From an uncultured Acidobacteriaceae bacterium (GTDB taxonomy: Bacteria > Acidobacteriota > Terriglobia > Terriglobales > Acidobacteriaceae), in NCBI GenBank assembly GCA_963836875.1, contig CAWIKZ010000004.1, positions 48,387-112,386 of the forward strand: a DNA stretch of 64,000 nucleotides, in the 5' to 3' direction. The position numbers and the translations under genes are program-made. The notes under the pieces are model-generated. The model did no database searches. It was not told the DNA's origin and worked only from the letters and a program-made list of their open reading frames with translations. How positions within the stretch are numbered: the first letter of the stretch is position 1; every line of letters begins with the position of its first letter. This document shows, one piece after another, positions 1 through 64,000 of this stretch.

Positions 1-618
1 ACGGGCAGCGCGTTTGCTGCTGCCAAGCGGAGTCCCGCGCAACGCTCCCATCATGTAATTCTGCACGCTGGCGCCCGCAAGAATGTGAGGACGCACAATA
101 TAAGTGTGACAGTCGCCGAGGCTCTCGGCCCGGTAGCGGACCACCTCGTCGCACTCGCGTTTGTGAATGGCGTAGGGCAGCGTGTGGGCGCGCAGCGGAG
201 CTTCTTCTTTCACCGGCCCTGCGGTCTCCGGACCGTACACCGCGACACTGCTGGGAAAAATGAACTGCCTGATTTGGCCGCCGGTGCGATTGACGACGCT
301 TACGGCTTCCATGACCCGCGCCGTTCCAGCGACATTGATCTGCCACATCCGTTCCAGGTCGAGGACACCGGAGCGTTGAGGATCTAAAACGAACGCCAGA
401 TGAATCACGGACCGCGCACCGGTTTCCCGCAGCAACTCAATGAGTTGCCAGCAAGACGGCTCACGGCCCAGGTCTGCTTGCTCGAACCTCGCCAGACCGG
501 AACTGCCGGGTGGGCGCATGTCCACGCCCACCACGTGAAAATCGGAAAGCAACGGCAGTAACCGGGCGCCCAGATTCCCCGCGATCCCGGTGACCAGGAC
601 AGTTCGTTCCGGCGGCAT
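1..618 (-). CDS. NAD-dependent epimerase/dehydratase family protein (N-terminal part; 3' end runs off the window)
   Basis: Absent from the ORF track because there is no stop in the window. My translation of the minus strand from ATG 618-616 gives MPPERTVLVTGIAGNLGARLLPLLSDFHVVGVDMRPP..., a GxxGxxG Rossmann N-terminus typical of SDR-type epimerases. The start lies 3 nt after the stop of the upstream gene (621). Confidence 0.6.
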   Translation of the reverse strand, partial: MPPERTVLVTGIAGNLGARLLPLLSDFHVVGVDMRPPGSSGLARFEQADLGREPSCWQLIELLRETGARSVIHLAFVLDPQRSGVLDLERMWQINVAGTARVMEAVSVVNRTGGQIRQFIFPSSVAVYGPETAGPVKEEAPLRAHTLPYAIHKRECDEVVRYRAESLGDCHTYIVRPHILAGASVQNYMMGALRGTPLGSSKRAAR

Positions 619-620
619 GA

Positions 621-1775
621 CTATTTTGGAGGCGCCTCCGGTTTCGGCGCCGGAGCCGGTGTCGCAGTGGGATTCGGCGGAGCCGATCCTGAGTTCGGCT
701 TAGCGCCTGCGGCTCCCTTTGGGGTGATAATGGTTTGATGGACGGTCGGCGGCGTCTCCGGCCCAAAGTAAGCATCGTTGAGGACTATGGTCGCCGACTT
801 CTGGATCTGTTCAATCTTGTCGGTGATCATTTGCCGCTGCAAAGTGGACGAGATGGTCGCCTTAACTTCGCTGAGCGGAACTTGGCGAAACGAAGCCACC
901 TTGTAAATGTAGAGCGATCCAGGGTCGGAAAATACCTGGGAAACCTCCGCGGGTTTCAACTCGAGGACCGCTTCATGGGCCTCCGGCAAGGTGCCGGGAC
1001 GGCGCGCGCCAAGATTGATATCCGGCGGGGAATTGGTGAGACCGGCGTGCTCCATCGCTTCTTTTTCCAACTTAGCCGGGTCCTCACCCGCGACCCAGCG
1101 CTCCCTGATTTTGTCCGCGTAAGCTTTTTCCTCGGCATCGCTGGGCTTGGGCTTGTCGCCGCTGGCGGCAGTTCGCGGAACCATGATGCGCTGCAACGTG
1201 GCCTCAATATACTTCTTGGGGTTCTGCTTGTAATAGTCTTCGATCTGCTGATCGGGGATATGCGCGTACTCCTGGACGATGTGCTGGTTCAGGGCGTCGG
1301 TCAGGATTTGATTTCTGACAAACTGAAAAATCTGCACATAGCGAGGATCATTCTCCAGATTCAGCCCGCGAGCGGCGTCGGCAAAGACCAGCATCTTCGC
1401 GTATTGCGAGGCGAAGTTGCGCCTCACTTCAACCGGCATGGGGGGCTTGTCGGGTTGTTGTAGCGCGGTGATCATCTTCTCAAACTGCGCGCGCGTCATG
1501 CCGCTTACGCAACCGTGGGGCGGTGTTCTGGCGCCGGCCTTGGGCTTGCAGACATTTTTCAGAGTGATGACCGCTTCATTCATGGGGACCTTGGTGGCGT
1601 CGGCGTTTGCGGGACCTGCAGGTGCGCCAGTACCGGAAGGCGGCGGCGAGCTTTGCGTCGTCGCCGGGGACGCCGCAGGTGCAGCAGGGGGTTGGTTCGA
1701 ATTCGGCTTCTGGCCATAGGCGGCACAGCTAAGAGCACACGAAAGCGCAACAACCAGGAAAGTAGAGCGTGACAT
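621..1775 (-). CDS. secreted parvulin/PpiC-type peptidyl-prolyl isomerase (SurA/PrsA-like)
   Basis: ORF 621..1835. I prefer the internal ATG at 1775: MSRSTFLVVALSCALSCAAYGQ is a signal peptide and GGAGG lies about 10 nt upstream. There is a Pro/Ala-rich linker, then a chaperone-like region and a parvulin-like C-terminal part (LQRIMVPRT...GTLPEAHEAVLELKPAEVSQVFSDPGSLYIYKV). Confidence 0.6.
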   Translation of the reverse strand: MSRSTFLVVALSCALSCAAYGQKPNSNQPPAAPAASPATTQSSPPPSGTGAPAGPANADATKVPMNEAVITLKNVCKPKAGARTPPHGCVSGMTRAQFEKMITALQQPDKPPMPVEVRRNFASQYAKMLVFADAARGLNLENDPRYVQIFQFVRNQILTDALNQHIVQEYAHIPDQQIEDYYKQNPKKYIEATLQRIMVPRTAASGDKPKPSDAEEKAYADKIRERWVAGEDPAKLEKEAMEHAGLTNSPPDINLGARRPGTLPEAHEAVLELKPAEVSQVFSDPGSLYIYKVASFRQVPLSEVKATISSTLQRQMITDKIEQIQKSATIVLNDAYFGPETPPTVHQTIITPKGAAGAKPNSGSAPPNPTATPAPAPKPEAPPK

Positions 1776-1930
1776 GTAGTGGTGTTCCTCCAGGAATAAA
1801 TGCCGCCCTAAGGCGGAGCAGGTAGATGGATACAAAAATGTATCACATTCAGGCGGACTGCCGTCAGAAGCTAGCTTCAGGCAGGTAGTTCAGAGCTTGC
1901 GGATTTAAGCGGAAGGTGAATAATCGAACT

Positions 1931-3352
1931 ATGGCGGAGTCGGTCGCGACCGCGGGCATGAGGCAGGAGAAGAAAGCGGTCGCCCTCAATTCCATCTATG
2001 CCGCAGTTGCCATCACGCTGCTGAAGGCCATGGTCGGCATGACGACCGGCAGTCTGGGCATCCTCTCCGAGGCGGCGCACTCCGGCCTCGATCTGGTGGC
2101 GGCGGCCATCACCTATTTTTCGGTCCGCGTCTCCGACAAACCCGCCGATGCCGATCACCAGTATGGCCACGGAAAAATCGAAAGCTTCTCCGCTTTTCTC
2201 GAAACCGGCTTGTTGCTGCTGACCTGCGTCTGGATCGTATATGAGGCGGTCAAGCGTCTGTTCTTCCATTTCGTCCACATTGAGCCCAGCATCTGGGCAT
2301 TTGCGGTTATGGGAACGTCGATTGTGGTGGACTACTGGCGTTCCCGCCGCCTGCGGCGCATAGCCGACAAGTATGACAGCCAGGCGCTGCACGCCGACGC
2401 CCTGCACTTCAGCACCGACATCTGGTCCAGCACGGTCGTCATTGTGGGATTGGCCCTGGTGCTGGCGGGACGGCAGTATTCGCAACCTTGGCTGGCACAG
2501 GCCGATTCCATCGCCGCCCTGTGCGTGGCTTGCATTGTGGTGTACGTCAGTTGGCGTCTGGCGCGGCAAACCATTGACGCGTTGCTGGATGCCGCTCCCG
2601 CCGGCGTGCGCAACCGGATCATCGAAGAAGTGTACCGCGTGAACGGCGTGCTGGAAGTGGATCGGGTGCGGATCAGGCGCGGCGGCAGCCACTATTTCGC
2701 CGACGTCTCCGTTGCCATGTCGCGCAATGTGACGTTCCAGAAGTCGGAGCAGGTCTCCAACGAAGTTGCCGCCCGCATCCGCGCCGTTCTGCCCGATGCC
2801 GACGTCGTGGTGAACACGGTTTCGCGGGCCAGCCGGCAGGAGAGCCTCTTCGACCGGATTCGTGCGGTGGCCACGCGCAACAACCTCAACGTGCATGACA
2901 TCAGCGTGCAGGACCTCGGCGGCAGTTTGCATGTGGAGCAGCATGTTGAACTCGACGAAAAGCTCAGCCTCAAGGAGGCACACGATCGCGTCACCCGCCT
3001 GGAAAGCGAGATGAAAGAGGAGGTAGGCGAGATCTCCAGCATTCTGACCCACATCGAGAGCGAACCGGCAACCATTGAAACCAGCGATGGACTGGTGCGC
3101 GCGCCGGGCTTTGAAGACCGGCTACAACAGGTGAGGGAGGGATTTCCTGAAGTCGTGGACATGCACGATCTTGTGTTCAAACGGGTTGGCGGGCGGCTCT
3201 ACCTGTCGCTGCATTGCACCATGAACGACGATCTGCCACTCTCGCGCGTGCACGACATACAGACCACGATGGAAAGCCGATTTCGCCAGGAACTGCCGGA
3301 GTTGTTCCGCGTGCTCATCCATCCCGAGCCGCAGACGGACAACCGACGCTAG
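1931..3352 (+). CDS. cation diffusion facilitator (CDF) family metal efflux transporter with triplicated C-terminal cytoplasmic domain
   Basis: ORF 1916..3352 (GTG); an ATG at 1931 follows GGAAGGTG. The TM core has CDF signatures (SEAAHSGLDLV, HADALHFSTDIWSS). At 478 aa it is about 170 aa longer than typical CDFs because of three ZT_dimer-like repeats. Confidence 0.85.
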   Translation: MAESVATAGMRQEKKAVALNSIYAAVAITLLKAMVGMTTGSLGILSEAAHSGLDLVAAAITYFSVRVSDKPADADHQYGHGKIESFSAFLETGLLLLTCVWIVYEAVKRLFFHFVHIEPSIWAFAVMGTSIVVDYWRSRRLRRIADKYDSQALHADALHFSTDIWSSTVVIVGLALVLAGRQYSQPWLAQADSIAALCVACIVVYVSWRLARQTIDALLDAAPAGVRNRIIEEVYRVNGVLEVDRVRIRRGGSHYFADVSVAMSRNVTFQKSEQVSNEVAARIRAVLPDADVVVNTVSRASRQESLFDRIRAVATRNNLNVHDISVQDLGGSLHVEQHVELDEKLSLKEAHDRVTRLESEMKEEVGEISSILTHIESEPATIETSDGLVRAPGFEDRLQQVREGFPEVVDMHDLVFKRVGGRLYLSLHCTMNDDLPLSRVHDIQTTMESRFRQELPELFRVLIHPEPQTDNRR

Positions 3353-3356
3353 ACGG

Positions 3357-4238
3357 TCACGAAATGTGGGTGGGACCTTCTTCGATGGCGGCATCCTGCT
3401 CATCATGCGCGGCAGTGTTGCCGAGAGGATACGAATACATCTTGCTGGGAACTTCCGTCGGCGAGCGCCGGCGGACGGCAATCATCTCGGCCACGATGGC
3501 AACCGCAATTTCTTCCGGCGTGACCGCGCCGATCTCAAGTCCCACGGGCGCATGCACGTCCTTGAATTTCTCGGCGGAAATCCCTTCTTTTTCCAGTTCC
3601 TTGTAGATGGAGATGGTCTTGCGGCGTGAGCCGATCATGCCGAGATAGCGCGCGCGTGTATTGATGGCCCAGCGCAGCACACGCATGTCGTCGCGGTGTC
3701 CGCGAGTAACGATGACAATGTACGACGATTCGGGCGGATTCAGTTGCGCCGTCGCCAACTCGAAATCACGGGCAATCACCTCGCGCGCGTCGGGGAAGCG
3801 CTCATGGTTGGCGTACGCCTCGCGGTCATCCACCACGACTACGTCGAAGCCGGCAATGGTCGCGACTTTATACAGGTTATAAGCAACGTGGCCGGCGCCA
3901 AAAATGTAGAGCAGCGCAGGCGGAAGCACCGGCTCGATGAAAATCTCCAGTGTGCCGCCACAGACCAGGCCGGTATCGTACTTGGGATTGTTGTTGAGGT
4001 TGAAGGTGAGCGAGCGCGGCTTCTCCTCTTCCATCACCTCGCGCGCGACCTGCCAAACCTCGGCTTCCACGCAGCCGCCGCCGATGGTGCCCACAATGGA
4101 GCCATCGTCGCGCACCAGCATCTTCGCGGTCTGGAACGACGGGATCGAGCCACGAACGTTGGTGATGGTGGCCACCGCGCCGCGGCGGCCCTGGCGGCGA
4201 AGCTCAACGATTTGCTCGTAGATATCCACGGAGATCAA
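3357..4238 (-). CDS. XdhC/CoxI-family molybdoenzyme maturation accessory protein
   Basis: ATITNVRGSIPSFQTAKMLVRDDGSIVGTIGGGCVEAEV (XdhC_CoxI N-domain) plus a Rossmann-like C-domain (LLYIFGAGHVAYNLYKVA...VIVTRGHRDD). Confidence 0.8.
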   Translation of the reverse strand: MISVDIYEQIVELRRQGRRGAVATITNVRGSIPSFQTAKMLVRDDGSIVGTIGGGCVEAEVWQVAREVMEEEKPRSLTFNLNNNPKYDTGLVCGGTLEIFIEPVLPPALLYIFGAGHVAYNLYKVATIAGFDVVVVDDREAYANHERFPDAREVIARDFELATAQLNPPESSYIVIVTRGHRDDMRVLRWAINTRARYLGMIGSRRKTISIYKELEKEGISAEKFKDVHAPVGLEIGAVTPEEIAVAIVAEMIAVRRRSPTEVPSKMYSYPLGNTAAHDEQDAAIEEGPTHIS

Positions 4239-4324
4239 TTATTCCCGTCGGCCAGAGTGAAGTCAAAGCGGTCAATTAGAATGGTGCATGTGTCTCGATT
4301 GTCGAGAAGACTTAGGAGAGCACG

Positions 4325-5347
4325 ATGAAAGCAGTCCGCATTCATGAGTTCGGCGGTCCGGAAGTGCTCAAGTACGAAGAGATTCCTGATCCGGAGTTGC
4401 GCAAAGATCAGGTCCTGGTCCGGGTCCGCGCTTGTGCGCTGAACCACCTCGATATCTGGGTCCGCATGGGCCTGCCGGGCGTGAAGTTTCCGCACATCCT
4501 GGGCAGCGACATCGCGGGCGAGGTTGTCGAGTGCGGCGAGTACATCACCGACGTTAAGCCGGGCACGCGGGTGCTGCTGGCGCCCATGGTTTTCTGCAAT
4601 CACTGCGAGCAGTGCAACAACGGACGGCAAAACTTCTGCCCGCAGTTCAACGTGTTGGGTGCCGGTGTGGACGGAGGGAATTGCGAACTGATCGCCGTGC
4701 CACGGGTGAATGTTATCCCCATCCCCGACTCGCTGGGCTTCGTGGAGGCGGCGAGTGTGCCGCTGGTCTTCCTTACTGCGTGGCACATGCTGGTCGGGCG
4801 CGCTCAGTTGCGGGCTGGGCAGACGGTGCTGGTTTTGGGCGCCGGTTCGGGAGTAGGCTCGGCCGCAATCCAGATTTGCAAGATGCTGTCGGCCGAGGTC
4901 ATCACCACCGCCGGCGATGAGCAGAAGCTGGCAAAAGCCCGTGAACTCGGCGCCGACCACACCATCGATCATTACAAGCAGAGGATCGCCGACGAGGTGA
5001 AGCGCATCACCAATCGCCGCGGCGTGGACATCGTCTTCGAGCACGTTGGCCAAGCCACGTGGAAGGAGAGCGTGAAATCGCTGAAAAACGGGGGGACGCT
5101 CGTGACCTGCGGCGCCACAACGGGCTTCCAGGGCGACCTTGATCTTCGTTTCCTGTTCTCGCGGCAGCTCTCGCTGCTGGGAACGTACATGGGCGCAATG
5201 GGTGAGTTGGAGGAGGTCCTCAAGCATGTTTTCGCGGGCAGGCTGAAGCCGGTGGTGGACCGCACTTTCCCGCTTAGCGAAACTCGCGCAGCGCATGGGT
5301 ACCTGGCCAGGAGCGAACAGTTCGGCAAGGTGGTGGTCACGCCGTAG
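4325..5347 (+). CDS. zinc-type alcohol dehydrogenase / quinone oxidoreductase (MDR superfamily)
   Basis: GroES-like N-domain (ALNHLDIWVRMG...FPHILGSDIAGEVVECG), a structural-zinc Cys cluster (CNHCEQCNNGRQNFC), and NAD(P) fold VLVLGAGSGVGSAAIQI. Confidence 0.85.
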   Translation: MKAVRIHEFGGPEVLKYEEIPDPELRKDQVLVRVRACALNHLDIWVRMGLPGVKFPHILGSDIAGEVVECGEYITDVKPGTRVLLAPMVFCNHCEQCNNGRQNFCPQFNVLGAGVDGGNCELIAVPRVNVIPIPDSLGFVEAASVPLVFLTAWHMLVGRAQLRAGQTVLVLGAGSGVGSAAIQICKMLSAEVITTAGDEQKLAKARELGADHTIDHYKQRIADEVKRITNRRGVDIVFEHVGQATWKESVKSLKNGGTLVTCGATTGFQGDLDLRFLFSRQLSLLGTYMGAMGELEEVLKHVFAGRLKPVVDRTFPLSETRAAHGYLARSEQFGKVVVTP

Positions 5348-5370
5348 CTGGTGCTGAAAGATGATTGCAA

Positions 5371-5432
5371 TGAAAGAAACAGCAAGGTCCCTCCGCTCTG
5401 TCGCCGCGGCGACCTCAGTCGGGATGACAACG
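5371..5432. repeat. REP-like dispersed element, copy A (TGAAAGAAAC..GC-rich palindrome GTCGCCGCGGCGAC..TCGGGATGACAAC)
   Basis: Intergenic, after the ADH stop. It shares head and tail motifs with the copies at 8305-8360 and 31430-31479. Confidence 0.5.
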
Positions 5433-5459
5433 TAAAGAGGCAGGTATAATTAAATCGAA

Positions 5460-6065
5460 ATGACGACCGAGTACCGTCCCCAACACTTCGATAATCCTGA
5501 GCCTGGTACAGAGCGCTTCGACAACCTTGTCGGATCGGACCAGAGCCGCGGCCAGATTCTGCGGGCCACTTTTGGCGAGCAGCAGCACGAAGGCGTCCTG
5601 ATGGCCTCGATGGATGCGGTGGTGAACTGGGTGCGGAAGAACTCGATTTGGCCGATGACCTTCGGCCTGGCCTGCTGCGCCATCGAGATGATGTCGATGG
5701 GCGCCTCGCGTTTCGATATCGCCCGCTTTGGCGCCGAGGTCTTCCGTCCATCGCCGCGGCAGTCGGACCTGATGATCATTGCCGGCCGAGTCTCGCAGAA
5801 GATGGCGCCGGTGATCCGCGAACTATATATGCAGATGCCGGAACCCAAATGGGTCATCTCGATGGGAGCGTGCGCGACCTCGGGAGGCGTCTTCAACAAT
5901 TACGCTCTGGTGCAGGGCGTAAACCAATGGATCCCCGTCGATGTTTACGTGCCCGGCTGCCCTCCGCGGCCGGAGCAATTGATTTACGCCATCATGCTGC
6001 TGCAAGAGAAGATCAAGAACGAGCGCGGCTCGTTCCGGCGAGCGCTCAACCTGGGGCCCGCTTAA
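5460..6065 (+). CDS. nuoB: NADH-quinone oxidoreductase subunit B (NuoB/20-kDa, N2 Fe-S subunit) homolog, solitary
   Basis: [15 protein letters not shown]...[68 protein letters not shown]. All four cluster-N2 Cys motifs are present. About 45 aa of N-terminal extension; no other nuo genes are adjacent. Confidence 0.85.
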
Positions 6066-6189
6066 GTCGGCGATAGATTTCCGGCTGTCAAGCGCGGCCC
6101 CTGTGACCCACCTCACAGACCCCTGCCCACCATTCCCCTATCGTTATGAGTTATACCCTCACTTACTACGACTGAGAGGCACTCATACT

Positions 6190-7734
6190 ATGTCTACCGC
6201 CCCTGTCTCTGCGACTTCCCGCGTCCTGAACCCCACACTGGCCACTCGCATCATGAGCGCTGAAGAAGCTGCCGCCCTCATCCACTCGGGCGACCAGATT
6301 GGCATGAGCGGATTCACCGGTTCCGGCTATCCCAAGGCCGTGCCCATGGCGCTGGCACGCCGCATCTCCGATGCCAACCTGCGCGGACAGAAGTTCCAGG
6401 TCAGCATCTTCACCGGCGCCTCCACTGGGCCAGAGCTCGACGGCGCACTCGCCATGGCGGGCGGCATTCACCTGCGGCTGCCGTACCAATCCGATCCCGA
6501 GACGCGCAAGCGCATCAACGCCGGCGAGATGGAGTATATGGACATCCACCTCAGCCACGTGGCGCAGTTCGTGGAATACGGCTTCCTCGGCAAGCTTGAT
6601 CTTGCGCTGATCGAAGTCACCGCGGTGCTCGAGGACGGCCGCCTGGTGCCGAGTTCCTCGCTCGGCAACAACAAGACGTGGATCGAGCAGGCCGAGCACG
6701 TGATTATCGAGGTCAACTCGTGGCAGCCTGCGGCGCTGGAAGGCATGCACGACATCTACTACGGCCTGAAGCCGCCGCCTAACCGGGGACCGATTCCCTT
6801 GACGCATACCGGACAGCGCATCGGCAGCCCCTACCTCGAGGTGCCACCGGAGAAGGTTGTCGCGGTTGTGCTCACCGACTCACCCGACCGCAACAGCGCC
6901 TTCAAGGCACCCGATGACGCTTCGCGCCGCATCGCCGGACACATTCTCGAATTCCTGAGCTGGGAGGTGCAGAAAGGCCGCATGCCCGAGACGCTGCTGC
7001 CGTTGCAATCGGGCGTCGGCAACATCGCCAATGCGGTGCTCTTCGGCCTCGAAGAGGGCCCGTTTGAAGGACTCACCTCGTACACCGAAGTCATCCAGGA
7101 CGGCATGATTCGACTGCTGAAGTCGGGCAAGCTGACGGCGGCGTCGGCCACTGCGTTCTCGCTCAGCCCGGAGATGATGACCGAGGTCAACGCCGACATG
7201 GCCAGCTATCGCAAGCAAATCGTGCTGCGCCCGCAGGAAATCTCCAACAACCCTGAGATCATCCGCCGGCTGGGCGTGATCGCCATGAACGGCATGATCG
7301 AGGCCGACATGTACGGCAACGTGAACTCGACTCACGTGATGGGATCGCGCATTCAGAATGGCATTGGCGGCAGCGGTGATTTCGCCCGCAACGGATATCT
7401 GTCTATCTTCATGGCGCCATCGACGGCGCAGAAGGGGACCATCTCGACGATCGTGCCCATGGCCTCGCACGTGGACCACACCGAGCACGATGTCCAGGTG
7501 GTTGTGACCGAACAAGGCCTCGCCGACCTGCGCGGCCTCTCACCACGACAGCGCGCGCACCTCATCATCGAGAAGTGCGCCTCGCCCGACTACAAGCCGC
7601 TGCTGCTGGATTATCTTGGCCGGGCCGAGCGCCTGTCGTACGGACGCCACACTCCGCACCTGCTGAGTGAAGCCCTGGGCTGGCACAATCGATATTTGCG
7701 CAGCGGGCGGATGAAGCCGCAGGGGGAAGACTAG
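6190..7734 (+). CDS. acetyl-CoA hydrolase/transferase family protein (succinyl-CoA:acetate CoA-transferase-like)
   Basis: ORF 6103..7734; ATG at 6190 (MSTAPVS...). IMSAEEAAALIHSGDQIGMSGFTGSGYPKAVP, LQSGVGNIANAV, MNGMIEADMYGNVNSTHVMGSRIQNGIGGSGDF are characteristic of the AarC/Cat1-type CoA-transferases. Confidence 0.85.
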   Translation: MSTAPVSATSRVLNPTLATRIMSAEEAAALIHSGDQIGMSGFTGSGYPKAVPMALARRISDANLRGQKFQVSIFTGASTGPELDGALAMAGGIHLRLPYQSDPETRKRINAGEMEYMDIHLSHVAQFVEYGFLGKLDLALIEVTAVLEDGRLVPSSSLGNNKTWIEQAEHVIIEVNSWQPAALEGMHDIYYGLKPPPNRGPIPLTHTGQRIGSPYLEVPPEKVVAVVLTDSPDRNSAFKAPDDASRRIAGHILEFLSWEVQKGRMPETLLPLQSGVGNIANAVLFGLEEGPFEGLTSYTEVIQDGMIRLLKSGKLTAASATAFSLSPEMMTEVNADMASYRKQIVLRPQEISNNPEIIRRLGVIAMNGMIEADMYGNVNSTHVMGSRIQNGIGGSGDFARNGYLSIFMAPSTAQKGTISTIVPMASHVDHTEHDVQVVVTEQGLADLRGLSPRQRAHLIIEKCASPDYKPLLLDYLGRAERLSYGRHTPHLLSEALGWHNRYLRSGRMKPQGED

Positions 7735-7767
7735 CCAGCAGCCAGGAATCAATCGCGTGGCCTCCCT

Positions 7768-8121
7768 TCAGGAGGCCCGCAGATCCCGGCGCACGAGGGT
7801 TGAATCGAGGAAGAAGCCGAGGCCGACCGCGAACGGAATTACGCCGAAAGCCGCAGCGACCCAAGCGTCGGGTTCGGCGCGTGCGATCAGCGCAAATGCG
7901 ACCGTGTAGCCGATCGACGCACTAACCAGCAAGATGCCTGCCCGGCGAGAACGAGCAGCCTGAGAAAGCTCGGGCTCCATGGGAACGCTGAGCCCGCGTG
8001 CCAGCGCGGCCACGCGTTCTTCGGTGCGCAGCTTGCGCACCCGGTAATAGGTGTACATCCCCGCGATGGGAATCCCGAAGATCATAATTACTGCCACCAA
8101 GCCGATGATGTCTCCATCCAT
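7768..8121 (-). CDS. small integral membrane protein, unknown function
   Basis: ORF 7768..8241; likely start is ATG 8121 (MDGDIIGLVAVIMIFGIPIAGMYTYYRVRKLRTEER...). Three predicted TM helices. Confidence 0.45.
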   Translation of the reverse strand: MDGDIIGLVAVIMIFGIPIAGMYTYYRVRKLRTEERVAALARGLSVPMEPELSQAARSRRAGILLVSASIGYTVAFALIARAEPDAWVAAAFGVIPFAVGLGFFLDSTLVRRDLRAS

Positions 8122-8304
8122 ACCGTGCCTCGTTTCTTGTCGCGCTGCCCGCGCATGCTGGAAATCGCTTACAGTTTGAGATACGGGGAGCGTCGAAGAA
8201 AGTTCCGCAGTTTTAAGGCAGGGTTTCAGAGTGCCTGGCATGCGTCGCTTTTATAGGTAATGGGATGGGCTCGCGGAGATGGTGATCTCTTACGGAAGCG
8301 AGGG

Positions 8305-8360
8305 GCGAAAAGCAGGCCCCTCCGCTCGCCCTCTGCGGCGGGCCCGGTCAGGATGACCAA
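8305..8360. repeat. REP-like dispersed element, copy B (..AGCAGGCCCCTCCGCTCGCC..GCGGCGGGC..GTCAGGATGACCAAC)
   Basis: Aligns by eye with copy A (AGCA.GG.CC.TCCGCTC ... GCGGCG ... GTC.GGATGAC.AAC). Intergenic, just downstream of the EF-G gene. Confidence 0.45.
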
Positions 8361-8391
8361 CTGGCAACTGACAACTGACGACTGACAACTA
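8357..8391. repeat. tandem heptamer repeat, 5 units (CCAACTG GCAACTG ACAACTG ACGACTG ACAACTA)
   Basis: Read directly from the sequence. The last unit contains the EF-G stop codon (cta = TAG on the minus strand, 8389-8391). Confidence 0.8.
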
Positions 8392-10494
8392 CTCTTCCAC
8401 CTCGACCTCTTCGCCGCGCTCGGCCTTGGCGGCTGCGATGATCTTCTCCTGCTGCAGCGCGGGGACGAAGTCGTAGTGGTCCATTTCCATCGAGAAGCTG
8501 CCGCGGCCCTGCGTCATCGAGGTCAGGTCGGTGCCGTAGGTCAACATTTCGGCCATGGGCACCACAGCCTTCACGACGGTCTTGCCAGCCTTGTTGTCCA
8601 TGCCCTGGATGCGGCCGCGACGGCTATTCAGGTCGCCCATGATGCCGCCGGCAAATTCGTCAGGAATGGTGATCTCGACATTCATGATCGGCTCCAGCAG
8701 CGTGGGCTTGGCTTGCTCCATAGCCTTGCGGAAGGCAATGCGGCCCGCGGTCTTGAACGACAATTCGTTGGAGTCCACATCGTGATATGAGCCGTCGTAC
8801 AGAATGACCCTGAAGTCCACCACCGGGAAGCCAGCGAGAAAGCCGCGTTGTGCGGCTTCTACAATGCCCTTCTCGACGGCGGGAATGTAGTTTTTGGGAA
8901 TCGCGCCGCCGAAAATCTCATTGACGAACTCGAAGTTGCCGCCGCGCGGCATGGGCTCCATCTTGATCTTGCAATCGCCAAACTGGCCGTGTCCGCCACT
9001 CTGTTTTTTGTGGCGTCCCTGCACGTCGGCCTTGCCACGGATGGTCTCACGGTAGGGAACCTTGGGAGCTTTGAGGTTCACTTCGGTGTGATAACGGTTC
9101 TTAAGCTTTGAAACGACGACCTCGATGTGCTGCTGGCCGGTGCCCGCGATGAGGAACTCTTTGGTCTGGGCATCGCGGAAGAAGCGCAGCATGGCATCCT
9201 CTTCCATCAGCTTGTGGATGCCATTACTCAGCTTGTCTTCGTCGGCGCGGGTCTTGGGCTCGATAGCGAACGTGATCGCCGGTTCGGCGAAGGTGACCTG
9301 CGGATACTGGATTGGAGCACCCTTGTCGCCCAGGGTATCGCCGGTCAACGTGTCCTTCAACTTGGCAACTGCGCCGATATCACCGGCGTGGAGCTCGTTG
9401 ACCGGGACCGCCGTCTTGCCCTGCATGATCGAAAGGTGGGCAAACTTTTCGGAGCCGCCACGGTTGAAGTTCTGCAGGCTCGCGTCGTTCTTCAGCACGC
9501 CGGAATAAACCTTGAAAAAGGAGATGCGGCCCGAGAACGGATCGCTGATGGTCTTGAAGACGAACAGCGAGAGGGGCTCGGAGTCGCTGATCTTGCGGGT
9601 TGCGGGCTCGCCATTGTTGGCGGTGGCGGCGGCTCTTACTTCGCCACGCTCGACCGCTGTCGGCATGTAATTCACGATGAAGTCGAGTACTTCGTCGGTG
9701 CCGATGTTGCCCAGACCTGAGGCGAAAAGAACGGGGAAGATCTTGTCCTCGCGAATGGCATTGTGCAGCCCGGCGATAATGTGCTCTTCGGCGATAGTGC
9801 CCTTGTCGAAGAACTCCTCCATCAACGCATCGTCGCCTTCCGCCACCAGCTCCACCAGGCGCTCGTGTGCGGCCTTGGCCTGCTCTTCTATGTGGGCGGG
9901 AATTGGGCCGACGGTTGACTTGCCGTTGCCGCCCATCTCGTACGTGTAGGCCTGCATCTTCACCAGGTCCACGACGCCGGTGAAACTCTTCTCGGAGCCG
10001 ATGGGCAATTGCACCGGCACAACCGTCCGGCCAAACGCCGTAGTGAGCGATTCCATGACGCGGTTGAAGTCGGCGCGCTCGCGGTCCGTGCGAGTACACA
10101 CGATGACCCGCGGCAACGCGACCCGGTCGTAGTAATGCCAAATGCGCTCGGTCACCACTTCCACGCCGCTGACTGCGTCCACCACGACCAGGGCGGCTTC
10201 CACCGCAGGCATCACCATCTCGGCTTCGTGGATGAACATATTGAAACCGGGGGTGTCAATCAGGTTGATCTTGGTCTTGCCCCACTCGACGAACGCGGTC
10301 GCGGCGGAGATGGACATCGCCCGCGAGACTTCTTCTTCGTCGTAATCGGTGACGGTGGTGCCTTCATCGACCCGGCCAAAGCGCTGGGTGGCGCCGGCAG
10401 TAAAGAGCATCGCCGAGGCCAGGGAAGTTTTGCCCGAATGGGAATGCCCGATCAGGGCGACGTTGCGGATGTTTACGCCTTCGTAATTCTTCAC
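8389..10494 (-). CDS. elongation factor G paralog (EF-G2-like translational GTPase)
   Basis: 701 aa. G-domain motifs NVALIGHSHSGKTSL, DTPGFNMF, TRTD. EF-G domains II-V are recognisable (GDIGAVAKLKD..., PVVDFRVILYDGSYHDVDSNELSFKTAG). The N-terminus differs from canonical fusA (AHIDAGKTT). Confidence 0.9.
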   Translation of the reverse strand: MKNYEGVNIRNVALIGHSHSGKTSLASAMLFTAGATQRFGRVDEGTTVTDYDEEEVSRAMSISAATAFVEWGKTKINLIDTPGFNMFIHEAEMVMPAVEAALVVVDAVSGVEVVTERIWHYYDRVALPRVIVCTRTDRERADFNRVMESLTTAFGRTVVPVQLPIGSEKSFTGVVDLVKMQAYTYEMGGNGKSTVGPIPAHIEEQAKAAHERLVELVAEGDDALMEEFFDKGTIAEEHIIAGLHNAIREDKIFPVLFASGLGNIGTDEVLDFIVNYMPTAVERGEVRAAATANNGEPATRKISDSEPLSLFVFKTISDPFSGRISFFKVYSGVLKNDASLQNFNRGGSEKFAHLSIMQGKTAVPVNELHAGDIGAVAKLKDTLTGDTLGDKGAPIQYPQVTFAEPAITFAIEPKTRADEDKLSNGIHKLMEEDAMLRFFRDAQTKEFLIAGTGQQHIEVVVSKLKNRYHTEVNLKAPKVPYRETIRGKADVQGRHKKQSGGHGQFGDCKIKMEPMPRGGNFEFVNEIFGGAIPKNYIPAVEKGIVEAAQRGFLAGFPVVDFRVILYDGSYHDVDSNELSFKTAGRIAFRKAMEQAKPTLLEPIMNVEITIPDEFAGGIMGDLNSRRGRIQGMDNKAGKTVVKAVVPMAEMLTYGTDLTSMTQGRGSFSMEMDHYDFVPALQQEKIIAAAKAERGEEVEVEE

Positions 10495-10756
10495 CTATGG
10501 ACTCCTTCGAGTGATCCGCTCCACCTGGCGCTCAGAGGCATTGCTCCCCAGTAGCACGCCATCGTGCTTGCACAACCCCGAGGTTGCCGGCGAGGCAAAA
10601 AGGCGGGGCACCATGCCGGCTTGCGCATGGTGAAACTGCACAAACTTAGAATGCTAGCACAACGAGTTTCGCGCTTCCACCGCAGAGGGTCGCAAGGACT
10701 GGGGGTTTCCCTCAGCACTGGTCAATCCTCGCGATCATCTGTGAGCGTCGTCGCGT

Positions 10757-11260
10757 TTAGAGTAGCGCCGGGGATGGGACCTGGATCCGGAGGCGGGGAC
10801 CCGCTTTACGCAAGGTGGGAACCGGCGCGGGGAAAGCCTCGGCCATTTGCAGCTTGGCGGCTGCGATTTCTTCCTGCGTGGGGGGACTGATCTGGATCAC
10901 GACGTTGCTGTTGACCTCGGAAGCATGTTGGAACAGGTTCTGATTCAGCATGATCGACTCCAACAGGCGCCCGAGATCGCGTGAATGAAAGCCGTTGCTG
11001 AAGCGTGGACCACTCGACCAGCCGGGATTCACGGAGTAATCGCAGATCAGGCTCCAGTATCCGCGCGCGGTCTTACACCACATTTTTAGGCTGTCCACGG
11101 AACGCCCACCGCCGATGTGATATTCGACCTGCAGCAAGCCCCCGGTTGTCACTTGCACCAGGTCACTCCAGTTCACAATCACAGCGCTTTCCAGAATTTG
11201 GCTGAGCTGGACGTTCTGAGCCGGCAGAGATTGCGGTGTCGTAGTCATCGTGTCCTCCAT
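10757..11260 (-). CDS. hypothetical protein
   Basis: 167-aa ORF with coding-like composition. It lies immediately upstream (same strand) of no partner and downstream of a receiver gene. I recognise no family. Confidence 0.45.
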   Translation of the reverse strand: MEDTMTTTPQSLPAQNVQLSQILESAVIVNWSDLVQVTTGGLLQVEYHIGGGRSVDSLKMWCKTARGYWSLICDYSVNPGWSSGPRFSNGFHSRDLGRLLESIMLNQNLFQHASEVNSNVVIQISPPTQEEIAAAKLQMAEAFPAPVPTLRKAGPRLRIQVPSPALL

Positions 11261-11293
11261 GAACTATTGAAGCGTCGGGTAAAAACTGTACTA

Positions 11294-11830
11294 TCAGGCT
11301 ATTTCTTGCAACACAGGTTCAGCCGTCGCGCTAAAAGTTTCTTCCACAGAATTGGTCTGGCTCTGTGGGCCATTGCGCGTCTTGGCCGCGGCGATCCGCC
11401 AACTGGCTTCCACGAACCCATTCCTCTGCGGCAGCAGCTCGCAACTTTCCCTCATCGCGTTACGCAGCGACTCTCCCCATTCCATCCCATGTGCTTCGGG
11501 AACATAGGAACCGGGAAAGGGCTGAAGCGCAACAAAGTCTGGGCGACCGACCAGGAAAGCGACAATCTGGTCTGGGCTGTCCTTTTTGATCTCATCGCGA
11601 AAGGCGAGGGCGCCGTGGTAATCCCGGCGGATGTCAATCAGCACCATGTCATAGCGGTCCGGATGCCAAACCAACCCTGCCTCCTCGAGGTCGCTGGCGC
11701 CGATCATGTCCACGCCGTGCAAGGCCATGATTTTCTTGCGCAGGGCCCGCCGCTCGGAATTCGTGTCCATGAGCAGAACGCATTTCTTAAGCTGAACGGT
11801 CTTATCGGCGAGACTTGATGCGGTTATCAT
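11294..11830 (-). CDS. stand-alone response-regulator receiver-domain protein with C-terminal extension
   Basis: ORF 11294..11869; ATG 11830 is preceded by GGAGGAG. KCVLLMDTNSERR...YDMVLIDIRRDYHGALAFRDEIKK...IVAFLVG fits a CheY-like fold with an acceptor Asp in MVLID. Confidence 0.65.
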   Translation of the reverse strand: MITASSLADKTVQLKKCVLLMDTNSERRALRKKIMALHGVDMIGASDLEEAGLVWHPDRYDMVLIDIRRDYHGALAFRDEIKKDSPDQIVAFLVGRPDFVALQPFPGSYVPEAHGMEWGESLRNAMRESCELLPQRNGFVEASWRIAAAKTRNGPQSQTNSVEETFSATAEPVLQEIA

Positions 11831-12370
11831 CGCGCTCCTCCTGCGACTCCTTGCGCAGTCCCCCGGCAAAAGAAGTTCGTAGCTGTCTTATGTTTGCGAA
11901 GTACGCTTGTAAGGAGGGCTGAAGAGTACACCTTCGTCGGTAACGGAAGGCGCTGGAAGGGGAATCCCCCGGAAGATAACCCCACTACAGTGATTATACG
12001 CCAGCTCAGGAAGCCCCGGTTCTAGTGTGCCTTGCCGAAACAAAAGGACGAGGCGCGGCAAAATTCAAGCGAATAACTTACCCGCCTCAAGTCCCTGCAG
12101 TTCTAGTAGCGGTGTGGCAGCTCGCGCTCGGTATCGACCGAACTGGTCAACGTGCCGATCAGGTAACTGATCAAAATCACGACGACCACCGCAATCGTAA
12201 CTACATCCATGTGGCACCTCACCCGGTTCGGCCCTTTGGCCCTATGAACCCCGTCCTCTGGAAATACTCTCCGGTTGACCCTATGATGACGGGGCGCACC
12301 GAAAGTGGTGCAGTGTTTGTAGCACAATTTCGCCCAAGTTGCAGTTCAAATCGTGAGTACGGCCACGTAA

Positions 12371-12724
12371 TCAGGCGGCGGCTTGCGGACCGACCTCGCT
12401 GATCACCCGCAACAGCGCGTCTGGTCCGTCGGCTCCCACCACATAACGGTCGGCCTCGACCTCGGGCCACTCGCCATAAAGATGGACGATGTAAACGACC
12501 TTGCTCTCCGGATGGCGCTCGTGGAAAAGGCGGATCACTTTTCTCGCGGTAGCATCGGGCAGCCGGTGACAGACCACAATCACATCGACGCGGACTGGAT
12601 TGTCCGGGGCCTCCAGCGCCTCTTTTTCTGTCATGATCGCAACCACTTCGTGGCCGGCGGTTTCCAGGGCCCGCTGGCGTAAGAGCGCCAACTCCTGGTC
12701 CGTAGTGAGAATAAGAATTTTCAT
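12371..12724 (-). CDS. atypical (pseudo-)receiver domain protein
   Basis: MKILILTTDQELALLRQRALETAGHEVVAI...VDVIVVCHRLPDATARKVIRLFHERHPESKVVYIV. This is a CheY-like pattern, but the phospho-acceptor position reads Cys (VIVVC) instead of Asp. Confidence 0.6.
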   Translation of the reverse strand: MKILILTTDQELALLRQRALETAGHEVVAIMTEKEALEAPDNPVRVDVIVVCHRLPDATARKVIRLFHERHPESKVVYIVHLYGEWPEVEADRYVVGADGPDALLRVISEVGPQAAA

Positions 12725-12809
12725 CGCGAGTCTTCCCTGCCAGTCCTGAAGTCGTCCTTGCGGAGGATATCAAAACCAACGAAGGTTGGCAGCGCAATTT
12801 CTGATGGTT

Positions 12810-14144
12810 CTAATGTGGCCCTGCACCGGCGTTATTGCTGCGAGCCATCAAGTTCCGCAGTACCGCGACCTCGGACTCGATGGCCGTCTTCAGGCTGGGC
12901 TCCATGTCGGGCGCAAAGAACGGCGAATGGTTCGACGGCAGGTGAATTCCGCTGGCCTGCGCTTCTTTGAACTTTTCGGGATCGGCAACGCCAAGCCAGA
13001 AATAGAACGAGGGCACCCCGGCCTCGACGAAATAGGAATAGTCTTCCGAAGCCATGATGGGCGGCTCCCTCTGCACTCGTCCGGCTCCCAGCGCTTGTGT
13101 CAGTGCCTGGCTAAGCCGCTCGGCCAGCTTAGGGTCGTTGTAGAGCGCGTCCGTGGATTCCACGACTTGCACCAGTGGCGCTTTGGGAGCGTCCGCCGCC
13201 TGCGCTTCCGCCTTGGCGACGCGCTCGATTGCCGCCAGCAGATGCTTGCGCACTTCCGGCGTGTATGAGCGGACGGTCAGGCCAAGGTGGACCTCATCGG
13301 GAATGATGTTGTTCTTGGTGCCTCCCTGAATGTAGCCGACGGTGATGACGGCGGGATCGCCCGGCTTGATTTCGCGCGACACGATGGTCTGCAGCGTCAG
13401 GACCACGCGAGCGGCAATGACGATGGGGTCCACGGTGGATTCAGGGCTGGCTCCGTGGCCTCCTTTGCCGTAAATCGTAATGTCAACGGAGTCGGCATTC
13501 GACGCCGCGTATTCCGGAGTGAAGCCCACCTCGCCGGCTGGCAGGGTGTTGGTCGTGTGCAACGCCACCCCAACATCAGGTTTGGGAAAGCGCGTGAACA
13601 GGCCGTCAGCAATCATGCCGGTGGCGCCGCCCGCTGTTTCCTCGGCGGGTTGGCCGATCAGCACCAGCGTGCCGTGCCATTGATCTTTGGTCTTCGCCAT
13701 AATTTCTGCCGTACCCACCAGTGCCGCCATGTGGATGTCATGTCCACAGGCGTGCATCACGGCGACGTCATGACCTGCATTGTCCTTGGTGCGGACCGTA
13801 CTGGCGTACGACAGACCCGTCTTCTCCGCAACCGGAAGCGCGTCCAGCTCAGTCCGCAGCATGACCGTGGACCCTGCTGCATTGCGAAGAACTGCCACCA
13901 CGCCGGTCCCGCCCACGTGCTCGGTCACCTCGTAACCCAGCGCCCGCAGTTTGGCGGCAACTTTGGCGGCAGTATTGACCTCATGCCCCGAGAGCTCAGG
14001 ATGCTCGTGCAGGTCCATATACAGCGTCTTCACCTGCGGATAAACCGAATCGACCTGGGCAGAAAGTGGGGGCCCACCCGCTGACTGCGACCAGCCGCTC
14101 GCTGCCAAAATCAGGCACGCCGCTAGAAACCACAAAGTTTTCAT
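12810..14144 (-). CDS. secreted M20-family amidohydrolase (N-acyl-amino-acid amidohydrolase / hippurate hydrolase-like)
   Basis: ORF 12810..14234; ATG 14144 gives the signal peptide MKTLWFLAACLILAASGWSQ. Motifs DLHEHPELSGHE, MHACGHDIHMAAL, GQPAEE, YGKGGHGASPE. Confidence 0.85.
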   Translation of the reverse strand: MKTLWFLAACLILAASGWSQSAGGPPLSAQVDSVYPQVKTLYMDLHEHPELSGHEVNTAAKVAAKLRALGYEVTEHVGGTGVVAVLRNAAGSTVMLRTELDALPVAEKTGLSYASTVRTKDNAGHDVAVMHACGHDIHMAALVGTAEIMAKTKDQWHGTLVLIGQPAEETAGGATGMIADGLFTRFPKPDVGVALHTTNTLPAGEVGFTPEYAASNADSVDITIYGKGGHGASPESTVDPIVIAARVVLTLQTIVSREIKPGDPAVITVGYIQGGTKNNIIPDEVHLGLTVRSYTPEVRKHLLAAIERVAKAEAQAADAPKAPLVQVVESTDALYNDPKLAERLSQALTQALGAGRVQREPPIMASEDYSYFVEAGVPSFYFWLGVADPEKFKEAQASGIHLPSNHSPFFAPDMEPSLKTAIESEVAVLRNLMARSNNAGAGPH

Positions 14145-14322
14145 GATTTCCCTTCTTGTAGTGTCATTTCCGCCAATTCTTCGCTCTGGTGAGCCACGCA
14201 TCTTACTACAAACAAGCTTGATAGACGCCATCAAAAGAATCTACCGCAATTTCATCAACTCTCAACCCAACCGGGGAATCTAATGCGTATCCCATACATA
14301 CATTCTTAGAGAGGATCTGGGT

Positions 14323-15213
14323 TTGAATTTATACCAGCAGAACCAACCACCCGAACCCGAAAACATGATAGAGAAAATACATCCTAAGAAGCGATATATA
14401 TTTGCCAGCGATTTTGACCGGACCCTGAGCTTTAACGACTCGGGATACGTTTTGGCCGAGCTATTGGGCATTTCCGAGGCTGAGTTCGAGCGCAAAGCCA
14501 CCGGAATGGCGAAGTTGAACCTCGTCCAGCAGGGAGGCGAGCTCGCCTATCTGCTGCTGCACGATCCTGAGTTCCGCTCCAAAGTCCGGCCTGAGCATCT
14601 CTACAAAGCGGGCAAGCAGGTACGCCTGAAGCCGAACATTGACTTGCTCTACCGCTTCCTTTCCGAGGAAGTTGAGGGCTACCACTTCGATTTCTACGTG
14701 ATCTCGGCTGGCCCGGTGGAAGTGATCCGCTCGGCCCTCGAGGGCGTCATTCCCGCCGATCATATCTACGGCACGGAGTTTGAATACAACAAGCACGGCG
14801 AAATCGAACGCATCCTTCAGGTGACGGCCGGATACGGCAAGGTCGCGGTTATCGACCAATTGCTCGAAAATCTTAGGACCGGGCCTGATCGTATCGTCTA
14901 TGTAGGCGATGGCAGCTCCGACATCCATGTCATGCTGCACGTGAATCGGCGCGATGGTTTCACCATTGCCGTTTCCGAGAACAAGTACCTGGCGCCCATT
15001 GCCAAGCGTTCCGTGATCAGCGACAGCGCGCTGGCCATCCTCGTTCCCATCCTGGAAGAGGTGGTGGGCTGGGACTCGCATTCGATTCGCAATCTGTTCG
15101 AAGCCAAGGGACTGCTCATTCAGCAGTGGGACAAGGTGCAAACCGATGTCCTCACCATCGTTCCCAGCGTCGCTCCGGCGGAAGAGCGAGTGGATGCTGC
15201 CATCGCCGATTGA
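14323..15213 (+). CDS. HAD-superfamily hydrolase (subfamily IB, phosphoserine-phosphatase-like)
   Basis: Motif [11 protein letters not shown] and motif [14 protein letters not shown]. The start is TTG 14323 (GAGAGGA upstream) or ATG 14365. Confidence 0.75.
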
Positions 15214-15415
15214 GCAAGCTGCGGCGTAAATTTCTTTGGACGATCAGAAAAAATCCTTTTGGCTACTGTTCACTCTCCTTGGCTTGGGGGCATTCTTCCT
15301 GCCATTGGGGTGGGCCGTAGCTGAAACCGTGGCGGCACTGATCGTCAGTTGGTGGGTTATCTACCGCAGCGGCATCTACTAAGAACCGGCCTCGCGCGGC
15401 GGCGAAACCTCGGAC

Positions 15416-17494
15416 CTATTTCGGCACGTTAATTACGATCTCGTCCGTGTACCCGAGCAGCGGATCGCCATACGTTTCTGCGCTCTGAGCGAACAGATCG
15501 CAATTCGCCTTCAACTCCCGCGCAGGTTGCTCTTTGCCATTGATGCGAACGCTAATGGCTGCGGGCGCGCCAAATAGCTCCTGCCGAAGCAGCAGCCGCA
15601 GTTTGCGCACGTTCTTCGTCTTGATCTCGACCGTGTTGTCGGGAAGAATGCGGCCGTTGATTTCGGCAGCGCCCCCATCTTTCTCCAGCACTTCTATCCA
15701 ATAGCGCCGCGGATAAGTCAGGCTGGTAATCTTCATCGCGATGGTGCGGGGAAATGGATCCCGAACGAAGCGTTCCAGAAAGGGCATGGTGAAGCCGTCG
15801 TCTGCAGACAAGGTAATTTCGTGTCCGCGGTCCTTCAGGATGTGCAGTTCCGGAGGGACACGCGGATGCAAGCCGCGCAGTTCGTCGTAGGTGATGACCG
15901 AGGCCGAGGGTGGAATGAGCGTGTCCTTATCACCGTGCAGAAACAGCAATGGAATGTTGAGAAGGTTCTTCAGCGGCAGGGTCTCACCACTGGGAGAATT
16001 GACTCCCGCGCCCATCTGAGACGCAATGGCGGCCCAGCGGCCAGGCCACAGCGTGCCGAAGTACAAGGCCGCGCTCCCGCCATTGCTGAACCCCGCAAGG
16101 TAGATGCGGTTGGTATCGACGTTGTAGCTGCGCAAAATCTCCAGAAGCAGCTGGTCCACCATCGCCGTCGGCTTCTGTTCCCACCACATCGCGCCGGCCG
16201 CATTGGGATAGACCGCCAGGAATCCAGAATGCCGCACCACGTCTTCCGCCGTGAGCGCGGCATCGAAGGCTTGTCCGCCGCCGCTCAGGTACATCAGCAG
16301 CGGGAACGGTTGGTCGCTGCGATAATCCAGCGGCACATGGACCATGAAGGGCACGCCTTCAAATGACGGTGCGGTCATGCTTCTCAGCGTGGTACCAGGC
16401 TTCTGGCGTTCGTAGCGCCGCGCCGGAAGTGGGCAGCGGCCACTTGGCGGTTCGGAGGGCATCGCCCGAAAGCGTGACGCGATACGCTGCACTTCGGCGT
16501 CGTTGCTGCTTAGCAAAGGGGTGAGCAGGTCCTGGGGCGGGATTAAGTCTTTCTGATAGCAGAGGGCGAGAGTGAGTGCCTGCACCTCGGGCGAGCCAGT
16601 GCGCAACAGGGTCTCCAGCGTTTCGGGGTCGGGAGCTGCCCCTCCAGCGGCGAGATAAGCGCTCAGCGCGCCCTGTTGGACTTGCACGTCTGCCAGCCAC
16701 GACGCCGGCGTTTCGCCGTGGCGCACTTCTAATAGCTCGAGTGTCATTCGCTCGTGGATTATGGAATCGCCGAACTCGTGGGTTTCTCCGGTGAACTCCA
16801 GCTTGGTCAATATCCCCTGCTGCGGGCAGAAAGTGTAGCTTAGATGCAGCCCTGTGTGCCTCCCGTTGTCTGCAAAGACTGCGCAGGTCTCGCCAGCGGT
16901 TGGCTCGAAGCGCAGCAAGGCAACCGTCAGGCCGGACGGCAGGCCCTGCACTTCGGCGCCAGTCTGCGCCGGGCCGGCAGGCAAGGGCAGAATCTCAGGA
17001 ATTCCATAGAGCAGTTTGCTGGTGACTTCCCGCACCGTCGTGAGCGGAGCTTGCGGCACGCCGGTGGCAGAGAAAACATTAGCGTCGAAGAAATGCGGCG
17101 AGCGCTTGGCCATGCGCGCCTTGAACTTTGCAGTTTCCTGGGCGAGCCTGTTCTTGCCGTGCTCCAGGAACTCCAGCATTTCCGCCGATTGCCGGTTACG
17201 CTGGATGCCAACCAGCACCGCACCACCGGCTTCGTCGAGCACGACGACATCGTTGCGAAAAACGGTCCGGGTCCGGAACGTCTGGTCCGAAGACTTGCCT
17301 TCGCTCTCGAACACCTCGCGATAGATGAGGTGATCTCCCGCATGCAGTTTGTAGCGAAGCAGCGGCGCCCCGCTCTGCCCCGAGACATCAACGCCGACAA
17401 GGACGATCACGGCGAAAAGTTCCCAAAGAAACCGTTGCCGCCTGGAGCGCGCAGAGCTGCGCGAGTAATCACTTCTGCGATGGGTGGCTTTCAT
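15416..17494 (-). CDS. alpha/beta-hydrolase (esterase / prolyl-oligopeptidase-like serine hydrolase) with large N-terminal non-catalytic region
   Basis: ORF 15416..17569 (ATG 17494 = MKATHRR...). The C-terminal half has the nucleophile elbow YLAGFSNGGSAALYFG, LFLHGDKDTLIP and KDRGHE. The N-terminal half has helical repeats. Confidence 0.7.
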   Translation of the reverse strand: MKATHRRSDYSRSSARSRRQRFLWELFAVIVLVGVDVSGQSGAPLLRYKLHAGDHLIYREVFESEGKSSDQTFRTRTVFRNDVVVLDEAGGAVLVGIQRNRQSAEMLEFLEHGKNRLAQETAKFKARMAKRSPHFFDANVFSATGVPQAPLTTVREVTSKLLYGIPEILPLPAGPAQTGAEVQGLPSGLTVALLRFEPTAGETCAVFADNGRHTGLHLSYTFCPQQGILTKLEFTGETHEFGDSIIHERMTLELLEVRHGETPASWLADVQVQQGALSAYLAAGGAAPDPETLETLLRTGSPEVQALTLALCYQKDLIPPQDLLTPLLSSNDAEVQRIASRFRAMPSEPPSGRCPLPARRYERQKPGTTLRSMTAPSFEGVPFMVHVPLDYRSDQPFPLLMYLSGGGQAFDAALTAEDVVRHSGFLAVYPNAAGAMWWEQKPTAMVDQLLLEILRSYNVDTNRIYLAGFSNGGSAALYFGTLWPGRWAAIASQMGAGVNSPSGETLPLKNLLNIPLLFLHGDKDTLIPPSASVITYDELRGLHPRVPPELHILKDRGHEITLSADDGFTMPFLERFVRDPFPRTIAMKITSLTYPRRYWIEVLEKDGGAAEINGRILPDNTVEIKTKNVRKLRLLLRQELFGAPAAISVRINGKEQPARELKANCDLFAQSAETYGDPLLGYTDEIVINVPK

Positions 17495-17695
17495 TGGGAA
17501 CAGCCTATGATCCGGGTGGAGCTTGCCAACAGAAAGATGATCACGTGCAGCGTAGTAGAACAATTTCACACTTGGAAATCATGCCGTCCCGGTGACCAGG
17601 ACGGCTTCTGGGGAAAGCTTCGACCGGGTCTGAGCCACTTGCCCGTGAGTTCGTCAGAAAATAAGAGTCGGGTAGTCTTCTTTTCCGTCAGACAC

Positions 17696-18121
17696 TCACT
17701 GCGCGCGAACGATTTCTACCGAGCACTTGGCATGGCGAGCGACGAATTCGGCCACGCTGCCGAGCAAAAAGCGCTGGATGCCTCTCTGTCCATGCGAACC
17801 AACCACGATCAGATCGGCAGCCCACTCGGCGGCAGCGTCGATGATCGTCTCTCTAATGTCACCTACCTCGACGGCGGTCTCCACCTTGAATCCTGCGCTA
17901 CGCAGGCCGTTCGCAATGCGCTCAACCAACTCATGGGCCGGCTTCTTCTGATCTTCCAACTCGGGAGCGTAGCCTGACGCCATTTGCGGTGGGGCTGGCG
18001 CACTCGCCTGCAACACGTGCAAGACTCGGACCTCCGTATTCCCAGTCCGAAACTGCGCAACAATGGCCCTTAACACGTCTCCGGAGGACTTCGAATCGTC
18101 GATTCCCGCGAGGACCTTCAT
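17696..18121 (-). CDS. universal stress protein (UspA family)
   Basis: ATG 18121 is preceded by [21 protein letters not shown]...[36 protein letters not shown]. Confidence 0.85.
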
Positions 18122-18244
18122 GACTCCTCCTCCTTCTTGAAGCAGCAACAGGGTACCACGGCGAAACCAAATACTTTGATCGCAGCCCGAGACGAAGGTT
18201 TGGGAACCTGCTGGGTTGGTTTTGCCCGCGCGCTCGCCAGCTGC

Positions 18245-19486
18245 TCACTTCGGGGGCGCAGGGGCGTTCAGAAAACTCACCAGATCTCCGATGTCGGTAG
18301 CCTTCAGGATCGGCCAGGGGATGCCTAATTCCTCAGCCCGATCAATCATGCGGGGACCATGCCGCCAGAGAGCGGCGGTGAAGGAAACCGTGGTGAAAGC
18401 TTCGGTGTTCGACTTAAGCGCAGGCCCAATCTGTGTGCCCTCCGCCTTGTGGCCATGGCAAGCAGCGCAACCGCGCTCGGAGAAAACGCGCTCTCCGACC
18501 AAGGGAGACCCGGTGGGCTCGAAGTAGCGCAGGCTCGCCAGAAACGTTAGCAAATCCGCCATCTCGTTGCCCTGAAGAACGGGAGGAGGAACCCCGTTTT
18601 CGCGGCCTTGACGGAGCATCGCTGGGGCGTGGTTCCACAGAACACTGGCAAACTGCCCGGTTGTGAGTGGAAGATCACGCTCTGGTCCCAGTTCCGGACC
18701 CACGCTGCCACCCTGCCCGCGTACGGAATGGCACTGTATGCATCGGCCCTGAAACACACCCCAACCCCGCTCTGCATTGCCGGGTATTTGGCGTGCGTTG
18801 GCCGCTGGATGGGGAGAGCTGAGGCTTACATACGCGATCAGATCATTCATCTCATTACCAGTGAACTGGGGCCATTGTCCGATGGTGCTGGTAATAGGAG
18901 CAATCATCGACCCGGCATGGTTAAGCATGGCGCGTGTCCAGGCGTTCGAATCGCCATCGGCGGTGATCCCCGACAGCTCGGGCGCCTTTTTGCCACCCGT
19001 CCCGCCCACCGAATGGCAGCGGACACAGCCCTTCTCGTTGAATACCCGCTGGCCAGCGCTGGGGTCCCCGGCACGATCAAGGGTGCTCGCCTGGTACAAG
19101 TACGCAAGGATGTCCGCCATTTCTTGCGAGTTCAACTGGGGATAAGGCCCGTTCTTTTGGCGGATCTGCCGCCACATGCCGGGTCCATGGTTCCACAATA
19201 CCGTCACCAGCCAGCCCATGGCGGGAGTACCGGGGTGCTTTCCGGAGAGGTCCGGGGCGACGCGTCCCCCTGATCCGTTGATGGAATGGCAAATGCCGCA
19301 TTGCTTGTCACCAAAAAACAGCGCGGCGCCTTTGGCGGGATCACCGATAATGTAGAGTGCGCGGCGGGTAGTGGTCGGCCGGCGCACCTGCATGAACACG
19401 GCTACCATTAAGGCTACGGGAATCAGTGCTGCAGGGATCCAAAAGAGAAGCTCTTTGCGTCGATTTAGCGTTGTCATAGACAACAC
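18245..19486 (-). CDS. membrane-anchored cytochrome c with four tandem monoheme class-I-like domains
   Basis: N-terminal TM helix, then four CxxCH motifs (CGICH, CVRCH, CIQCH, CAACH). Each is followed by a WNH.P.M..-type segment and an EM.DL.A(Y/F)L helix. Colinear paralog of 23103..24413. Confidence 0.85.
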   Translation of the reverse strand: MLSMTTLNRRKELLFWIPAALIPVALMVAVFMQVRRPTTTRRALYIIGDPAKGAALFFGDKQCGICHSINGSGGRVAPDLSGKHPGTPAMGWLVTVLWNHGPGMWRQIRQKNGPYPQLNSQEMADILAYLYQASTLDRAGDPSAGQRVFNEKGCVRCHSVGGTGGKKAPELSGITADGDSNAWTRAMLNHAGSMIAPITSTIGQWPQFTGNEMNDLIAYVSLSSPHPAANARQIPGNAERGWGVFQGRCIQCHSVRGQGGSVGPELGPERDLPLTTGQFASVLWNHAPAMLRQGRENGVPPPVLQGNEMADLLTFLASLRYFEPTGSPLVGERVFSERGCAACHGHKAEGTQIGPALKSNTEAFTTVSFTAALWRHGPRMIDRAEELGIPWPILKATDIGDLVSFLNAPAPPK

Positions 19487-19585
19487 TCCTCTCTCACACC
19501 CAGTCCCTGAAATTGAGAACTCATCGCGGTTCAGGACGACCCACTGGGCGGTCCAGGACGCCGGTGAATCGCAGAGTGGGGCCCC

Positions 19586-20853
19586 TCACTTCTGTTCCAA
19601 TCTCCTGATATAGAACCCCAGCCCCACCAGCGTGAGGGCGATCAGCACCAGCGATAGCCCCAGCCCGACACGCCGGAATCTCCATTCCTGCATCGCCTTC
19701 TGCCCAGCCACGTACGTCAGTTTTGTGGTCGCAAGTCCGGCATCGGTGTCCTGCTTCAATCCGCTGTCGCGGAAGGCATGCACCGCGACCCGCGCCTTCA
19801 ACAGGGCATCGCGCGCTTGTGTCTGCTGCAGCTTGGGCTGGCTGACTTCCATGCCCTGCCGTTCGGCCCGGCTGAGTAATTCGTCGGAGGCAGCAATCGC
19901 CGATGCCAGGTTCGTCAGTTGAGCATGCATGGCTTCCGCTTGCATGGAGCCGGCATCTCCCGCGGTGTGACAGTTCATGCACACGGCTTTGGGGCCGGCG
20001 CCGATCATTTCGTCGGTGGGAGCCTTGATTGCGTGATTGCTGTGGCAGGTGACACAACCCGGGAATCCCATCGCGGCGAACGCGTCCTTGTGCGGGCTGG
20101 TCTCAAACAACTGCGCCTGGAAGACGTGGCAATTCGAGCAGACATTGGTGACGTTGGCGACCCCTGGAGGTGTCGCTCCGTGGTTGCCATGGCAGGTAGT
20201 GCAGGTGGGCGCACTCAGGTCGCCTCGCACCACCATGGCATCATGGTGCACACTCTGCTCGTAGTTTGCGAACTGGTCGGTCTTGATGCCGTAGGGCTTC
20301 ATGTACTCGGCATCGGCATGACAACGCGAACAGGTGGTGGCGATGTTGATAGGATGCACTTTCGAGCGCGGATCCGACGGGGCGCGCAAGTCATGCACGC
20401 CGTGGCAATCGGTGCACACCGCGACCTTATTGTCGCCCTTGGCCCACTTCATTCCGTGCACGCTGGTCTTGTACTGCTGGAACTGATCGACGCGCAGGCT
20501 GGGGTTGTACTTCTTCATGCGCTCGGCATCGGCGTGGCACGAGGCGCAAAGTTCGGGAATCTGCTTACGCTCGATCTTGCCCTTCCATCCTGCCGCCCGG
20601 CTCATCGCCTTTTCCGGATCATCACTGCTGGCGTCGCCGCCATGGACGCCGCGCAGGTAAGCCCCTTCTGGGCGTGGATGTTCTGGCCGTAAGTCTCCAC
20701 GCTGACACCCAACGGCTCCGGCAAATTGGAATGGCAATCGAGACAGGAGTTCTTGGTCTGCGCGAAAGCTATCAGCCCGCTGCCAATCAGCCACGCAGCC
20801 ACAACGATTGCGGCCCCTAGCCTGCATGTCACGGAATCGCGAACCTTAATCAT
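19586..20853 (-). pseudogene. nonaheme c-type cytochrome with C-terminal TM anchor, interrupted by an apparent 1-nt frameshift inside the 2nd CxxCH motif
   Basis: ORF 20602..20853 carries a signal peptide, CLDCH and ...KGLTCAA. ORF 19586..20827 continues in another frame with ..VHGGDASSDDPEK.. followed by CASCH, CTDCH, CSRCH, CTTCH, CSNCH, CVTCH, CMNCH. Inserting one G at about 20645/20646 restores TGC GCG GCG TGC CAT = CAACH and a single reading frame of about 420 aa. Confidence 0.7.
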
Positions 20854-20859
20854 GCAGCC

Positions 20860-21948
20860 TCACTTTGCCACCCAGCCGTCGACGGTCATAACCGCCATGT
20901 AACCGAGAAAAACACAAGCTAACCCGGTGATCCAACGCCGTGTGTGGAAGGGCTTTTCACGGTCGAGAAAGGGCAGCATCAGTGCCGCAGCGCCGATCAA
21001 CCCAAACGCCAGGATGCCCAACATCTCGCCGTCCATGCCGAGGATCTTCGCAGGGATCAGCTTTAGGGTCTGGAACATGAAAAGGAAGTACCACTCTGGC
21101 TTGATGCCCGCCGGAGCTGAGGCAAACGGGTCGGCCTTCACCCCGAGGCCCCACGGAAACAGCGCCGCCAGCGCGCCGAGAAGCCCCAATGCCACGTACC
21201 AGGCCATCAATTCCCGCAGCACGAAGTTGGGGAAGAAGCGGATTTCCTTCCGGTCTTCAGGAGTGGCTCGCCACTTCGCTTCAACCCCGGGCGGCACGCT
21301 CATGCCGAACCACTGAATTAGCGCTAGATGCACGCCGATCAAGACGGTCGCCAGTGCCGGCAAGATCGCGACGTGAAACCCGTAGAGCCGCGTCAGCGTA
21401 CTACCGGTAATGTCTTCGCCTCCGCGGAGGAATAGTAGAACGGGACGCCCGATGATGGGGATTTGCGCTGGTATCTCGGTGCCCACCTTGGTCGCGAAAT
21501 ACGACAGCGTGTTCCAGGGCAACAGGTATCCACTGAAGCCGAAACCCAGCATCAGGAACAGCAGCAGTATGCCGCTCACCCAGGTCAGCTCGCGCGGCTT
21601 TCGGTAAGACCGCAGAAAGAGAACGCTGAAAAGGTGGGCGAAGGCCATGAACACCAACAGATTCGCCGACCACGAGTGCACCGACCGGATAAGCCATCCG
21701 AACTGCACCTGGGTCATGATGAACTGCACGCTCTCGAAAGCTTCGTCGGCTCCAGGACGGTAATACAGCAAAAGCAAAGCACCGGTGAGGACCTGCACCC
21801 CAAATAGGAACAGGGTCATGCCGCCGAGAAAATACCAGTACGAGTAATGGTGTACCGGGACCTTCTTCTTTTGCGCCAGCGCCTTGAGCTCGTCCAGAGG
21901 GAACCGTTCGTCGAACCATGCGCGAACGCTTGCAACCGGGCCCGCCAT
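20860..21948 (-). CDS. cytochrome b (b6 + subunit-IV-like fused) of a Rieske/cytochrome b complex
   Basis: [27 protein letters not shown]...[25 protein letters not shown]...[12 protein letters not shown]. The ATG at 21948 overlaps the Rieske stop (TGATG). Confidence 0.9.
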
Positions 21949-22430
21949 CAAGCCTCCTGCTTACGTCGCACAAAGATTTCGTCGCCGCGGACTTGCACCT
22001 CGAAGGCCTCCAGCGGACGCGGTGGCGGCCCCGAAATGTTGCGGCCGTTCAGGTCGTACATCCCGTTGTGGCAGGCGCACCAGATCTCGCGCAGATCGGG
22101 ACGATACTGCACCGTGCAGCCCAGGTGGGTGCAGGTGGCTGACATGGCGCGATATTCGCCTGCGCTCGTCTCCACCAGCAACCCGGGACGGGTGCCGAAG
22201 CGAAACGTCTTCGCGGTATTGGGCTTCATCTCCGAAAGACGTGCCGCAAGTACGGCGTCGCCACCCAAGTCGGGAAGCTTGGGTGGGACCAGATAGCGCA
22301 AAACAGGATAGAGGAACGAGGCTGCCGAGGCCAGCAGGCCGGTTCCCAGCAGGATGTTGACAAAACGGCGGCTCGGCAAGTCCGCAGGTGCGGGCTTAGC
22401 CGGTGCGCCGGTATCGGGTGCCGACGACAT
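21948..22430 (-). CDS. Rieske [2Fe-2S] iron-sulfur subunit
   Basis: CTHLGCTV....CACHNGMY boxes, and an N-terminal TM/Tat-like region ([19 protein letters not shown]). Confidence 0.9.
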
Positions 22431-22444
22431 CGAAAACCTACCCC

Positions 22445-22753
22445 CTACTTGCCGAGCTCACGTACGTACTTCACCAGTCCGTCCACCTGCTCAGGTGTAA
22501 GGGTCTTGTAGGCCGGCATCTTGCCTTTGCCGTTGGTGATGGAGTTCTTCAGATCGGCGTCTGACTGCTTCTTAATATCAGGCGATTTGTAGCTCTTGAC
22601 GCCGAGTTTCTGCCCCATGGTGCTTCCCGTGCCGTCCGGCCCGTGACACATGGCGCATTTGGACTTGAAGAGAGCCGCGCTATCGGAATCCGCGAAACAA
22701 TTGACGGAGACGATAAAGGCGACGAGCAATAACCAAGGCGACATCCGTTTCAT
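22445..22753 (-). CDS. small soluble monoheme cytochrome c (class I)
   Basis: Signal peptide MKRMSPWLLLVAFIVSVNCFA, CAMCHG heme motif, and distal Met region GKGKMPAYK. Confidence 0.85.
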   Translation of the reverse strand: MKRMSPWLLLVAFIVSVNCFADSDSAALFKSKCAMCHGPDGTGSTMGQKLGVKSYKSPDIKKQSDADLKNSITNGKGKMPAYKTLTPEQVDGLVKYVRELGK

Positions 22754-22989
22754 TCAAACCCTCCCTAGGTACAGCGACTTTTAACTGCTAAAGATGTTGA
22801 GACCATGGCGGACTGCCGGCAGACGTAGAGCCAAACAGTCATAGGGTCACCGCTTTCTGCCCTGACGCAAGACGTACGTGAACGAGTTCCCCCTGCCACA
22901 TCCAAGAGAACGACCCAAAGCACCTTCGAACGAACGTTCATCTCTGTTGAAGGTGGCGGCAAGATAACATTCGCGATTCACACGAGGCA

Positions 22990-23003
22990 GTGATGCCAAT
23001 CAC
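22990..23003. promoter_or_regulatory. CRP/FNR-type palindrome GTGAT-GCCA-ATCAC
   Basis: Perfect 5-4-5 inverted repeat about 240 nt upstream of the cytochrome c/Rieske/cyt b operon start (22753). It has the same half-sites as the box at 25002-25017. Confidence 0.4.
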
Positions 23004-23102
23004 CAGCAGCTGTGATTGTGCTTCGCCAAACTAACTCGCGCCGTTCTCGGTCCGCACGGCACACGCAGCGAGGTCAGCGGGCGAGTTGATGTCCATCGCC
23101 AT

Positions 23103-24413
23103 TCATCGCTTATCCGGGACGGGGGAGCTGTTCAAGAAAGCCAACAAATGGCTCAGGTCTCCCTCGTTCAAAGTGGGCCATCCCAGACCCATCTCCTCGG
23201 CTTTCGCGTACATGCGCGGTCCATGAGACCACAGAGCCAGGGCGAAGTTCACCGGTGTATAGACCTTGCCGGCCTTCCTCAGGTTCGGGCCGATGCTTCC
23301 CCCACGCGCGTCGCTTCCATGACACTGGCTGCACTTGCGTTCGCTGAATAGCTCTTGTCCGACGATGGGTGAGCCTCCGAGCTCGAAATAGCGCACGCTA
23401 TAAAGGAATGCGATCAGATCGGCCATCTCCCCTCCCTCAAAAGTGGGGCGCTCGATGCCCTTGGTCTTCATGGCTGCCCACATCTCCGGAGAGTGATTCC
23501 ACATCAGGCCTGCCGTCTGGGTCAGAGTGCGAGGTAACGGGCGATCCGATCCGAGGTCGGGGCCTACGGTTCCGCCTTCGCCGCGAATGGCATGACAGGC
23601 GATGCATCCCTTTTCGCGAAACAAAGCCCAACCGCGGCGCGGGTTCGCTGGAAGTACGTCGGACTCCCGCTCTGGCCCCCCTCGGGCGTAGCGGATGAAG
23701 GCCAGCAGATCGTTCATCTGCTCTCCCTCAAATTGGGGCCAAGCCATGTTGAGTTCGTGCATGTGGGCTTGCATCGCCGGGGCATGGTTCCACATGGTTT
23801 GCGACCAAAAAATCGGCGTAACCACGGGACCGATTTCGCTCAGATTGGGCCCGATGCTGCCTCCCGCGTTTTCCCCGATTGAATGGCAGCGGATGCACCC
23901 TTTCTGTGTGAACAGGAGCTTGCCGTGGGCCCGGTCTCCCGACTCGTCGTCGTAGCAGGTGACATAGAGATAGGCAAACAGATTTGCCATCTCTTCGGGC
24001 GTAAACTGGGGGAAACTCACGCTGCTGATCTTCAGTTGTTTCCACATGCGTGGCGCGTGATTCCACATCTGGGTAACCAACTCGTTCATGCTGGATCCTG
24101 CCGCCCCCTGCAAACCCAGATCGGGAGCTAGCTTCGCGCCCGCGCCGAGAACGGAATGGCACCCGCTGCATCCCTTTTGCTGGAAGGTTTGTGCGCCCAT
24201 GCGTGGGTCGCCGACCAGAAAGGTGTTCCATCGCTCGGGTGAACCGCGCCGCTGCCAGACGAGAATGCCGAGCAGGACGAGCAGAGCTACAGTAGTTGCA
24301 ACAATCAATATTATTTTCTGCCGCCGGGAACTCATGCCTTCCCTCGATCGCTGAGATTCTTCTTGGACCTTTAGGCCGGATGCGTGTCGGGCTCCGGCCG
24401 GTTCATCACTCAT
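23103..24413 (-). CDS. membrane-anchored cytochrome c with four tandem monoheme domains (paralog of 18245..19486)
   Basis: TM helix IILIVATTVALLVLLGILVW, then CSGCH, CIRCH, CIACH, CSQCH with the same repeated WNH.P.MW / EM..L.A(F/Y)L pattern. Confidence 0.85.
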   Translation of the reverse strand: MSDEPAGARHASGLKVQEESQRSREGMSSRRQKIILIVATTVALLVLLGILVWQRRGSPERWNTFLVGDPRMGAQTFQQKGCSGCHSVLGAGAKLAPDLGLQGAAGSSMNELVTQMWNHAPRMWKQLKISSVSFPQFTPEEMANLFAYLYVTCYDDESGDRAHGKLLFTQKGCIRCHSIGENAGGSIGPNLSEIGPVVTPIFWSQTMWNHAPAMQAHMHELNMAWPQFEGEQMNDLLAFIRYARGGPERESDVLPANPRRGWALFREKGCIACHAIRGEGGTVGPDLGSDRPLPRTLTQTAGLMWNHSPEMWAAMKTKGIERPTFEGGEMADLIAFLYSVRYFELGGSPIVGQELFSERKCSQCHGSDARGGSIGPNLRKAGKVYTPVNFALALWSHGPRMYAKAEEMGLGWPTLNEGDLSHLLAFLNSSPVPDKR

Positions 24414-24529
24414 TCCACTAACCGCTCTACCTAGCGCGAAGGCACTAAGCTCGCACTTTGCAACCCAAGAGACGTAGCCGCAAAGGCCAGCCCGCGCAGC
24501 TGGCTACCCGATAACGCATTGGAATGTTG

Positions 24530-24967
24530 TCAGCCCGCTTCGGCCATCTGGCGGCACCGTTTCGCCAGAGCCGACTGGATGAAGGTAACCTCGCGTCCCA
24601 GCATGTCGGTTGCTTCGCGGCAGAGGTCGGGGCGCTCGCGCATGAGTTGCAGAAATTGTTCCCGCGGCAGGTGAACGATATCCGACCTGACCACCGTCAC
24701 GGCGGTCAGGCTGTACGGACGTCCGCTAAACGTGGCGGGCAATCCCAGCAGCGAGCCCCCAGAAAAAACTCTGTCCAGCTCGGGCAGGTTGCGCACACCC
24801 ATCAGCACCTTGCCCTTAAATACAAGGAACACACCCGCGCTTTCGCCATCCTCACGAAAGAGAACATGCGCCGGCGGCAGGTCTCGCTTACGACCCGCTG
24901 ATTCCAGGCCGGCTTTCAATTCGTCAGACACCTTCAGGATATTGCTCTTCACACCCACACTTTTCAT
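24530..24967 (-). CDS. cyclic-nucleotide-binding (Crp/Fnr effector-domain) protein lacking a DNA-binding domain
   Basis: 145 aa. HVLFREDGESAGVFLVFKGKVLMG...GGSLLGLPATFSGRPYSLTAVTVVRSDIVHLPREQFLQLM is a cNMP-binding beta-roll plus C-helix. The protein ends where the HTH of full-length Crp/Fnr proteins would begin. Confidence 0.7.
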   Translation of the reverse strand: MKSVGVKSNILKVSDELKAGLESAGRKRDLPPAHVLFREDGESAGVFLVFKGKVLMGVRNLPELDRVFSGGSLLGLPATFSGRPYSLTAVTVVRSDIVHLPREQFLQLMRERPDLCREATDMLGREVTFIQSALAKRCRQMAEAG

Positions 24968-25001
24968 TCAGGACTTATGCCACAACTGCGCACAGCACTT
25001 C

Positions 25002-25017
25002 TGTGATTCGAATCACA
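25002..25017. promoter_or_regulatory. perfect CRP-consensus palindrome TGTGA-TTCGAA-TCACA
   Basis: Lies in the divergent intergenic region, about 40 nt upstream of the cNMP-domain gene start (24967) and about 180 nt upstream of the ALDH gene start (25195). Confidence 0.45.
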
Positions 25018-25194
25018 GATAGCTGTGAGGAGGAAAATTGAAGAGCTGTACGGACCGCGCAAGCAGCTCGAAATCTGAGCCATAGCACCATTCAGCTCAG
25101 AAGTGTGCCGAGGCGCTTTTCGTTCAGGCCTAACCGGTTGTACATTACAACCAGCGCGGAAGTTTTATGTCCCTCGCAACGGAGTTGAGTGCTT

Positions 25195-26448
25195 ATGTCA
25201 TTCGCGGAGCGCTGTGAGCATGTGCTGGTGCTTGCCCATGCGCTCAAACAACACCATGGGGAAGTAGTCGATTGCGCCGTCCGCGACCTGCAATTTACGG
25301 TCAAGGACAGCACGCGCGAGGTGGATACCACGATCGATCGGCTCCGCATGTACGCGGATGCGGTATTTTTGCGGGACCGCTTGCCTTTGCGTTCCAGGGC
25401 GCGCGTCAATCTGATGCTGTCGTACAACGGCAGCGCATGGCTCAATACTGCGATCACGTCGATCTATATCGTCGGCAACCGGCTGACCGTGAAGTTTTCG
25501 TCGAAGGGGCAGCGCATCATGGCGTTGACGAAAGAGCTCTATCGGCCGATCTTCGGTGATGCCGTCGGGTTCTACGGCGGGACCGGCAAGAGCTTGCTTG
25601 AGGACTCGCTGACCGATCCCGAAGTGACCGCAGCGGTGGCGTTCGGATTCGACGAGAACATCCTGCCTTACGAAGCAGCCTTTCGTGCGGCGGGCAAGAA
25701 GCTGGTATTTGAGGGGCCGGGGCAGGACCCATTCATCGTATTCGCCGATGCCGACCTGGACTTGGCGCTGGACGACCTGATGGCATCGAAGTTCATGTAC
25801 TCGGGCCAGACCTGCACCGCGCCCAAGCGGATCTTCATCCAAGCCGGCATCTATCAGGAGTTCCTGGAGCGGTTTGTCGAACGTGTGCGGCGCTTGGTCG
25901 TGGGCGATCCGGCAGACAGCAAGACCGACATCGGGCCGGTCGCTAGCACGGTAGCGGTGCGGCGCCTCCACCAGCAAATGGCCGATGCCTTGGAGAAGGG
26001 CGCTACGGTGTTGGTGGGCGGCCGCATCGAAGGCAACCTGGTCTATCCCACCGTGGTGAAGGACTGCGCCGATAACATGCTGGGCATGCGCGAGGAGGTG
26101 TTCGCACCGGTGGCCTTCACGTCGTGCTTTGCGACCGCCGGCGAGGTGCTGCAACGCGCCAAGGACCACAAGTACGGATTACGCGCGGCGGTGTACGGCG
26201 GCAGCGAGGCGGCCGGGGTGGCAAAGGAGCTTTTGGGTTGCGCTTACTGCCATCCGGTGCCGGCATACACCTTTGGGAAGTTTGGTACCGTCGCCTATAA
26301 CCAGAGCCGTGCGGAGTCGTGGCGCGGGGCATTTATCACCAAGCCGGTCGGAGGATATGGCTATTCCGGTTGGATCTGGGAGACGGTCGATGGGCGCTTC
26401 CAGATCAAGCAGGGGCCAAAGTTGCTGAGCACGGAAACGTCACAGTGA
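25195..26448 (+). CDS. aldehyde dehydrogenase superfamily protein (short form)
   Basis: ORF 25189 (GTG); ATG 25195 follows GGAG. Catalytic-Cys region FMYSGQTCTAPKRIFIQ, FEGPGQDPFIVF, and EEVFAPV (equivalent to EEIFGPV). Confidence 0.8.
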   Translation: MSFAERCEHVLVLAHALKQHHGEVVDCAVRDLQFTVKDSTREVDTTIDRLRMYADAVFLRDRLPLRSRARVNLMLSYNGSAWLNTAITSIYIVGNRLTVKFSSKGQRIMALTKELYRPIFGDAVGFYGGTGKSLLEDSLTDPEVTAAVAFGFDENILPYEAAFRAAGKKLVFEGPGQDPFIVFADADLDLALDDLMASKFMYSGQTCTAPKRIFIQAGIYQEFLERFVERVRRLVVGDPADSKTDIGPVASTVAVRRLHQQMADALEKGATVLVGGRIEGNLVYPTVVKDCADNMLGMREEVFAPVAFTSCFATAGEVLQRAKDHKYGLRAAVYGGSEAAGVAKELLGCAYCHPVPAYTFGKFGTVAYNQSRAESWRGAFITKPVGGYGYSGWIWETVDGRFQIKQGPKLLSTETSQ

Positions 26449-26554
26449 CCTCGTCCCGATTGAAGGTCTGTGCGCACGACTGAAGAGGAAGATTCCTGCA
26501 AAGATCTACCGAGTGCACAATAGCGTTTCACGACAGAAGTAAGGAGATTGCCCC

Positions 26555-26956
26555 ATGCTGGAGATTGGAACCACGGCGGAAGCCGCCTACATTGCTGACG
26601 ACGATGATATGGCCAGCGCGTTTTGCCTTGCTGAACAGGATGTTTTCCCGCAGGTTTTTTCCACCGCGCGCATGATCGGCCTGATGGAGACGGCGGGGGC
26701 GCGCGCCCTGAGGCCGCTGCTGCAACCGGGCCAGCTTTCGGTCGGCGTACTGGTCAACATCAAGCATCTGGCGGCCACGCCCAACCACACCCAGGTTTCC
26801 GCCCAAGCCACGTTCCTCGGCATGGAAGGCAAACTCTACAAGTTCAAGATCGAAGCCTTCGATCCTGGGGGCAAAATTGGCGAAGGTGAGCACACCCGCG
26901 CCATTATTAGTGAGGAACGGCTGATGCAAGGGGCGAAGGCGCGCGTCGGTCGCTAA
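26555..26956 (+). CDS. hotdog-fold acyl-CoA thioesterase, FlK-like family
   Basis: AAGGAG Shine-Dalgarno sequence. VFSTARMIGLMETAGARAL...SVGVLVNIKHLAATP...GKLYKFKIEAFDPGGKIGEGEHTRAII. Paralog of 44208..44612. Confidence 0.7.
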   Translation: MLEIGTTAEAAYIADDDDMASAFCLAEQDVFPQVFSTARMIGLMETAGARALRPLLQPGQLSVGVLVNIKHLAATPNHTQVSAQATFLGMEGKLYKFKIEAFDPGGKIGEGEHTRAIISEERLMQGAKARVGR

Positions 26957-27122
26957 GGTGAGACAGTGGGGTGAGGTCCTTTTTCTCTGCTCGCTCTGAT
27001 CCCACGATTCTGCGCCGGTGTACGCTTTTCTTCCGCCTGGGCGCTTTCTCACTGGCGCCAAGTGGGATACAGTGTTGTATCTGTCCGCTGGCTCCAGGCT
27101 AGGCGGCCAAAGAGAACCTGCG

Positions 27123-28436
27123 ATGGCGCAAGACACTCTCACCATCATCGACAATCGCACCCAACAGACCTACACGCTCCCCATCGAAAACGGCGCCATC
27201 CGGGCCATGGATCTGCGGCAGATCAAGACCGGCCCCGACGATTTCGGTCTGATGACCTATGACCCGGCTTTCATGAACACGGCCTCCTGCCGCAGCAGCA
27301 TCACCTTTATTGACGGCGAACGCGGGATCTTACGCTATCGCGGTTACCCCATTGAAGCGCTGGCTGCACAGTGCACTTTCCTGGAGGTGGCGTACCTGTT
27401 GCTTTTTGGCGAGCTCCCCACCGAGGCCGAGCTCACGAGATGGGCGAGTGAGATCACTCACCACACCATGCTGCATACGGCCATCGAGAAGTTCATGGAG
27501 GGCTTCCGCTACAACGCCCATCCCATGGCCATGTTGGTGAGCACGGTGGCCGCGCTCTCCAGCGTTTACCCCGAAGCCAACGACATCCACGACCCGGAGA
27601 ACCGGCGGCACCAGATCGTGCGGTTGATCGCCAAGGCGCCGTCCATCGCCGCCATGGCCTATCGCCATAGCAAGGGTTTCCCCTGCGTTTATCCGGACAA
27701 CGAGCTTAGCTACACCGAGAATTTCATGAGCATGTTATGGAAGATGGCGGAGCCGAAGTACGCGGCCAATCCCGTGCTGGCCCGGGCCCTGGATACTTTG
27801 TTCATCTTGCATGCCGATCACGAACAGAATTGCAGCGCTAACGCCATGCGCTCGGTTGGCAGTGCGCACACGGACCCCTACCTGACCACTGCCGCTGCCG
27901 CAGCCGCCCTGGCCGGCCCCCTGCATGGCGGCGCCAACGAAGCCGTTCTCCAAATGCTCGACGAGATTGGCGCCAAGGAGAATGTTCCCGCGTACGTGAA
28001 AAAGGTCAAGGCAGGACACGGCAGGCTGATGGGCTTCGGGCACCGCGTGTACAAGAACTACGATCCCCGCGCCAAGATCATCAAGCAGACCGCCGAGCAG
28101 GTGTTCGAGGTGACCGGACGTAATCCCAAACTGGAGATCGCGCTCGAACTGGAGCGGATCGCGCTCGAGGACGACTATTTCGTCAAGCGCAAGCTCTATC
28201 CTAACGTGGACTTCTATTCCGGGATCATCTACCAGGCCATGGGCTTCACCCCGAAGATGTTTACCGTGCTGTTTGCCATTCCGCGCGTGGCCGGCTGGCT
28301 GGCCCAGTGGCAGGAGATGCTCAACGATTCGGAGCAGAAGATTGCGCGTCCGCGCCAGATCTGGACGGGTCCCGAGGTCCGCGAGTTCGTGCCCTTGAAC
28401 AGGCGCAGCAACGCGGCGGGCACACGCGGAACGTAA
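27123..28436 (+). CDS. gltA: citrate synthase (type II, hexameric-type length)
   Basis: ATG 27123 (MAQDTLTIIDNRTQQTYTLPIENGAIRAMDL). ILHADHEQNCSANAMR, GPLHGGANE, GFGHRVYKNYDPRA, DFYSGIIY. Confidence 0.9.
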   Translation: MAQDTLTIIDNRTQQTYTLPIENGAIRAMDLRQIKTGPDDFGLMTYDPAFMNTASCRSSITFIDGERGILRYRGYPIEALAAQCTFLEVAYLLLFGELPTEAELTRWASEITHHTMLHTAIEKFMEGFRYNAHPMAMLVSTVAALSSVYPEANDIHDPENRRHQIVRLIAKAPSIAAMAYRHSKGFPCVYPDNELSYTENFMSMLWKMAEPKYAANPVLARALDTLFILHADHEQNCSANAMRSVGSAHTDPYLTTAAAAAALAGPLHGGANEAVLQMLDEIGAKENVPAYVKKVKAGHGRLMGFGHRVYKNYDPRAKIIKQTAEQVFEVTGRNPKLEIALELERIALEDDYFVKRKLYPNVDFYSGIIYQAMGFTPKMFTVLFAIPRVAGWLAQWQEMLNDSEQKIARPRQIWTGPEVREFVPLNRRSNAAGTRGT

Positions 28437-28628
28437 AGTTGCAGCAAAATCTGTTGCGTATCAGGCGACATCTGCGGACGTGACGGCCCCAGCCTAGCCA
28501 AAAGAAGGCTAGAACGGAGCACCCAGATTTGATTGTGCGATGAATGCGAAGTTCGCGCGGTTAGCTGGGCCACTCGCCCATAAGGACTGGAAACCTGGAA
28601 ATCCTGGTAGGAATTGAAGGGGCATACC

Positions 28629-30917
28629 ATGAGCGACACGTCTGCCGACGCTACGAGTCTCTCTCCGTGGTGGAGACACTCGGCCATCCTCGTAATGATC
28701 GCTGGCTTCTCGGTTCTATCCTTTGTCACGGTCCTGACCTACACAAACGCTCCACCGATCCCCGAGCAGGCCGCGGATGTAACAGGAAGCGTGGTGTTTA
28801 CCGGAGCCGACATCCAAATGGGCCAGGAGGTGTTCCTCAAGTACGGTCTCATGGAGCACGGGACCCTGTGGGGCCATGGCGCTTACTTAGGTCCTGATTA
28901 CAGTGCGGAGTACCTGCATAGGCTCAGCGAGGTGACCCGGGACACGATCGCGACCGAAAAGTACGGCAAACTCTTTGCGCAGCTTTCCCCGGACGAGCGG
29001 AGCGTCGCATCTGCGCGGACGATGACGGTGCTCAAGGAAAACCGGTACGAACCAGCCTCGCGAACTCTCCGGCTCTCTTCCGGCGAGGTGGCTGCCTACC
29101 GCACACAGCTTCGCGAATGGAGCGACTACTTCACTAGGAAGGACGCTGCTCCGGGGCTACCAGCCAACTATATTCAGAACCCCGGGGAGCTGAAAGCTCT
29201 GACCGCCTACTTCGCTTGGGCGGCCTGGGCCACAACGGCGAATCGCCCTGGGAAGGATTACTCATACACCAACAACTGGCCCTACGAGCCCATCGCGGGA
29301 AACCGTCCTTCCACCGAGGCCTATGTTTGGAGCGCCTTGAGTCTCATCACCCTCCTGTCAGGGCTGGGCTTGATTCTCTTCGTCGTCGGCAAGTTCGACT
29401 ACTTGGGCTGGAAGGGCGAGGGCGCTGGCTCCCATGTTATGCACTCTGTTCCCCCTGCTTTGAAGCTCACGCCCAGCCAGTGGGCTACGGGATGGTTCTT
29501 CGCCGTCGTGGCCCTCCTGTTTCTGGCGCAATCATTCCTGGGAGGCGTACTCGCCCACTATCGGGTGGAGACAGGGGCCTTTTACGGGCTCGACATCGCC
29601 CGTTGGCTGCCCTACAACCTGGCGCGTACCTGGCACCTCCAACTCGCCATCTTCTGGATCGCGACGGCTTGGGTGGGCGGCGGGCTTTTCCTGGCGTCGG
29701 GGGTCGGCGGCGAAGAGCCCAGACACCAGAGGACCGGCGTCTACGCACTCCTCGGGGCGCTGGTGGTGGTGGTCGTCGGCAGCCTGGTAGGCGAGTCCCT
29801 CGGCATCAACGACAAGCTGGGACACCTCTGGTTCTGGTTCGGTCACCAGGGTTCCGAGTACTTGGACCTCGGACGGCTCTGGCAGTTTCTGCTGGCAGTT
29901 GCCCTCGTTTTCTGGCTGTTTCTGATGTTTCGGGCGCTCAGGCCCGCCTTCAAGATCCATGACAAGCGCGAACTGGCCTCACTCTTTCTGTACGCGGCTG
30001 TGGCCATCCCTGTCTTCTACCTGCCCGCCCTTTTCTATGGCCCTCACACCAACTTCGCCGTCATCGACAACTGGCGCTTCTGGATCATCCATCTTTGGGT
30101 GGAGGGGTTCTTCGAACTCTTCGCGACGGTACTGGTGGCCATTATGTTCCACCAGATGGGCGTGGTCAGCACCAAAACCGCCACGCGCCTGATCTACCTG
30201 GATGCCATCCTGTATCTCAGCGGCGGGATCATCGGCACAGGCCACCATTGGTACTTCACAGGCCAGGGAACGCTCAACATGGGCCTGGCGTCGTGCTTCT
30301 CCGCTTTGGAAGTTGTGCCTCTCACGCTTCTGACTCTGGACGCATGGGATTTCATCAAGCTGAGAAAGGCGGAGTGTTCCGCGTGCGGCCACGATCTGGC
30401 CTGGAGCCAGAAGTGGTCCATCTACTTCCTCATGGCCGTGGGTGTCTGGAACTTCGTCGGCGCAGGGGTCTTCGGTTTCCTGATCAACCTGCCCATCGTG
30501 TCCTACTTCGAGGTGGGCACGTCGCTCACCGCTAATCACGCACACGCCGCACTGTTTGGTGTCTTTGGGATGTTGGCCTTAGCAGTCCTGGTCTTCTGCT
30601 TGAGGGCCATGCAATCCGACCCCACATGGAAGGAGACGGAGAAGTTCGTCCGGGTGGGCTTCTGGGGCGCTAATGTGGGCCTCGCACTCATGATAATCCT
30701 GGACCTGTTCCCCGGAGGAGTAATCCAGCTCTGGGATTCCATCGCCAACGGGTATTGGCACGCGCGCCGCCTGACATTCCTGATGGGCGGCACCTACCAC
30801 AAGCTGGAATGGCTGCGCATGGTGGGGGATGTGGTCTTCCTCTTCGCCGGTGCCCTGCCCATCACGCTCGGCGCGTTGCGCAGTATGTGGAAAAGGGATC
30901 TCTCTCCTACGGCGTAA
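28629..30917 (+). CDS. norB: quinol-dependent nitric oxide reductase (qNOR, large single-subunit NorB/NorZ type)
   Basis: About 760 aa. N-terminal TM helix plus a cytochrome-c-like fold without a heme motif, then 12+ TM helices of the heme-copper oxidase core (WHLQLAIFWIATAW, IIHLWVEGFFELF, GTGHHWYFTG, NHAHAALFGVFG). Confidence 0.9.
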   Translation: MSDTSADATSLSPWWRHSAILVMIAGFSVLSFVTVLTYTNAPPIPEQAADVTGSVVFTGADIQMGQEVFLKYGLMEHGTLWGHGAYLGPDYSAEYLHRLSEVTRDTIATEKYGKLFAQLSPDERSVASARTMTVLKENRYEPASRTLRLSSGEVAAYRTQLREWSDYFTRKDAAPGLPANYIQNPGELKALTAYFAWAAWATTANRPGKDYSYTNNWPYEPIAGNRPSTEAYVWSALSLITLLSGLGLILFVVGKFDYLGWKGEGAGSHVMHSVPPALKLTPSQWATGWFFAVVALLFLAQSFLGGVLAHYRVETGAFYGLDIARWLPYNLARTWHLQLAIFWIATAWVGGGLFLASGVGGEEPRHQRTGVYALLGALVVVVVGSLVGESLGINDKLGHLWFWFGHQGSEYLDLGRLWQFLLAVALVFWLFLMFRALRPAFKIHDKRELASLFLYAAVAIPVFYLPALFYGPHTNFAVIDNWRFWIIHLWVEGFFELFATVLVAIMFHQMGVVSTKTATRLIYLDAILYLSGGIIGTGHHWYFTGQGTLNMGLASCFSALEVVPLTLLTLDAWDFIKLRKAECSACGHDLAWSQKWSIYFLMAVGVWNFVGAGVFGFLINLPIVSYFEVGTSLTANHAHAALFGVFGMLALAVLVFCLRAMQSDPTWKETEKFVRVGFWGANVGLALMIILDLFPGGVIQLWDSIANGYWHARRLTFLMGGTYHKLEWLRMVGDVVFLFAGALPITLGALRSMWKRDLSPTA

Positions 30918-30966
30918 AGCATGAGGTCGAATCGGCGGGTGGCCCAGGCGAACTATCGTGAGGGTG

Positions 30967-31003
30967 CCCCTACCCAAGCTTCTTTTGCTTGGGTGGGGAT
31001 TTT
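30967..31003 (+). terminator. intrinsic (possibly bidirectional) terminator between convergent genes
   Basis: CCCCTACCCAAGC-TTCTTTT-GCTTGGGTGGGG hairpin (12 bp, one bulged T) followed by ATTTTG. It sits between the qNOR stop (30917) and the stop of the minus-strand gene at 31044. Confidence 0.55.
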
Positions 31004-31043
31004 GACGAGTCAGACTGCTGGCCACACCAACTCGGAAAACGCT

Positions 31044-31367
31044 TTAGTGTCCGCTGTAGCAGGTGAAATTGGAGCCGTCGCCTTCCCACTCGGCGATGTC
31101 AGCTCGCGTCTCGCGGAGCAATCGGAAGTCGGCGTCGAACTCACAGGCGACCACCCGTTGGTCCTGTCCGTCGAGATAGCGAAGCACGTAGTGGCCTTCC
31201 GCCAGCGCCAGCGCGTCAATCGGCTGGCTATCGTCGAACTCCGCGCCGATTTGTGCCAGCAATTGCACGAGCGAATAGCTTGCTCCCCGGACAGCAAGGC
31301 CCTGGGCGCCGCTCCCCAGGGGTCCAAAGCGGCCCTCGATTACATCCCGGTCTCGCAACTTGTTCAT
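31044..31367 (-). CDS. hypothetical protein, tandem paralog 2 (107 aa)
   Basis: ORF 31044..31502; ATG 31367 (MNKLRDRDVIEGRFGPLGSGAQGL...). Aligns along its length with 31563..31922 (IE.RFG.LGSG ... EGH...RY.DGQDQR.VA.EF.A.F....ETR..IAEW). Confidence 0.55.
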   Translation of the reverse strand: MNKLRDRDVIEGRFGPLGSGAQGLAVRGASYSLVQLLAQIGAEFDDSQPIDALALAEGHYVLRYLDGQDQRVVACEFDADFRLLRETRADIAEWEGDGSNFTCYSGH

Positions 31368-31429
31368 AAACGGGGTATCGGCGATGGGTGGAGCACGCCT
31401 TTCACAGGCTGCGGAAAAAGTTGTTGCGA

Positions 31430-31479
31430 TGAAAGAAACCGCAGATTCCTCGGGGCTGAAGCCCCTCGGAATGACAAAA
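31430..31479. repeat. REP-like dispersed element, copy C (TGAAAGAAACCGCA..CCTCGGGGCTGAAGCCCCTCGG..AATGACAA)
   Basis: Shares the 10-nt head TGAAAGAAAC with copy A and the TCGGRATGACAA tail with A and B. It lies between the two tandem paralogs. Confidence 0.45.
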
Positions 31480-31515
31480 ATAAAAGGTTTACAACGGCGC
31501 ACCTAAAGGTGCGCC
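31475..31515 (-). terminator. intrinsic terminator after tandem paralog 1
   Basis: Minus strand: GGCGCACC-TTTA-GGTGCGCC (perfect 8-bp stem) followed by GTTGTAAACCTTTTATTTTTG. Confidence 0.6.
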
Positions 31516-31562
31516 CCTTCAAAAGCAATGCTTTTAAAAAAACAGCCTTTCCCAGTCAGCGC

Positions 31563-31922
31563 TCAGAAGTCATCGCCGGGCACCAGCGGGCAACGGTACG
31601 CCGCACTTCGGGACCATTGGTAATACGCGTCCTCGCCAATCCACTCCGCAATGTGTCCCCGTGTTTCCGCGATGAAAACGAAGCTGGCGTTGAATTCGTG
31701 GGCCACGATGCGCTGGTCCTGCCCGTCGTAGTAGCGAACGCAGAAGTGTCCTTCCGAGACCACCTGGACGTCTACCGGCCAGCTATCCTCGAAGGCAAGA
31801 TCCATGCGCGCGAGCAGGGTCGGGATGTCGTATTCGGCGTCCCCGATGACAACCGAGTCCTGGCCGCTGCCCAGCTTTCCGAAGCGGTGCTCGATCAGAG
31901 GTCGTCCTCGCAACTCAGACAT
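31563..31922 (-). CDS. hypothetical protein, tandem paralog 1 (119 aa)
   Basis: ORF 31563..32003; ATG 31922 (MSELRGRPLIEHRFGKLGSGQDSV...). See 31044..31367. Confidence 0.55.
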   Translation of the reverse strand: MSELRGRPLIEHRFGKLGSGQDSVVIGDAEYDIPTLLARMDLAFEDSWPVDVQVVSEGHFCVRYYDGQDQRIVAHEFNASFVFIAETRGHIAEWIGEDAYYQWSRSAAYRCPLVPGDDF

Positions 31923-31929
31923 AACCAAC

Positions 31930-32148
31930 TCACACGGCGGCGGATGCTTCGTGGGGCCGCTTGAACACCATATGGATGCCGATGGTGCCGTAGGCGACGC
32001 CATCCTTGTTGGGTGCGATCAGTGGGACGGAGCTTACCAGCTCCCATCCGTCCGCGCCGGCGCCGTTGATCCACTCATCCAACCCACTGACCATCCCCTC
32101 TTCGCTCTCGCTGAATACCACCATCCGATCATAATATTCCCACTGCAT
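31930..32148 (-). CDS. DUF4177-like small protein
   Basis: ATG 32148: MQWEYYDRMVVFSESEEGMVSGLDEWINGAGADGWELVSSVPLIA...IHMVFKRP. The pattern W.Y......(G).....LN..G..GWELV....... matches what I remember of DUF4177. Confidence 0.55.
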   Translation of the reverse strand: MQWEYYDRMVVFSESEEGMVSGLDEWINGAGADGWELVSSVPLIAPNKDGVAYGTIGIHMVFKRPHEASAAV

Positions 32149-32199
32149 CGTTTCGCTCCTTCTCTCTCTCCTGCTGTCGTGCGCCAAAGGGATGCGCGC

Positions 32200-32946
32200 C
32201 TATGCGTTTTGGGCCTTGCCGCAACGTTCCGCCAGCCAGCCAGCAGTGACGGCCAGTACTTCATAGTTGAACTTAAGTTCGCCGTGGTTGAACCAGCGCG
32301 GCAAATAGCGGATCAGTCCGTTGTCATGCTTAATGTCCGGGCGCAAATCGGTGGTGACATATCGCAAATCGCTCTTGGGCAGGGCCGCCTTCAGTCCGGC
32401 TGCGCCCTCGAGAATGGCTGGGATGTCACGCTCAGCGTAGAGCAGCAAAGCAGGACGATCGTGGGAGGCGACGGGGCCGAGGAGGTCGAGCAATTCAATC
32501 ACATATCCCGAATAGGGTTCGCGCACGGCGGGGCTGGGAAAATTCTCGAACATCCACTTGCCTTGTGGTGAGATCGCCGCAACCACCGAAGGCGATATGG
32601 CCACCATACAATCAGCCGAAGACATCAGGGCCAGCCGGCCGCCCAAGCTGATGCCCAGAGCCGCCGCACGGCCGAAGCGGCGCATGTAATTAACTGCGGA
32701 GTCAACTTCGTCGCGCATCACCGGACCGATGGCGGTGCGATTTTCACCGTGCCCACAGAGGTCGATGGAAAGTGCCGCCAGGCCAACCTCTCCCAGTGCG
32801 GCGGCGATACCCAGCATGTGCTCCTTGGTACTGCCATAGGGCGGGATCAGCGCGACACCGCCACGCGCCGGGTCCGGCGTAAGCAGGTAGGCAGGGATGT
32901 TGTGGCCGTCGGTGGCAGTCAGTGTTGTGACGCGCTCCAGGTTCAT
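32200..32946 (-). CDS. alpha/beta hydrolase (dienelactone-hydrolase-like)
   Basis: Nucleophile elbow AALGISLGGRLAL, a HG oxyanion-like segment (DLCGHGEN), and a 248-aa size typical of single-domain esterases. Confidence 0.75.
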   Translation of the reverse strand: MNLERVTTLTATDGHNIPAYLLTPDPARGGVALIPPYGSTKEHMLGIAAALGEVGLAALSIDLCGHGENRTAIGPVMRDEVDSAVNYMRRFGRAAALGISLGGRLALMSSADCMVAISPSVVAAISPQGKWMFENFPSPAVREPYSGYVIELLDLLGPVASHDRPALLLYAERDIPAILEGAAGLKAALPKSDLRYVTTDLRPDIKHDNGLIRYLPRWFNHGELKFNYEVLAVTAGWLAERCGKAQNA

Positions 32947-33103
32947 CGAACGTCCTCCTTAGGTCTGCTATCTACGCCTGAACTCCAGAAACCCAACGGA
33001 TTGCAATCCAGCATTGTACCGACTCCAGCGCCCACGCAGCAGGCAACAGAAACGTGGAATGCAACAGAAATCCGCGCAAGGCTGTCATCGGTTGGTTTCC
33101 CGC

Positions 33104-33580
33104 CTAGACCTTGTCCTCAGCCGGGACATGGGCGGGCTTCAGCTTGGCTTCCAGTTCAGCCAGGCGCGCGCGGAGGGCCTTGTCCCGCTCCCAGCGCGCG
33201 GTCACATCCTGAATGCTGGCGGATGCCCCCAGGATTTGCCCGTCGGCAGCCTTGAGCAACGCGATGTTGAACTCGACCGAGATCCGCCGGCCATCTTTGG
33301 TGAGTGCGGGAACGGCAAGCACGTTCTGGCCGTACTTGGTGAGCCCGGTTTCCATGACATGGGAGTAGCCCTCCCAGTGACGCGCCCGGTGCTTCTCCGG
33401 GATGATCATATCCATGGACTGGCCGAGTGCCTCGTCAGCGCTCCAACCAAACATAGCTTCCGCGCCCGCATTCCAGAGGCGCACAATGCCCTCCCGATCG
33501 CCAAAGATGATGGCGAGTGGGATCTGTTCCACAATGCTTTCGCAGAGCCATTGGCGCGTAGGAAGGTCGTTCATCAACAA
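33104..33580 (-). CDS. single PAS-domain sensor protein
   Basis: ESIVEQIPLAIIFGDREGIVRLWNAGAEAMFGWSADEALGQSMDMIIPEKHRARHWEGY...GRRISVEFNIALLKAADGQILGASASIQDVTARW, followed by a coiled-coil tail. Confidence 0.75.
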   Translation of the reverse strand: MLMNDLPTRQWLCESIVEQIPLAIIFGDREGIVRLWNAGAEAMFGWSADEALGQSMDMIIPEKHRARHWEGYSHVMETGLTKYGQNVLAVPALTKDGRRISVEFNIALLKAADGQILGASASIQDVTARWERDKALRARLAELEAKLKPAHVPAEDKV

Positions 33581-33826
33581 CTCCTTGAATAATCCCAGAC
33601 TACAGTTTTATAGCCGTTTCCAGGTGGTGAAGTAAAGAACCTTGCGGAAAACGCGGATGCTGGCAGGAATATGCCCACTTGAGCCGAGGGCCGACACCGG
33701 TCTGCAGCAAAAAAGGGCTGGAACGTTACGAAATGTCAGCGGTGCGCCGCGGCGCCGGAAGCTAGGAACCGGCTCTTGTCCTGCGCGCTTTCTGGATGCT
33801 CAGCCTGTTTCAGTCCTTACCGTCAG

Positions 33827-35452
33827 CTACAGAGCCACCGGTTCTTTCTGCCTTAGCACGCGGCGGAGCAGCTTACCCGTGGGCGTACGTGGGAGTTCGT
33901 CCACGATCACGACTTCCCGGGGCAGCTTGTAGGTTGCAATCTTGCCCTTGCAGAAGGCGATCAGCTCGTCTTGGCTGACGGATTCTCCCGGCCGCAGCAC
34001 GACGAAAGCTTTGGCAATTTGGCCGCGCACCTCGTCCGGCACTCCGATGACCGCGACATCGGCGACAGCAGGATGGGTGGCCAGGGTGACCTCAATCTCC
34101 TCCGGTCCAATGCGGTAACCCGAACTCTTGATGATGTCGTCCTGCCGCGACACGAACCAGAAGTAGCCGTCTTCATCGGCATGCACGAAGTCGCCGGCCC
34201 GATTCCATCCCTCGGGAGTGATGGCATGGCGCTGTTTATCGGGATCGCGCCAATAGACCGTGCCGGTTGGCCCGATGGCCACAAAGTGACCGATCGTCCC
34301 CGGCTTGGCTTCCTTGTCCTCCTCGTCGATGACCTTCAGCTCGTAACCCGGTACGGCTTGGCCGAAGGAGCCCGGCTTGGCCTTGCGGCTGACCACGTTG
34401 GAGGCGAAAACATACATCATCTCAGTGGTACCCAAGCCTTCGAAGATCTCCAGACCGAATTTCTCCTTCCAGGCATGATAGGTCGGGGCGGTCAGGCTCT
34501 CGCCGCCTCCCGTACAGACCCGCAGGCTGCTGAGATTAAATCTCTTTGCCACGTCCGGCACCTGCAACATCTTGCGATAGGCGGTGGGGGCCAGAGTCAG
34601 GATGGAGATGCGATGTTTCTGTATCGTGTCGAACATCTTCTCCGGTTCGAACCTGGCGATCAGCGACGCGGCCGCACCGAAACGGAAGGGAATGGTCGCG
34701 TAACTGGAGTAGCCCGCGCCGAAAGCGAGCGGGGCCGATCCACCAATAACGTCGTTCTCCGTGACCTGCCACCCGTACTTACCGAAACCGTCCGGAACAA
34801 TCAGCAGTTCCTCTACGAAGTGCACGGTCCCTTTCGGTCGTCCGGTGGTGCCCGACGTATAGAGGAGCAGACCAACGTCCTCGCGTTTGCGAAGCACGGG
34901 ATCGACCTCGGTCGTGCCGGACTGCAACAGCTCGCCATAGGCGAGGAAACCCTTGGCCTTCACCTCGGCAGCATCGCCGCCAATGACAATAATGCTCTTG
35001 ACCGTCTGCAAGCTGTCGCGCGCCGCTTCCACTTCCCCCAGGAGCGCCGCACTGACGATGATGGCCACCGCTTCGGAGTCGTTGGCGACGTGCGCGATCT
35101 CGGCACGCGAGAACAGCGGCGAGGTCGGAGTGCAAACTGCTCCCAGCTTAAGGATGGCAAAGTTGGCGACCAGGGCAGGAGGTATGTTCGGCGTGCGTAG
35201 AATGACGCGGTCGCCAGCGCTCACTCCTAAGTCCCGCAGTGCGCTCGCCAGCTTGTTGGCTTGAGTAAGGAGCTGATTGTAGGTCAGCCGCTGGTCTTCG
35301 AAAAGCACAGCGGTGCGGTCACCCCGTCCAGCGGCGACAGCCTTACCAAGCAATTCTTCTGTAGGGTTGAATTTTTCCGCATAGGTCGCGAATTCCGGCA
35401 ACGTGTAAACACGCTTCGGCCACAACTCGCGTGGGGGTAGATATTCGGCCAT
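33827..35452 (-). CDS. AMP-forming acyl/aryl-CoA ligase (benzoate-/aminobenzoate-CoA-ligase-like ANL family)
   Basis: LLYTSGTTGRPKGTVH (AMP-binding motif), YGTTE-like GLGTTEM, GDFVHADEDGYFWFVSRQDDIIKSSGYRIGPEEIE, and a terminal PRTPTGKLLRR. Confidence 0.9.
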   Translation of the reverse strand: MAEYLPPRELWPKRVYTLPEFATYAEKFNPTEELLGKAVAAGRGDRTAVLFEDQRLTYNQLLTQANKLASALRDLGVSAGDRVILRTPNIPPALVANFAILKLGAVCTPTSPLFSRAEIAHVANDSEAVAIIVSAALLGEVEAARDSLQTVKSIIVIGGDAAEVKAKGFLAYGELLQSGTTEVDPVLRKREDVGLLLYTSGTTGRPKGTVHFVEELLIVPDGFGKYGWQVTENDVIGGSAPLAFGAGYSSYATIPFRFGAAASLIARFEPEKMFDTIQKHRISILTLAPTAYRKMLQVPDVAKRFNLSSLRVCTGGGESLTAPTYHAWKEKFGLEIFEGLGTTEMMYVFASNVVSRKAKPGSFGQAVPGYELKVIDEEDKEAKPGTIGHFVAIGPTGTVYWRDPDKQRHAITPEGWNRAGDFVHADEDGYFWFVSRQDDIIKSSGYRIGPEEIEVTLATHPAVADVAVIGVPDEVRGQIAKAFVVLRPGESVSQDELIAFCKGKIATYKLPREVVIVDELPRTPTGKLLRRVLRQKEPVAL

Positions 35453-35465
35453 CTTGGGATACTCC

Positions 35466-36107
35466 TTACCCCGCTGTCGTGGCTACTTGGGGGTTGGGCT
35501 TCGTCGCTGCGATCAGATCTTCCAGGGCCTGCTCCACGCGGATCGTACCGCGCTTGGCATCGGTCCGTGGGAAAGCCATGACGGGATAGCGGTCGCCTTC
35601 GAAGATAAGCAGCGCGGGGACGGTGGTCCCGAAGTCCTCGACCAGCGCGCCTTTAAAGCCGAAGACCGGGCGTACGCTCGCATCCGGGCCGGTGACCGAC
35701 TTGTGATAGGTGGGAAAGCGGTCCTTCATCCCGTCGACGTCGATCGCCTTGCAGGTCATGCCCGCAGCTTGTAGCTGCTTTACCAATTCGAGGGCACGCT
35801 TGATGTCGCAGGGAAACGTCTGGCCCGGCTTCTGGGTGGAGCTGTAGTAGAACTCCGCCTGCTTGGCAGCGGTCGACTTCGCGGCCGCAACCGCGGCCTT
35901 GGCGACGACTGGTTCGGGTGGGGCATAGGTGCTGCCGCTGGCCTCGAAGACCTCGCACTCGGTCCAGCCTTGCAGCGTAATGGACAGGGTGAACGGCCAT
36001 TCGCGTTTCACGCACTTGCCGAGATAGGCCTTCTGAATATTGGCATCAAGCGCCGGCTTCAGATGCTTGCAGCGGACGCAGAGACATTCAGTGTTGTAAT
36101 GGGCCAT
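35466..36107 (-). CDS. hypothetical protein: Cys-rich N-domain + Ala-rich linker + C-terminal alpha/beta domain
   Basis: MAHYNTECLCVRCKHLKP...GKCVKREWPFTL...WTECEVFEASG; linker APPEPVVAKAAVAAAKSTAAKQ. The start is 13 nt after... i.e. tightly packed between the ligase (35452) and the Zn-ribbon gene (36125). I recognise no family. Confidence 0.5.
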   Translation of the reverse strand: MAHYNTECLCVRCKHLKPALDANIQKAYLGKCVKREWPFTLSITLQGWTECEVFEASGSTYAPPEPVVAKAAVAAAKSTAAKQAEFYYSSTQKPGQTFPCDIKRALELVKQLQAAGMTCKAIDVDGMKDRFPTYHKSVTGPDASVRPVFGFKGALVEDFGTTVPALLIFEGDRYPVMAFPRTDAKRGTIRVEQALEDLIAATKPNPQVATTAG

Positions 36108-36124
36108 AGTTGCCTCCAGTTTCT

Positions 36125-36502
36125 TTAGCTGGCTCCCGCCACCATGAATTTGGCCTTGCTGCCTACCAGATCTTCCTTCTTCAAGGGATATCCAGCGATG
36201 ATTTTGCCCCGCACATTACGTTTCATTGGGATGGGCTTACAAACAGCGTCCTTGCGAGCGCGCGGCGCCGGACGGGTCAGCCCAGGACCAGAGATGGCGG
36301 AATAATCCTGCCGCTCCGCGAAGCCGGGCAACAGGTCGGCGGTGCCGCTGGCCTCCTTGGGGCCGGCCACGCCGATTCCATTCACGACCTCGATATACCA
36401 GATCGTAGCGCATTCGGCACACTTAGTGGTGCCCTTGAAGTTCCAAAAGGGGTAGGGATCAAGGAAATTCTTAGTCTTACACTTGGAGCATGTGAGCAAC
36501 AT
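36125..36502 (-). CDS. hypothetical zinc-ribbon protein
   Basis: MLLTCSKCKTKNFLDPYPFWNFKGTTKCAECAT = CxxC...CxxC ribbon. Basic/disordered middle and conserved-looking tail RNVRGKIIAGYPLKKEDLVGSKAKF. Lies 12 nt downstream of the CoA-transferase stop. Confidence 0.5.
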   Translation of the reverse strand: MLLTCSKCKTKNFLDPYPFWNFKGTTKCAECATIWYIEVVNGIGVAGPKEASGTADLLPGFAERQDYSAISGPGLTRPAPRARKDAVCKPIPMKRNVRGKIIAGYPLKKEDLVGSKAKFMVAGAS

Positions 36503-36514
36503 AGTTGTTCTCCG

Positions 36515-37879
36515 TCAGATGCACTCTTGGTCTTCCAGCCGTTTAATATCGTCAGGCGTCAGTCCGGCAAGCTTGCCGAAGATGTACTCGTTATCGGCGC
36601 CCACCGGTTTCAGGGCCCATTTGAGCCGGGGCGGAGTCGCCGACATTTTGTACGCCGGCCCCTGGTGCAACAGTTCACCGTACGTCGGGTCATCCAGCCA
36701 GCGAACCGCTCCCCGCTCATTCCAATGCGGATGTTCGGCGACTTCTTTGGCGTTCCATACCGGCTGGTTAATGATGTTGTTCGCATCCATGATGGCGGCC
36801 ACCTGTTCCTTGGTCTTGTCGGCCGCCCACTTCTCCAGGGCCGGATAAATCTCCATCTGGCTCTCGGCCTTGACGCGAATATCGGCCTTGGCGTACTTGC
36901 CGGCCAAGGTGGTGTCGCCAATGGCCTTGCATAGGCGGGCAAAGTCCTTGTCCGCAGACGCGCTGATCAGGATATAACCTTCTTCCATCTCTTGCGGATT
37001 CTCAGAGTTGGGATAGGAGGACTTGCCGCACTTGATGATGCCATGCACGCAAAGCTGCGTGTCCCAGTTGCCCCATCGTTCACGAGTGATACCGTGCTTG
37101 CCGTAGAGCGGCAAAGCATACTCCAGTTGGCGGGTGACACCGTGCACCTGCGAATACTCGGTAAAGGTGCCTTCGCCGGACACGTGATCACGCCAATACA
37201 GCGCCGCTAAGACTTGGGTCGCGCCCATCATGCCGCCCCAGTAATCGGCCAGCCAAATGGTGTGCTTCGCGGGAGCGCCGCCGAGAAACTCCTGCTTGCC
37301 GGTCATACCGAAGTTGCCGCCCTGCGACTGACCCAGAATGTCGTAGGAGGCGCGTACGCGTCCCGGACCCCAGCCGCCAAACCCACCCAGCCAGCAGTAG
37401 ATGAGCCGGGGATTGATCTCCTTCAACTGGCGGTATCCGATGCCCCAACGGTCGAAGGTGCCGGGGCGGTAATTCTCCACAAAAACATCTGATTTCGCAG
37501 CCAGGTTCTTAACGAGGTCCTGGCCTTCTTTCTTGTGAAAGTCGATCGAGACGAAGTGCTCGTTCGGGTTGGCGCCCAGAAAGCCGAGTCCGGTGCCGCG
37601 CTCTGGTACCCACTTGGAAAGCGGATACAGGAATGGCTCATTAAATGGCGTGGTATGGCGCATGGCCTCGCCCCGCCGCGGCGCTTCGATCTTGATGACT
37701 TCAGCGCCAAGTTCGGCCAAATAGGATGCGCAGGAGGGGCCCAAAATATACTGCGTACAAGACAACACTCGGTAGCCCTTCAGCACTTCCGGTTTCGCAA
37801 ATTCTTTCTTGGGATTGAAGGTCTCCCGGCAATACGCCTCAAAGTTCTGCGGCTTGGTAGTGGGTTGCGTTGCCATCAC
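36515..37879 (-). CDS. family III (CaiB/BaiF) CoA-transferase, large form, paralog B
   Basis: LKGYRVLSCTQYILGPSCASYLAELGAEVIKIEAPRRGEAMR (N-terminal Rossmann-like CoA site), VENYRPGTFDRWGIGY, INPRLIYCWLGGFG. Confidence 0.85.
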   Translation of the reverse strand: MMATQPTTKPQNFEAYCRETFNPKKEFAKPEVLKGYRVLSCTQYILGPSCASYLAELGAEVIKIEAPRRGEAMRHTTPFNEPFLYPLSKWVPERGTGLGFLGANPNEHFVSIDFHKKEGQDLVKNLAAKSDVFVENYRPGTFDRWGIGYRQLKEINPRLIYCWLGGFGGWGPGRVRASYDILGQSQGGNFGMTGKQEFLGGAPAKHTIWLADYWGGMMGATQVLAALYWRDHVSGEGTFTEYSQVHGVTRQLEYALPLYGKHGITRERWGNWDTQLCVHGIIKCGKSSYPNSENPQEMEEGYILISASADKDFARLCKAIGDTTLAGKYAKADIRVKAESQMEIYPALEKWAADKTKEQVAAIMDANNIINQPVWNAKEVAEHPHWNERGAVRWLDDPTYGELLHQGPAYKMSATPPRLKWALKPVGADNEYIFGKLAGLTPDDIKRLEDQECI

Positions 37880-37891
37880 ATTCCTCCTGCG

Positions 37892-39298
37892 TCAAATGAC
37901 GTTCGCCTTCTGCAGCCGCTCGAAATCGTCACGCGTGAAGCCGAGCAGACTGCGATATGTATCCTGGTTGTCGTAGCCGGTGGGCCGGCCCATCCACTTC
38001 AGCCGCCCAGGAGTCTTATGTTGCAGGTAAGGAGTGGTGCCGTAGAGGATCTTCCCATAGTGCGGCGAGTCGTACTCGGCCACGTGCCCGCGATATTTAA
38101 AGTGCGGGTATTCGGCCACCTCGTTCACATAGAGCACGCCGCCGGACGCCACTTGCTGTTTGCCAAGTTTGGCTTCGGCTTCACTGCGAGAGTTGTCTTT
38201 CAGCCACTCGCCCAGCATAGTGTAAGTCTTGACCTGCATATCGTGACCCAGCCGGTCGGCCACCTCGCGCAGGTGGGGATCGCCGAGGATGTCCTCTTCG
38301 ACCTTGGGCTGCTCGTCGCCCACGGTACGCCAGATGCGGTACCACAAGCGGTCGTGGCCGCCTCCCACCATCATGTAGCCGTCTTTGCAGGGGTTCACGG
38401 CGTAAATGTTGATGGCCAAGTCCCAGTTGCCGTAGCGCGGACGAATGCTGCCGTCCATCGAGTACCACGCCCAACTATAATCGAGGATGCGGATGATGGC
38501 TTCGGCGGCCGTAGCTTCGACAAACTGGCCCTCGCCAGAAATGTTTTCCCGATAGATGAGGGCCGCCAGGATGCCCATGGCCGCTGAACTTCCGCCTACG
38601 TGGTCGGCCATCCACAGAGCAGAGCGCGTGGGTTGTCCGCCGAACTCCTTGGGATCACCGGTGCCGTGGACAAATCCGCAGGCTGCCTGGGCCACCGGAT
38701 CCAGCATTCCCGGTTGGTCCTTGAGGGGGCCCCACTGTCCGCGCTGGCCCACCCAGCAGTAAATCAGCCGGGGATTAATTTCGCGCAACTGGCGATAACC
38801 GATGCCCCAACCGTCCCACTGTCCCGGCGGTGCATTCTCGATGATCACGTCAGCGTGGACCGCGAGGTCCTTGAGAATCTGCCGGCCCTCTTCGGTTTCC
38901 AGGTTCAGGGTGATGGAGGATTTGTTGCGCATTTCGTGGAGAAACTGTGCGCCGACTTTCTCCCCAGTTTGCTTGTCCTCGAACATGTACTCTTGCCGGC
39001 CAAAGGGCGTGAGCTGGCGCAACGGGTCACCGCCCGGAGGCTCGACCTGGATGACCTCGGCGCCCAGTTCGGCCAGTTGCGAGGAGCACCAATGGCCAAT
39101 CATCATTCGGGTGCTGCAGTCCAACACACGAAAACGGGAAAGCGCTTCCGGTTTTTCGAAATTATGTTCCTGGCGCGTGATCGATTCCAGGAAAAGCGGG
39201 TACTCCTTGGCTTGGTCACTCAGCCCGGCGTACACCTCTTCGGGTTTGAGTTTGGGAATCGCTGGCCAAGCTGCGACCTTGTCTTGAGCTGCTGCCAT
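37892..39298 (-). CDS. family III (CaiB/BaiF) CoA-transferase, large form, paralog A
   Basis: LSRFRVLDCSTRMMIGHWCSSQLAELGAEVIQVEPPGGDPLRQ, IENAPPGQWDGWGIGY, INPRLIYCWVGQRG. Colinear with 36515..37879; 12-nt spacer. Confidence 0.85.
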   Translation of the reverse strand: MAAAQDKVAAWPAIPKLKPEEVYAGLSDQAKEYPLFLESITRQEHNFEKPEALSRFRVLDCSTRMMIGHWCSSQLAELGAEVIQVEPPGGDPLRQLTPFGRQEYMFEDKQTGEKVGAQFLHEMRNKSSITLNLETEEGRQILKDLAVHADVIIENAPPGQWDGWGIGYRQLREINPRLIYCWVGQRGQWGPLKDQPGMLDPVAQAACGFVHGTGDPKEFGGQPTRSALWMADHVGGSSAAMGILAALIYRENISGEGQFVEATAAEAIIRILDYSWAWYSMDGSIRPRYGNWDLAINIYAVNPCKDGYMMVGGGHDRLWYRIWRTVGDEQPKVEEDILGDPHLREVADRLGHDMQVKTYTMLGEWLKDNSRSEAEAKLGKQQVASGGVLYVNEVAEYPHFKYRGHVAEYDSPHYGKILYGTTPYLQHKTPGRLKWMGRPTGYDNQDTYRSLLGFTRDDFERLQKANVI

Positions 39299-39546
39299 GT
39301 GTGTGGCCTCCTAATACCGGTGGTAGGTGAGTTGCCACCAAAACGAGTGCTGTCCACTATATCTCGGGCGAAGGGCCGTTGGAAGCTAATAAAACGCTTG
39401 CAGTTTCAAACGGGGCCTGACACTTCCATTCGAAATCGTATTCACGCCGGCTTCGAGTCGCGCATTTGCCGCCGGACTCTATCCGTTGAAAATCAAACTC
39501 TTTGTCAATTGGGGGCAGATTATCTTATGCGGCTGAGAGCCCCGTC

Positions 39547-39562
39547 TGTGACTGCGGTCACA
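39547..39562. promoter_or_regulatory. perfect CRP-consensus palindrome TGTGA-CTGCGG-TCACA
   Basis: Lies in the 307-nt gap between the amidohydrolase stop (39606) and the CoA-transferase start (39298), about 250 nt upstream of the latter. Confidence 0.4.
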
Positions 39563-39605
39563 TTCGTCGGTGAGTTGCGACCAACTGGCGAAAAGCCGGT
39601 TGCCC

Positions 39606-40451
39606 TCAATCCGGCCAGATGGTAAGCGCCACTTGGCCGAGAATGAGCCGCTTGGTTTCCGCCGACAATGGCAACGCCCGGAAGGAGTCGAGGGCTTCCT
39701 TGATCTCGTGCACACCTGGCCCTGGCCAGTCGCTGCCGAAGAGCGTTTTGTGGGCGATCTCTTCCAGGCGAGGAAAGTACTGCAGCAGGTGAACCGGCGG
39801 AATGCTGCTGATGTCCAAATAAACATTGGCATGGCGGCGTACCAGGAAAAAGGCGGTGCTCATCCAGAGAGGCCGGCCTCCATGGGCAAGCACAATCTTC
39901 AGGTGCGGGAAATCGACGGCTACATCGTCGACGTGGATCGGGTCTCCGTACTTGTTGCGCGCCCCAGGAAAGATTGAGGTGCCGGTGTGAAACATAATGG
40001 GGATGCCGTGGCTCTGCGCTGCTCGGTACAACAGCTCCAGCTCTTTCAAACCATTGCGGTAGTCGTTGGGGTAGAAGAGTTGATGCGGGGGATGGATCTT
40101 GATCAGCCGCAAACCCAGCCGGACTATCTCATCGATGTCCGCCATGGCATTGGTCGAGTACCGCGGATGGAAGCCGCCACAGGAGAGGAGCCGCCGAGGG
40201 GCCGCCTTGGCATAGTCTGCGGCCATGGCGTTAAGTCCAGCGGGAAAGCCGGTGACATCGGGCGCGGCCGCGTTGATCAGCACGGCGCGGTCCAGCCCGG
40301 CCTCGTCCATGTATTTCAGAAAAGCTTTGGGCGAGCGGGTGAACTCCAAGACCCGATCGAAATCGGGCTGATGCTTTTTCATGAGCTCCAGGGCCGGGGG
40401 GTTCAGCAGGAGTTCGAACGGCTGGATATGGACGTGGCAGTCGGTGATCAA
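39606..40451 (-). CDS. amidohydrolase-2 family metal-dependent hydrolase/decarboxylase (ACMSD/LigW/LigI superfamily)
   Basis: MITDCHVHIQP (HxH metal motif), IPIMFHTG, KIVLAHGGRP, LFGSDWPG (terminal Asp). Confidence 0.8.
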   Translation of the reverse strand: MITDCHVHIQPFELLLNPPALELMKKHQPDFDRVLEFTRSPKAFLKYMDEAGLDRAVLINAAAPDVTGFPAGLNAMAADYAKAAPRRLLSCGGFHPRYSTNAMADIDEIVRLGLRLIKIHPPHQLFYPNDYRNGLKELELLYRAAQSHGIPIMFHTGTSIFPGARNKYGDPIHVDDVAVDFPHLKIVLAHGGRPLWMSTAFFLVRRHANVYLDISSIPPVHLLQYFPRLEEIAHKTLFGSDWPGPGVHEIKEALDSFRALPLSAETKRLILGQVALTIWPD

Positions 40452-40697
40452 GGAACTTGCCTGGGTCTTGTCTGGTAACGTGAGCGGGTTACAGGATCCG
40501 GGTGACCGGATCCTGCCCGGTCATGCATCTACAGGTGCGGAAGCCAAGTGCAGCAGCGGCATGGGAGAAATGGCTCTCATCCCCCCAAACCTATCGCGAC
40601 CCTTGGCGCCCGGTTTGAAAGCTCCTGTCGGCGACGCGATGTGGCCATTCTTGAGCACATCCACCAAGTCACTCAGGAGGCCAGCGGAATTGCCTCC

Positions 40698-41015
40698 TCA
40701 AGCCGCCTTGCCGCTTACGATCTTGTGGCAGGTCGAGGTCTGCACGTCGAAGGCATGTACCTTGGGCTTGCTGTGCACCAAATGTTGAATCAATTCGGCG
40801 ACCTTGGCGTAATCTTCATGGGTGTAACGTTCGGCATCCTCCTTCGTCTTCCAGAAGCTTTGTGCCAGGATGCCTTCCGCATCCGACACCAGTACGATTT
40901 CATCTACAAAGCCTGTCTGCGCTTTTAACGTAGACAGCACCTTCTCATGCAGCACGCTGCAAACCTCTTTGGCTTTCCCAGGCTTAGTCTTGACTTCCAC
41001 AACACGAACAAACAT
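40698..41015 (-). CDS. ABM/Dabb-fold (antibiotic-biosynthesis-monooxygenase-like) small protein
   Basis: ORF 40698..41219; ATG 41015: MFVRVVEVKTKPGKAKEVCSVLHEKVLSTLKAQTGFVDEIVLVSDAEGILAQSFWKTKEDAERY. This is a ferredoxin-like beta-alpha-beta pattern of about 105 aa. Confidence 0.55.
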   Translation of the reverse strand: MFVRVVEVKTKPGKAKEVCSVLHEKVLSTLKAQTGFVDEIVLVSDAEGILAQSFWKTKEDAERYTHEDYAKVAELIQHLVHSKPKVHAFDVQTSTCHKIVSGKAA

Positions 41016-41110
41016 GGCAGATCTCCTTTTGATCGAAGTATGAAGGCTAACAACCGTCCATGAATAACGACGGTTGGAAAACGGACGCCGGCCTCGCGCT
41101 GCGCGCTTTC

Positions 41111-42082
41111 TTAGGCCGGTTGCGGCACCGGTTGACGCGCCTCGTTCAGCAGCACCAGAGTCATATTGCCGCGCCGGCTGTCGCGCTCCGCCCGGATGGC
41201 TTCCAGCCGTAAGCGCCACGGGTCAAGATCGAAAGGCTGATCCGCGGGCTTCGCCAGGCACGCGTCAATAAGCTCGCGGTAGAAGCGCACAATGCTGGCC
41301 ACCAAGGGCACAGGATACTCACGCCCCTGGATCTTCAGGCAGTGGACCCCCAGATCAATAAGCGCCGGGATATCGTCCAGGTAAAAGAAGGCGTCATTCT
41401 TGAGCGCGATTTGCGGTTCCAGCAGCGCTTCGCCATCGAACAGCTCCCACTGTTCCAGGCAGACGCGGTAATCCAGGCCGCCGCGGTTGGGGCTGCCGCG
41501 GAACAAGTCCTTGCCGAAGTTGTCGGTGGTCCGCTCCAAGCGGTGATAGGGTGACATCCAGCACTTGCCCAGGTAGGTGTAGCAGTTGTTGGCGTGGATG
41601 AGGACTTCGATGCCCGCATCCAGCTCCGCCTGGCGCGCCACCAGCTCGCGGAAGGTGAGCTTGGTGTCGGCCACTACTTGTGAGACCCCAATTGAGCGAT
41701 AGAACTTCACGTCCTGGTTGTTGACAATGTTGGCCCCAATGCTGGCGTGCAGCACAAGATGGGGAAACCGGCGGTGCACCTGCGCCATGGCGCCCACGTC
41801 GGTCATGATCGCTCCGTCCACGCCCCAGCCAACGAACTTGTCCATCTTCTGCAGCAACGAGGGGATTTCGCACGACTGCATGTTGGTATTGATAGCGACA
41901 CGCAGCTTGGCCCCGCCGGCGTGGGCGATTGCGATGGCTTCATGCAATTGCTCATCGGCCAGTTCGTAGGCATCGCGCCTCCGGCTCCAGCCCCGTGCCC
42001 CGACATAGATCGCATTGGCGCCGTTTTCCACGGCGGCCTTCACCATCTCCAGGTTTCCTGCCGGTGCTAATAGCTCAACCAT
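41111..42082 (-). CDS. peptidase-U32-family protein (UbiU/UbiV/TrhP/RlhA-type), copy C
   Basis: ATG 42082 follows GAGGTG: MVELLAPAGNLEMVKAAVENGANAIYVGARGWSRR (canonical U32 N-terminus). TIM-barrel-like repeats and a central Cys cluster (NNCYTYLGKCWMSPYH...RVCLEQW). Confidence 0.85.
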   Translation of the reverse strand: MVELLAPAGNLEMVKAAVENGANAIYVGARGWSRRRDAYELADEQLHEAIAIAHAGGAKLRVAINTNMQSCEIPSLLQKMDKFVGWGVDGAIMTDVGAMAQVHRRFPHLVLHASIGANIVNNQDVKFYRSIGVSQVVADTKLTFRELVARQAELDAGIEVLIHANNCYTYLGKCWMSPYHRLERTTDNFGKDLFRGSPNRGGLDYRVCLEQWELFDGEALLEPQIALKNDAFFYLDDIPALIDLGVHCLKIQGREYPVPLVASIVRFYRELIDACLAKPADQPFDLDPWRLRLEAIRAERDSRRGNMTLVLLNEARQPVPQPA

Positions 42083-42106
42083 CACACACCTCGAAATACG
42101 CAAGAA

Positions 42107-43039
42107 CTAACCGCAGGCCGCGATTGCTTCCACGCGTTTGCCGACATACTCGCTGCCGGTGCGGCCGAAATAAAAACCGTTGCACAAACCCACCGCCGTA
42201 TGCTCGCGGATCGCCTGCCACGCTGACTCGTCCACCGTCCCATCACCGGCGACGGCGCTCTCCAGCGCGGCGCGATAGACCTGTCCTATCTGAAGACGGT
42301 ACGCGGGTGTCTCGTAGGCCGCCTCGATCCGGAACACCCTATGGCCGGCGGCCACCAGGGCCGGTAGATGCTCGAGCATGCATAAGTCCTTGCCGCTCAG
42401 CACCCCCTTGCCCACCGACCGCATGGCCCAGTTACCCTGTTTGAGGAACAACTGTTTTTGGCAGAGCACCGGGCATTTCTCCGGCCAGTGCTGCTCATAC
42501 TCCAGCAAGAAGCAGTAATCGGAGACCCCCAGCGGCATCTTGCCATGGACCTGGATCTCTGCCGGCATACCGGCGCCACGGGTAATGGATTCCACTTCGT
42601 CCAGGCTGATCTCGTAATTTGGCGTGAAGCGCACCGCGCCATACTCCTTCAGCACCTCGGCCCCGGCGTCGGTGTACACGTTGGCAAATCCGCCGACGTG
42701 TGCCGCCATTCCGGGAAACTGCTCGTGGACCATGCGCAGCACGCCGAGGTTATGCACCTCGACCGCGTCGGCGCCGGCCGCAGCCGCGGTCTCCAGAGCC
42801 ATCTGCACTTTGGGCAGCGCGTCATTCCTCGGCGCAGCGTACGAGGTCACATAGGCCCGCAAGCCCTGGTCCTTTACCCGCGCGATGCCTTCCTTAAGGT
42901 CATCCGTGCGCTCCAGAAAATTGTCCTCGAAGAGGCGGCAATAAATGTTGCCCAGGTACACCGCGTCATAAGCGCTCAGGTCCGATTCCAGCAAGCTGCG
43001 CAGGTTGGAGATTGTCGTATTTAGTTCGACGCTACCCAT
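42107..43039 (-). CDS. divergent peptidase-U32-like protein, copy B
   Basis: Same size and periodicity as the neighbours (AVYLGNIYCRLF, ADAVEVHNLGVLRMV, IQVHGKMPLGVSDYCFLLEYEQHWPEKCPVLCQKQ). The start abuts the stop of copy A (43040). Confidence 0.65.
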   Translation of the reverse strand: MGSVELNTTISNLRSLLESDLSAYDAVYLGNIYCRLFEDNFLERTDDLKEGIARVKDQGLRAYVTSYAAPRNDALPKVQMALETAAAAGADAVEVHNLGVLRMVHEQFPGMAAHVGGFANVYTDAGAEVLKEYGAVRFTPNYEISLDEVESITRGAGMPAEIQVHGKMPLGVSDYCFLLEYEQHWPEKCPVLCQKQLFLKQGNWAMRSVGKGVLSGKDLCMLEHLPALVAAGHRVFRIEAAYETPAYRLQIGQVYRAALESAVAGDGTVDESAWQAIREHTAVGLCNGFYFGRTGSEYVGKRVEAIAACG

Positions 43040-43930
43040 TCAACGTCCTTGTACAGTCCACATGGCCGGCAGTCTAGGTGGGTCCCATTCGCCCTTTTGC
43101 CCGCACTTCCAGGCATCCGCAGCCGAACGGTATATCCCGATGATAACACTCACCATCTCCGCCGAAAGGCTGCGCCCCTGGATTTTAATTACGTCCACCC
43201 CCGCATCGAGGAAGGCTGCCAGTTCGGCCACCCGGCTGATCTGGCGGCTGGGAAACAAGCGCTGGTCAGCCTCAACTCCATCGTTCAGCAGCGTCCATGG
43301 CTGCTGGCAGATGCGGAAGCAAGTGCCGACTCCGCCCCGTTTGACGCTGCCGCCCAGGCGTTGCGCAGGAAAGATCCGGTCGGCCGCGGCGAAGTGTACA
43401 TAACTTGGCATCCAGCACTTCCCCAGTTGAATGAACTCTTGCACCATGTGCAGCATGACCTCGACCTGGATCGAAGCCTTGGCCTTGATGGCCGCGATTT
43501 CCTCCGGTTCGAGATACCCTGGCAGGACAATCGCAGTTGCGCCCAGGTCCTGGTAAAAAAGGGCGTCGTCGGTATTCAGCGCACCGCAGCCAATGCTGGC
43601 CGTGATGGCCAATCCCGGCAGTTTCCGCCTGACTTCGCGCAGAAACCCGGCGTCGTTCAGGATCACTGCCTGCAGTCCCCAGTCCGCCAATTCGGACAGT
43701 TGCTGCAGCAGCCGTTGGCGCTCCGGCGGCTTGGGAATGATGTTTGCCGCAAGTTGCACCCTTTTGCCGAGCGCGTGAGCCAGTTCGATGCACTGCCGCA
43801 ACTGCTCACGATCAAATTCGCCTCGCGCGCCGCCACGGCTCCAGCCCTTTAGTCCCACGTACACCGCGTCCGCGCCTGCCTGAAACGCCTGCTTGGCCGC
43901 CTCGAGATTGCCGGCAGGAGCCAGCAGCAT
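43040..43930 (-). CDS. peptidase-U32-family protein, copy A
   Basis: ORF 43040..44098. ATG 43930 gives the canonical MLLAPAGNLEAAKQAFQAGADAVYVGLKGWSRGG. Cys cluster LGKCWMPSYVH...GVGTCFRICQQPW. Alternative starts are 44020 and 44098. Confidence 0.8.
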   Translation of the reverse strand: MLLAPAGNLEAAKQAFQAGADAVYVGLKGWSRGGARGEFDREQLRQCIELAHALGKRVQLAANIIPKPPERQRLLQQLSELADWGLQAVILNDAGFLREVRRKLPGLAITASIGCGALNTDDALFYQDLGATAIVLPGYLEPEEIAAIKAKASIQVEVMLHMVQEFIQLGKCWMPSYVHFAAADRIFPAQRLGGSVKRGGVGTCFRICQQPWTLLNDGVEADQRLFPSRQISRVAELAAFLDAGVDVIKIQGRSLSAEMVSVIIGIYRSAADAWKCGQKGEWDPPRLPAMWTVQGR

Positions 43931-44207
43931 GGCACACCCCTTGGGCACGTCAATGCCGCAGCCCTGCGCAGTGGAAAGTGGGCTGGCCTGCAAAGGCCCA
44001 TAGCCCGGGATTGGTTCCATACCCAAGTTGGCCCCCAATTGCTCCCTGAGTCTGTGAGTAATGTCACGCCGAGGGGTGACGGCAAACATTGTCACCAATT
44101 CTACCAGTGACTTTGTGCATTTTCAGGCTGGCCCAACATCCCTGCGGCCGCCTTCTTCTACGTGACAGCGAAGACAATTCTCGGCTGGAGTTGCACCGGT
44201 CCGTGGC

Positions 44208-44612
44208 TCAAGAGCTTTGCGCCTGCTTGACGCGCTGCTTCTCTTCGAACCTGCTTTTGCTGACGATGGCCCGCTTGATGGTGCCGTGCCCGATAACCTC
44301 GCTGCCGTCGTGCGCGCTGACCTTGAAGGTGTAGAAGCGGCCATCGAACGACTCCAGCACCGCTTCGGCCTTTACCATGGCGTCGATTCCGCTCGCCGCG
44401 CGATGAGTGACGTTGACCGCCGTGCCGACACTGACCTCATCACCTTCGCAAAACGGCAGCAGCGCGTTGAAGCCCGCTTCCTCCATCCACTTGATCATGT
44501 ATGGAGTCGACAACACCGCAGGAAGCTCCTCTCGGAATGCCGTGAGGGTGTGCTGGAACTGGACCCGCTCTTCCACCTCTCCGCGCGCCCCGATGGGGAC
44601 TGGTTTCGCCAT
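44208..44612 (-). CDS. hotdog-fold acyl-CoA thioesterase, FlK-like family (paralog of 26555..26956)
   Basis: VLSTPYMIKWMEEAGFNALLPF...SVGTAVNVTHRAASGIDAMVKAEAVLESFDGRFYTFKVSAHDGSEVIGHGTIKRAIV. Thr/Glu/His positions are conserved with the other copy. Confidence 0.7.
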   Translation of the reverse strand: MAKPVPIGARGEVEERVQFQHTLTAFREELPAVLSTPYMIKWMEEAGFNALLPFCEGDEVSVGTAVNVTHRAASGIDAMVKAEAVLESFDGRFYTFKVSAHDGSEVIGHGTIKRAIVSKSRFEEKQRVKQAQSS

Positions 44613-44740
44613 CGTTTACAGTGTAGTGCCCGTTTTCTGCGGTGTCACTCCGGTTCGAGTGGAATGTTAGCCAGCACCTCCTCATCGCAAGGCACAGGGA
44701 CCTTCCGGCAGTATGGCTGCACTCAAATGCCGGATGCTCG

Positions 44741-45871
44741 CTAAGACACGCGATCGCCTTTTCGACGGTGAGACGCGCTGGACTTATCGGTCGGTATTCT
44801 CCCTTGAACGATCAAGGCTTCCTCATGGATATGTTCAAAAAGGTCCCGCGCAAAGCTCTCCGATAGAAGGTTCTTAACGCTAGACCGGACCCTATCCTGG
44901 ATTATGTGTTCCCATCTTTCCGGCTGAAACAACGATATATTGTGGGCCCGTTTCCAGGTCCCTATGTGCCGGACACATTCCATTCGTTTGGCCAGAAGTG
45001 CGATCAGATCGTTGTCAATCGCATCGATTTGTTTTCGCAGAAGCTTTATCTCTTGCGGAAGGCGCGCCGGCCCATCGCAGGACACGTAGCGCAGTTTGTT
45101 AATGAGTCTGCCATATTGGAGCGGAGTCAATTGTTGTCTGGCGTCGCTAAGAGAAGCCGGTGGCGCACAGTGGACCTCAATCATCAGACCGTCAAAAAGA
45201 AAGTCGATCGCCTGTTGCGCCAATGCCATGATGTAATTGCGCGTGCCGCAAATGTGGCTAGGGTCGCATATGAGCGGCAGGTCGGGCAGCCGTCTGCGTA
45301 GCTCGATGGGGATCCTCCAAATAGGCCGATTACGATACAGGTGCTCCCTATAAGTGGAAAAGCCCCGGTGTACCGCCATGATCTTTGTAATTCCGGCTTT
45401 GTTGATTCGTTCGATGGCTCCGATCCATAACTCCAGGTCCGGGTTCATAGGGTTCTTGATCATGACGGGAATGTCCACGCCCCGCAGCGCATCGGCAATC
45501 TCTTGGACCGCGAAAGGACTGGTGGTGGTCCGAGCGCCAATCCACAGAATATCGATCCCAGCTTTCAGACATTCCTCTACATGAGTCGGCTTTGCGGCTT
45601 CTGTAGCCACCGGCAACCCTGCAGCATTCCCCGCCTGTTTTAACCACATCAGCCCTTTCGCCCCAACGCCTTCGAACGAACCGGGACGCGTTCGTGGCTT
45701 CCAGATCCCCCCTCGTATGGCTGTGACTTCGTAGGCTGAGAGCTGCCGGGCCGTCTTCAGCATTTGCTCCTCTGATTCCACACTGCATGGACCGGCGATA
45801 AGGAACTTCTTCCTCACGGGCATGCCCCATTCAGAAAGCGGGTTGATACGCAGATTTGGCTCTGTTGACAT
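44741..45871 (-). CDS. bifunctional 3-deoxy-7-phosphoheptulonate (DAHP) synthase, type I-beta, fused to a C-terminal chorismate mutase
   Basis: ORF 44741..45955; ATG 45871 follows AAGGAGGG. The KDO8PS-like DAHPS core has KFLIAGPCSVES, GGIWKPRTRPGSFEGVG, LICDPSHICG. The C-terminal approx. 90 aa (LRKQIDAIDNDLIALLAKRMECVRHIGTWKRAHNISLFQPERWEHI) match an AroQ-type chorismate mutase. Confidence 0.85.
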   Translation of the reverse strand: MSTEPNLRINPLSEWGMPVRKKFLIAGPCSVESEEQMLKTARQLSAYEVTAIRGGIWKPRTRPGSFEGVGAKGLMWLKQAGNAAGLPVATEAAKPTHVEECLKAGIDILWIGARTTTSPFAVQEIADALRGVDIPVMIKNPMNPDLELWIGAIERINKAGITKIMAVHRGFSTYREHLYRNRPIWRIPIELRRRLPDLPLICDPSHICGTRNYIMALAQQAIDFLFDGLMIEVHCAPPASLSDARQQLTPLQYGRLINKLRYVSCDGPARLPQEIKLLRKQIDAIDNDLIALLAKRMECVRHIGTWKRAHNISLFQPERWEHIIQDRVRSSVKNLLSESFARDLFEHIHEEALIVQGRIPTDKSSASHRRKGDRVS

Positions 45872-46339
45872 GCTAAGTTCCCTCCTTCGCTCCTGTCCCA
45901 GAATTGCAAAGATGGCTGCCGAGGTTTGCCTGAGAGGGCGCGGGATTGTCATCAATCATAAAGGATGCCGTGCGTGGGCCGTGGCACAGAACACAGGATC
46001 AGGCCCACTCTTGAGTGGCTGTGGTGAGGGGAGATATTTTACAGTGGCGGGAAATGGCGGGATTTCGCGGGTTTTGTCGCGCCCGAATTCGGCGAAACTC
46101 GACCTACTTGTGCGGAATTGATTTGCAGTGCCTGGCTGTCGGCAACCGTAACCTATTGAAAAGCCAGCATGGATTTTCGTCCCGGGACCGAGAAATTGGC
46201 AGAGCGTGAAACCCAGGATCCAGTTACGCACTAACTATCTGATTACAAACAGCTTTCATTTGCGGAAAGCTCAGAACTGAGGTACCCAATCAGCGGCAGA
46301 AAAACGGCAGAGATCGAGCTGCGCATTTTGAGGGAGATC

Positions 46340-46612
46340 TTAACTTTCCTCTTGCCCGAGCCCAGCGTGTTTGGCTAGCCTTCCGCGACGACTCGCTGGG
46401 CGGGTTTTTACGTCATGGACTTTGTGGCTTCTAGGAAGGCCGCAAATCCTACAGGTACGAAAGCCAGCAGTTGGCTCGAACGAATGTGGCTTGTCTGACC
46501 CACGCCGTGCCGGCTGCTCTCGCACTTCTGCACCTGGTTTGAAGAGCCAGGCGAGACAACAGAGGGCGGCCACACTCACGATGATGCGCAATATCTTCCC
46601 GCTTGCCCGCAT
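46340..46612 (-). CDS. possible small membrane-anchored hypothetical protein
   Basis: 90-aa ORF with one hydrophobic helix (ILRIIVSVAALCCLAWLF). It lies in the AT-richer island and has no recognisable family, so it could be non-coding. Confidence 0.25.
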   Translation of the reverse strand: MRASGKILRIIVSVAALCCLAWLFKPGAEVREQPARRGSDKPHSFEPTAGFRTCRICGLPRSHKVHDVKTRPASRRGRLAKHAGLGQEES

Positions 46613-46964
46613 CGCTTGGTACCTTCTACTAGAACCCAGCCACTGGCGTTCCTTTCTTCTCCACCGAGCTAGTCAGCCCTTTCCTCGTTTGTCCGTTTTG
46701 GATATTGAGTCTTCGACAGGAGAGCAATGTCAATCCCAGCCTTAGCCCAAAACCACAGGCGCTCCCTGTGGTTCATCAAAACTAAACGCGGCCGAGTCTT
46801 CGATGCAGGAGGCCCTTTCCTTGGAAGGCAGCGCTTTGCATGGCGTGGTCTTCGACCGTTATGAGCATCCCGGAAACGAGAGGGAGAGCTCGACTGTCAG
46901 GATCCGGGCGTGAATCTCCCTCCGATCCTGACAGCGAAGGAGTTTAGTTCGGAGCTGGAAATTG

Positions 46965-48008
46965 TTAGGCCGCGACTGTGTAGCGGTGATGCAGACCACC
47001 GAGTCGCGGCAGAGAGATAACCTTGTGGCCACTCGAATGCGGTGACGCTGCAACTCGACCACCGGGAGTGTTCTTCCCGAGTCCGAGATGAGTCCGGTCC
47101 TCGTGGTAGTAACGGACGTACTCATTCAGCAACCGTCGCAGATGTCTGCGATTCAGCACGATCACATGATCGAGTAAGTCCCGCCGCACACTGCCAACCC
47201 AGCGCTCGGCAATGCCGTTCTGCCAAGGACTGCGGAATGCGGTGCGAATCGGTTGGCTGCCCATCGCCTTCACGGTCGAGACCACATCGGCACTGAACTT
47301 CGCGTCCCGATCAAAGATCAGGAAGCGTTGCGGCTGTTGGCTGTATTCCCAAGTCTCGTGCAACTGCAGGGCAACCCAAAGCGCGTTGGGATTGCGAGTC
47401 ACGTTGCAGTGCAGGATCCGACGCCGGTCGTGGCCGATCACGAAGAAGCAGTACAGAATGCCGAAGGTCACTGTCGGCACCGTGAAAAAGTCCATCGCTG
47501 CGATCGCCTCGCGATGATTACGAAGAAAAATCAGCCAGCGCCTGGCGGGATCGGGAGGTCTTGGGGCTCGCCGAACCCAGCGCGAAACCGTTGGTTCCGA
47601 TAGATCGAAGCCGAGCTTGAGCAACTCGCCGTGAATGCGGGGCGCTCCCCAAGTTGGATTTTCCGCAACCATTTGAAAAATTAAGGCTCGAATCTGTTTG
47701 CTCACCGGCTTTCGACCGCCCCTCGACTTGGCTCTGGAAAGCCATTTCCAATACAGCCGAAAACCGGCACGATGCCAGCCGACAACGGTTCTGGGTGTCA
47801 CCTGGATGAGAGGTTCCTTCCATCGAGCCCAGCACCTTCGCAATACGACCCAGAACAGCTTGTGTGACGCAGTGAGTCGCCGGCGAGGGCGCTGGGCGTG
47901 AAGAGCCAGCAACTGCTGACGCAGGGCAAGATTTTCGAGGATGATATCCTCGCGGGACCTGAATGCACCAACGACCCAGCCGAGGAAGTGCCGGAGCCAT
48001 ACGATCAT
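46965..48008 (-). CDS. DDE (rve/integrase-core) transposase of an IS element (IS481/IS3-superfamily-like)
   Basis: 347 aa and apparently intact. N-terminal ENLALRQQLLAL..RPRR helix, HTH-like FQMVAENPTWGAPRIHGELLKLG, and a catalytic core with DFFTV... / FDRDAKF / SPWQNGIAERW..S.RRDLLDH, tail YYHEDRTHLGLGKNTP. I could not identify the element ends. Confidence 0.8.
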   Translation of the reverse strand: MIVWLRHFLGWVVGAFRSREDIILENLALRQQLLALHAQRPRRRLTASHKLFWVVLRRCWARWKEPLIQVTPRTVVGWHRAGFRLYWKWLSRAKSRGGRKPVSKQIRALIFQMVAENPTWGAPRIHGELLKLGFDLSEPTVSRWVRRAPRPPDPARRWLIFLRNHREAIAAMDFFTVPTVTFGILYCFFVIGHDRRRILHCNVTRNPNALWVALQLHETWEYSQQPQRFLIFDRDAKFSADVVSTVKAMGSQPIRTAFRSPWQNGIAERWVGSVRRDLLDHVIVLNRRHLRRLLNEYVRYYHEDRTHLGLGKNTPGGRVAASPHSSGHKVISLPRLGGLHHRYTVAA

Positions 48009-48403
48009 GCCCAGAATCTTACCGGAACGTTGTCAATCGAGCTTGCTGCCAAGTCATTGATATTGCGGGTGTACGATGTTTTGATGAATGACAGGAGAAG
48101 GCAATCCGAAGAGACTAATCGAGGCTGCAAGTCTCGCCTTTTCAAACCGATCGAATTTCTTGACCATACGGGTAATTGATACGCTCGGCAGGCTGCGGAC
48201 CGCTCAGTTGATGACAACTCCTTCCGCTGTGCAATAACTCTCAAACGGGTAATCCGAGTTTGCCCGAAATACTTGACTCCCCGAAATAACACGTTGCAGC
48301 CGGAGTCGGAGATGCTGCCCCCGAGATTATGCCTTGGCCACCTTCATTCGGAAGTAGTGGCGAAGGATCGTGGAATGCTTCCGAAAGAAGCCGACGGACC
48401 CCA

Positions 48404-50371
48404 CTAATCAGAATCCGCAACCCGCGCCGGCCAATGTTCGGGAACAAGCGCGTGGGAATCGTCGCCCGTCCAGGGTTCAGGCTCCACAAGTGACTGCTGA
48501 AACCGCTCCTCGGGCAGATTCGCGTGCTCCAGCACAATAATCTGAAACTGCCCCTTCAAGTCGTCGCACGCCGTCCATAGTAACTCGAACATTCGTCTGA
48601 CCGCCTCCAAGTCCGCATCAGCATTGACGGTTTCCTGTGTGCCACCGGACAGTGATTTGTACTGCTGAAGCGACGGGAAATATACCTGCGTAGGTTGATC
48701 CAAGACAAGAAAGGCAGGTACTGGGCAGTTCGCAGCGACGAAGTAATAGTGCAGAGCAAGCAGCGAGATTAAGTGGCAACCCAACCAGTTTTGACCGCCA
48801 CCCATCCTCTGCATGGGAATTGGACGTCCCGGGCGGTCCACCACGACAGTGAGGCCGTTGATATCCAACCGGTACGGCCCCTTGTGCTCTAGGTCTAACC
48901 ATTCCGCCCATTTCGTCATTTGGCCGCCGATGCTGTTGAGCGCAGAAGACAAGAGTTCGTCGGAATCGACGTCCAGTAACGCGGTGAGGCGGGCAACCTC
49001 GGCGCTGGCTTCCTTCACCGCCCTCTGTAGCCGTTCATCCGGATGCGACAGTCGGAATGTCTCTAGGTACAGGCTAATGCGCCCGACCACTCGGGCGGCC
49101 CTCGAGTTCGCGTCTCGCAAGGCCTCCCCCGCCTCATCTTCAGCGACGGCCGCTTGCAGTGCAAACTCCGCCTCGGTGATCGTCTGACGCGCAGTATCTC
49201 TTTCCGTTTTCAACGTCTCGATGTATTCAGTCAATCGAGGTTGCTCAGCTTGCACTTGGTCGAGGTCAGTCCTTAAATGCTGTAGGCTCTGAACTATCGA
49301 TGCCACATTTGGGACCTCAGCACCGAGCTCGGCTGCGCACAACGGGCATTGGTGAACGGGCTGATCGGGATCAAAAAGCTCTATGGACCGTAAACGCATG
49401 AACTGTTCACCCGCTTGGCTCGCGTAGCCCTGAGAGTCCTTTTCAAACACCTGCGCCGCTTCGAGCTGCCTGGTGACATGCCTGACACGGTCCCGGCTCT
49501 GATCTACGTTGCGACGTAGCTCAGTGAGCCTCTCCGTCTCTATCGGCGGTGCGGACGGCTTCCACCTCATTACGCCGTCCAACAGGCGAAGCACATCCTC
49601 AAATGACCCTACATCTGGGGCCCCAGTCAAAATTCCTGCCTGCTCAGCCTCCTCAATCAGTGCACGGCCCCTCGTTAACTGATCCGCAGCCACAAACTGC
49701 GCCTCATCCAGGTCACGCTGGGCGACCTTCAGCTTGCGCCGAGCCAATCTCAGATCTTGCTCCACGGCAACCCGCTCTGCACTGACTGTTCCCAAGAAAT
49801 ATGGCAGGGTGTCCTTGATCGCCTGCGGCATGAACTCTTCAACCTGCCGATAGAAAAGAAGATCTTTGTTTGCGATCAGGCTCTGATTCTGGAACAGATA
49901 GTAGTCGGTGTGCTTGACAGTGGCTTCGAGTTGTTCGCGCGTTTGACCCGGCCCAGGAATGTGCAGGTTGGGAGAGATTCCCAAGCGTCTGGATAACTCC
50001 GCCTGCACGCCGTCGTCGTTTGTGTTCGGAGACAGTCTCGAGAGTTCTGGGGGTACCAGTGCGGTGCCGATCTCGATGTATGCTTGGCTCTGGCTCTTGG
50101 CGTTCGCTTTCGGGACTGGTTTTGCAATCAGCACCTCGGTGTCCTCACCAAAGGCGAAGATGACTGCGAACCATGCAACTTTCTCGCGCACTACGCCTTC
50201 GTAAACTCCAAAAGTTGAGTACCCAAGACAGTAATGAATGATCTCAATGACTGACGATTTCCCCGTGAGTGATTTGCCCGTGATGATGTTGACGTCGCCA
50301 TAGTTGAAGTTCAACTCGCGAGTTTCTCCAGTATGGCTATACAGGACGATTGATCGTATCTGCATCGTCAT
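48404..50371 (-). CDS. DUF3732-type SMC/Rad50-like ABC ATPase (ABC-3C system ATPase component)
   Basis: ORF 48404..50386 (GTG). The in-frame ATG 50371 overlaps the upstream stop (ATGA). Walker A VNIITGKSLTGKSSVIEII, a long helical/coiled-coil middle (about residues 200-480), and C-terminal PVPAFLVLDQPTQVYFP (Walker B/D-loop) plus FQIIVLEH. Confidence 0.8.
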   Translation of the reverse strand: MTMQIRSIVLYSHTGETRELNFNYGDVNIITGKSLTGKSSVIEIIHYCLGYSTFGVYEGVVREKVAWFAVIFAFGEDTEVLIAKPVPKANAKSQSQAYIEIGTALVPPELSRLSPNTNDDGVQAELSRRLGISPNLHIPGPGQTREQLEATVKHTDYYLFQNQSLIANKDLLFYRQVEEFMPQAIKDTLPYFLGTVSAERVAVEQDLRLARRKLKVAQRDLDEAQFVAADQLTRGRALIEEAEQAGILTGAPDVGSFEDVLRLLDGVMRWKPSAPPIETERLTELRRNVDQSRDRVRHVTRQLEAAQVFEKDSQGYASQAGEQFMRLRSIELFDPDQPVHQCPLCAAELGAEVPNVASIVQSLQHLRTDLDQVQAEQPRLTEYIETLKTERDTARQTITEAEFALQAAVAEDEAGEALRDANSRAARVVGRISLYLETFRLSHPDERLQRAVKEASAEVARLTALLDVDSDELLSSALNSIGGQMTKWAEWLDLEHKGPYRLDINGLTVVVDRPGRPIPMQRMGGGQNWLGCHLISLLALHYYFVAANCPVPAFLVLDQPTQVYFPSLQQYKSLSGGTQETVNADADLEAVRRMFELLWTACDDLKGQFQIIVLEHANLPEERFQQSLVEPEPWTGDDSHALVPEHWPARVADSD

Positions 50372-50859
50372 GGACGAATTCCCCACATCGCGTAAATCGT
50401 CCGAACGTCGCCTGCACCGCTAAACCAGCGTCCGACGAAATGCGCCTGCTTCAGACACTCTGCTACTTCGGTGTGGGAACCCCAGAGCTTCGGCTGATTG
50501 CCGAGTGGGGGCGCCGTAATGAGTCCAGCCTCGGTGAACGCGAGAAGAGCGCGGGTGCAACCGAAGAGAGTCGCTTCGCGGTAATACGGGACCAAAGCGG
50601 CGCACCGCTGCGCGAATCCGATTCTTACATCCTGATGCTCCTGAAGCCACGGATGCATCTTGGTACTTATTTTCGCAGGGAGCAGTTCCCGAGTGAATTT
50701 ATGAAGGACGATCGGGAGCAACAGAGCCAATAATGGATAAGGAATGCCCTCGGGGTTCTTCTGAACGAATCCCTTTACACATTCCCTCAACAGCAGCGCA
50801 CAGAAGGCCGGGTTCAGCAATGTTGCAACTTCTACCGGACGCTTTGACCACGGTTTCAT
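50368..50859 (-). CDS. ABC-3C 'middle component'-like helical adaptor protein
   Basis: 163 aa, predicted all-alpha (LLNPAFCALLLRECVKGF..., PYPLLALLLPIVLH). Sandwiched with 2-nt and -4-nt junctions between the effector and the ATPase, the signature position of ABC-3C middle components. Confidence 0.6.
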   Translation of the reverse strand: MKPWSKRPVEVATLLNPAFCALLLRECVKGFVQKNPEGIPYPLLALLLPIVLHKFTRELLPAKISTKMHPWLQEHQDVRIGFAQRCAALVPYYREATLFGCTRALLAFTEAGLITAPPLGNQPKLWGSHTEVAECLKQAHFVGRWFSGAGDVRTIYAMWGIRP

Positions 50860-50861
50860 GA

Positions 50862-52049
50862 TTATGTGCCGACGTTACTCGCGACGATAGCGGAAATCCT
50901 TTCCAAGAATTTTGGGTGCCACCAAACCCGGGGCGGAGTCGCGTTTGCAAGGATGTGATAGCTTCCCCGCATAACATAAGCAGCTGCGACGTCGGGCCGG
51001 ATTCGATAATCGGCCTCCAGATCCACCCAGTTGAAGATACTTCTGCCCGCTTCGCGCAATACCTCTTCGCTTGCGCTTTCACTCAGGTCGGCGGCTACCG
51101 CTTCGGCAAATCTCTCCCATTCATCAATCAGAGTCTCTTCGTACTTTTCAATCTTGCCACCTATCAGCAGTTCGTCTTTTGCCCAGCGCGACCGCTGCTC
51201 GAACGCCCGATAATAATCGAGGATCGCCTTCTCGATGCGCTTCAGGCCAACATCAATATCCCGAAGTTGCTTCACGAATGTCCTATCATCCCCGCCTGGA
51301 TCGATGGTGTCTGGTTCCGCCCTCAGAAAGTCGATCGGAAGCGCGCTTGGGCCGAACTGATCTGCGATGCTCCTAACCATGTCCGAAACTTCGAACCCGG
51401 TCACCGGACGAGCATCCTTAGCGAGAAACTGTCCAGCAACTCTCTCGAACCACCACCCCTCGAGCCGTTGCAAAACCGCGGTTCGGTAGTCCCGGTCAAC
51501 GGCAAGTCGAATCTTCTCTTCGATCTTCACACGAACATCAGCGATGTCGGGCGACTTGTCTAGGGTCGAGATAGCGTTGATGAGTCTGGTCCGCTGGTCA
51601 TCGCTGAGCGCGGCAAAGGCTGTAAACGACGCCTGTAATTTCTCGTTCTTAGATTCGCGAGCAACCTTGAGAAGCGCGGCAGTTATACAATCAGCTTCCC
51701 GTTGTGCGTTTGGGCGCAGAAGCGATGCGATTGACCCTTGCGGTGCCGTCCCAGTTGTTACCAGCGTCAAGGTCATCGGAGGGATTGAAATGGCACCGGT
51801 CCTCAGATGATCGCTCCAGATGCGAAGAGTCTTCCAGAGATCAGGCGAAAAATCCGTCAGCACAGCAGCATTAATGTGGTGCTTCGTTTGGACGAGGCCA
51901 GCGGAGCCGGCGGAGCTTTCCACAACAATGTCATCCAGGCTTTCGAGAACCAGTTGCTGATCTTCCGGGCCCTCCAGCAATTGCCAGAGGGCGTACCGAG
52001 CTTGATACCAATATCCAAGCGCCGGCTCTTTCGCAGAGAAATCAGTCAT
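50862..52049 (-). CDS. ABC-3C effector: N-terminal Cap4/DUF4297-like PD-(D/E)xK nuclease + conserved ABC-3C C-terminal domain
   Basis: GYWYQARYALWQLLEG...LVLESLDDIVVES...GLVQTKHH fits the DUF4297/Cap4 endonuclease motif layout (E..DD...E...Q.K). The C-terminal half (FVKQLRDIDV..., YYRAFEQRSRW, AAYVMRGSYHILAN...VWWHPKF) resembles the CTD shared by ABC-3C effectors. Confidence 0.7.
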   Translation of the reverse strand: MTDFSAKEPALGYWYQARYALWQLLEGPEDQQLVLESLDDIVVESSAGSAGLVQTKHHINAAVLTDFSPDLWKTLRIWSDHLRTGAISIPPMTLTLVTTGTAPQGSIASLLRPNAQREADCITAALLKVARESKNEKLQASFTAFAALSDDQRTRLINAISTLDKSPDIADVRVKIEEKIRLAVDRDYRTAVLQRLEGWWFERVAGQFLAKDARPVTGFEVSDMVRSIADQFGPSALPIDFLRAEPDTIDPGGDDRTFVKQLRDIDVGLKRIEKAILDYYRAFEQRSRWAKDELLIGGKIEKYEETLIDEWERFAEAVAADLSESASEEVLREAGRSIFNWVDLEADYRIRPDVAAAYVMRGSYHILANATPPRVWWHPKFLERISAIVASNVGT

Positions 52050-52353
52050 GACTGGTATCAGGCTCGCATCTACAACTAACGCCCAAAGGTTGGGTGAGCA
52101 TTGAGGCCGGGCGTGGCCACCTCTTGCACCACCCGTCGATGCAGTTCGTGGCTAAGTTGCGAAGGTACCAAGGATTCGTTGGCGAAGCAATTGGCGATTG
52201 GTGTTCAAGCGCTGTCGATGAATATATCGGACTCTACAACCGGCCCGATTAACAGCCAGACAGTTATCACGTTTTCATCACAGTTAAGCCCGCATTCTGT
52301 GCCGCGCAGACGAAAAGGCAGATCTTAGCCCGAGGCAAATTGCTGAAAACAAA

Positions 52354-52443
52354 TGGCGGAAGCGTGTGCGAGTCGAACGCACCATTGACATCGAAGATGC
52401 CAATCGCCGGTTTTGAAGACCGCCTGTTCCCGAGCAAGCCTCC
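52354..52443 (-). tRNA. tRNA-like gene with UCA anticodon (candidate tRNA-Sec / non-canonical 'allo-tRNA'-like or decayed selC)
   Basis: Minus strand: GGAGGCTT-GC-TCGGGAACA-GGCGGT-CTTCAAA-ACCGGC-G-ATTGGCATC-TTC-GATGTCAAT-G-GTGCG-TTCGACT-CGCAC-ACGCTTCC-G-CCA. It has an 8-bp acceptor stem, a 5-bp T-stem, a long variable arm, a CUUCAAA loop (anticodon at 52414-52416) and an encoded CCA. The D-arm region is too short for a canonical fold. Confidence 0.55.
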
Positions 52444-52589
52444 GCCCCTTGATCCTGTGGTTGACCTGCCGACACTGCAAAATAATTCAAATTCGCTGCA
52501 AGGCAATTCAAACATTACTGCGATTGAATTCCAACAATTACAGTGGCGCCACGGGAAGTCGCGGCTTCAGCGTGTAAAATCGCAGTCTA

Positions 52590-54263
52590 ATGCCGCCTCC
52601 GGCCGCCCACAACGCAAGCCCAGCGGGTCCCAGTTTCTGGGCGCGGCTGCTGCGTATCCTGCGGCCGTCGCACCAGCACACTGCTTTCTCGGCCACACTC
52701 CTGATGATCTCGGCCGTGATGCTGTCACGGGTGATCGGCTACCTGCGCGAGGCCTATATCGCATGGGCCTTCGGTGCCGGCCTGAATACCGACGCCTACG
52801 TCGGCGCGTTTAACCTGCCCGACTTCCTCAACTACATTCTCGCTGGCGGCACCGCGTCCATCACTTTCATCTCGATCTATACACGCCACACCTCCAAGGG
52901 ACGCGACCGGGAGGCGCAGGACGCCTTCAACTCCACCATCACCATCATGACCGCGGTGGTGTGCCTGGGCACGGTACTGCTGGAGATCTTCACGCCGCAA
53001 CTGGAGCGGCTCATCTTCCCGCACTTCTCCGCCGACCAGTTGCAGTTGTGCGTTCATCTCACGCGCATTCTGCTGCCCGGCCAGATCTTTTTTTACGCCG
53101 GCGGAATCGTTTCGGCAGTGCTGTTCTCGCGGCGGATGTTCCTGTACCCGGCGTTCAGCCCCATCTTCTACAACCTGTTCATCATCGTGGGTGGGGTGAT
53201 CGGCGCGCGACGGTTTGGCATCGCGTCGCTGGCTTACGGCGCGCTGTTCGGCGCCTTCGTTGGTCCATTTCTCATCAACGCTATCGGCGCGGCGCGCGAC
53301 GGCCTGACCTACCGATTCAACTTCGACTGGCACAATCCGGAATTTCGCGAATGGGTAAAGCTTTCCATTCCCCTGATGCTGGGAGTGTCGCTGGTTTCCG
53401 CCGATGACTGGATCCTGCGCTATTTCGCCTCCGGCGGGACTGGCGACATCACCCGGCTGAACTATGCCAAGCGCCTGTTTGCGGTACCCATCTCGATTTT
53501 GGGACAGGCCACCGGTCAGGCGTCGATGCCTTTCTTCGCGCGCCTCTTTGGCGAAGGCAGGCGCAAGGACTTCGCCGACACGGTCAACGGGTCCGTGTAT
53601 CGCATCTCAGCGGCGTCGTTTCTATCGGCTGCGTGGATGATGCCGGCAGCTCTGCCGCTCATTGACCTCGTCTATCGCCGCGGGCGCTTCGGCTTTCACG
53701 ACTCGCAGGAGACGGCACTCTACTTTTTCTGGTTCGCGCTCTCGCTGGCCTTGTGGTCGGCGCAGGCGCTGTACGCACGTGCCTTCTATGCCGCGGGCGA
53801 CACCCTGACGCCGATGATCGCCAGCACCATCATTGTGGCGGCATCGCTGCCCGTGTACTCGGCGTTCTTCCACCATTTTGGCGTGACCGGATTGGCCATG
53901 GCTTCGGACGTCGGCATCTTGCTGCATACGGTTGCGCTCGCCTGGCTGCTAAGTCGGAAGAAGCTGGTTCCACTGGGGGGAATGCCGTGGCCGGAATTGA
54001 CGAAGGCTGTGGGAACGGCGGGCTTCGCTGCTGTGGTCTGCCATTTTGTCGGCAGGACGATTGCCATTGATGGCAGCCGGAAGGCCGATGTGCAGGCATT
54101 GGCACTGATTAGCGTGACTTGGCTGGCGGCGGTAGCGGTGGGGCTATGGCTGACGAAGTCGAACCTGCCGCGCGAGTTGCGTAGAAAGAAAGCGGCGGCA
54201 GTACCGAACGTTACGCTACCGGACGCGATGGTGGAGCGAACCACGGGAGGAGTGGAGCCATAA
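52590..54263 (+). CDS. murJ: lipid II flippase MurJ (MviN)
   Basis: LLMISAVMLSRVIGYLREAYIAWAFGAGLNTDAYVGAFNLPDFLNYILAGGTASITFISIY, 14 TM helices, and MOP-superfamily size. Confidence 0.9.
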   Translation: MPPPAAHNASPAGPSFWARLLRILRPSHQHTAFSATLLMISAVMLSRVIGYLREAYIAWAFGAGLNTDAYVGAFNLPDFLNYILAGGTASITFISIYTRHTSKGRDREAQDAFNSTITIMTAVVCLGTVLLEIFTPQLERLIFPHFSADQLQLCVHLTRILLPGQIFFYAGGIVSAVLFSRRMFLYPAFSPIFYNLFIIVGGVIGARRFGIASLAYGALFGAFVGPFLINAIGAARDGLTYRFNFDWHNPEFREWVKLSIPLMLGVSLVSADDWILRYFASGGTGDITRLNYAKRLFAVPISILGQATGQASMPFFARLFGEGRRKDFADTVNGSVYRISAASFLSAAWMMPAALPLIDLVYRRGRFGFHDSQETALYFFWFALSLALWSAQALYARAFYAAGDTLTPMIASTIIVAASLPVYSAFFHHFGVTGLAMASDVGILLHTVALAWLLSRKKLVPLGGMPWPELTKAVGTAGFAAVVCHFVGRTIAIDGSRKADVQALALISVTWLAAVAVGLWLTKSNLPRELRRKKAAAVPNVTLPDAMVERTTGGVEP

Positions 54264-54288
54264 CTGGGCAACGTGGCTCTGACACGCG

Positions 54289-54486
54289 CTAGGCGACCTG
54301 GAATTCCATTTTCTTTGCGTCAGTCACACGTCGGGAAGCGTCCAGTATCTCCATCGAAACCAGATCTCCTTGTTCGTCATAATCCAGGATGATGCCGGGG
54401 TTGTCCTCGTCGCTTTCGGCTACCGCCACGCCTTCTTTCAGAACGAAGCTTAGCGTATCGGTCTTCGGATCATAGCTGGCTTTCAC
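54289..54486 (-). CDS. DUF2283-family protein (putative antitoxin)
   Basis: MKASYDPKTDTLSFVLKEG...ILDYDEQGDLVSMEILDASRRV, the typical DUF2283 pattern. 4-nt overlap with the upstream DUF4258 gene. Confidence 0.7.
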   Translation of the reverse strand: MKASYDPKTDTLSFVLKEGVAVAESDEDNPGIILDYDEQGDLVSMEILDASRRVTDAKKMEFQVA

Positions 54487-54767
54487 GATTTCGTCCTCCA
54501 GTACTTGCCGATCTTGCTGGTGCGATAGACCGTCACCACTTCAGCAGGATCGCGATCGATGTCCACAAACACCCGCACGAGATACTCTTGTCCCGCCGCT
54601 CCCATCAAAACTATAGATTGTAGAACGATTCGGCCAGAACGAACGTCTATTGTTTGCTGTGGCGATCGTAAAATCGCGCGCACCACGTCCTCCCTGATCG
54701 ATCGCCTTTTCATTTCAAACAGCGCATGCTCGGTTATAACGTAATTTGTCATCCCAAAGGCAGACAT
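54483..54767 (-). CDS. DUF4258-family protein (putative toxin)
   Basis: ITEHALFEMKRRSIREDVVRAIL....QEYLVRVFVDIDRDPAEVVTVYRTSK. Pairs with DUF2283 as in known two-gene modules. The start may be ATG 54752. Confidence 0.65.
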   Translation of the reverse strand: MSAFGMTNYVITEHALFEMKRRSIREDVVRAILRSPQQTIDVRSGRIVLQSIVLMGAAGQEYLVRVFVDIDRDPAEVVTVYRTSKIGKYWRTKS

Positions 54768-54961
54768 TCAGGAGTTATTGTTCCTCCCGACCCAGAGCTA
54801 TTTTTCAATCGAGAGAGACATTGCGAACGGCGGTCAATACCGCCGCCCGCAACTCTGAGAGTCTCTCCGGCGTGCCATGGAGTCAAGAAGAGGAATACCT
54901 TAGAGCATCCTCGGTACCCCACCTTTGAAACTGAGTGACCCTAGTCTCGTTCCGGGAATGA

Positions 54962-55492
54962 TTACACCCGGGCCGCTGCCGCCGACGCACCGGTCTCGCC
55001 CGTGCTCGTCGTGCTGGTCTCCTTGGATTCGCCATTGGCTTTCTGCCCAGGTTTACGAATATCGATGCCGCCCTTGAAGTAGGCGCCATCTTCAATGCTG
55101 ATGCGCTGGGCAACCACATCGCCGGTGAGCGAGCCTTCGCCGCGGATGTCCACGCGATCGCTGGCGGTCATGTTGCCGCGAACTTTGCCCAGCACCACAA
55201 TCTCGCGCGCCGAAATGTTGGCGGCGACTACGCCGTTGCGTCCTACGGTGACGCGATTGCCCGGCAGGTTGATCGATCCCTCCACCCGCCCGTCAATGTA
55301 AAGCGACTCCGAACCCGTGACTTCTCCCTTAATGACCAGCGACTTGCCCAGCGTGGCCTGTTCCTGGGTGTTGATTGGAGGGCTGGCTGGGCGGGGCGCG
55401 CTCGGCGTCTCGGGGACAGCCGGAGAGTAGCTGCGCTGGGATTGGGGACTAGGGGTGGGAGTTGAGGATGGAGTATTGGTAGGTTTCCACAT
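54962..55492 (-). CDS. bactofilin (polymer-forming cytoskeletal protein, DUF583)
   Basis: ORF 54962..55657; ATG 55492. Pro-rich N-tail, then a beta-helical core LVIKGEVTGSESLYIDGRVEGSINLPGNRVTVGRNGVVAANISAREIVVLGKVRGNMTASDRVDIRGEGSLTGDVVAQRISIEDGAYFKG. Confidence 0.8.
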   Translation of the reverse strand: MWKPTNTPSSTPTPSPQSQRSYSPAVPETPSAPRPASPPINTQEQATLGKSLVIKGEVTGSESLYIDGRVEGSINLPGNRVTVGRNGVVAANISAREIVVLGKVRGNMTASDRVDIRGEGSLTGDVVAQRISIEDGAYFKGGIDIRKPGQKANGESKETSTTSTGETGASAAAARV

Positions 55493-55850
55493 AATCGGTA
55501 AACGAATCCTTTCTGAAATTGTAAGTGCTTCCACCCCAACAACCGCAAAAGCAGCGGTCGTTGGGGGCCCGGCTTGGAGAGGCACTTGTTTTGCCAAACC
55601 CACGCTCCACAGCTCCGCTTCAGAACCTGATGCTTTGGTGCGGTTTGTCTGGGCCATCGCTCAATGCGCGCCGAAGCACGCACCCTTGTGCGATGTAATT
55701 ATTGCTACCATACAGTGAGTTCTTGCATGAGGGAAACCCCTACGCAACTTTTTCATGCGACCTCAGTGCATCCTTAGTTAATGGCCTAGGGGAAAGGGAC
55801 TAAGCAAACCGGACGAACTTGACCGTGGATGAACGCCGATTAGACTTTTT

Positions 55851-58397
55851 ATGCTGACTGATCAAGCCATCCTGAGCCACATCGAACGCCAGCCACACCG
55901 CTCGGCGGGGTTTAAGCAACTCGTCCGCGAGATGGGCCTGCGGGGAGACGAACGGCGGCAGCTCGCCGAGCGGTTGCAGGCGCTGGTGAAGAGCGCGCGG
56001 CTGATCGAGACCGGACGCGACCGCTACACCCTGACGGAACATGCGGCCGCTCATCAGAACCTGATCGCGGGACGCCTGACCATGCATCGCGACGGTTACG
56101 GCTTCGTCATCCCCAACGCCGGCCAGCGCAGCACGTTCAGCGGCGACATCTACATCAACCCGCAGGCCATCGGTTCGGCCATGCATGGCGATCAGGTGCT
56201 GGTGGAACTGGGACGCAAGCGCGACGATGGCCGTGCCGAGGGGCGCATCCTGCGCGTGCTGACGCGCGGTAACCCCACCGTCGTGGGCACCTTTCATTAC
56301 GGATCGCGCCAAAACTACGTGACGCCCATCGACGAGAAGGTCACCAGGGAGATCGTCATCCCGCGCGGGATGGAGTGGCCGGCCAGCCAGAATGAAGGCG
56401 AATCCAAGGCTGAACCCGCCTCCCATGGTCGGGCGGGAGCCGCGCCGGCGAAGCAATCCACGGCTCCTCGCAAGCGGCATCAGGACGCAGACCGAGTCCT
56501 CGGCGAAGAGGCGCACCGCCGGGAGTGGGACGATCTCGAAGGCTTGGTGGTGGATGTTGAGATTACCGATTGGCCATCGCCGGCCGAGAGCCCCCGTGGC
56601 CGCGTCGTCGAAATTCTTGGCTACGAAGACGACTTCGGCGTGGACGTTGAGATCATCATCCGCAAGTTTCACCTGCCGCATCGCTTCCCGGTCGAAGTGT
56701 TGCAGGAGGCACAGCAGTTCGAGCCGGTCATCCCGTCAAGAGAGTTGCGCCATCGGCGAGACTATCGCGCGTTGCCCATCGTCACCATCGACGGCGAAAC
56801 CGCGCGCGACTTCGACGATGCCGTGACCGTGAGCCGTATGGAGAACGGCCATTTCGAACTGCAAGTCCACATCGCGGATGTCGCGCACTATGTCCACGAA
56901 GGCTCGACCATCGACATGGAAGCGCGCCTGCGTGGGACTTCCGTCTATTTCCCTGACCGCGCCGTGCCCATGTTGCCCATGGAGCTTTCCACTGATCTGT
57001 GCAGTCTGCGCCCGCAGGTGGACCGGCTGGTGCTCTCCTGCGTGATGAAGATCGACCCGCAGGGTGAGATTGTTGGCTACGCCCTGAACCAGGGCGTCAT
57101 CCGGTCGGCCGAGCGCATGACCTACACCAACGTGAACCTCATCCTCGAAGGAGACGCTGGTTTGCGCCAGCGCTATCACAAGCTGGTCGATGTCTTTGAG
57201 CTGATGCGCGAGCTGGCGATGGTGCTCAATCGCAAGCGGGTGCGTCGCGGCTCCATAGATTTTGATTTGCCCGAACCGGTCATCGAATTTGACGAGCACG
57301 GATTGATGAAGGGCGTCACGCGCTCCGAGCGCAATATTGCCAACCGCATCATCGAGGAGTTTATGCTGTCGGCGAATGAGTGCGTGGCCAGCTATCTCGA
57401 GAACAAGCGGGTGGGCTCGCTCTATCGCATTCACGAAAAGCCCGATCCCAAGCGCGTCTTCGATTTCGAGACCATCGCGGCCACCTTCGGCTACTCGCTC
57501 GGGGTAGGTGCGCTGCCGGTGAAGCGTATGCAGATCCGTGCTGACCGGCGCGATCGTCACAGCAGCGGACGCAATCCGCACGTCGTCGAGATCCCCGAAG
57601 AGGTCCACATCACGCCGCGCATGTACCAGAAGCTGACCCAGAAGATTGCGGGCAAGCCGGAAGAGCGCATCTTGTCCTACCTGATGCTGCGTTCCCTCAA
57701 GCAGGCGCGCTACTCCGAGGTCAACGAGGGGCACTTCGCGCTGGCCGCACCGGTCTACACGCATTTCACTTCGCCGATACGACGCTATCCCGACCTGATC
57801 GTGCACCGCATCCTGAAGGATGTCTTGCGCGAATCGGCGGAGCAAGAAGAGCACGGCGTTTCCGTCGGCGTGGGAGAGATCGCGCACAGCGAGTCACCTT
57901 CTCCGTGGTCGAAACGGCAGCCGCCGGTCTCGCCAACTAAGCGAGGCACGCACGAGAAGGAACACCGTGTGCCCCTGGGCGGACCGATTCCCGAGGACAC
58001 GCTGCACGACATCGCAGAGGAGTCCAGCCAGTCTGAACGCCGGGCCGACGATGCCGAACGCGAGCTGATGGAATGGAAGAAGGTGAAGTTCATGGCAGAC
58101 CGCGTGGGCGAAGAGTTCGCAGGACTGATCGTCAGCGTCACGAAATTTGGGCTGTTCGTGGAGCTGATCGACATGTTCATCGAAGGACTGGTGCCGCTCA
58201 CCTCGCTGACCGACGACCGCTACGAGTATCACGAGAATACCCGGCAGATCATCGGGCAGCGCAGCCGCAAAACCTACTCGATGGGTGATCCGGTGCGCGT
58301 GCTGGTGGATCGCATTGACCGTATGCAGAAGCGCATTCAATTCGCATTGGTCGAAGAGCGGCCTGTGCCAGCCAAACGCAAGCGCAAGGAGGCGTAA
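55851..58397 (+). CDS. rnr: ribonuclease R
   Basis: N-terminal HTH/CSD (GRLTMHRDGYGFVIP), RNB domain (VTIDGETARDFDDAV, HIADVAHYV, SVYFPDRAVPMLP, HFALAAPVYTHFTSPIRRYPDLIVHR), C-terminal S1 domain (FAGLIVSVTKFGLFVEL) and a basic tail. Confidence 0.9.
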   Translation: MLTDQAILSHIERQPHRSAGFKQLVREMGLRGDERRQLAERLQALVKSARLIETGRDRYTLTEHAAAHQNLIAGRLTMHRDGYGFVIPNAGQRSTFSGDIYINPQAIGSAMHGDQVLVELGRKRDDGRAEGRILRVLTRGNPTVVGTFHYGSRQNYVTPIDEKVTREIVIPRGMEWPASQNEGESKAEPASHGRAGAAPAKQSTAPRKRHQDADRVLGEEAHRREWDDLEGLVVDVEITDWPSPAESPRGRVVEILGYEDDFGVDVEIIIRKFHLPHRFPVEVLQEAQQFEPVIPSRELRHRRDYRALPIVTIDGETARDFDDAVTVSRMENGHFELQVHIADVAHYVHEGSTIDMEARLRGTSVYFPDRAVPMLPMELSTDLCSLRPQVDRLVLSCVMKIDPQGEIVGYALNQGVIRSAERMTYTNVNLILEGDAGLRQRYHKLVDVFELMRELAMVLNRKRVRRGSIDFDLPEPVIEFDEHGLMKGVTRSERNIANRIIEEFMLSANECVASYLENKRVGSLYRIHEKPDPKRVFDFETIAATFGYSLGVGALPVKRMQIRADRRDRHSSGRNPHVVEIPEEVHITPRMYQKLTQKIAGKPEERILSYLMLRSLKQARYSEVNEGHFALAAPVYTHFTSPIRRYPDLIVHRILKDVLRESAEQEEHGVSVGVGEIAHSESPSPWSKRQPPVSPTKRGTHEKEHRVPLGGPIPEDTLHDIAEESSQSERRADDAERELMEWKKVKFMADRVGEEFAGLIVSVTKFGLFVELIDMFIEGLVPLTSLTDDRYEYHENTRQIIGQRSRKTYSMGDPVRVLVDRIDRMQKRIQFALVEERPVPAKRKRKEA

Positions 58398-58412
58398 GCC
58401 CTTCGGCCCGCT

Positions 58413-59387
58413 TCAATGGGCGGCGCTCAGAAACCAGCCCACGATTCGCCCGAATGCAGCCGTAAGTCCGTCTTCCGGCTCCTCGCCGCGCCGGGCAAGG
58501 GAATGATTCGCACCTTCGATCCGTTCAAAGACAGCTTTTCGCTGCTTGGCTGCCAGTTCGGCTCGCATCACGTCGAAGGCTGCAATGGGACTCCATTCGT
58601 CTGCCGTGCCGTGGACCAGATACAAAGCCGCTTGGGATTGAAGGCATTCCTGAATCAGCGATGTTTTGAGCAGGCTCGACCACAGCCGATAAGGCTGCCC
58701 CCAACAGAATTGCGTCGGGCTATCGGGATCGCGGAGAATTTTCGCCCAACAACTATAAACTTCGACCTCGGGATCAAGGCCCTTACGTCGGACATAATCT
58801 GCCAGAACGAAGAGATGGTTCGGGCCTCCCCCGGCAATTGATGCCGCATGAGTAACGGACGGCATAGCATTCGTTACGTGGACGGCGACCACCCCGCCTT
58901 CCGAACCGCCGATCACCAGGGTCCTCGATCCGTCGATACCGGGCAGTTGATGTGCTGCATTGATGGAAGCGACAATCGCCTCGGTCCATCGGTCGAGAGT
59001 ATGTTCAGCCAGAAACTCCGGGCGACAGGTCTTCGCATCCCCGGGGTCGGCCTGCCTATCCAGGAATTCGACGCCGGGTTTTTCTACCACGAGAACTCTC
59101 GACCGGCCTCTCGTGACGTCGAGCAGCAACACGAATGCACCCTGCATTATCCGTCCGTTCTGGCGCTGGAACAGTGATGTACAGCCTGTACCCTGCACAA
59201 AAACGAGCAGCGGAATCGACCGCTCGGCCGCACCCTCCGACAAATAGAAAGTGATGGTCCTGCCCAACTGATCTTTTGTGGAGTAGCGATGGAAGGCCGT
59301 TCCGGGGACTGCTCCGCCGTCATTGACCGCTGCATCAACCAGAGTGGCCGAAAGGAGAAGAAGACCTAAAATCCACAGTCGCATCAT
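58413..59387 (-). CDS. secreted alpha/beta hydrolase
   Basis: ORF 58413..59468. ATG 59387 gives the signal peptide MMRLWILGLLLLSATLVDA. Nucleophile elbow LVIGGSEGGVVAV and LVHGTADEW. Confidence 0.7.
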   Translation of the reverse strand: MMRLWILGLLLLSATLVDAAVNDGGAVPGTAFHRYSTKDQLGRTITFYLSEGAAERSIPLLVFVQGTGCTSLFQRQNGRIMQGAFVLLLDVTRGRSRVLVVEKPGVEFLDRQADPGDAKTCRPEFLAEHTLDRWTEAIVASINAAHQLPGIDGSRTLVIGGSEGGVVAVHVTNAMPSVTHAASIAGGGPNHLFVLADYVRRKGLDPEVEVYSCWAKILRDPDSPTQFCWGQPYRLWSSLLKTSLIQECLQSQAALYLVHGTADEWSPIAAFDVMRAELAAKQRKAVFERIEGANHSLARRGEEPEDGLTAAFGRIVGWFLSAAH

Positions 59388-59458
59388 CGTGATTAGCAAT
59401 CTCCTCTTGAGTCTCCGAATCGGATGCATTGTAATAGAAGCAGCGTAGCGCCGAAGAC

Positions 59459-60367
59459 ATGACGACAAAAGGAATCCGTCCGTTCTTCAGCGGCCTGCTC
59501 GAACTCATGCGTAACCTTGCGATATTCGGCTTCTTTGTCCTGCTGGCGGCGTCTGCCCTGGCTCAGACAGCCCCAGCGCCAGCCGCACCGGCGCAGACTC
59601 CAACCACTCCCGCCGCCTGGCCCACCGCCCACTTCGCTGCGACCAAAGATCCCAGTGTGCAGAAGGCGTTCCAGATCCTGACTGACATGCTCAAAGCCCT
59701 GGGCGGCGATACGTACCTCAATGTGCGCGATATGAAGAGCGAAGGCCGCGCTTATGCCTTCTACCACGGACGACCGAGTGGCCAGGGTCTTGAGTTCTGG
59801 CGGTTCTGGGAGTGGCCCGACAAAGAGCGGGTCGAGTTTACCAAGCAGCGCGACGTGATCGAACTCTTTGTTGGCGATAAGGGGTACGAGATCACCTACA
59901 AGGGCACGACGACACAGGACCCGAAGGACCTCCAGGATTATCTGCGCCGCCGCGATCATTCGTTGGAGTTGGTGATTCGCAAATGGCTGGCAGCGTCGGA
60001 CACCATGATTCTGTACAACGGCACGGCAATCGTAGAGCAGAACCTCACCGACCAGGTCACCATCTTGAATTCCACGAATGACAGCGTGACGTTGTCGGTT
60101 GATCCGCGTTCCCACCTGCCGGTGAGGAAAACCTATAGCTATCGCGATCCGCTCGATCGGCAGCTCGATGACGAGGCCGAGGTTTTCAGCAACTATCGCC
60201 TGGTCCAGGGTATTCAGACACCCATGAGCATTGTGCGGCATCGCAACGGTGAAATGACCAGTCAGCGCTTCATCACGTCTGTGACCTACAACAACGGCTT
60301 CCCGCCCGCTATGTTTGAGACCAAGGGCCTCACCTACAACCAGCCCAAGAGTGGGGAGCGGAAGTAG
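59459..60367 (+). CDS. secreted hypothetical protein (LolA-like/outer-membrane-lipoprotein-sorting-fold candidate)
   Basis: Signal peptide MRNLAIFGFFVLLAASALAQ (possible start 59507), a Pro/Ala/Thr linker, and a beta-rich body. I prefer the plus-strand ORF over the antisense 392-aa ORF (59393..60571) because of the signal peptide and normal amino-acid composition. Confidence 0.55.
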   Translation: MTTKGIRPFFSGLLELMRNLAIFGFFVLLAASALAQTAPAPAAPAQTPTTPAAWPTAHFAATKDPSVQKAFQILTDMLKALGGDTYLNVRDMKSEGRAYAFYHGRPSGQGLEFWRFWEWPDKERVEFTKQRDVIELFVGDKGYEITYKGTTTQDPKDLQDYLRRRDHSLELVIRKWLAASDTMILYNGTAIVEQNLTDQVTILNSTNDSVTLSVDPRSHLPVRKTYSYRDPLDRQLDDEAEVFSNYRLVQGIQTPMSIVRHRNGEMTSQRFITSVTYNNGFPPAMFETKGLTYNQPKSGERK

Positions 60368-60385
60368 AGAGCGGAAACTAAATTG

Positions 60386-60793
60386 ATGAAGATCGCTCAT
60401 ATGATAGGTCTGTTTAGCAATGTGCAGGTGTACCGATCTAGTCGAACGCGGTGGATTAATCTCGCTTTTGTCGTTGCTTTGTGCCTGCTTCTGCTGACTG
60501 GATATCTCAGTGAGGACACCCTGTCCGAGTTGTGGCCTTATGTCGCCCTTCTTCCATTTTTCATAGTGCAATTTTTGTGGCCGACCACGGTTGGTTGGCT
60601 GCTCTCGATAGGAGCATGGCTCGTATTCGCATTTGGTGTATGTCTTTTTGACCGCCTGATCTACGATGTCAAGGCCAATAGTGTGGAAGTTCTTGTCCTA
60701 TTTGGGATAGTGCCTGCGCTATTACTTTTCTTCTGTCGGCCGCGAGCGCAGATCCGATCTGACACATCAAATGTGGCGGGTGGCCAAGCTTAA
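60386..60793 (+). CDS. hypothetical integral membrane protein
   Basis: Four hydrophobic helices. Noticeably lower GC than its neighbours. I recognise no family. Confidence 0.4.
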   Translation: MKIAHMIGLFSNVQVYRSSRTRWINLAFVVALCLLLLTGYLSEDTLSELWPYVALLPFFIVQFLWPTTVGWLLSIGAWLVFAFGVCLFDRLIYDVKANSVEVLVLFGIVPALLLFFCRPRAQIRSDTSNVAGGQA

Positions 60794-60857
60794 GATCATG
60801 TGGGTGCCCCGTCAAAGCCGGTTCACGGGCCGGATGGCTAATCAAAATATCTTCTTC

Positions 60858-62120
60858 TTATTCGTGTCTTAGAGATTCCACAGGATCTAATCTCGAAGCA
60901 TTTTTGGCCGGCAGGGTACCGAAGGTGATCCCGATCAGGCAGGAGACCAGCATGGCGATCAGCGCGGAGAGCCCGGAGACTGGGAGCCTGTACTGAGTGA
61001 AGGCCCAGAGCGAAAACGGGAGCGCCAGCCCGGCCAGAGTGCCGATGGTTCCTCCGATTAAAGAGATCATTACCGCCTCGGAAAGGAATTGCAGTTGGAT
61101 TTCGCGGCGGGTGGCTCCAACCGCCTTGCGAATCCCGATTTCTCGAATACGGGCACTCACCGTGGCGAGCATAATGTTCATGATCCCCACCCCACCGGCC
61201 ACCAGGGTTATGGTTGCAAACAGCAAGAGAACGATGGTGAATGCGTTCGCGGTTTTTGCCACCAAACTTAGCACTTGGGTCAGATCACCGACGTTATAGA
61301 CCGACTCGGCCCGATGCCGCGCCTTTAACACCGCGAGGATTCGTTGCGTGGCCAGGGGAACGCTGCTGGCATCCGACATGGAAAAATAAATCTGGTTGAT
61401 TGCGTTCGTATCTGTCAAATAACGCGCCACGGAATAGGGAATAAGGACCGTATCGTCCTGTATTTCTGACTGGCCAAAGGTCTCCACGCCCTCACGAAAA
61501 GCGCCGATCACAACAAACGGCAATCCTTGAATGTCGACTTCGTGTCCCGACGCGAACTGGATTCCGCCGTATTGCTGGTTAGCGAAGTTTTCTGTTACCA
61601 GGGCGACTTTGTGGTGGGACTGGGAATCTTGTTGATCGAAAAACCTGCCCGAACTCACGACCATGCGGCGCACATTTGCATATTCCGGGTTTACCCCGAG
61701 GATCAACATGTCCCGTTGCTTGCCGTTGCCGACCAGTATCGGTTCATGCAAATTGAGCACCGGCGTGGCTGCTTGCACGCCTGTCACCTGTTGTTCCACG
61801 GCCATCATGTCGTCCACGGTCAGATAGTCTGCCGTACCGGTGGTGGCGCCACCGTTGGCCGGCCCTGCATATTCGGCCCAGATGAGATTGGCGCCAATGT
61901 TCTGGATTTCATGCAGGACGTACTGTTTCCCGGTTAGCGCAATCGTGACCACCAAAACCAGCGAGAACGTGCCGATCACCATTCCCAGGGCGGTCATGGT
62001 AGCACGCACTTTGTCGGCGCGAAAAGAGTCCACGGCGATGGCGAGAATCTCGCGCAAGAGCAACGTACTCTTGGGGGACACGGTCCACGAGATGGAGCGT
62101 ACTTTCGCCGGTCGGGGCAT
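60858..62120 (-). CDS. ABC transporter permease, MacB/FtsX-type
   Basis: N-terminal TM helix, a large periplasmic MacB_PCD-like domain, and a C-terminal FtsX domain (GGVGIMNIMLATVSARIREIGIRKAVGATRREIQLQFLSEA). Confidence 0.85.
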   Translation of the reverse strand: MPRPAKVRSISWTVSPKSTLLLREILAIAVDSFRADKVRATMTALGMVIGTFSLVLVVTIALTGKQYVLHEIQNIGANLIWAEYAGPANGGATTGTADYLTVDDMMAVEQQVTGVQAATPVLNLHEPILVGNGKQRDMLILGVNPEYANVRRMVVSSGRFFDQQDSQSHHKVALVTENFANQQYGGIQFASGHEVDIQGLPFVVIGAFREGVETFGQSEIQDDTVLIPYSVARYLTDTNAINQIYFSMSDASSVPLATQRILAVLKARHRAESVYNVGDLTQVLSLVAKTANAFTIVLLLFATITLVAGGVGIMNIMLATVSARIREIGIRKAVGATRREIQLQFLSEAVMISLIGGTIGTLAGLALPFSLWAFTQYRLPVSGLSALIAMLVSCLIGITFGTLPAKNASRLDPVESLRHE

Positions 62121-62126
62121 AAACCG

Positions 62127-62504
62127 CTAACTCCTGCCGATGAGCACCAAGGTTACGCCCGCGCCAACCAGAAGAATGCCGATCCAACGTTGCAAGTTGA
62201 CACGCTCTCCCAGGAAAAACCTGCCTCCCAACGCGCCCACGACGTAGCTCAGGGCAGTCACGGGCACGACAAAGCTTACATTTTCAAAGGAAAACACCGC
62301 AAGCAGCGAGAAGAACCCAATGGCCATCATCGCCACACCCAGCCACATCCACTTGCTGTGCAAAGCGCGGACGATCACCGCGATGAGTGCCCTCGGACGG
62401 AAGTTTTTCACCTCGCCGTGGTCCTTCATCGCGCGCGACACGAATATTTCGCCCACGGTCCCGAAGACCACAATGAGGAACATCAAGAAGATGAATTCAG
62501 CCAC
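62127..62504 (-). CDS. EamA-like single-domain (half-size DMT) membrane protein
   Basis: ORF 62127..62585. GTG 62504 lies 3 nt after the upstream stop. Four to five TM helices, with GEIFVSRAMK and ...FFLGERVNLQRWIGILLVGAGVTLV typical of EamA repeats. Confidence 0.6.
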   Translation of the reverse strand: MAEFIFLMFLIVVFGTVGEIFVSRAMKDHGEVKNFRPRALIAVIVRALHSKWMWLGVAMMAIGFFSLLAVFSFENVSFVVPVTALSYVVGALGGRFFLGERVNLQRWIGILLVGAGVTLVLIGRS

Positions 62505-62506
62505 GA

Positions 62507-62923
62507 CTAGCCATTCTCCGTGGTATTGGGATGGGTGTGGCCGACGAGAAACACCCCGATACAGATCACCGCGATGCCAGCCCATCGCAAGGGAGGGACG
62601 AATTCGCCCAACCAGGTCGAGGCCAATAGCGCCACCACCGCGTAAGAAATCGAAGAGGCGGGTTGCACATAGCTATAGTCGGCCCACGACAGAACAATCA
62701 TATAGGCCGCGAAAAACACCAGCAGGGAGCCGACTCCAAGCCAAATCGTGGCGGAGGTGAAAACGAGAGTGAAGACGTGCAGCAGTTGCGCGGGAGGCCA
62801 AAGTTGCACCGCTCCCACGTGCTTCATGCCTTTGCCGAGTAAAACGTTGCCCAAAGGGGCGGCAATAACCATGATGAAAATCAAAATAAGGGTTTTGAGA
62901 TGCAGTCGCCTGGGGGATTCCAT
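62507..62923 (-). CDS. EamA-like single-domain (half-size DMT) membrane protein
   Basis: LGNVLLGKGMK...SISYAVVALLASTWLGEFVPPLRWAGIAVICIGVFLV. Tandem with 62127..62504, suggesting a heterodimeric pair. Confidence 0.6.
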   Translation of the reverse strand: MESPRRLHLKTLILIFIMVIAAPLGNVLLGKGMKHVGAVQLWPPAQLLHVFTLVFTSATIWLGVGSLLVFFAAYMIVLSWADYSYVQPASSISYAVVALLASTWLGEFVPPLRWAGIAVICIGVFLVGHTHPNTTENG

Positions 62924-63223
62924 GGGCTGTGGTCAGTCGCTCCAACCGTAAACAAGCATACCCATATGGTATATCAATCAACCCGCGACCGAGAGGCAGC
63001 AAGCACATACCCGTTCGGAGCGGTCAGTTGCAGTGCAAAGTCGAGCGCGAGCGGTTGGCATCTTGGAGATCGTAAGATGCTATTCTAAGGGTTCGGTTTT
63101 GGGGGAAACTTCCACAATTCGGGAGATGCATCTTGCCTGGGCTGCATTGTCGGACCGCCGTCACTTTGCTCAAGGCCGCAACTGCCGATAGGCCGATGAT
63201 TCGGTATCGGGGGACTGATCGAT

Positions 63224-64000
63224 TTGTGCGGCATTGTCGGATTTACTCATAAAGATTGGTTTCCACCTCCGGACCGCATTCGGAACGCCACCTCCACCCT
63301 GATCCACCGCGGACCAGACCAGCTTGGTGTTTACCAATCCCAGATATGCTCGATGGGCGCCACCCGCCTGAAAATCATTGATCTGGAGCACGGCGATCAG
63401 CCCATCGCGACCGAAGACGGCGACACGGTCGTCGTGTTCAATGGAGAAATCTACAATCACCTCGAAGTGCGCGCCGAGTTGGACAAGCTAGGCCATCGGT
63501 TTAACACCCACTGCGATACCGAGACGGTCCTTCACGCCTTCCTCGAGTGGGACACGCAGTGCTTCCGCCGATTCCGCGGCATGTTTGCGGTGGCACTTTG
63601 GACGAATTCCACTCGGCGGCTGGTGTTGGCGCGCGATCGTACGGGCATCAAGCCGCTCTACATCGCCCATCGCGGCGAGGAAATATTTTTTGGGTCGGAG
63701 CTGAAGGCCATCCTCGCTCATCCGGAGATCGAACGCCGCTTAAGCCTGGCCGGCCTGGATTGTTATTTGTCGTTGAACTATGTTCCAGCGCCCTGGACGC
63801 TGGTGGATGGAATCGAGAAGCTCCTGCCTGGATACTGGCTCGAGTGGCGAGACGGCAACGAATTTCGTGAAGCTTACTGGCGCTTACCCGACCAGACACC
63901 TAAGCAGCGCAGCCTGGCGTCGGCCCGTGAGGAGCTCGATTCTCTTCTGCAGCAGTCGGTTCGCGAGCACCTCATTTCAGACGTCCCTTTGGGGGTGTGG
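63224..64000 (+). CDS. asnB: asparagine synthase (glutamine-hydrolysing), N-terminal part; continues beyond the window
   Basis: Not in the ORF track (no stop in the window). My translation from TTG 63224 is (M)CGIVGFTHKD...RGPDQLGVY...LKIIDLEHGDQPI...VVFNGEIYNH.ELR.EL...GHRFNTHCDTEVL..., a class-II glutamine amidotransferase with N-terminal Cys, followed by the start of the synthetase domain (SDVPLGVW). Confidence 0.8.
   Translation, partial: MCGIVGFTHKDWFPPPDRIRNATSTLIHRGPDQLGVYQSQICSMGATRLKIIDLEHGDQPIATEDGDTVVVFNGEIYNHLEVRAELDKLGHRFNTHCDTETVLHAFLEWDTQCFRRFRGMFAVALWTNSTRRLVLARDRTGIKPLYIAHRGEEIFFGSELKAILAHPEIERRLSLAGLDCYLSLNYVPAPWTLVDGIEKLLPGYWLEWRDGNEFREAYWRLPDQTPKQRSLASAREELDSLLQQSVREHLISDVPLGVW

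Follow-up and report, generated by a model that had tools for sequence, protein, structure and literature searches.

The U32 proteins UbiU and UbiV (E. coli YhbU/YhbV) make up an O2-independent, prephenate-dependent ubiquinone hydroxylase, and both their Cys motifs and the UbiU-UbiV heterodimer have been published (PMC6747719). They are single-domain proteins of approx. 300 aa encoded side by side. TrhP (YegQ), TrhP1/TrhP2 (YrrO/YrrN) and RlhA (YdcP) are RNA hydroxylases that also carry the U32 domain, and in the case of TrhP1/TrhP2 two tandem U32 paralogues are both needed. UbiUV takes its oxygen from prephenate, which by genetic evidence TrhP and RlhA need as well (PMC10990095; PMC11574389).

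The window, the 64,000 nucleotide stretch of DNA analysed here, comes from a peat-soil acidobacterium and contains three consecutive U32 genes (U32a, U32b, U32c). A preliminary description had read these genes and their neighbours as an O2-independent hydroxylation module with a local prephenate supply, an interpretation which our analysis upheld in part. The genes it listed were all found on the minus strand at the positions it gave (Pfam, window), and the cluster was found to run beyond the end noted at 39606, down to approx. 32200, adding two family III CoA-transferases, two small proteins without a Pfam match, an AMP-forming ligase, a PAS protein and an alpha/beta hydrolase. The features are:

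44741..45871, minus strand: DAHP synthase (type I-beta) with C-terminal chorismate mutase (DAHPS-CM; Pfam DAHP_synth_1 1.9e-40, CM_2 2.9e-20)
44208..44612, minus strand: FlK-like hotdog acyl-CoA thioesterase (PF22636 2.9e-29)
43040..44098, minus strand: U32a, long-spacer UbiU/TrhP-like subunit (PF01136 Peptidase_U32)
42107..43039, minus strand: U32b, UbiV-like subunit (PF01136 Peptidase_U32)
41111..42082 (frame open to 42103), minus strand: U32c, long-spacer subunit (PF01136 Peptidase_U32)
40698..41015, minus strand: small ABM/Dabb-fold protein, 105 aa (weak ABM match, 26.8 bits against a cut-off of 23.1)
39606..40451, minus strand: amidohydrolase-2 metal hydrolase or decarboxylase (PF04909 Amidohydro_2 7e-35; N-terminal HxH motif)
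37892..39298, minus strand: family III CoA-transferase subunit 1 (PF02515 2.7e-90)
36515..37879, minus strand: family III CoA-transferase subunit 2 (PF02515 2.2e-88)
36125..36502, minus strand: 125-aa protein with an N-terminal CxxC...CxxC zinc-ribbon-like motif (sequence motif)
35466..36107, minus strand: 213-aa protein specific to Terriglobales (Cys/His-rich N-terminal domain, Ala-rich linker, alpha/beta C-terminal domain)
33827..35452, minus strand: AMP-forming acyl/aryl-CoA ligase (AMP-binding domains, Pfam)
33104..33574, minus strand: stand-alone PAS-domain protein, possible sensor (PAS Pfam matches)
32200..32946, minus strand: alpha/beta-hydrolase-like protein at the distal end of the block (weak Abhydrolase_6 match)

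The three U32 genes matched Peptidase_U32 with Pfam E-values of 1e-29 to 1e-36. Their stops and starts had been described as abutting, which holds for U32a and U32b (TGA followed directly by ATG) but not for U32b and U32c, which are 24 nt apart with a GAGG Shine-Dalgarno sequence in the gap. The start of U32a is ambiguous (44098, 44089, 44020 or 43930), with gene callers giving 326 or 349 aa, and its MLLAPAGN motif is preceded inside the ORF by an N-terminal extension of approx. 55 aa that can be aligned in most orthologues.

Against the NCBIfam models U32a scored 111 with UbiU (cut-off 440), U32b gave a full-length alignment with UbiV at 78 bits (cut-off 275) and U32c scored 141 with TrhP (cut-off 534) and 131 with UbiU (cut-off 440). 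With 78-141 bits against cut-offs of 275-534, the three do not qualify as orthologues of UbiU, UbiV, TrhP or RlhA. It is quite improbable that the genes are ordinary members of these groups serving anaerobic quinone synthesis or RNA hydroxylation. Although UbiU, UbiV and TrhP were the top models, the proteins (296-323 aa) are similar in size to UbiU and UbiV and U32 pairs are already known (UbiU/UbiV, TrhP1/TrhP2), the scores lie far under the cut-offs and identity to the E. coli U32 proteins is 19-28% (19-27% for UbiU-UbiV, 22-28% for TrhP and RlhA). By Pfam, UbiT/SCP2 and ubi genes were absent nearby, and the three proteins contained PF01136 alone, lacking the C-terminal RNA-binding domain found in TrhP and RlhA; the context is likewise metabolic and not RNA-related. 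In addition, a survey located the O2-independent ubiquinone pathway outside Pseudomonadota in one Desulfobacterota class only (PMC13386864). Judged by their sequences, U32a, U32b and U32c fall in a rare U32 clade of uncharacterised proteins, with U32a and U32c as two paralogous long-spacer subunits; the long-spacer clade counted 152 representatives at E<=1e-30 among 1.84 billion proteins.

The window proteins can be aligned in the C1-x6-C2...C3-x3-C4 frame of TrhP and RlhA, where the C2-C3 spacer is 28-36 residues in the long-spacer clade (29-31 in the UbiU-like subunits of the window) and 15-16 in TrhP, RlhA and UbiU. A central Cys cluster had been ascribed to all three proteins, which is imprecise: it is complete in U32b, while U32a and U32c are each one canonical Cys short. 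The U32b ligands, C34 plus C176-x12-C189-x3-C193, aligned with C39/C180/C193/C197 of UbiV, which has the same N-terminal Cys plus C-x12-C-x3-C arrangement, and all four are invariant in 27/27 orthologues. In U32a (Glu-x6-Cys-x31-Cys-x3-Cys) the first canonical Cys is replaced by Glu165, and the Glu and three Cys do not vary among 25-26 orthologues; in U32c (Cys-x6-Cys-x29-Asp-x3-Cys) the third is replaced by Asp204, invariant in 27/27. The alignment confirmed that the ligand positions are kept across orthologues of all three proteins. The corresponding ligands of UbiU are C-x6-C-x16-C-x38-C, in contrast to three Cys plus Glu or three Cys plus Asp in the window. Across the long-spacer clade Cys, Asp and Glu all recur at C1 and many members keep four Cys; the change of C3 to Asp was confined to the U32c lineage of the window among the clade members compared.

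The cluster of IspG is bound by three Cys and one Glu. An invariant Glu or Asp in place of one Cys in each long-spacer subunit, recurrent across the clade, and a ferredoxin gene within related operons (L089, L093, L094) would both suit a reductive or otherwise non-hydroxylating Fe-S enzyme, catalyzing for example an IspG/IspH-like dehydroxylation or the (de)hydration of a hydroxylated acyl-CoA, with the substrate displacing the carboxylate ligand of a site-differentiated cluster. An IspH-like cluster-bound mechanism was considered conceivable for U32 enzymes in a review (PMC11574389). We regard this explanation as unlikely, as all functionally characterised Fe-S U32 members are linked to hydroxylation and many clade members retain four Cys.

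The best PDB fold match of an AF2 model of U32c (pLDDT 82.5, with low confidence in the cluster loop, residues 168-205) was the U32 peptidase 5D88 (Mk0906; Foldseek E 3.9e-9), which has the TIM-barrel U32 domain in common with it (rmsd 2.4 over 177 columns) but is 15% identical and gave no sequence-level match. The family name, database labels such as "putative protease" and the collagenolytic activity reported for PrtC and HP0169 (PMC5727448) are what can be said for genuine collagenase-like peptidases of the PrtC type. This is very improbable in view of the conserved Fe-S ligand positions, the absence of a secretion signal and of a peptidase context, and operon partners which are CoA-handling enzymes.

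Operons with several U32 genes were also found in other lineages, with three (L089, L090, L093, L094), two (L086, L087, L092, L095, L096) or, in Rhodocyclaceae/Neptunomonas (L028-L033), four genes. They comprise the same two subfamilies as the window (b-type 37-47% and c-type 42-53% identity) and the same order, x-b-c, although most of these relatives differ in retaining four Cys or having Asp at C1. Exactly one V-like gene was present per operon with at least two U32 genes (nine loci with classified U32 genes), likewise in the four-gene operons, and L094-L096 fit this rule by tblastn. In this clade the single V-like gene is invariably accompanied by one to three long-spacer genes. The contexts differ from that of the window: the two-gene operons adjoin a Peripla_BP_6 ABC transporter, the Rhodocyclaceae operon contains a HisC-like aminotransferase, an NMT1-like binding protein and a PEP-utilising enzyme, and further clade members have no partner. 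The ferredoxin-containing operons L089, L093 and L094, from unrelated genomes, also contain a histone-deacetylase-like hydrolase and follow the pattern ligase, then U32-U32-U32-thioesterase, with the triplet in the same gene order as in the window, a thioesterase of the hotdog type and a ligase 48-49% identical to that of the window over 99% of its length. The connection to thioester chemistry, which the preliminary description had offered in passing, is thus better supported than was then apparent.

The most likely reading, which we put forward tentatively, is a heteromeric UbiUV-like hydroxylase acting without O2 on a CoA-activated acid. UbiU-UbiV is the natural model, a heteromer with one [4Fe-4S] cluster in each subunit: U32b resembles UbiV and the N-terminal half of the other partner resembles UbiU/TrhP, although here there are three genes and not two. 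On this model U32a, U32b and U32c would together form a single heteromeric [4Fe-4S] enzyme. The multi-subunit hydroxylase proposed earlier agrees with the conserved three-gene unit and its UbiU-like plus UbiV-like composition; hydroxylation itself is suggested by analogy with UbiUV, TrhP and RlhA, with prephenate the probable oxygen donor. A carboxylic acid processed as its CoA thioester is the probable substrate, because in two distant lineages the U32 triplet is found together with an orthologous AMP-forming ligase and a hotdog thioesterase, and it is perhaps aromatic, because the ligase resembles benzoate and anthranilate ligases. Within Terriglobales, priming of the pathway would fall to the ligase, and the two-subunit family III CoA-transferase would hand CoA on from the product to new substrate, with the amidohydrolase-2 and ABM proteins processing the hydroxylated acid, e.g. 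by decarboxylation, hydrolysis or isomerisation.

The triplet was whole in 27/27 related Terriglobales loci, and neighbour genes were counted in the 24 informative loci of this set. The CoA-transferase/ligase block was less than 10 kb from the triplet in 16/24, in several arrangements. In eight loci (L013-L016, L019, L020, L022, L023) the triplet is on its own, adjoining housekeeping genes and a divergent sigma-54/PAS regulator, and six others (L097-L102) have a complete ABM-to-FlK acyl-CoA block but lack U32 genes for 10 kb around it, so that either module can occur without the other. Coupling of the triplet to the ABM-amidohydrolase-CoA-transferase-ligase-FlK block is therefore recurrent but not obligatory. 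These stand-alone triplets and blocks, together with gaps of 95-307 nt between the sub-units in the window and the linkage of DAHPS-CM in just 8/24 loci, would fit two independent modules lying side by side, with the triplet acting on a non-CoA substrate, the block a separate catabolic operon and DAHPS-CM an ordinary aromatic amino-acid gene. We consider this possible but rather unlikely, since the related ligase and hotdog thioesterase lie beside triplets in three unrelated genomes, the triplet-block adjacency persists in L008, L024 and L025 although these loci have undergone inversions and insertions, and an FlK remnant (first 36-49 codons) is found upstream of U32a in four stand-alone loci (L019, L020, L022, L023), which indicates descent from a linked ancestor.

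The FlK-like protein matched S. cattleya FlK PDB structures (E 7e-18); its gene is complete in L001-L006 and degraded in L007, and in L097-L102 it is placed inside the acyl-CoA block instead. The ABM protein was called by gene callers, is 78-95% identical across loci and is linked to the amidohydrolase in 16 loci and in L097-L102; no PDB relative of it was found. The amidohydrolase had been called LigW/ACMSD-type, but it has no specific similarity to either enzyme; the best match of solved structure is BB4693, itself uncharacterised (3irs, E 3e-16), and an NCBIfam search gave no match. CoA-transferase subunit 1 gave distant matches only, to formyl-CoA, succinate-hydroxymethylglutarate and benzylsuccinate CoA-transferases; the genes for subunits 1 and 2 are 12 nt apart and always paired across loci. 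The 125-aa protein, without a match in Pfam or NCBIfam, is kept in 16 loci, tightly packed between CoA-transferase subunit 2 and the 213-aa protein. The latter matched nothing in Pfam, NCBIfam or the PDB and its AF2 model was unusable (pLDDT 51); it has at least 120 homologues, all at least 78% identical among the matches listed, with C10, C13, H15, C32, C51 and C100 conserved. Anthranilate-CoA and benzoate-CoA ligases were the closest PDB matches of the ligase, which scored 337 on the benzoate-ligase model TIGR02262 (cut-off 375) and similarly on fatty-acid and acetate ligase models, so that its predicted specificity is ambiguous. The PAS protein resembles the heme-PAS regions of FixL and DosP (9e-13 and 1e-7) and its gene follows the ligase in 14 loci and in L097-L102; the alpha/beta-hydrolase-like gene was found in L001-L007, L026 and L097-L102. 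No dedicated electron acceptor was evident in the window.

DAHPS-CM reached no NCBIfam equivalog cut-off, and an IS element lies upstream of its gene. In the clade of the window the adjacent gene may boost prephenate supply, but the dedicated local source proposed earlier is only weakly supported, as DAHPS-CM adjoins the triplet solely in L001-L008, all close relatives forming the window's own shallow clade. It remains beside U32a in L007 and L008 despite FlK loss and rearrangement, and in the rearranged locus L008 it is still directly upstream of U32a.

The genes named in the preliminary description were all present in the window, and their Pfam assignments agreed with those given there. The cluster itself had been drawn too short, since same-strand genes continue to 32200, so that it spans 32200-45871 on the minus strand. 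The assignments are as follows.

44741-45871, minus strand: DAHP synthase fused to a CM_2 chorismate mutase (DAHPS-CM), Pfam
44208-44612, minus strand: FlK-type hotdog thioesterase, Pfam
43040-44098, minus strand: U32a, Peptidase_U32, Pfam
42107-43039, minus strand: U32b, Peptidase_U32, Pfam
41111-42082, minus strand: U32c, Peptidase_U32, Pfam
40698-41015, minus strand: ABM protein, weak Pfam match
39606-40451, minus strand: Amidohydro_2 enzyme, Pfam
Added here, minus strand: two family III CoA-transferases, a 125-aa zinc-ribbon-like protein, a 213-aa protein, an AMP-forming ligase, a stand-alone PAS protein and an alpha/beta hydrolase

Two tight units were observed. In the first, U32a-U32b-U32c, the TGA of U32a directly abuts the ATG of U32b, and 24 nt containing a GAGG sequence lie between U32b and U32c. 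The second, in which neighbouring genes are 12-17 nt apart, runs from CoA-transferase 1 and CoA-transferase 2 through the 125-aa and 213-aa proteins to the ligase. The cluster ends at DAHPS-CM because an IS element and an ABC-3C defence locus sit upstream of this gene. A contig of the Acidobacteriaceae MAG palsa_357 matches the window at 99% identity across U32b. The upstream region (46965-52049, minus strand) begins with the IS element (rve_3 integrase) just upstream of DAHPS-CM, followed by the ABC-3C-type locus with its DUF3732 and CTD7 proteins; the U32 cluster adjoins a mobile or defence island.

All three U32 proteins (296-323 aa) scored 104-126 bits on PF01136 (Pfam gathering cut-off 22.4), the only domain detected in them. 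Their nearest NCBIfam models were UbiU, UbiV and TrhP, on which the scores were far under the equivalog cut-offs: 111 for U32a and 131 for U32c on UbiU (cut-off 440), 78 for U32b on UbiV (cut-off 275), and 90-141 for the three on TrhP (cut-off 534), with 141 for U32c. As the four E. coli U32 proteins were also just 19-28% identical to them by BLASTP, the three are not orthologues of any characterised member, and judged by sequence the triplet lies outside UbiU, UbiV, TrhP and RlhA. Placement within the UbiU, UbiV or TrhP orthogroups, which had been raised earlier as an ordinary explanation, was not seen. Although these families supply the nearest models, an ordinary UbiUV, TrhP or RlhA function is disfavoured by the scores, by domain content (Pfam found no C-terminal RNA-associated domain in U32a, U32b or U32c) and by context (no SCP2 (UbiT) protein or ubi gene was found within the cluster or its flanks). 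For UbiUV a 2026 survey adds a further argument, as the O2-independent ubiquinone pathway was reported outside Pseudomonadota only in the Desulfobacterota class GWC2-55-46 (PMC13386864).

Twelve U32 subfamilies have been published (Kimura). U32a is a paralogue of U32c (34% identity). The fold was tested on U32c, for which the AF2 model (pLDDT 82.5) was confident outside the cluster loop and gave the U32 peptidase 5D88 as top Foldseek match (E 3.9e-9); U32c is thus predicted to have a TIM-barrel fold like that of 5D88, the single solved U32 member. 5D88 came up by fold search only, as U32c had no match among PDB sequences. A peptidase function of the triplet is unlikely.

To locate cluster ligands, U32a, U32b and U32c were aligned with UbiU, UbiV, TrhP and RlhA and set against the published motifs, in which Fe-S U32 proteins have four cysteines arranged as C-x6-C-x15-C-x3/4-C or as the UbiV variant (PMC6747719). 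U32b has its ligands in the UbiV arrangement, with an N-terminal C34 and C176-x12-C189-x3-C193, and these are invariant in 27 orthologues. U32a and U32c have about 30 residues between the second and third canonical cysteines (here called the long spacer) compared with 15-16 in TrhP, RlhA and UbiU. Each keeps three cysteines, with Glu in place of the first canonical Cys in U32a and Asp in place of the third in U32c. Both carboxylates are invariant in 26-27 orthologues of 76-99% identity, and three cysteines plus a carboxylate are compatible with a predicted Fe-S cluster. In long-spacer relatives the first ligand position was Cys, Asp, Glu or Asn, or was shifted into a CPGKC motif. From the recurrent exchange of Cys for a carboxylate we infer that this position still binds metal, and the exchange suggests a site-differentiated cluster; whatever the substrate, it offers a concrete clue to the catalytic subunit. 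The Cys3 plus carboxylate sites, together with a ferredoxin gene in related operons, would also suit a reductive or non-hydroxylating Fe-S enzyme, to which we give little chance.

When 1.84 billion representative proteins were searched in full with HMMER, 9641 U32 relatives were returned, only 152 of them at E<=1e-30, and the long spacer was found in nearly all of about 30 short representatives at 33-42% identity. In the distant, Rhodocyclaceae and Neptunomonas loci examined, operons with at least two U32 genes each combined a single UbiV-like gene with one to three long-spacer genes. Their orders are given below, where b and c denote genes corresponding to U32b and U32c and x a first gene.

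Two U32 genes, order b-c: distant loci L086, L087, L092, L095 and L096
Three U32 genes, order x-b-c: distant loci L089, L090, L093 and L094, and the window
Four U32 genes, order c-b-c-(binding protein)-c: Rhodocyclaceae and Neptunomonas loci L028-L033

Orthology is clear for the b and c genes of these lineages (37-53% identity) and the first gene is more divergent; the rule of one UbiV-like gene with one to three long-spacer genes per multi-U32 operon holds whatever substrate turns out to be used. Paired U32 proteins are already known (UbiU/UbiV and TrhP1/TrhP2). We found no description of three- or four-gene U32 versions or of the long-spacer clade in the searchable literature, and no such cluster was described in the literature on U32 with CoA ligase or anaerobic aromatics, on Aromatoleum/Thauera or on Acidobacteria/peat. 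The triplet is best described as part of a distinct U32 clade of long-spacer plus V-like proteins with two to four subunits, carboxylate-substituted sites and a link to CoA thioesters.

The four-gene operon of L028-L033 (e.g. L032, 7561-16486) is conserved, with three long-spacer genes and one UbiV-like gene, and its sources include Aromatoleum, Sulfuritalea and Neptunomonas MAGs. Its partners are a phosphatase-HisC-like aminotransferase, an NMT1-like binding protein, an 850-aa PEP-utilising (PPDK_N) enzyme and, in most of these operons, an FAA-hydrolase-family protein. Speculatively, the HisC-like aminotransferase could recycle phenylpyruvate, the by-product of prephenate-dependent hydroxylation. 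The NMT1-like protein was considered as a relative of MqnA or prephenate dehydratase that would bind prephenate or chorismate, and this was rejected as its kin are ordinary ABC-transporter binding proteins. In L086, L087 and L095 (e.g. L086, 6883-9957), which belong to one widespread Deltaproteobacteria-like lineage, an MglB/Roadblock-like protein and a small Ras-like GTPase precede the two-gene b-c operon, a GTPase pairing unexpected for a metabolic enzyme.

Conservation of the neighbourhood was assessed by tblastn of the window cluster proteins against 27 Terriglobales loci with the triplet (L001-L027), of which 24 were informative, the flanks of L017, L021 and L027 being too short to score. 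The closest relatives, L001-L008, have the full gene set of the window, except for L007, which has no amidohydrolase. Gene order is kept in L001-L005 and rearranged in L006 and L008. FlK has been lost through decay in L007, and the CoA block and the ABM/amidohydrolase pair are inverted in L008; in both, DAHPS-CM is still directly upstream of U32a. A further group (L009-L012, L018 and L024-L026) has the triplet and the acyl-CoA block in varying order, L026 without the ABM/amidohydrolase pair. Upstream in this group are an amylase, a phospholipase or transposases and no DAHPS-CM, apart from L009, whose contig begins inside U32a so that its upstream side cannot be seen. In L013-L016, L019, L020, L022 and L023 the triplet stands alone between a divergent sigma-54/PAS activator and housekeeping genes. 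FlK is cut down to its first 36-49 codons ahead of U32a in L019, L020, L022 and L023, and these loci therefore descend from an FlK-U32abc ancestor.

The acyl-CoA block lies within 10 kb of the triplet in 16 of the 24 informative loci. DAHPS-CM, whose covariation with the triplet had been raised as a question, is adjacent to it in just eight, which form a single shallow clade. Loci L097-L102 carry the complete block, in the order ABM, amidohydrolase, CoA-transferase pair, 125-aa protein, 213-aa protein, ligase, PAS, hydrolases and FlK, with no U32 gene within 10 kb. Triplet and acyl-CoA block are separable modules. The main rival explanation, that they are adjacent but functionally independent, draws on these loci and on the stand-alone triplets and is weakened by a ligase partnership that recurs across lineages; we consider it possible, if somewhat unlikely.

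That partnership was seen in L089, L093 and L094, which come from unrelated genomes and have a common layout of ligase, U32 triplet and hotdog thioesterase with different flanks in each. Their ligases are 48-49% identical to the window ligase over 99% of its length, exceeding the identity between the U32 subunits themselves (37-44%). The occurrence of an orthologous ligase together with a hotdog thioesterase beside a U32 triplet in two distant lineages is difficult to account for other than by a U32 enzyme acting on the product or substrate of that ligase. The U32 operon architecture and its ligase link are new and testable.

The best PDB matches of the window ligase were anthranilate-CoA and benzoate-CoA ligases. 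It scored 337.5 bits on TIGR02262 (benzoate-CoA ligase), under the curated cut-off of 375.25, and comparably on fatty-acid and acetate ligase models. By sequence it resembles an aryl-CoA ligase, its score being just short of the benzoate-CoA ligase family threshold, and an aromatic substrate for the cluster is therefore plausible. Peripla_BP_6 ABC transporters adjoin the two-gene U32 relatives, which fits organic-acid uptake. The CoA-transferases scored 304 and 297 bits on CoA_transf_3 (PF02515), covering the whole profile, and both were far under the cut-offs of all NCBIfam equivalog models. The FlK-type thioesterase scored 101.7 bits on PF22636 (cut-off 27) and matched S. cattleya FlK structures at E 7e-18. 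The amidohydrolase matched PF04909 and has an HxH metal motif, but its only PDB matches were the uncharacterised 3irs and 3cjp, NCBIfam gave no match and no specific similarity to LigW or ACMSD was found, so that the decarboxylase of LigW/ACMSD type initially suggested is just one option. No PDB relative was found for the ABM protein, nor any Pfam, NCBIfam or PDB match for the 213-aa protein (AF2 pLDDT 51), for which the homologue search gave only near-identical Terriglobales proteins among the matches listed. The multi-subunit U32 hydroxylase on a thioester substrate put forward in the preliminary description is supported in part, its prephenate-supply and decarboxylase components faring poorly.

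To our knowledge, U32 Fe-S proteins are the only aromatic-ring hydroxylases which take oxygen from an organic donor, prephenate, and we know of no substrates for them besides ubiquinone intermediates and RNAs. Prephenate is established by genetic and isotopic evidence in the case of UbiUV and by genetic evidence in that of TrhP and RlhA, and according to two 2024 papers U32 Fe-S chemistry had never been reconstituted in vitro (PMC10990095, PMC11574389). Ubiquinone intermediates are highly hydrophobic and not sold commercially, as stated in the 2019 UbiUV paper (PMC6747719).

Direct observation covers which genes are present, how they are ordered and conserved, where the subfamilies fall, the patterns at ligand positions and the ligase partnership. 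As a member of the U32 superfamily, the window triplet would in our comparison work most like UbiU-UbiV. Operon structure and the one-V-like-gene rule support a proposed UbiUV-like heteromer of U32a, U32b and U32c with one [4Fe-4S] cluster per subunit. The complex would carry out O2-independent hydroxylation of an acyl- or aryl-CoA with prephenate as oxygen donor, the need for prephenate having a contextual basis in the chorismate mutase fusion adjacent in 8/24 informative loci. The ligase would prime the pathway, the two-subunit CoA-transferase would recycle CoA, the amidohydrolase-2 and ABM proteins would act downstream and DAHPS-CM would raise prephenate supply in the clade of the window. 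In its complete form, with U32abc as the first prephenate-dependent O2-independent hydroxylase of a soluble acyl- or aryl-CoA in a metabolic pathway, instead of a quinone or RNA, we regard this proposal as unlikely; a dedicated DAHPS-CM would then supply prephenate as stoichiometric oxygen donor in this lineage, the Glu- and Asp-ligated clusters of the long-spacer subunits would be substrate-activating sites and the single UbiV-like subunit a shared electron-transfer partner. Coupling of a U32 system to a CoA ligase would imply that the substrate is small and soluble, which could make a tractable assay possible, and if the proposal is true O2-independent hydroxylation would reach into the carbon metabolism of Terriglobales. 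Homologues of the cluster proteins are abundant in public metagenome assemblies, and a likely setting is phenolic-compound decomposition in anoxic peat.

A scan for sigma-70 promoters and terminators over 32000-46500 gave fewer sites than in shuffled sequence and was uninformative, and an Rfam scan of 31000-47500 (E<=1) gave no riboswitch or leader. Because a divergent sigma-54 activator had been seen in stand-alone loci, a sigma-54 promoter (-24/-12) was also sought, but the regions upstream of U32a and FlK yielded none, either in the window or in 15 related loci. This activator, of about 1050 aa with several PAS domains, is divergent from the stand-alone triplet in L013 (5497-8643, minus strand) and has equivalents in L014, L015, L020, L022 and L023. 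The stand-alone PAS protein after the ligase in the window (33104-33574, minus strand) gave matches to FixL and DosP in their heme-PAS regions, the His in its RARHWEGY segment presumably resembling the FixL proximal-His region, and may sense O2 or NO for the acyl-CoA block.

An R2-like ligand-binding oxidase, of a di-metal, O2-dependent family, occurs near the triplet in L016, L018 (12006-13079), L024 and L025, directly beside U32c in L018, possibly as an aerobic counterpart to the U32 enzyme. NMT1_2-type binding-protein ABC transporters adjoin the acyl-CoA block in L097-L102 (e.g. L097, 16938-20422) and the U32 triplet of L090 (13298-15849), and a lone NMT1_2-type binding protein lies inside the Rhodocyclaceae operon; their recurrence in three places may hint at a shared substrate class. 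Elsewhere in the window (19586-24413 and 28614-30917) are multi-heme c-type cytochromes, a cytochrome b and a nitric oxide reductase of the quinol type, whose NorB has a cytochrome c-like domain; these genes point to anaerobic or micro-oxic respiration in the source organism.

Follow-up and report, generated by a model that had tools for sequence, protein, structure and literature searches.

What does the three-gene locus at positions 48404-52049 of the window (the whole 64,000-nucleotide stretch of Acidobacteriaceae DNA analysed) encode, and does it, as the original prediction had it, belong to a class of conflict systems whose mechanism is not understood? Judged from its sequence, the locus is an intact Lamassu operon of three genes (ABC-3C, DdmABC-type), carried by a soil Acidobacteriaceae genome and with predicted anti-phage activity. 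Its open reading frames, of 395 aa (50862..52049), 163 aa (50368..50859) and, counted from a GTG, 660 aa (48404..50386), are co-directional on the minus strand with near-zero spacing, as had been described.

50862..52049, minus strand: lmuA, effector, 395 aa, stop TAA 50862-50864 (open reading frame; PADLOC LmuA 1e-61 over aa 3-384)
50368..50859, minus strand: lmuC, middle component, 163 aa, ATG 50859 (Pfam PF20131 MC3 1e-47, full length; PADLOC LmuC 2.5e-13)
48404..50371, minus strand: lmuB, SMC/Rad50-like ABC ATPase, 655 aa from ATG 50371, alternative GTG 50386 (PADLOC LmuB 3.8e-123; DUF3732 2.6e-47)
48384..48418, minus strand: terminator-like hairpin with a 10-bp stem and T-rich tail CGGCTTCTTT, extending across the lmuB stop, probable end of the operon (consensus scan; a pattern match only)

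The lmuA TAA (50864-50862) is separated by a 2-nt gap from the lmuC ATG, and the lmuC stop TGA (50370-50368) overlaps an in-frame lmuB ATG (50371-50369) as ATGA. This overlap supports the translational coupling first suggested, and a tight lmuC-lmuB junction is a family trait: of 66 relatives, 33 have a 4-nt overlap and 64 a distance of at most 12 nt. ATG 50371 is likely the true start of lmuB, since homologues begin MxMQ there, the PADLOC LmuB profile starts there and a public gene call agrees. Pfam and PADLOC profiles, together with sequence matches to PDB entries, bear out the ABC-3C identity of all three proteins; given the tight junctions and HMM E-values of 1e-43 to 1e-123, the observed trio is not due to chance.

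The effector had been read as a Cap4/DUF4297-like PD-(D/E)xK nuclease followed by an ABC-3C C-terminal domain, and both halves of this reading agree with the features located in it:

51345..52049, minus strand: Cap4-like PD-(D/E)xK nuclease domain, LmuA N-terminus, ~aa 1-235 (fold and conserved residues)
51930-51944, minus strand: catalytic core E36-S-L-D39-D40 (conserved residues)
51882-51890, minus strand: catalytic core Q54-T-K56 (conserved residues)
50898..51278, minus strand: CTD7 domain, LmuA C-terminus, aa 258-384 (Pfam PF20283 2.4e-43, profile positions 1-125 of 126)

Sequence searches matched the lmuA product to the PDB LmuA chains 9hqu_C, 9hqx_A and 9nxx_A. An AF2 model of the protein (pLDDT 75.8) is nearest to the solved Salmonella and V. 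cholerae LmuA structures (E = 1.8e-10 to 7e-8), with 9hr5 and 9nxx as best Foldseek matches (E = 1.8e-10), followed by DUF4297-HerA 8zir and CBASS Cap4 6wam (prob 0.95-0.99). In the Foldseek alignments the model shares 15-18% identity with the solved LmuA chains, indicating distant homology. Residues E36, D39, D40, Q54 and K56 are invariant, first in 44/44 homologues and then in 70/70 of a larger set. At the position aligned with K56, the deposited Salmonella LmuA chains carry either Lys or Ala, a difference that corresponds to the 'KA' catalytic mutant (bioRxiv 10.1101/2025.03.14.643221). Pfam Cap4_nuclease is the best match of the N-domain and falls below threshold (E = 0.059, 14 bits vs 26.2); the basis for calling the domain Cap4-like is its fold together with the conserved residues. 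In the solved homologues, CTD7 is the oligomerisation domain sequestered by LmuB/LmuC (bioRxiv 10.1101/2025.03.14.643221; PMC12663957).

The 163-aa protein was rightly taken for an ABC-3C middle component: besides the MC3 and LmuC profiles, the PDB LmuC chains 9hqu_D and 9uxh_D match it, albeit weakly (E = 0.0015-0.0095), and its single-sequence AF2 model contains helices only, which at pLDDT 45 is a weak test of the all-helical description. LmuB, predicted to be a DUF3732 SMC-like ABC ATPase, likewise matches solved LmuB proteins in addition to both profiles: Salmonella 9hqu_A (1.8e-61, residues 2-647), and V. cholerae 9ny5_D (1.5e-43, split over two head segments).

50252..50278, minus strand: Walker A GKSLTGKSS, with Lys38 (Gx4GK[ST] in 77/77 relatives)
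49337..49348, minus strand: zinc-hook motif CPLC, aa 342-345, at the apex of the coiled coil (aligns with Salmonella CPMC; CPxC in 77/77 relatives)
48785..48805, minus strand: ABC signature region MGGGQNW, with Gly525 where Salmonella has Ser536 (aligned with IGSGSNW of 9hqu_A and IGSGANW of 9ny5_D)
48686..48712, minus strand: deviant Walker B and D-loop FLVLDQPTQ (hhhhDQ in 77/77 relatives)

The H-loop is conserved in 77/77 relatives as well, and FLVLDQPTQ fits the short-Lamassu Walker B consensus hhhhD[Q/S/T/E] (PMC12663957). The zinc hook is needed for defence by the Salmonella system (bioRxiv 10.1101/2025.03.14.643221). Every motif quoted in the original prediction, in LmuA as in LmuB, is thus present.

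The Rad50/SbcC-like architecture of LmuB, weak NCBIfam Rad50 and PADLOC JetC matches and the proposed origin of Lamassu from SbcCD (PMC12663957) would also suit a housekeeping Rad50/SbcCD-type repair complex or another SMC system such as Wadjet. However, Rad50 models reach 16 bits against cut-offs of 847-1000, and in PADLOC JetC scores ~20 bits against 411 bits for LmuB. The partners are MC3 and a Cap4-CTD7 effector, with Mre11/SbcD and JetA/B/D absent, and close relatives lack the locus, unlike a core repair gene. Family scores and the missing operon in sister genomes effectively refute the repair or SMC reading, leaving it virtually no probability.

The signature region bears on a different alternative, namely a Lamassu relic that is inactive or in decay, with heads unable to engage, for example, or with its promoter or integrase context lost by rearrangement. 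Gly525 stands in place of the signature Ser, at which S536R abolishes defence in Salmonella (bioRxiv 10.1101/2025.03.14.643221). Ser to Gly is, however, a far milder change than Ser to Arg; GGG occurs in ~15/77 relatives, including the closest intact ones (GSG in most), and this recurrence indicates a tolerated natural variant. Degraded relatives are known, one without lmuA (L082) and one with the operon split by an IS (L012), and rearrangement also marks the surroundings of the present operon, which contain a degenerate tRNA-Sec remnant and an IS element. A consensus scan found no sigma-70-like promoter upstream of lmuA, although such a scan is not designed for Acidobacteria. Against decay, the three ORFs are full length, each catalytic and ATPase motif is intact and the coupled junctions are preserved, making a relic unlikely. 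The operon very probably represents a type II "short" Lamassu of the Cap4-CTD7/MC3 sub-family that is complete and appears functional, with the accessory status and mechanism proposed below.

That the operon might be mobile defence cargo beside a transposase had been proposed at the outset, and the flanking features are consistent with this idea:

52354..52448, minus strand: degenerate tRNA-Sec remnant at the border of the strain-specific segment, upstream of lmuA by ~300 nt (ARAGORN tRNA-SeC)
46765..48095, unstranded: IS element next to the operon, with imperfect 18-nt inverted repeats at its termini, 46765-46782 and 48078-48095 (inverted-repeat detection)
46965..48008, minus strand: DDE transposase, 347 aa, inside the IS (Pfam rve_3 and HTH_32)

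The remnant scores 47.5 bits with Rfam against 68-69 for canonical copies; its D-arm is collapsed, and canonical acidobacterial tRNA-Sec matches 52422..52354 only. Synteny with the closest relative stops at 52453, 5 nt from the remnant. The IS transposase is matched below cut-off by the NCBIfam IS3 and IS481 models, and the element has a single copy within the window. The suggested AT-richer island proved real but modest: operon GC is 55.5% vs 59.4% in the remainder (z = -3.1), and GC3 of the operon genes is 0.595-0.641 vs a median of 0.715 (sd 0.069). The neighbouring DAHP-synthase gene has a GC3 as low as theirs.

In four close relatives, contigs whose MurJ is 82-95% identical carry no operon at this site. 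What lies upstream of MurJ varies among the four, and three retain the MurJ-DUF2283-bactofilin-RNase R side. The lmuA-lmuC-lmuB order is held in essentially all of ~80 loci from many phyla, and homologous trios lie in unrelated contexts, including next to an integrase and within a defence island; no flanking genes common to the window and any Lamassu relative were found. A core-gene status, with the same context family-wide, is contradicted by the close relatives without the operon and by these unrelated contexts. Full trios also occur on five predicted viral contigs. Taken together, these data support the view that the operon is accessory cargo in this genome, on a strain-specific segment between the tRNA-Sec remnant and the IS.

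The position of the operon on such a segment, with an IS and an att-like remnant of a tRNA gene nearby, could also suggest a module mainly for mobile-element competition or island stabilisation (plasmid elimination, addiction) rather than host phage defence, as could the trios on viral contigs and others found on a 6-11 kb segment with 99.9-100% identity between loci of differing taxonomic assignment; V. cholerae DdmABC eliminates plasmids and is toxic if over-expressed (bioRxiv 10.1101/2025.03.14.643221). Pfam annotation of the neighbours, however, revealed no plasmid or conjugation genes beside the operon. This explanation appears very unlikely, and it is not truly exclusive of anti-phage defence because the molecular mechanism would be the same.

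As for that mechanism, the claim that it is not understood is out of date. Three-gene systems of the ABC-3C kind are type II Lamassu (bioRxiv 10.1101/2025.06.23.660979), and the Cap4-CTD7 and MC3 sub-family has been studied by cryo-EM of the apo, DNA-bound and active-tetramer states, by biochemistry and by in vivo mutants (PMC12663957; bioRxiv 10.1101/2025.03.14.643221). Three studies in 2025 described a monomeric LmuA sequestered by an LmuB dimer and LmuC, with DNA-end sensing leading to LmuA release and to a tetramer that is the active nuclease (PMC12663957; bioRxiv 10.1101/2025.03.14.643221; bioRxiv 10.1101/2025.06.23.660979). The operon accordingly adds an acidobacterial member to a sub-family of solved structure and activation mechanism, a routine member and not an open puzzle.

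The individual steps were demonstrated in V. cholerae DdmABC and Salmonella LmuACB; for the acidobacterial operon we infer them, with its activity, stoichiometry and trigger, by homology. Briefly, lmuA, lmuC and lmuB would be co-translated from a single tightly coupled operon, and two LmuB would form a folded SMC/Rad50-like dimer joined via the CxxC zinc hook. This dimer and one LmuC would grip one LmuA through CTD7, keeping the Cap4-like nuclease monomeric and inactive while the complex surveys DNA. Binding of LmuB/LmuC to phage or plasmid DNA ends or aberrant replication intermediates would release LmuA, a step to which the binding of ATP and its slow hydrolysis at the deviant Walker B would contribute. 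Free LmuA would then tetramerise via CTD7, two paired nuclease domains forming one active site with D39/D40, Q54 and K56, which would cut DNA with little sequence preference and kill or arrest the infected cell (abortive infection).

Among known systems, Salmonella enterica LmuACB (PDB 9hqu, 9hqx, 9hr5; Li et al., bioRxiv 10.1101/2025.03.14.643221) belongs to the same sub-family and gives each of the three proteins its best PDB match, with LmuB matched over its full length. Both systems have an effector with Cap4-like N-domain and CTD7, an MC3 LmuC, a short DUF3732 LmuB (~655-660 aa) carrying a single CPxC zinc hook, and the same gene order, catalytic Lys position and deviant Walker B (LDQP). 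They differ in LmuA sequence (16-18% identity in Foldseek alignments), in the signature motif (GGGQN in the window, GSGSN in Salmonella) and in host, a soil/peat Acidobacteriaceae MAG versus an enterobacterium.

Vibrio cholerae DdmABC (= LmuACB; PDB 9nxx, 9ny5, 9uxh; PMC12663957; PMC11707656; bioRxiv 10.1101/2025.06.23.660979) has an identical Pfam architecture, DdmA being Cap4 plus CTD7 (PF20283), DdmB MC3 (PF20131) and DdmC a Rad50/SbcC-like ATPase (PMC11707656). The equivalent of K56 is DdmA K56 or K57, depending on the paper, and DdmABC likewise lies on a genomic island (VSP-2). V. cholerae LmuB lacks the zinc hook (PMC12663957), whereas the window LmuB has CPLC and matches it more weakly than its Salmonella counterpart. 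Type I Lamassu (two-gene LmuA-LmuB, e.g. Bacillus cellulasensis) also combines an SMC-like LmuB sensor with a nuclease effector, DNA-end sensing and effector release (bioRxiv 10.1101/2025.06.23.660979) but has no LmuC, in contrast to the clear MC3 LmuC of the window.

CBASS Cap4 (e.g. Acinetobacter baumannii, PDB 6wam, 6vm6) and DUF4297-HerA (8zir) share with LmuA the nuclease fold, the D...QxK active-site layout and activation by oligomerisation. The window effector, however, has no SAVED sensor domain or HerA partner; its C-terminal domain is CTD7 and its partners are LmuB and LmuC. Finally, Rad50-Mre11/SbcCD, of which SbcCD is the proposed Lamassu ancestor (PMC12663957), resembles the system in its ABC ATPase heads, intervening antiparallel coiled coil and CxxC zinc hook, and it too recognises DNA ends or palindromes. 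The Lamassu coiled coil is far shorter, Mre11/SbcD is absent, the effector is set free instead of staying at the DNA end (bioRxiv 10.1101/2025.03.14.643221), and the window locus is accessory where Rad50-Mre11/SbcCD is core.

The three minus-strand open reading frames of the operon lie where the original prediction placed them, and all motifs quoted in it were located at exact coordinates:

50862..52049, minus strand: lmuA, effector, 395 aa
50368..50859, minus strand: lmuC, middle component, 163 aa
48404..50386, minus strand: lmuB, ATPase, 660 aa counted from a GTG

The lmuB gene probably starts at the in-frame ATG at 50371, giving a protein of 655 aa; this start is preferred because homologues begin with MxMQ there, the PADLOC LmuB profile starts there, and the public gene call on an identical contig agrees. 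Only 2 nt separate lmuA from lmuC (...ACA TAA tc ATG AAA...), and the TGA of lmuC is contained in an ATGA, so that it overlaps lmuB by 4 nt (...TCC ATG ACG...). Junction statistics for 66 loci revealed that the lmuC-lmuB pair overlaps by 4 nt in 33 and by 1 nt in 10 of them and is spaced by ≤12 nt in 64, and that the lmuA-lmuC junction measures ≤19 nt in 65/66. The translational coupling proposed earlier is thus a conserved trait of the family. The gene order lmuA-lmuC-lmuB is likewise kept in almost every one of about 80 relatives, wherever the contig permits. A perfect 12-nt palindrome (CAGTCATGACTG, window 52043-52054) is centred on the lmuA start codon and may act as an operator or form a translational hairpin. 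A sigma-70 consensus scan upstream of lmuA returned no promoter, this consensus being uninformative for Acidobacteria.

Profile searches bore out the family assignment, with one strong Pfam match per protein and all three named Lamassu by PADLOC. In Pfam, PF20283 CTD7 (ABC-3C) covers LmuA residues 258-384 (2.4e-43), PF20131 MC3 spans the whole of LmuC (profile positions 1-159 of 159, 1e-47), and PF12532 DUF3732 (LmuB_C) falls on the C-terminal head of LmuB (2.6e-47). The PADLOC matches were 1e-61 for LmuA, 2.5e-13 for LmuC and 3.8e-123 for LmuB (PDLC03859, profile positions 1-608 of 611); no NCBIfam model matches LmuA or LmuC. All three proteins also have sequence matches to solved Lamassu chains from Salmonella enterica (9hqu, 9hqx, 9hr5) and Vibrio cholerae (9nxx, 9ny5, 9uxh), ranging from an end-to-end alignment of LmuB residues 2-647 with 9hqu_A (1.8e-61) to E = 0.0015-0.0095 for LmuC against the LmuC chains of the PDB. 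A single-sequence AF2 model of LmuC (pLDDT 45) was too poor for a fold search. The Walker B form and 655-aa length of LmuB fit what Haudiquet et al. define as "short Lamassu" (PMC12663957), in which LmuB has about 600 aa, a short coiled coil and a deviant Walker B of the form hhhhD[Q/S/T/E], the CxxC zinc hook being optional in the family. The locus, whose products carry the source annotations "hypothetical protein" or "ABC-three component system protein", is therefore an intact type II short Lamassu operon and an ordinary case of the Cap4-CTD7/MC3 sub-family.

The N-terminal domain of LmuA, described earlier as a Cap4-like nuclease, keeps this label by virtue of its fold and active-site residues and not by a Pfam assignment: PF14130 Cap4_nuclease is the top match on the isolated domain but stays below threshold (E = 0.059), so that the label rests on the same grounds as in the solved homologues. 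An AlphaFold2 model built with 44 homologues as input (mean pLDDT 75.8) retrieved the solved LmuA nucleases as its best Foldseek matches (E = 1.8e-10 to 7e-8), with DUF4297-HerA and CBASS Cap4 proteins ranking next (probability 0.95-0.99). The TM-scores of about 0.45 are attributed to the flexible inter-domain linker described for LmuA. Residues E36, D39, D40, Q54 and K56 are invariant among 70 LmuA relatives, and the deposited Salmonella LmuA chains differ at the residue aligned with K56, one having Lys and the other Ala, which is the position of the catalytic "KA" mutant (bioRxiv 10.1101/2025.03.14.643221). Model and alignment together argue for a predicted Cap4-like PD-(D/E)xK nuclease with a catalytic Lys.

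Several other systems with related components were considered and rejected. A CBASS Cap4 effector would share the nuclease, which in that system is fused to a SAVED/CARF ligand-sensing domain and encoded near a CD-NTase; the C-terminal half of LmuA is CTD7 instead, and a scan of 10 ORFs flanking the operon, from 43 to 58 kb, gave no match to a CD-NTase family. Rad50-Mre11/SbcCD was dismissed as LmuB scores 16 bits with the NCBIfam Rad50 models, against cut-offs of 847-1000, and its partner genes encode MC3 and Cap4-CTD7 proteins, not Mre11/SbcD. Type I Lamassu comprises two genes and no LmuC, which is present here. DUF4297-HerA and Wadjet were discarded as well.

An NCBI MAG contig (GCA_049279775.1) matches the window at 100% identity, and the LmuB-coding DNA also occurs at 100% identity in "Acidobacteriaceae bacterium palsa_340". 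On one side the operon is flanked by MurJ, a DUF4258/DUF2283 pair, bactofilin and RNase R, and on the other by an insertion sequence (IS) with a DDE transposase, followed by a DAHP synthase-chorismate mutase:

46765-48095: IS, single copy, with 18-nt imperfect inverted repeats CCTGTGGTTCATCAAAAC and CCTGTCATTCATCAAAAC

Its transposase is intact (347 aa, rve_3/HTH_32 DDE type), with sub-cut-off matches to the IS3 and IS481 models of NCBIfam. A short palindrome (AACCACAGG-cgctc-CCTGTGGTT) adjoins the IS at its left end. The overlapping DUF4258 (94 aa) and DUF2283 (65 aa) genes, at window 54289-54767 on the minus strand just downstream of MurJ, resemble a toxin-antitoxin pair; DUF2283 is retained in two close relatives, and a similar pair lies about 9 kb upstream of Lamassu in another relative (L020).

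The description of the operon as part of an AT-richer island holds for the direction of the difference, the composition being only mildly atypical (GC 55.5% vs 59.4%, z = -3.1; GC3 of the Lamassu genes 0.595-0.641 vs a median of 0.715). Equally low GC3 values (0.556-0.609) are found in other genes of the window, at 58413-60571 and 44741-45955; the segment 58370-59573 is absent from the alignment of the closest relative and may be further strain-specific DNA. Comparison with four long contigs carrying a MurJ 82-95% identical to that of the window supports the accessory status of the operon: none of the four has Lamassu upstream of MurJ, where all differ from the window and from each other, and the MurJ-DUF2283-bactofilin-RNase R side is kept in three of them. 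The closest contig is homologous to the window at the nucleotide level (about 90%), and this homology ends at 52453. The DAHP-synthase side, which would mark the left island boundary, was not found within 10 kb in any of the four MurJ-orthologue loci. In the closest relative (L217, MurJ 95% identical), the place of Lamassu upstream of MurJ is taken by genes for a tyrosine integrase, an IS91-type Y2 transposase and copper oxidases (7136-8020 and 6150-7139 of that contig). Given this other cargo at the same position, the intergenic site looks like a recurrent insertion spot.

A further feature lies 5 nt from the end of synteny with the closest relative:

52354-52448, minus strand: tRNA-Sec remnant (ARAGORN and Rfam call at 52358..52448)

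With 47.5 bits in Rfam against a gathering threshold of 47, a collapsed D-arm and acceptor-stem mismatches, it differs from the canonical acidobacterial tRNA-Sec, defined here by 91/120 metagenomic loci with the same 3' 30-mer, which measures 97-99 nt and scores 68-69 bits. The match to the canonical gene is limited to about 69 nt from the anticodon stem to CCA (52422..52354) plus about 20 nt downstream; it is a degenerate remnant, not an intact gene. An intact selC in a conserved neighbourhood was ruled out, as a tblastn search with 12 flanking window proteins, for which the positive control worked, recovered no flanking genes in common with the window in the 120 tRNA-Sec loci. Among 30 intact soil Acidobacteria selC loci, four (L112, L120, L124 and L160) carry a tyrosine integrase gene 14-41 nt downstream of the tRNA on the opposite strand, encoding proteins of about 366-373 aa that are 61-63% identical to that of L112, and downstream genes in the remainder are very diverse. 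On these grounds selC appears to be a hot-spot for island integration in these Acidobacteria. From the partial tRNA match and its position next to the synteny end we infer that an element targeting tRNA-Sec introduced the operon and left the remnant behind as an att-type junction. It could instead be a decayed tRNA-Sec gene. A search for an att duplicate returned no direct repeat of the tRNA-Sec 3' end in the window besides the remnant (25-mer and 17-mer, ≤3 mismatches).

Relatives of the trio were collected by scanning one genome per GTDB species, which yielded 325 LmuB relatives; the best 80 of these are spread over Acidobacteriota, Cyanobacteria, Chloroflexota, Bacteroidota, Bacillota, Gemmatimonadota, Planctomycetota and two archaeal lineages. 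One trio has an integrase alongside (L003), another lies within a defence island with Mrr, a DEAD/Helicase_C/MZB helicase and an Eco57I-like gene (L004), others occupy unrelated chromosomal contexts, and the whole trio is present on five predicted viral contigs. Conservation as core genes in an identical context was looked for and not found, in view of these varied settings and of the absence from the four MurJ contigs, so that the proposed mobile, accessory role is supported. The operon was probably acquired horizontally.

Several of these loci merit separate mention. L054, L069 and L075 each carry, 450-700 nt upstream of lmuA and oriented like it, an intact tRNA (Lys, Thr or Met), a layout that parallels the tRNA remnant and lmuA of the window. 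Within L038-L043, loci assigned to Anaeromassilibacillus and to MAGs of Lachnospiraceae, unclassified Clostridia and Bacillota, and a Thermoplasmatales archaeon have 6-11 kb in common at 99.9-100% identity, each such segment ending about 50 nt past lmuB; a Butyricicoccus contig has 3.2 kb of the segment in common, up to the contig end. This identity points to a recently mobile element carrying a Cap4-CTD7-MC3 Lamassu, although the archaeal assignment may stem from a binning error. Two loci are cases of Lamassu decay: an Anaerolineae MAG in which an IS encoding a 474-aa rve/rve_3 transposase interrupts the operon between lmuC and lmuB (L012, 7637-9395), and a Solibacteraceae MAG in which lmuA is missing and lmuC truncated (L082).

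The claim that such systems are not mechanistically understood has been overtaken by recent work. Three-gene ABC-3C systems are type II Lamassu (bioRxiv 10.1101/2025.06.23.660979), and about 15% of prokaryotic genomes carry Lamassu (PMC12663957). In V. cholerae, DdmA consists of Cap4 and CTD7, DdmB is MC3, and DdmC is the Rad50/SbcC-like ATPase (PMC11707656); Li et al. explicitly defined the sub-family "Lamassu Cap4-CTD7-MC3", with V. cholerae DdmABC and Salmonella LmuACB as members (bioRxiv 10.1101/2025.03.14.643221). Three 2025 studies provided apo, DNA-bound and active structures for it (PMC12663957; bioRxiv 10.1101/2025.03.14.643221; bioRxiv 10.1101/2025.06.23.660979). It is the structurally best-understood Lamassu sub-family. 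Briefly, one monomeric LmuA is sequestered through its C-terminal domain by two LmuB and one LmuC; once freed, it assembles into a tetramer in which two Cap4 domains form one cleavage site (PMC12663957; bioRxiv 10.1101/2025.03.14.643221). Cleavage leaves 1-nt 3' overhangs with a degenerate sequence preference and fits abortive infection (bioRxiv 10.1101/2025.03.14.643221). The LmuA1:LmuB2:LmuC1 complex and the LmuA tetramer formed on activation are known from the homologues only, and by analogy may also be formed by the window proteins. The questions remaining in the field are what exactly triggers release and what ATP hydrolysis contributes (PMC12663957; bioRxiv 10.1101/2025.03.14.643221), neither of which is more testable at this locus than in the established model systems. 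The locus adds little on mechanism; its use lies in a clean annotation of lmuA, lmuC and lmuB in a peat/soil Acidobacteriaceae genome and in a further case of defence genes at a hypervariable, tRNA-remnant-marked spot beside an IS.

LmuB itself carries a Walker A (GKSLTGKS) and a Walker B (FLVLDQ). All 77 LmuB relatives possess both motifs, as Gx4GK[ST] and the deviant hhhhDQ, together with a CPxC zinc hook and an H-loop. The ABC signature region of the window LmuB (window 48785-48805, aa 523-529), a motif for head engagement, is conserved as a region but has Gly525 at the Ser position. In Salmonella LmuB this Ser is S536, and S536R is defence-dead (bioRxiv 10.1101/2025.03.14.643221). As the GGG variant recurs in about 15 of the 77 relatives, the closest intact ones included, we read the Ser-to-Gly change as a probably tolerated natural variant and not a lesion, which may interest groups studying ATP-head engagement in Lamassu. 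We give a slim chance to a joint reading in which, on the one hand, the GGG[QKE]N branch that includes this operon might engage its ATPase heads otherwise than the solved Salmonella and Vibrio systems do and, on the other, the operon may have come as cargo when an integrative element that targets tRNA-Sec entered a secondary site, leaving an attL-like hybrid pseudo-tRNA without integrase as a minimal "tRNA-fragment plus Lamassu" island. If true, neither the altered head engagement nor the tRNA-Sec cargo origin would change what the system is. Compared with the solved systems, the window LmuB shares with its Salmonella counterpart the zinc hook at the same aligned place (CPLC at aa 342-345 vs CPMC), whereas in the signature it has MGGGQNW, with Gly, against IGSGSNW or IGSGANW, with Ser, in the LmuB of Salmonella and Vibrio.

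Follow-up and report, generated by a model that had tools for sequence, protein, structure and literature searches.

Whether the tRNA-like sequence found at the right edge of a Lamassu islet in an uncultured Acidobacteriaceae bacterium is a gene, the relic of a gene, or something assembled from pieces of other genes, is the question raised by this locus. The sequence features a UCA anticodon, and had been predicted from the letters alone to be one of three things: a genuine selC with an unusual D-arm, a degraded selC remnant left at an integration junction, or a member of the allo-tRNAs described from Acidobacteria. It was analyzed within a window of 64,000 nucleotides (the whole stretch of DNA considered here, corresponding to C4:48387-112386 in a host assembly of 3.95 Mb in 9 contigs, designated by C and a number), and against the genomes of relatives belonging to the same genus. 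The features of the locus are collected in Table 1.

The candidate spans minus strand positions 52443-52354 (GGAGGCTTGCTCGGGAACAGGCGGTCTTCAAAACCGGCGATTGGCATCTTCGATGTCAATGGTGCGTTCGACTCGCACACGCTTCCGCCA). All the elements listed in the original prediction, namely the acceptor stem, the T stem and loop, the 9-bp variable arm, the CUUCAAA loop, the G-G mismatch, the discriminator G and the CCA, are present in this interval. The acceptor/T branch measures 13 bp, and is of the 8/5 type, or of the 9/4 type in the Rfam alignment. The room left for the D-arm had been judged too short, at about 11 nt; by our count just 12 nt (GCUCGGGAACAG) separate the acceptor and the anticodon stems. The D-arm is absent from the minimum free energy fold obtained with ViennaRNA, is reduced to a single pair in the ARAGORN model, and the corresponding columns are largely deleted in the Rfam alignment. 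The acceptor helix, the variable arm and the T-arm are formed in the ViennaRNA fold (z = -2.8), the anticodon stem being weak, and the acceptor helix can be extended to 11-12 bp through GGC/GCC pairing. A sequence scan revealed neither a promoter of the sigma-70 type nor a terminator near the locus.

Table 1. Features of the candidate locus and of the adjoining islet, numbered as in the window
Feature	Positions	Strand	Sequence	Remarks
Region Z	46016..46767	+		Left islet end; non-coding, ends in 11-nt tandem repeats
IS transposase (rve_3 / HTH)	46965..48008	-		Pfam; multi-copy in relatives
Lamassu / ABC-3C defence operon	48404..52049	-		Pfam; three genes (CTD7 effector, MC3, DUF3732 ATPase); islet cargo
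Flank after CCA	52325..52353	-	TTTGTTTTCAGCAATTTGCC...	Matches, at about 16/20, the DNA that follows selC in relatives G003 and G015
selC-derived 3' block	52354..52417	-	UUCAAAA...	Anticodon loop to variable arm, T arm, acceptor 3' strand, G73, CCA
Fragment P2	52418..52438	-	CTTGCTCGGGAACAGGCGGTC	D-arm position and 5' strand of the 'anticodon stem'; best read as decayed tRNA-Pro(CGG) 28-49
Fragment P1	52439..52459	-	CACAGGATCAAGGGGCGGAGG	Decayed remnant of the tRNA-Pro(CGG) 3' part
Dispersed repeat R	52460..52545	-	TTGAATT..TGCAG	Three direct units of about 21 nt, about 86 nt in all
Acceptor stem of the candidate			GGAGGCUU/ACGCUUCC	7/8 paired, one G-U, one U-C mismatch
Anticodon stem of the candidate				G-G mismatch
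Anticodon loop of the candidate			CUUCAAA	7 nt, UCA anticodon
Variable arm of the candidate			AUUGGCAUC/GAUGUCAAU	9 bp
T arm of the candidate			GUGCG-UUCGACU-CGCAC	5-bp stem
3' end of the candidate				Discriminator G (G73), encoded CCA
Unique junction of the candidate			GGCTTGCTCGGGAACAGGCGGTC	

Both ARAGORN and the Rfam tRNA-Sec model, the use of which had been proposed together with the prediction, report the sequence. ARAGORN calls a tRNA-SeC(tca) at 52358-52448, and the score obtained with RF01852 is 47.5 bits, marginally above the gathering score of 47 and outside the range of genuine selC genes (66-69 bits); the ordinary tRNA-Ser(UGA) of the host scores 45.3 bits on the same model. Plain partial copies of selC (att copies) found in relatives score 24-29 bits, about 20 bits less than the candidate, and none of the four submitted to ARAGORN was called. 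The calls were calibrated by fusing the selC-derived block of the candidate to random genomic DNA (n = 20,000), and ARAGORN reported a tRNA-SeC in 16% of the fusions. Acceptor-like complementarity occurs by chance in random flanks at a frequency of 3.7% for a 7/8 match, and of 0.35% for a 10/11 match. The acceptor complementarity of the candidate is uncommon yet unremarkable, the junction having been selected for its tRNA-like look. Since this complementarity beats that of most random flanks, and the candidate exceeds plain att copies by about 20 bits, chance has to be invoked once. The sequence clears ARAGORN and, marginally, the covariance model because it is mostly made up by genuine tRNA sequence, and the calls of the tRNA finders are weak evidence.

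The 3' two-thirds of the candidate match selC. From CGGTCTTCAAAACCGG to the CCA the identity with the host selC is 94%, the part upstream being unrelated, and rises to 98-100% when selC genes of other species of the genus are compared, values clearly beyond what chance would produce. The match to selC may reach 5 nt more, to 52422 (CGGTC); the block measures 64-70 nt. The T arm is identical to that of the real selC of the host. The variable arm carries the allele GCATC-TTC-GATGT, found in other species, vs. GCGCC-TTGC-GGTGT in the host gene; the allele not being the host's own, the block is therefore foreign. Full-length selC genes extracted from genus relatives have, in 27/27 cases, a near-invariant 5' part (GGAAGCGAAGGGGGTCCGGTGACTCTCC, with few substitutions at most), unlike the candidate. 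When a 121-nt query was used, every match in 24 relatives began at query position 39-42, in the anticodon stem/loop. Several relatives host secondary partial copies of selC, in which identity begins at TC|TTCAAAA, the same point as in the candidate, and is preceded by unrelated DNA. In one relative (G003) the genuine selC is immediately followed by a Phage_integrase-family (tyrosine integrase) gene. The 20 nt or so which follow the CCA of the candidate resemble the flank found after genuine selC in island-bearing relatives, alignments extending to query position 119. These patterns suggest that selC is an integration/recombination hot spot in the genus, and that the block corresponds to the identity segment which selC-targeting islands seem to have duplicated in relatives upon integration.

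The host has a complete selenocysteine system in which the candidate is redundant. As had been predicted, selA, selB and selD are absent from the window, but all are present elsewhere in the genome. The genome-wide search for a second selC, selABD and fdhA which had been suggested along with the prediction identified a canonical selC at C1:43156-43253 (66.2 bits on the tRNA-Sec model), which features a 6-bp D-stem and a CGGU tetraloop (GGGGUC-CGGU-GACUCU), along with selA (C3:571105), selB (C7:452605), selD (C4:145888; Sec-containing, with one in-frame TGA) and fdhA (C5:1032177; again with one in-frame TGA). A canonical selC elsewhere in the genome, along with lack of expression of this locus, had been named by the original prediction as a finding that would speak against it. 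A genuine selC with an unusual D-arm is rejected on account of this gene, of the 27/27 conserved 5' parts of selC in the relatives, and of the presence of the 5' third of the candidate in 2/90 genomes only.

Additional tRNAs were noticed outside the window. An allo-type tRNA(UAU) is found at C3:431005; it is of the 8/4 type, has an intact long D-stem and tetraloop, and reaches 52.4 bits with the Sec model. Another tRNA, whose anticodon is UUA, resides at C3:618363 (53.1 bits on RF00005). Three long 'tRNA-Ala' called by ARAGORN elsewhere in the genome were without Rfam support, and were dropped for this reason as likely false positives.

The 5' third of the candidate has a different source. The match of the 5' 26 nt to a template made up by tRNA-Pro(CGG) positions 50-54 followed by positions 28-49 is 22/27 (shuffle p < 1/3000). 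Alignment to tRNA-Ser(UGA) positions 1-33 gives 21 identical residues in 33 columns and is out of register (shuffle p = 0.001), and alignment to selC positions 1-33 gives 12 identities (shuffle p = 0.125), a result on the basis of which the 5' part of selC was rejected as source. Considered separately, the core of P2 matches tRNA-Pro(CGG) at 14/16 residues (p = 0.0008; aligned to positions 28-49), and P1 (CACAGGATCAAGGGG-CGGAGG) matches positions 36-54 of the same tRNA at 15/18 residues (p = 0.008). P1 ends in GGAGG, 5 nt belonging to the tRNA-Pro T-stem, and these make up positions 1-5 of what looks like an acceptor stem. For P2, tRNA-Pro is not the only conceivable source, as tRNA-Ser(UGA) matches 11/11 residues along AACAGGCGGTC, and 7/9 residues at the 5' terminus. 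The P copy of one relative (G056) has the same GCTCGGGA variant found in P2.

The DNA preceding P1 fits the same picture. R repeats upstream of murJ are conserved throughout the genus; R is multi-copy, with dispersed copies at many other loci. In relatives, several copies of R precede the 3' part of tRNA-Pro(CGG), which stretches from the anticodon stem to the CCA; G056 has this part complete, and in G043, G053 and G018 it has decayed. This would be the layout expected for the att junction of an element targeting tRNA-Pro. P1 belongs to the R-P series, seen in the same four relatives and in G049 and G042. At homologous positions, G049 (murJ locus) has GGGGATCGGAGGC and G042:C3 has GGGGCGGAAGCC; the two share the pattern GGGG(AT)CGGA(G/A)GC, and have no tRNA after them. 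It follows that what looks like the 5' strand of the acceptor stem is a remnant of the tRNA-Pro T-stem, and what looks like the 5' strand of the anticodon stem a remnant of the tRNA-Pro variable loop, which accounts for the G-G mismatch. The alignments point to tRNA-Pro(CGG) as a recombination hot spot in the genus, and to the piling up in tandem of tRNA-derived att fragments at island edges.

The candidate is flanked at the 3' side by Lamassu, the IS and Z, which together form an islet of 6.4 kb, and at the 5' side by murJ, bactofilin and RNase R genes. Region Z is 96-99.5% identical to a segment of contig C10 of G042, where it adjoins another R copy, and a Z-like copy is found upstream of a genuine tRNA-Pro(UGG). 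Synteny with G042 (93%) spans positions 32500-46015 and breaks at 46015. The order in G042:C3 is DAHP synthase, tRNA-Pro remnant, R, Z, with no islet, and murJ lies elsewhere in the same genome, hence a clean picture of the locus before and after insertion is not provided by this relative. A search of the window with the last 30 nt of the tRNA, allowing up to 3 mismatches, gave no further copy of the selC block. No match to the selC-adjacent integrase of G003 was detected by tblastn in the 52050-52353 gap or in the whole window. What remains of the islet seems degraded or rearranged, and is devoid of an integrase.

The junction recurs in a single further public genome, that of the MAG palsa_340. 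It lies there within the same Lamassu islet, which occupies a different locus, beside a Z-like region. Exact junction patterns were detected neither in metagenome contigs, nor in public genomes other than these two. Host and palsa_340 are 99.5% identical from 52451, just 5' of the tRNA-like sequence, to 48890 (17 differences in about 3560 nt, none of which in the tRNA-like part). Core genes of the two are 90-93% identical, and R differs at 29 of about 115 positions. The 5' third of the candidate was found, allowing up to 3 mismatches, in 2/90 genus genomes, and the same search revealed no diverged copies of the candidate among the 90. This distribution, with the 99.5% identity of the islet, shows the tRNA-like sequence to be the end piece of an islet that was transferred recently, and not a conserved gene; that it is identical in the two genomes is uninformative on selection either way. 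The degree of identity indicates that the Lamassu islet moved recently between lineages. palsa_340 retains a full canonical selC, at a locus orthologous to that in C1, and no gene needing UGA read-through was found in the islet.

Put together, these observations make it quite probable that the locus is a non-functional mosaic, generated by recombination at attachment sites of tRNA origin, on the right border of the islet. Moving along the tRNA sense, R and P1 would be a remnant of tRNA-Pro(CGG), in the type of junction left by elements integrating at tRNA-Pro. P2 would be a second, shorter fragment of tRNA-Pro(CGG). The selC block, which spans anticodon loop to CCA, would have been brought in by a selC-targeting integrative element. 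The G-rich pieces of tRNA-Pro may pair by chance with the 3' strands of the selC acceptor and anticodon stems, and as a consequence of this chance pairing the mosaic would mimic a D-arm-less tRNA-Sec and be caught by tRNA finders. The anatomy of the locus, the relationships among the sequences, the presence of a canonical selC that makes it redundant and its confinement to one island in two genomes are shown by the data, whereas we infer in which order recombination took place, which elements took part, and that function is absent. The sequence is most likely an ordinary by-product of island integration, a mosaic pseudo-tRNA of a known kind formed at an att junction, and no new type of tRNA. 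Of the degraded selC remnant at an integration junction, included among the predicted options, the junction scar is retained; the notion of a whole decayed selC is abandoned, since only the 3' 64-70 nt are selC-derived.

Other histories of the locus were weighed against the one just described. The junction would still be a recombination scar, differing in the source of the 5' third, if a selC-specific island had integrated at the nearly identical anticodon loop of a secondary attB resembling tRNA-Ser(UGA), forming an attL chimera in which the 5' third is tRNA-Ser(UGA), with a D-loop later shortened, and the 3' part is island-borne selC. AACAGGCGGTCTTCAAAACCG is 20/21 identical to the tRNA-Ser(UGA) of the host across the anticodon arm, and the 5' GGAGGCTTG matches GGAGGGATG at 7/9 residues. 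The global score against positions 1-33 is significant when compared to shuffles, and the layout fits, housekeeping DNA being 5' and the island 3'. We nevertheless hold this origin improbable, because the fit is poorer than that of the tRNA-Pro model (21 over 33 columns vs. 22/27), and deletions totalling 7 nt are required in the D-region. Moreover, the upstream DNA belongs to the series of R copies followed by tRNA-Pro remnants, so that the tRNA-Ser gene would need to start exactly at the shared GGAGG, and an extra 7-nt match among some 55 tRNAs is unsurprising by chance. Less probable again is a once-complete second selC, either a paralogue or island-borne, having lost the D-arm by internal deletion or replacement. 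A single position distinguishes the 5' strand GCGGAGGC from its selC counterpart GCGGAAGC, and the order acceptor, anticodon arm, variable arm, T-arm is preserved; yet the similarity of the 5' 26 nt to the 5' part of selC is not significant, as reported above, and the DNA immediately upstream carries on the series of tRNA-Pro remnants, and is no selC leader. The same GGGGCGGA(G/A)GC is carried by the homologous spots in G049 and G042, with selC absent after it.

A functional role was also considered, in which the sequence encodes a non-canonical UGA-decoding tRNA travelling on the defence islet, either a D-arm-less tRNA-Sec-like species or a serine-inserting opal suppressor. The 13-bp branch, the long variable arm and G73 are elements used by SerRS (PMC5389517). 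Along with these elements and the encoded CCA, the passing of ARAGORN and, marginally, of the Rfam tRNA-Sec threshold, a complementarity above that of most random flanks, and the lack of changes in two genomes would all favor such a role. This identity, however, merely reflects that of the whole islet; the molecule would lack a D-arm and its anticodon stem would contain a G-G mismatch; a canonical selC is present in both hosts, and the islet genes have no need for UGA read-through. No promoter-like site was found, the sequence occurs in 2/90 genus genomes, and its 5' third is recognizably made up by fragments of other tRNAs, all of which renders a functional tRNA very unlikely. A marginally lower chance is given to the mosaic being transcribed and matured to a D-arm-less, serylated RNA shaped as tRNA-Sec, which might act as a weak opal suppressor, or as a tRNA-like decoy or regulator travelling with the Lamassu islet. 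The case for an allo-tRNA, which starts from the Acidobacteriaceae host, the long variable arm, the anticodon not reading a sense codon and the capture by the tRNA-Sec model, is the weakest, and its probability practically negligible: the branch is of 13 bp (8/5 or 9/4), a long D-stem with tetraloop is missing, the 3' two-thirds are selC itself, and the real allo-type tRNA(UAU) of the host, with its intact D-arm and 8/4-type branch, looks quite different. This third predicted option is discarded, as two defining features, the 12-bp branch and the long D-stem with tetraloop, are lacking.

The main value of the locus as a most likely mosaic is a caution. A selC-type att block joined to other tRNA debris passes ARAGORN and just clears the Rfam threshold for tRNA-Sec; as both finders are cleared, automated annotation will list an extra selC, or a suppressor tRNA, for both the host and palsa_340. 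The locus also documents hot spots at selC and tRNA-Pro(CGG), a recent transfer of the Lamassu islet, and tandem att debris in this genus of Acidobacteriaceae. If it were transcribed and aminoacylated, the chimera would stand as an unusual case of a tRNA newly created through recombination, its parts coming from three tRNA genes; no finding of this analysis points to expression and charging.

Among known systems, the closest are the partial tRNA copies left at att sites. selC is a classic target of islands, such as the selC-linked islands of enterobacteria, and islands and prophages which integrate into tRNA genes leave partial copies of the tRNA gene at their borders, as attL/attR identity blocks. 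Similarly, the candidate block begins in the anticodon loop and reaches the 3' end of the tRNA, lies at the edge of acquired DNA and carries a foreign allele, and both plain partial selC copies and an integrase at selC are found in the same genus. Unlike typical att copies, the block lies away from the selC locus, with neither an integrase nor a partner repeat, and abuts tRNA-Pro fragments, with which it folds like a whole tRNA. The candidate resembles bacterial tRNA-Sec (RF01852) in the UCA anticodon, the 13-bp branch of the 8/5 type, the long variable arm and the G73-CCA end, but lacks the 6-bp/4-nt D-arm, has a G-G pair in the anticodon stem, and a 5' third unrelated to selC. The D-arm is the element of tRNA-Sec read by SelA, and elongator tRNAs devoid of a D-arm are not known in bacteria.

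The allo-tRNAs, originally picked up by the tRNA-Sec model, are defined by a 12-bp acceptor branch, 8/4 or 9/3, and a long D-stem with tetraloop (Mukai et al. 2017, PMC5389517). The candidate shares with them the provenance from Acidobacteriaceae, a match to the tRNA-Sec model that looks like a false positive, the long variable arm and the link to mobile/defence DNA; having a 13-bp branch and no D-stem, it falls outside this definition. It differs also from the SelC* tRNA-Cys, which requires U73 (PMC5389517), the discriminator being G73. Finally, the candidate is akin to tRNA pseudogenes and chimeric tRNA-like sequences in that it passes ARAGORN and, marginally, a covariance model, and stands apart from them in that its sources can be named: tRNA-Pro(CGG), twice, and selC.

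The DNA at window positions 48404-52451, comprising the Lamassu/ABC-3C operon and its flank (also L112 / G057:C109), is 99.5% identical to DNA of palsa_340, an Acidobacteriaceae metagenome-assembled genome. The core genes of palsa_340 are only 90-93% identical, and the segment resides there at a different locus; on this sequence comparison, both observations indicate that the defence islet moved horizontally within the genus, and recently. The 78-nt or so adjoining the end of the IS (48094-48172) are multi-copy in related genomes, at 90-95% identity, and may represent an IS terminus or a MITE.

Region Z, which makes up the islet's left end (see table), terminates in 11-nt tandem repeats, ATATCCCGCC-like. 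Z is 96-99.5% identical to a sequence of a genus relative (G042:C10:383032-383804), located directly after another copy of R, the dispersed repeat found 5' of the selC-like pseudo-tRNA. A Z-like copy (84%) also precedes, by about 100 nt, the genuine tRNA-Pro(UGG) gene of the studied genome (G000:C2:275969). The R copy upstream of murJ is kept in most of the genus, and further copies reside at many other loci. Several R copies run on into the 3' portion of tRNA-Pro(CGG), which spans the anticodon stem through to the CCA. R and the tRNA-Pro part look like the arm and the core of the att site of a family of elements targeting tRNA-Pro; no integrase tied to R was found in the present analysis.

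Coordinates of islet-associated sequences, selenium-related genes and unusual tRNA-like genes
Feature	Location	Strand	Description
Region Z	window 46016-46767		non-coding, left end of the islet
Repeat R	window 52460-52545 (plus 52439-52459)		~86 nt, dispersed, three ~21-nt direct units (TTGAATT..TGCAG)
selD	G000:C4:145888-146820		outside window; one in-frame TGA
Formate dehydrogenase alpha subunit	G000:C5:1032177-1035389		outside window; one in-frame TGA
Three 'tRNA-Ala' calls (ARAGORN)	G000:C3:113023-113110, C5:612015-612102, C3:258173-258262		outside window
tRNA-like gene, UUA anticodon	G000:C3:618363-618441 (L126 215-291)	plus	outside window
tRNA, UAU anticodon	G000:C3:431005-431089 (L002 1501-1585)	minus	84-85 nt, outside window

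Possible accretion at selC was seen in another relative, G017. In the region C1:1034689-1059040 (L014, L040) of this genome a genuine selC is followed, 24 kb downstream, by two more partial copies, separated by 260 nt; these extra copies suggest that islands accreted there in tandem. In the studied genome, the product of selD is probably itself a selenoprotein, given the in-frame TGA of the gene, and the TGAs of selD and of the formate dehydrogenase gene together confirm, at the level of coding sequence, that Sec usage is active and served by the canonical selC.

Unusual tRNA-like sequences were found elsewhere in the genome. The three 'tRNA-Ala' calls are 88-90 nt long and feature long extra arms, two of them being nearly identical. 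None gives an Rfam tRNA match at E<=0.1, and all three are probably spurious calls, or else a repeat that folds like a tRNA. The UUA-anticodon gene reaches 53.1 bits against the general tRNA model, whose cut-off is 29, and in the ARAGORN fold has an 8-bp acceptor and a T-loop enlarged to 9 nt. Its anticodon would decode the UAA stop codon; the gene may encode an ochre-suppressor-type or allo-like tRNA, and merits separate study. The tRNA(UAU) gene, with 52.4 bits against the tRNA-Sec model of Rfam, combines an acceptor of 8-9 bp with a T stem of 4 bp and an intact, long D-stem capped by an AGGU tetraloop. This tRNA is consistent with membership of the allo-tRNA(UAU) group, the commonest in Acidobacteria according to Mukai et al. 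(PMC5389517).
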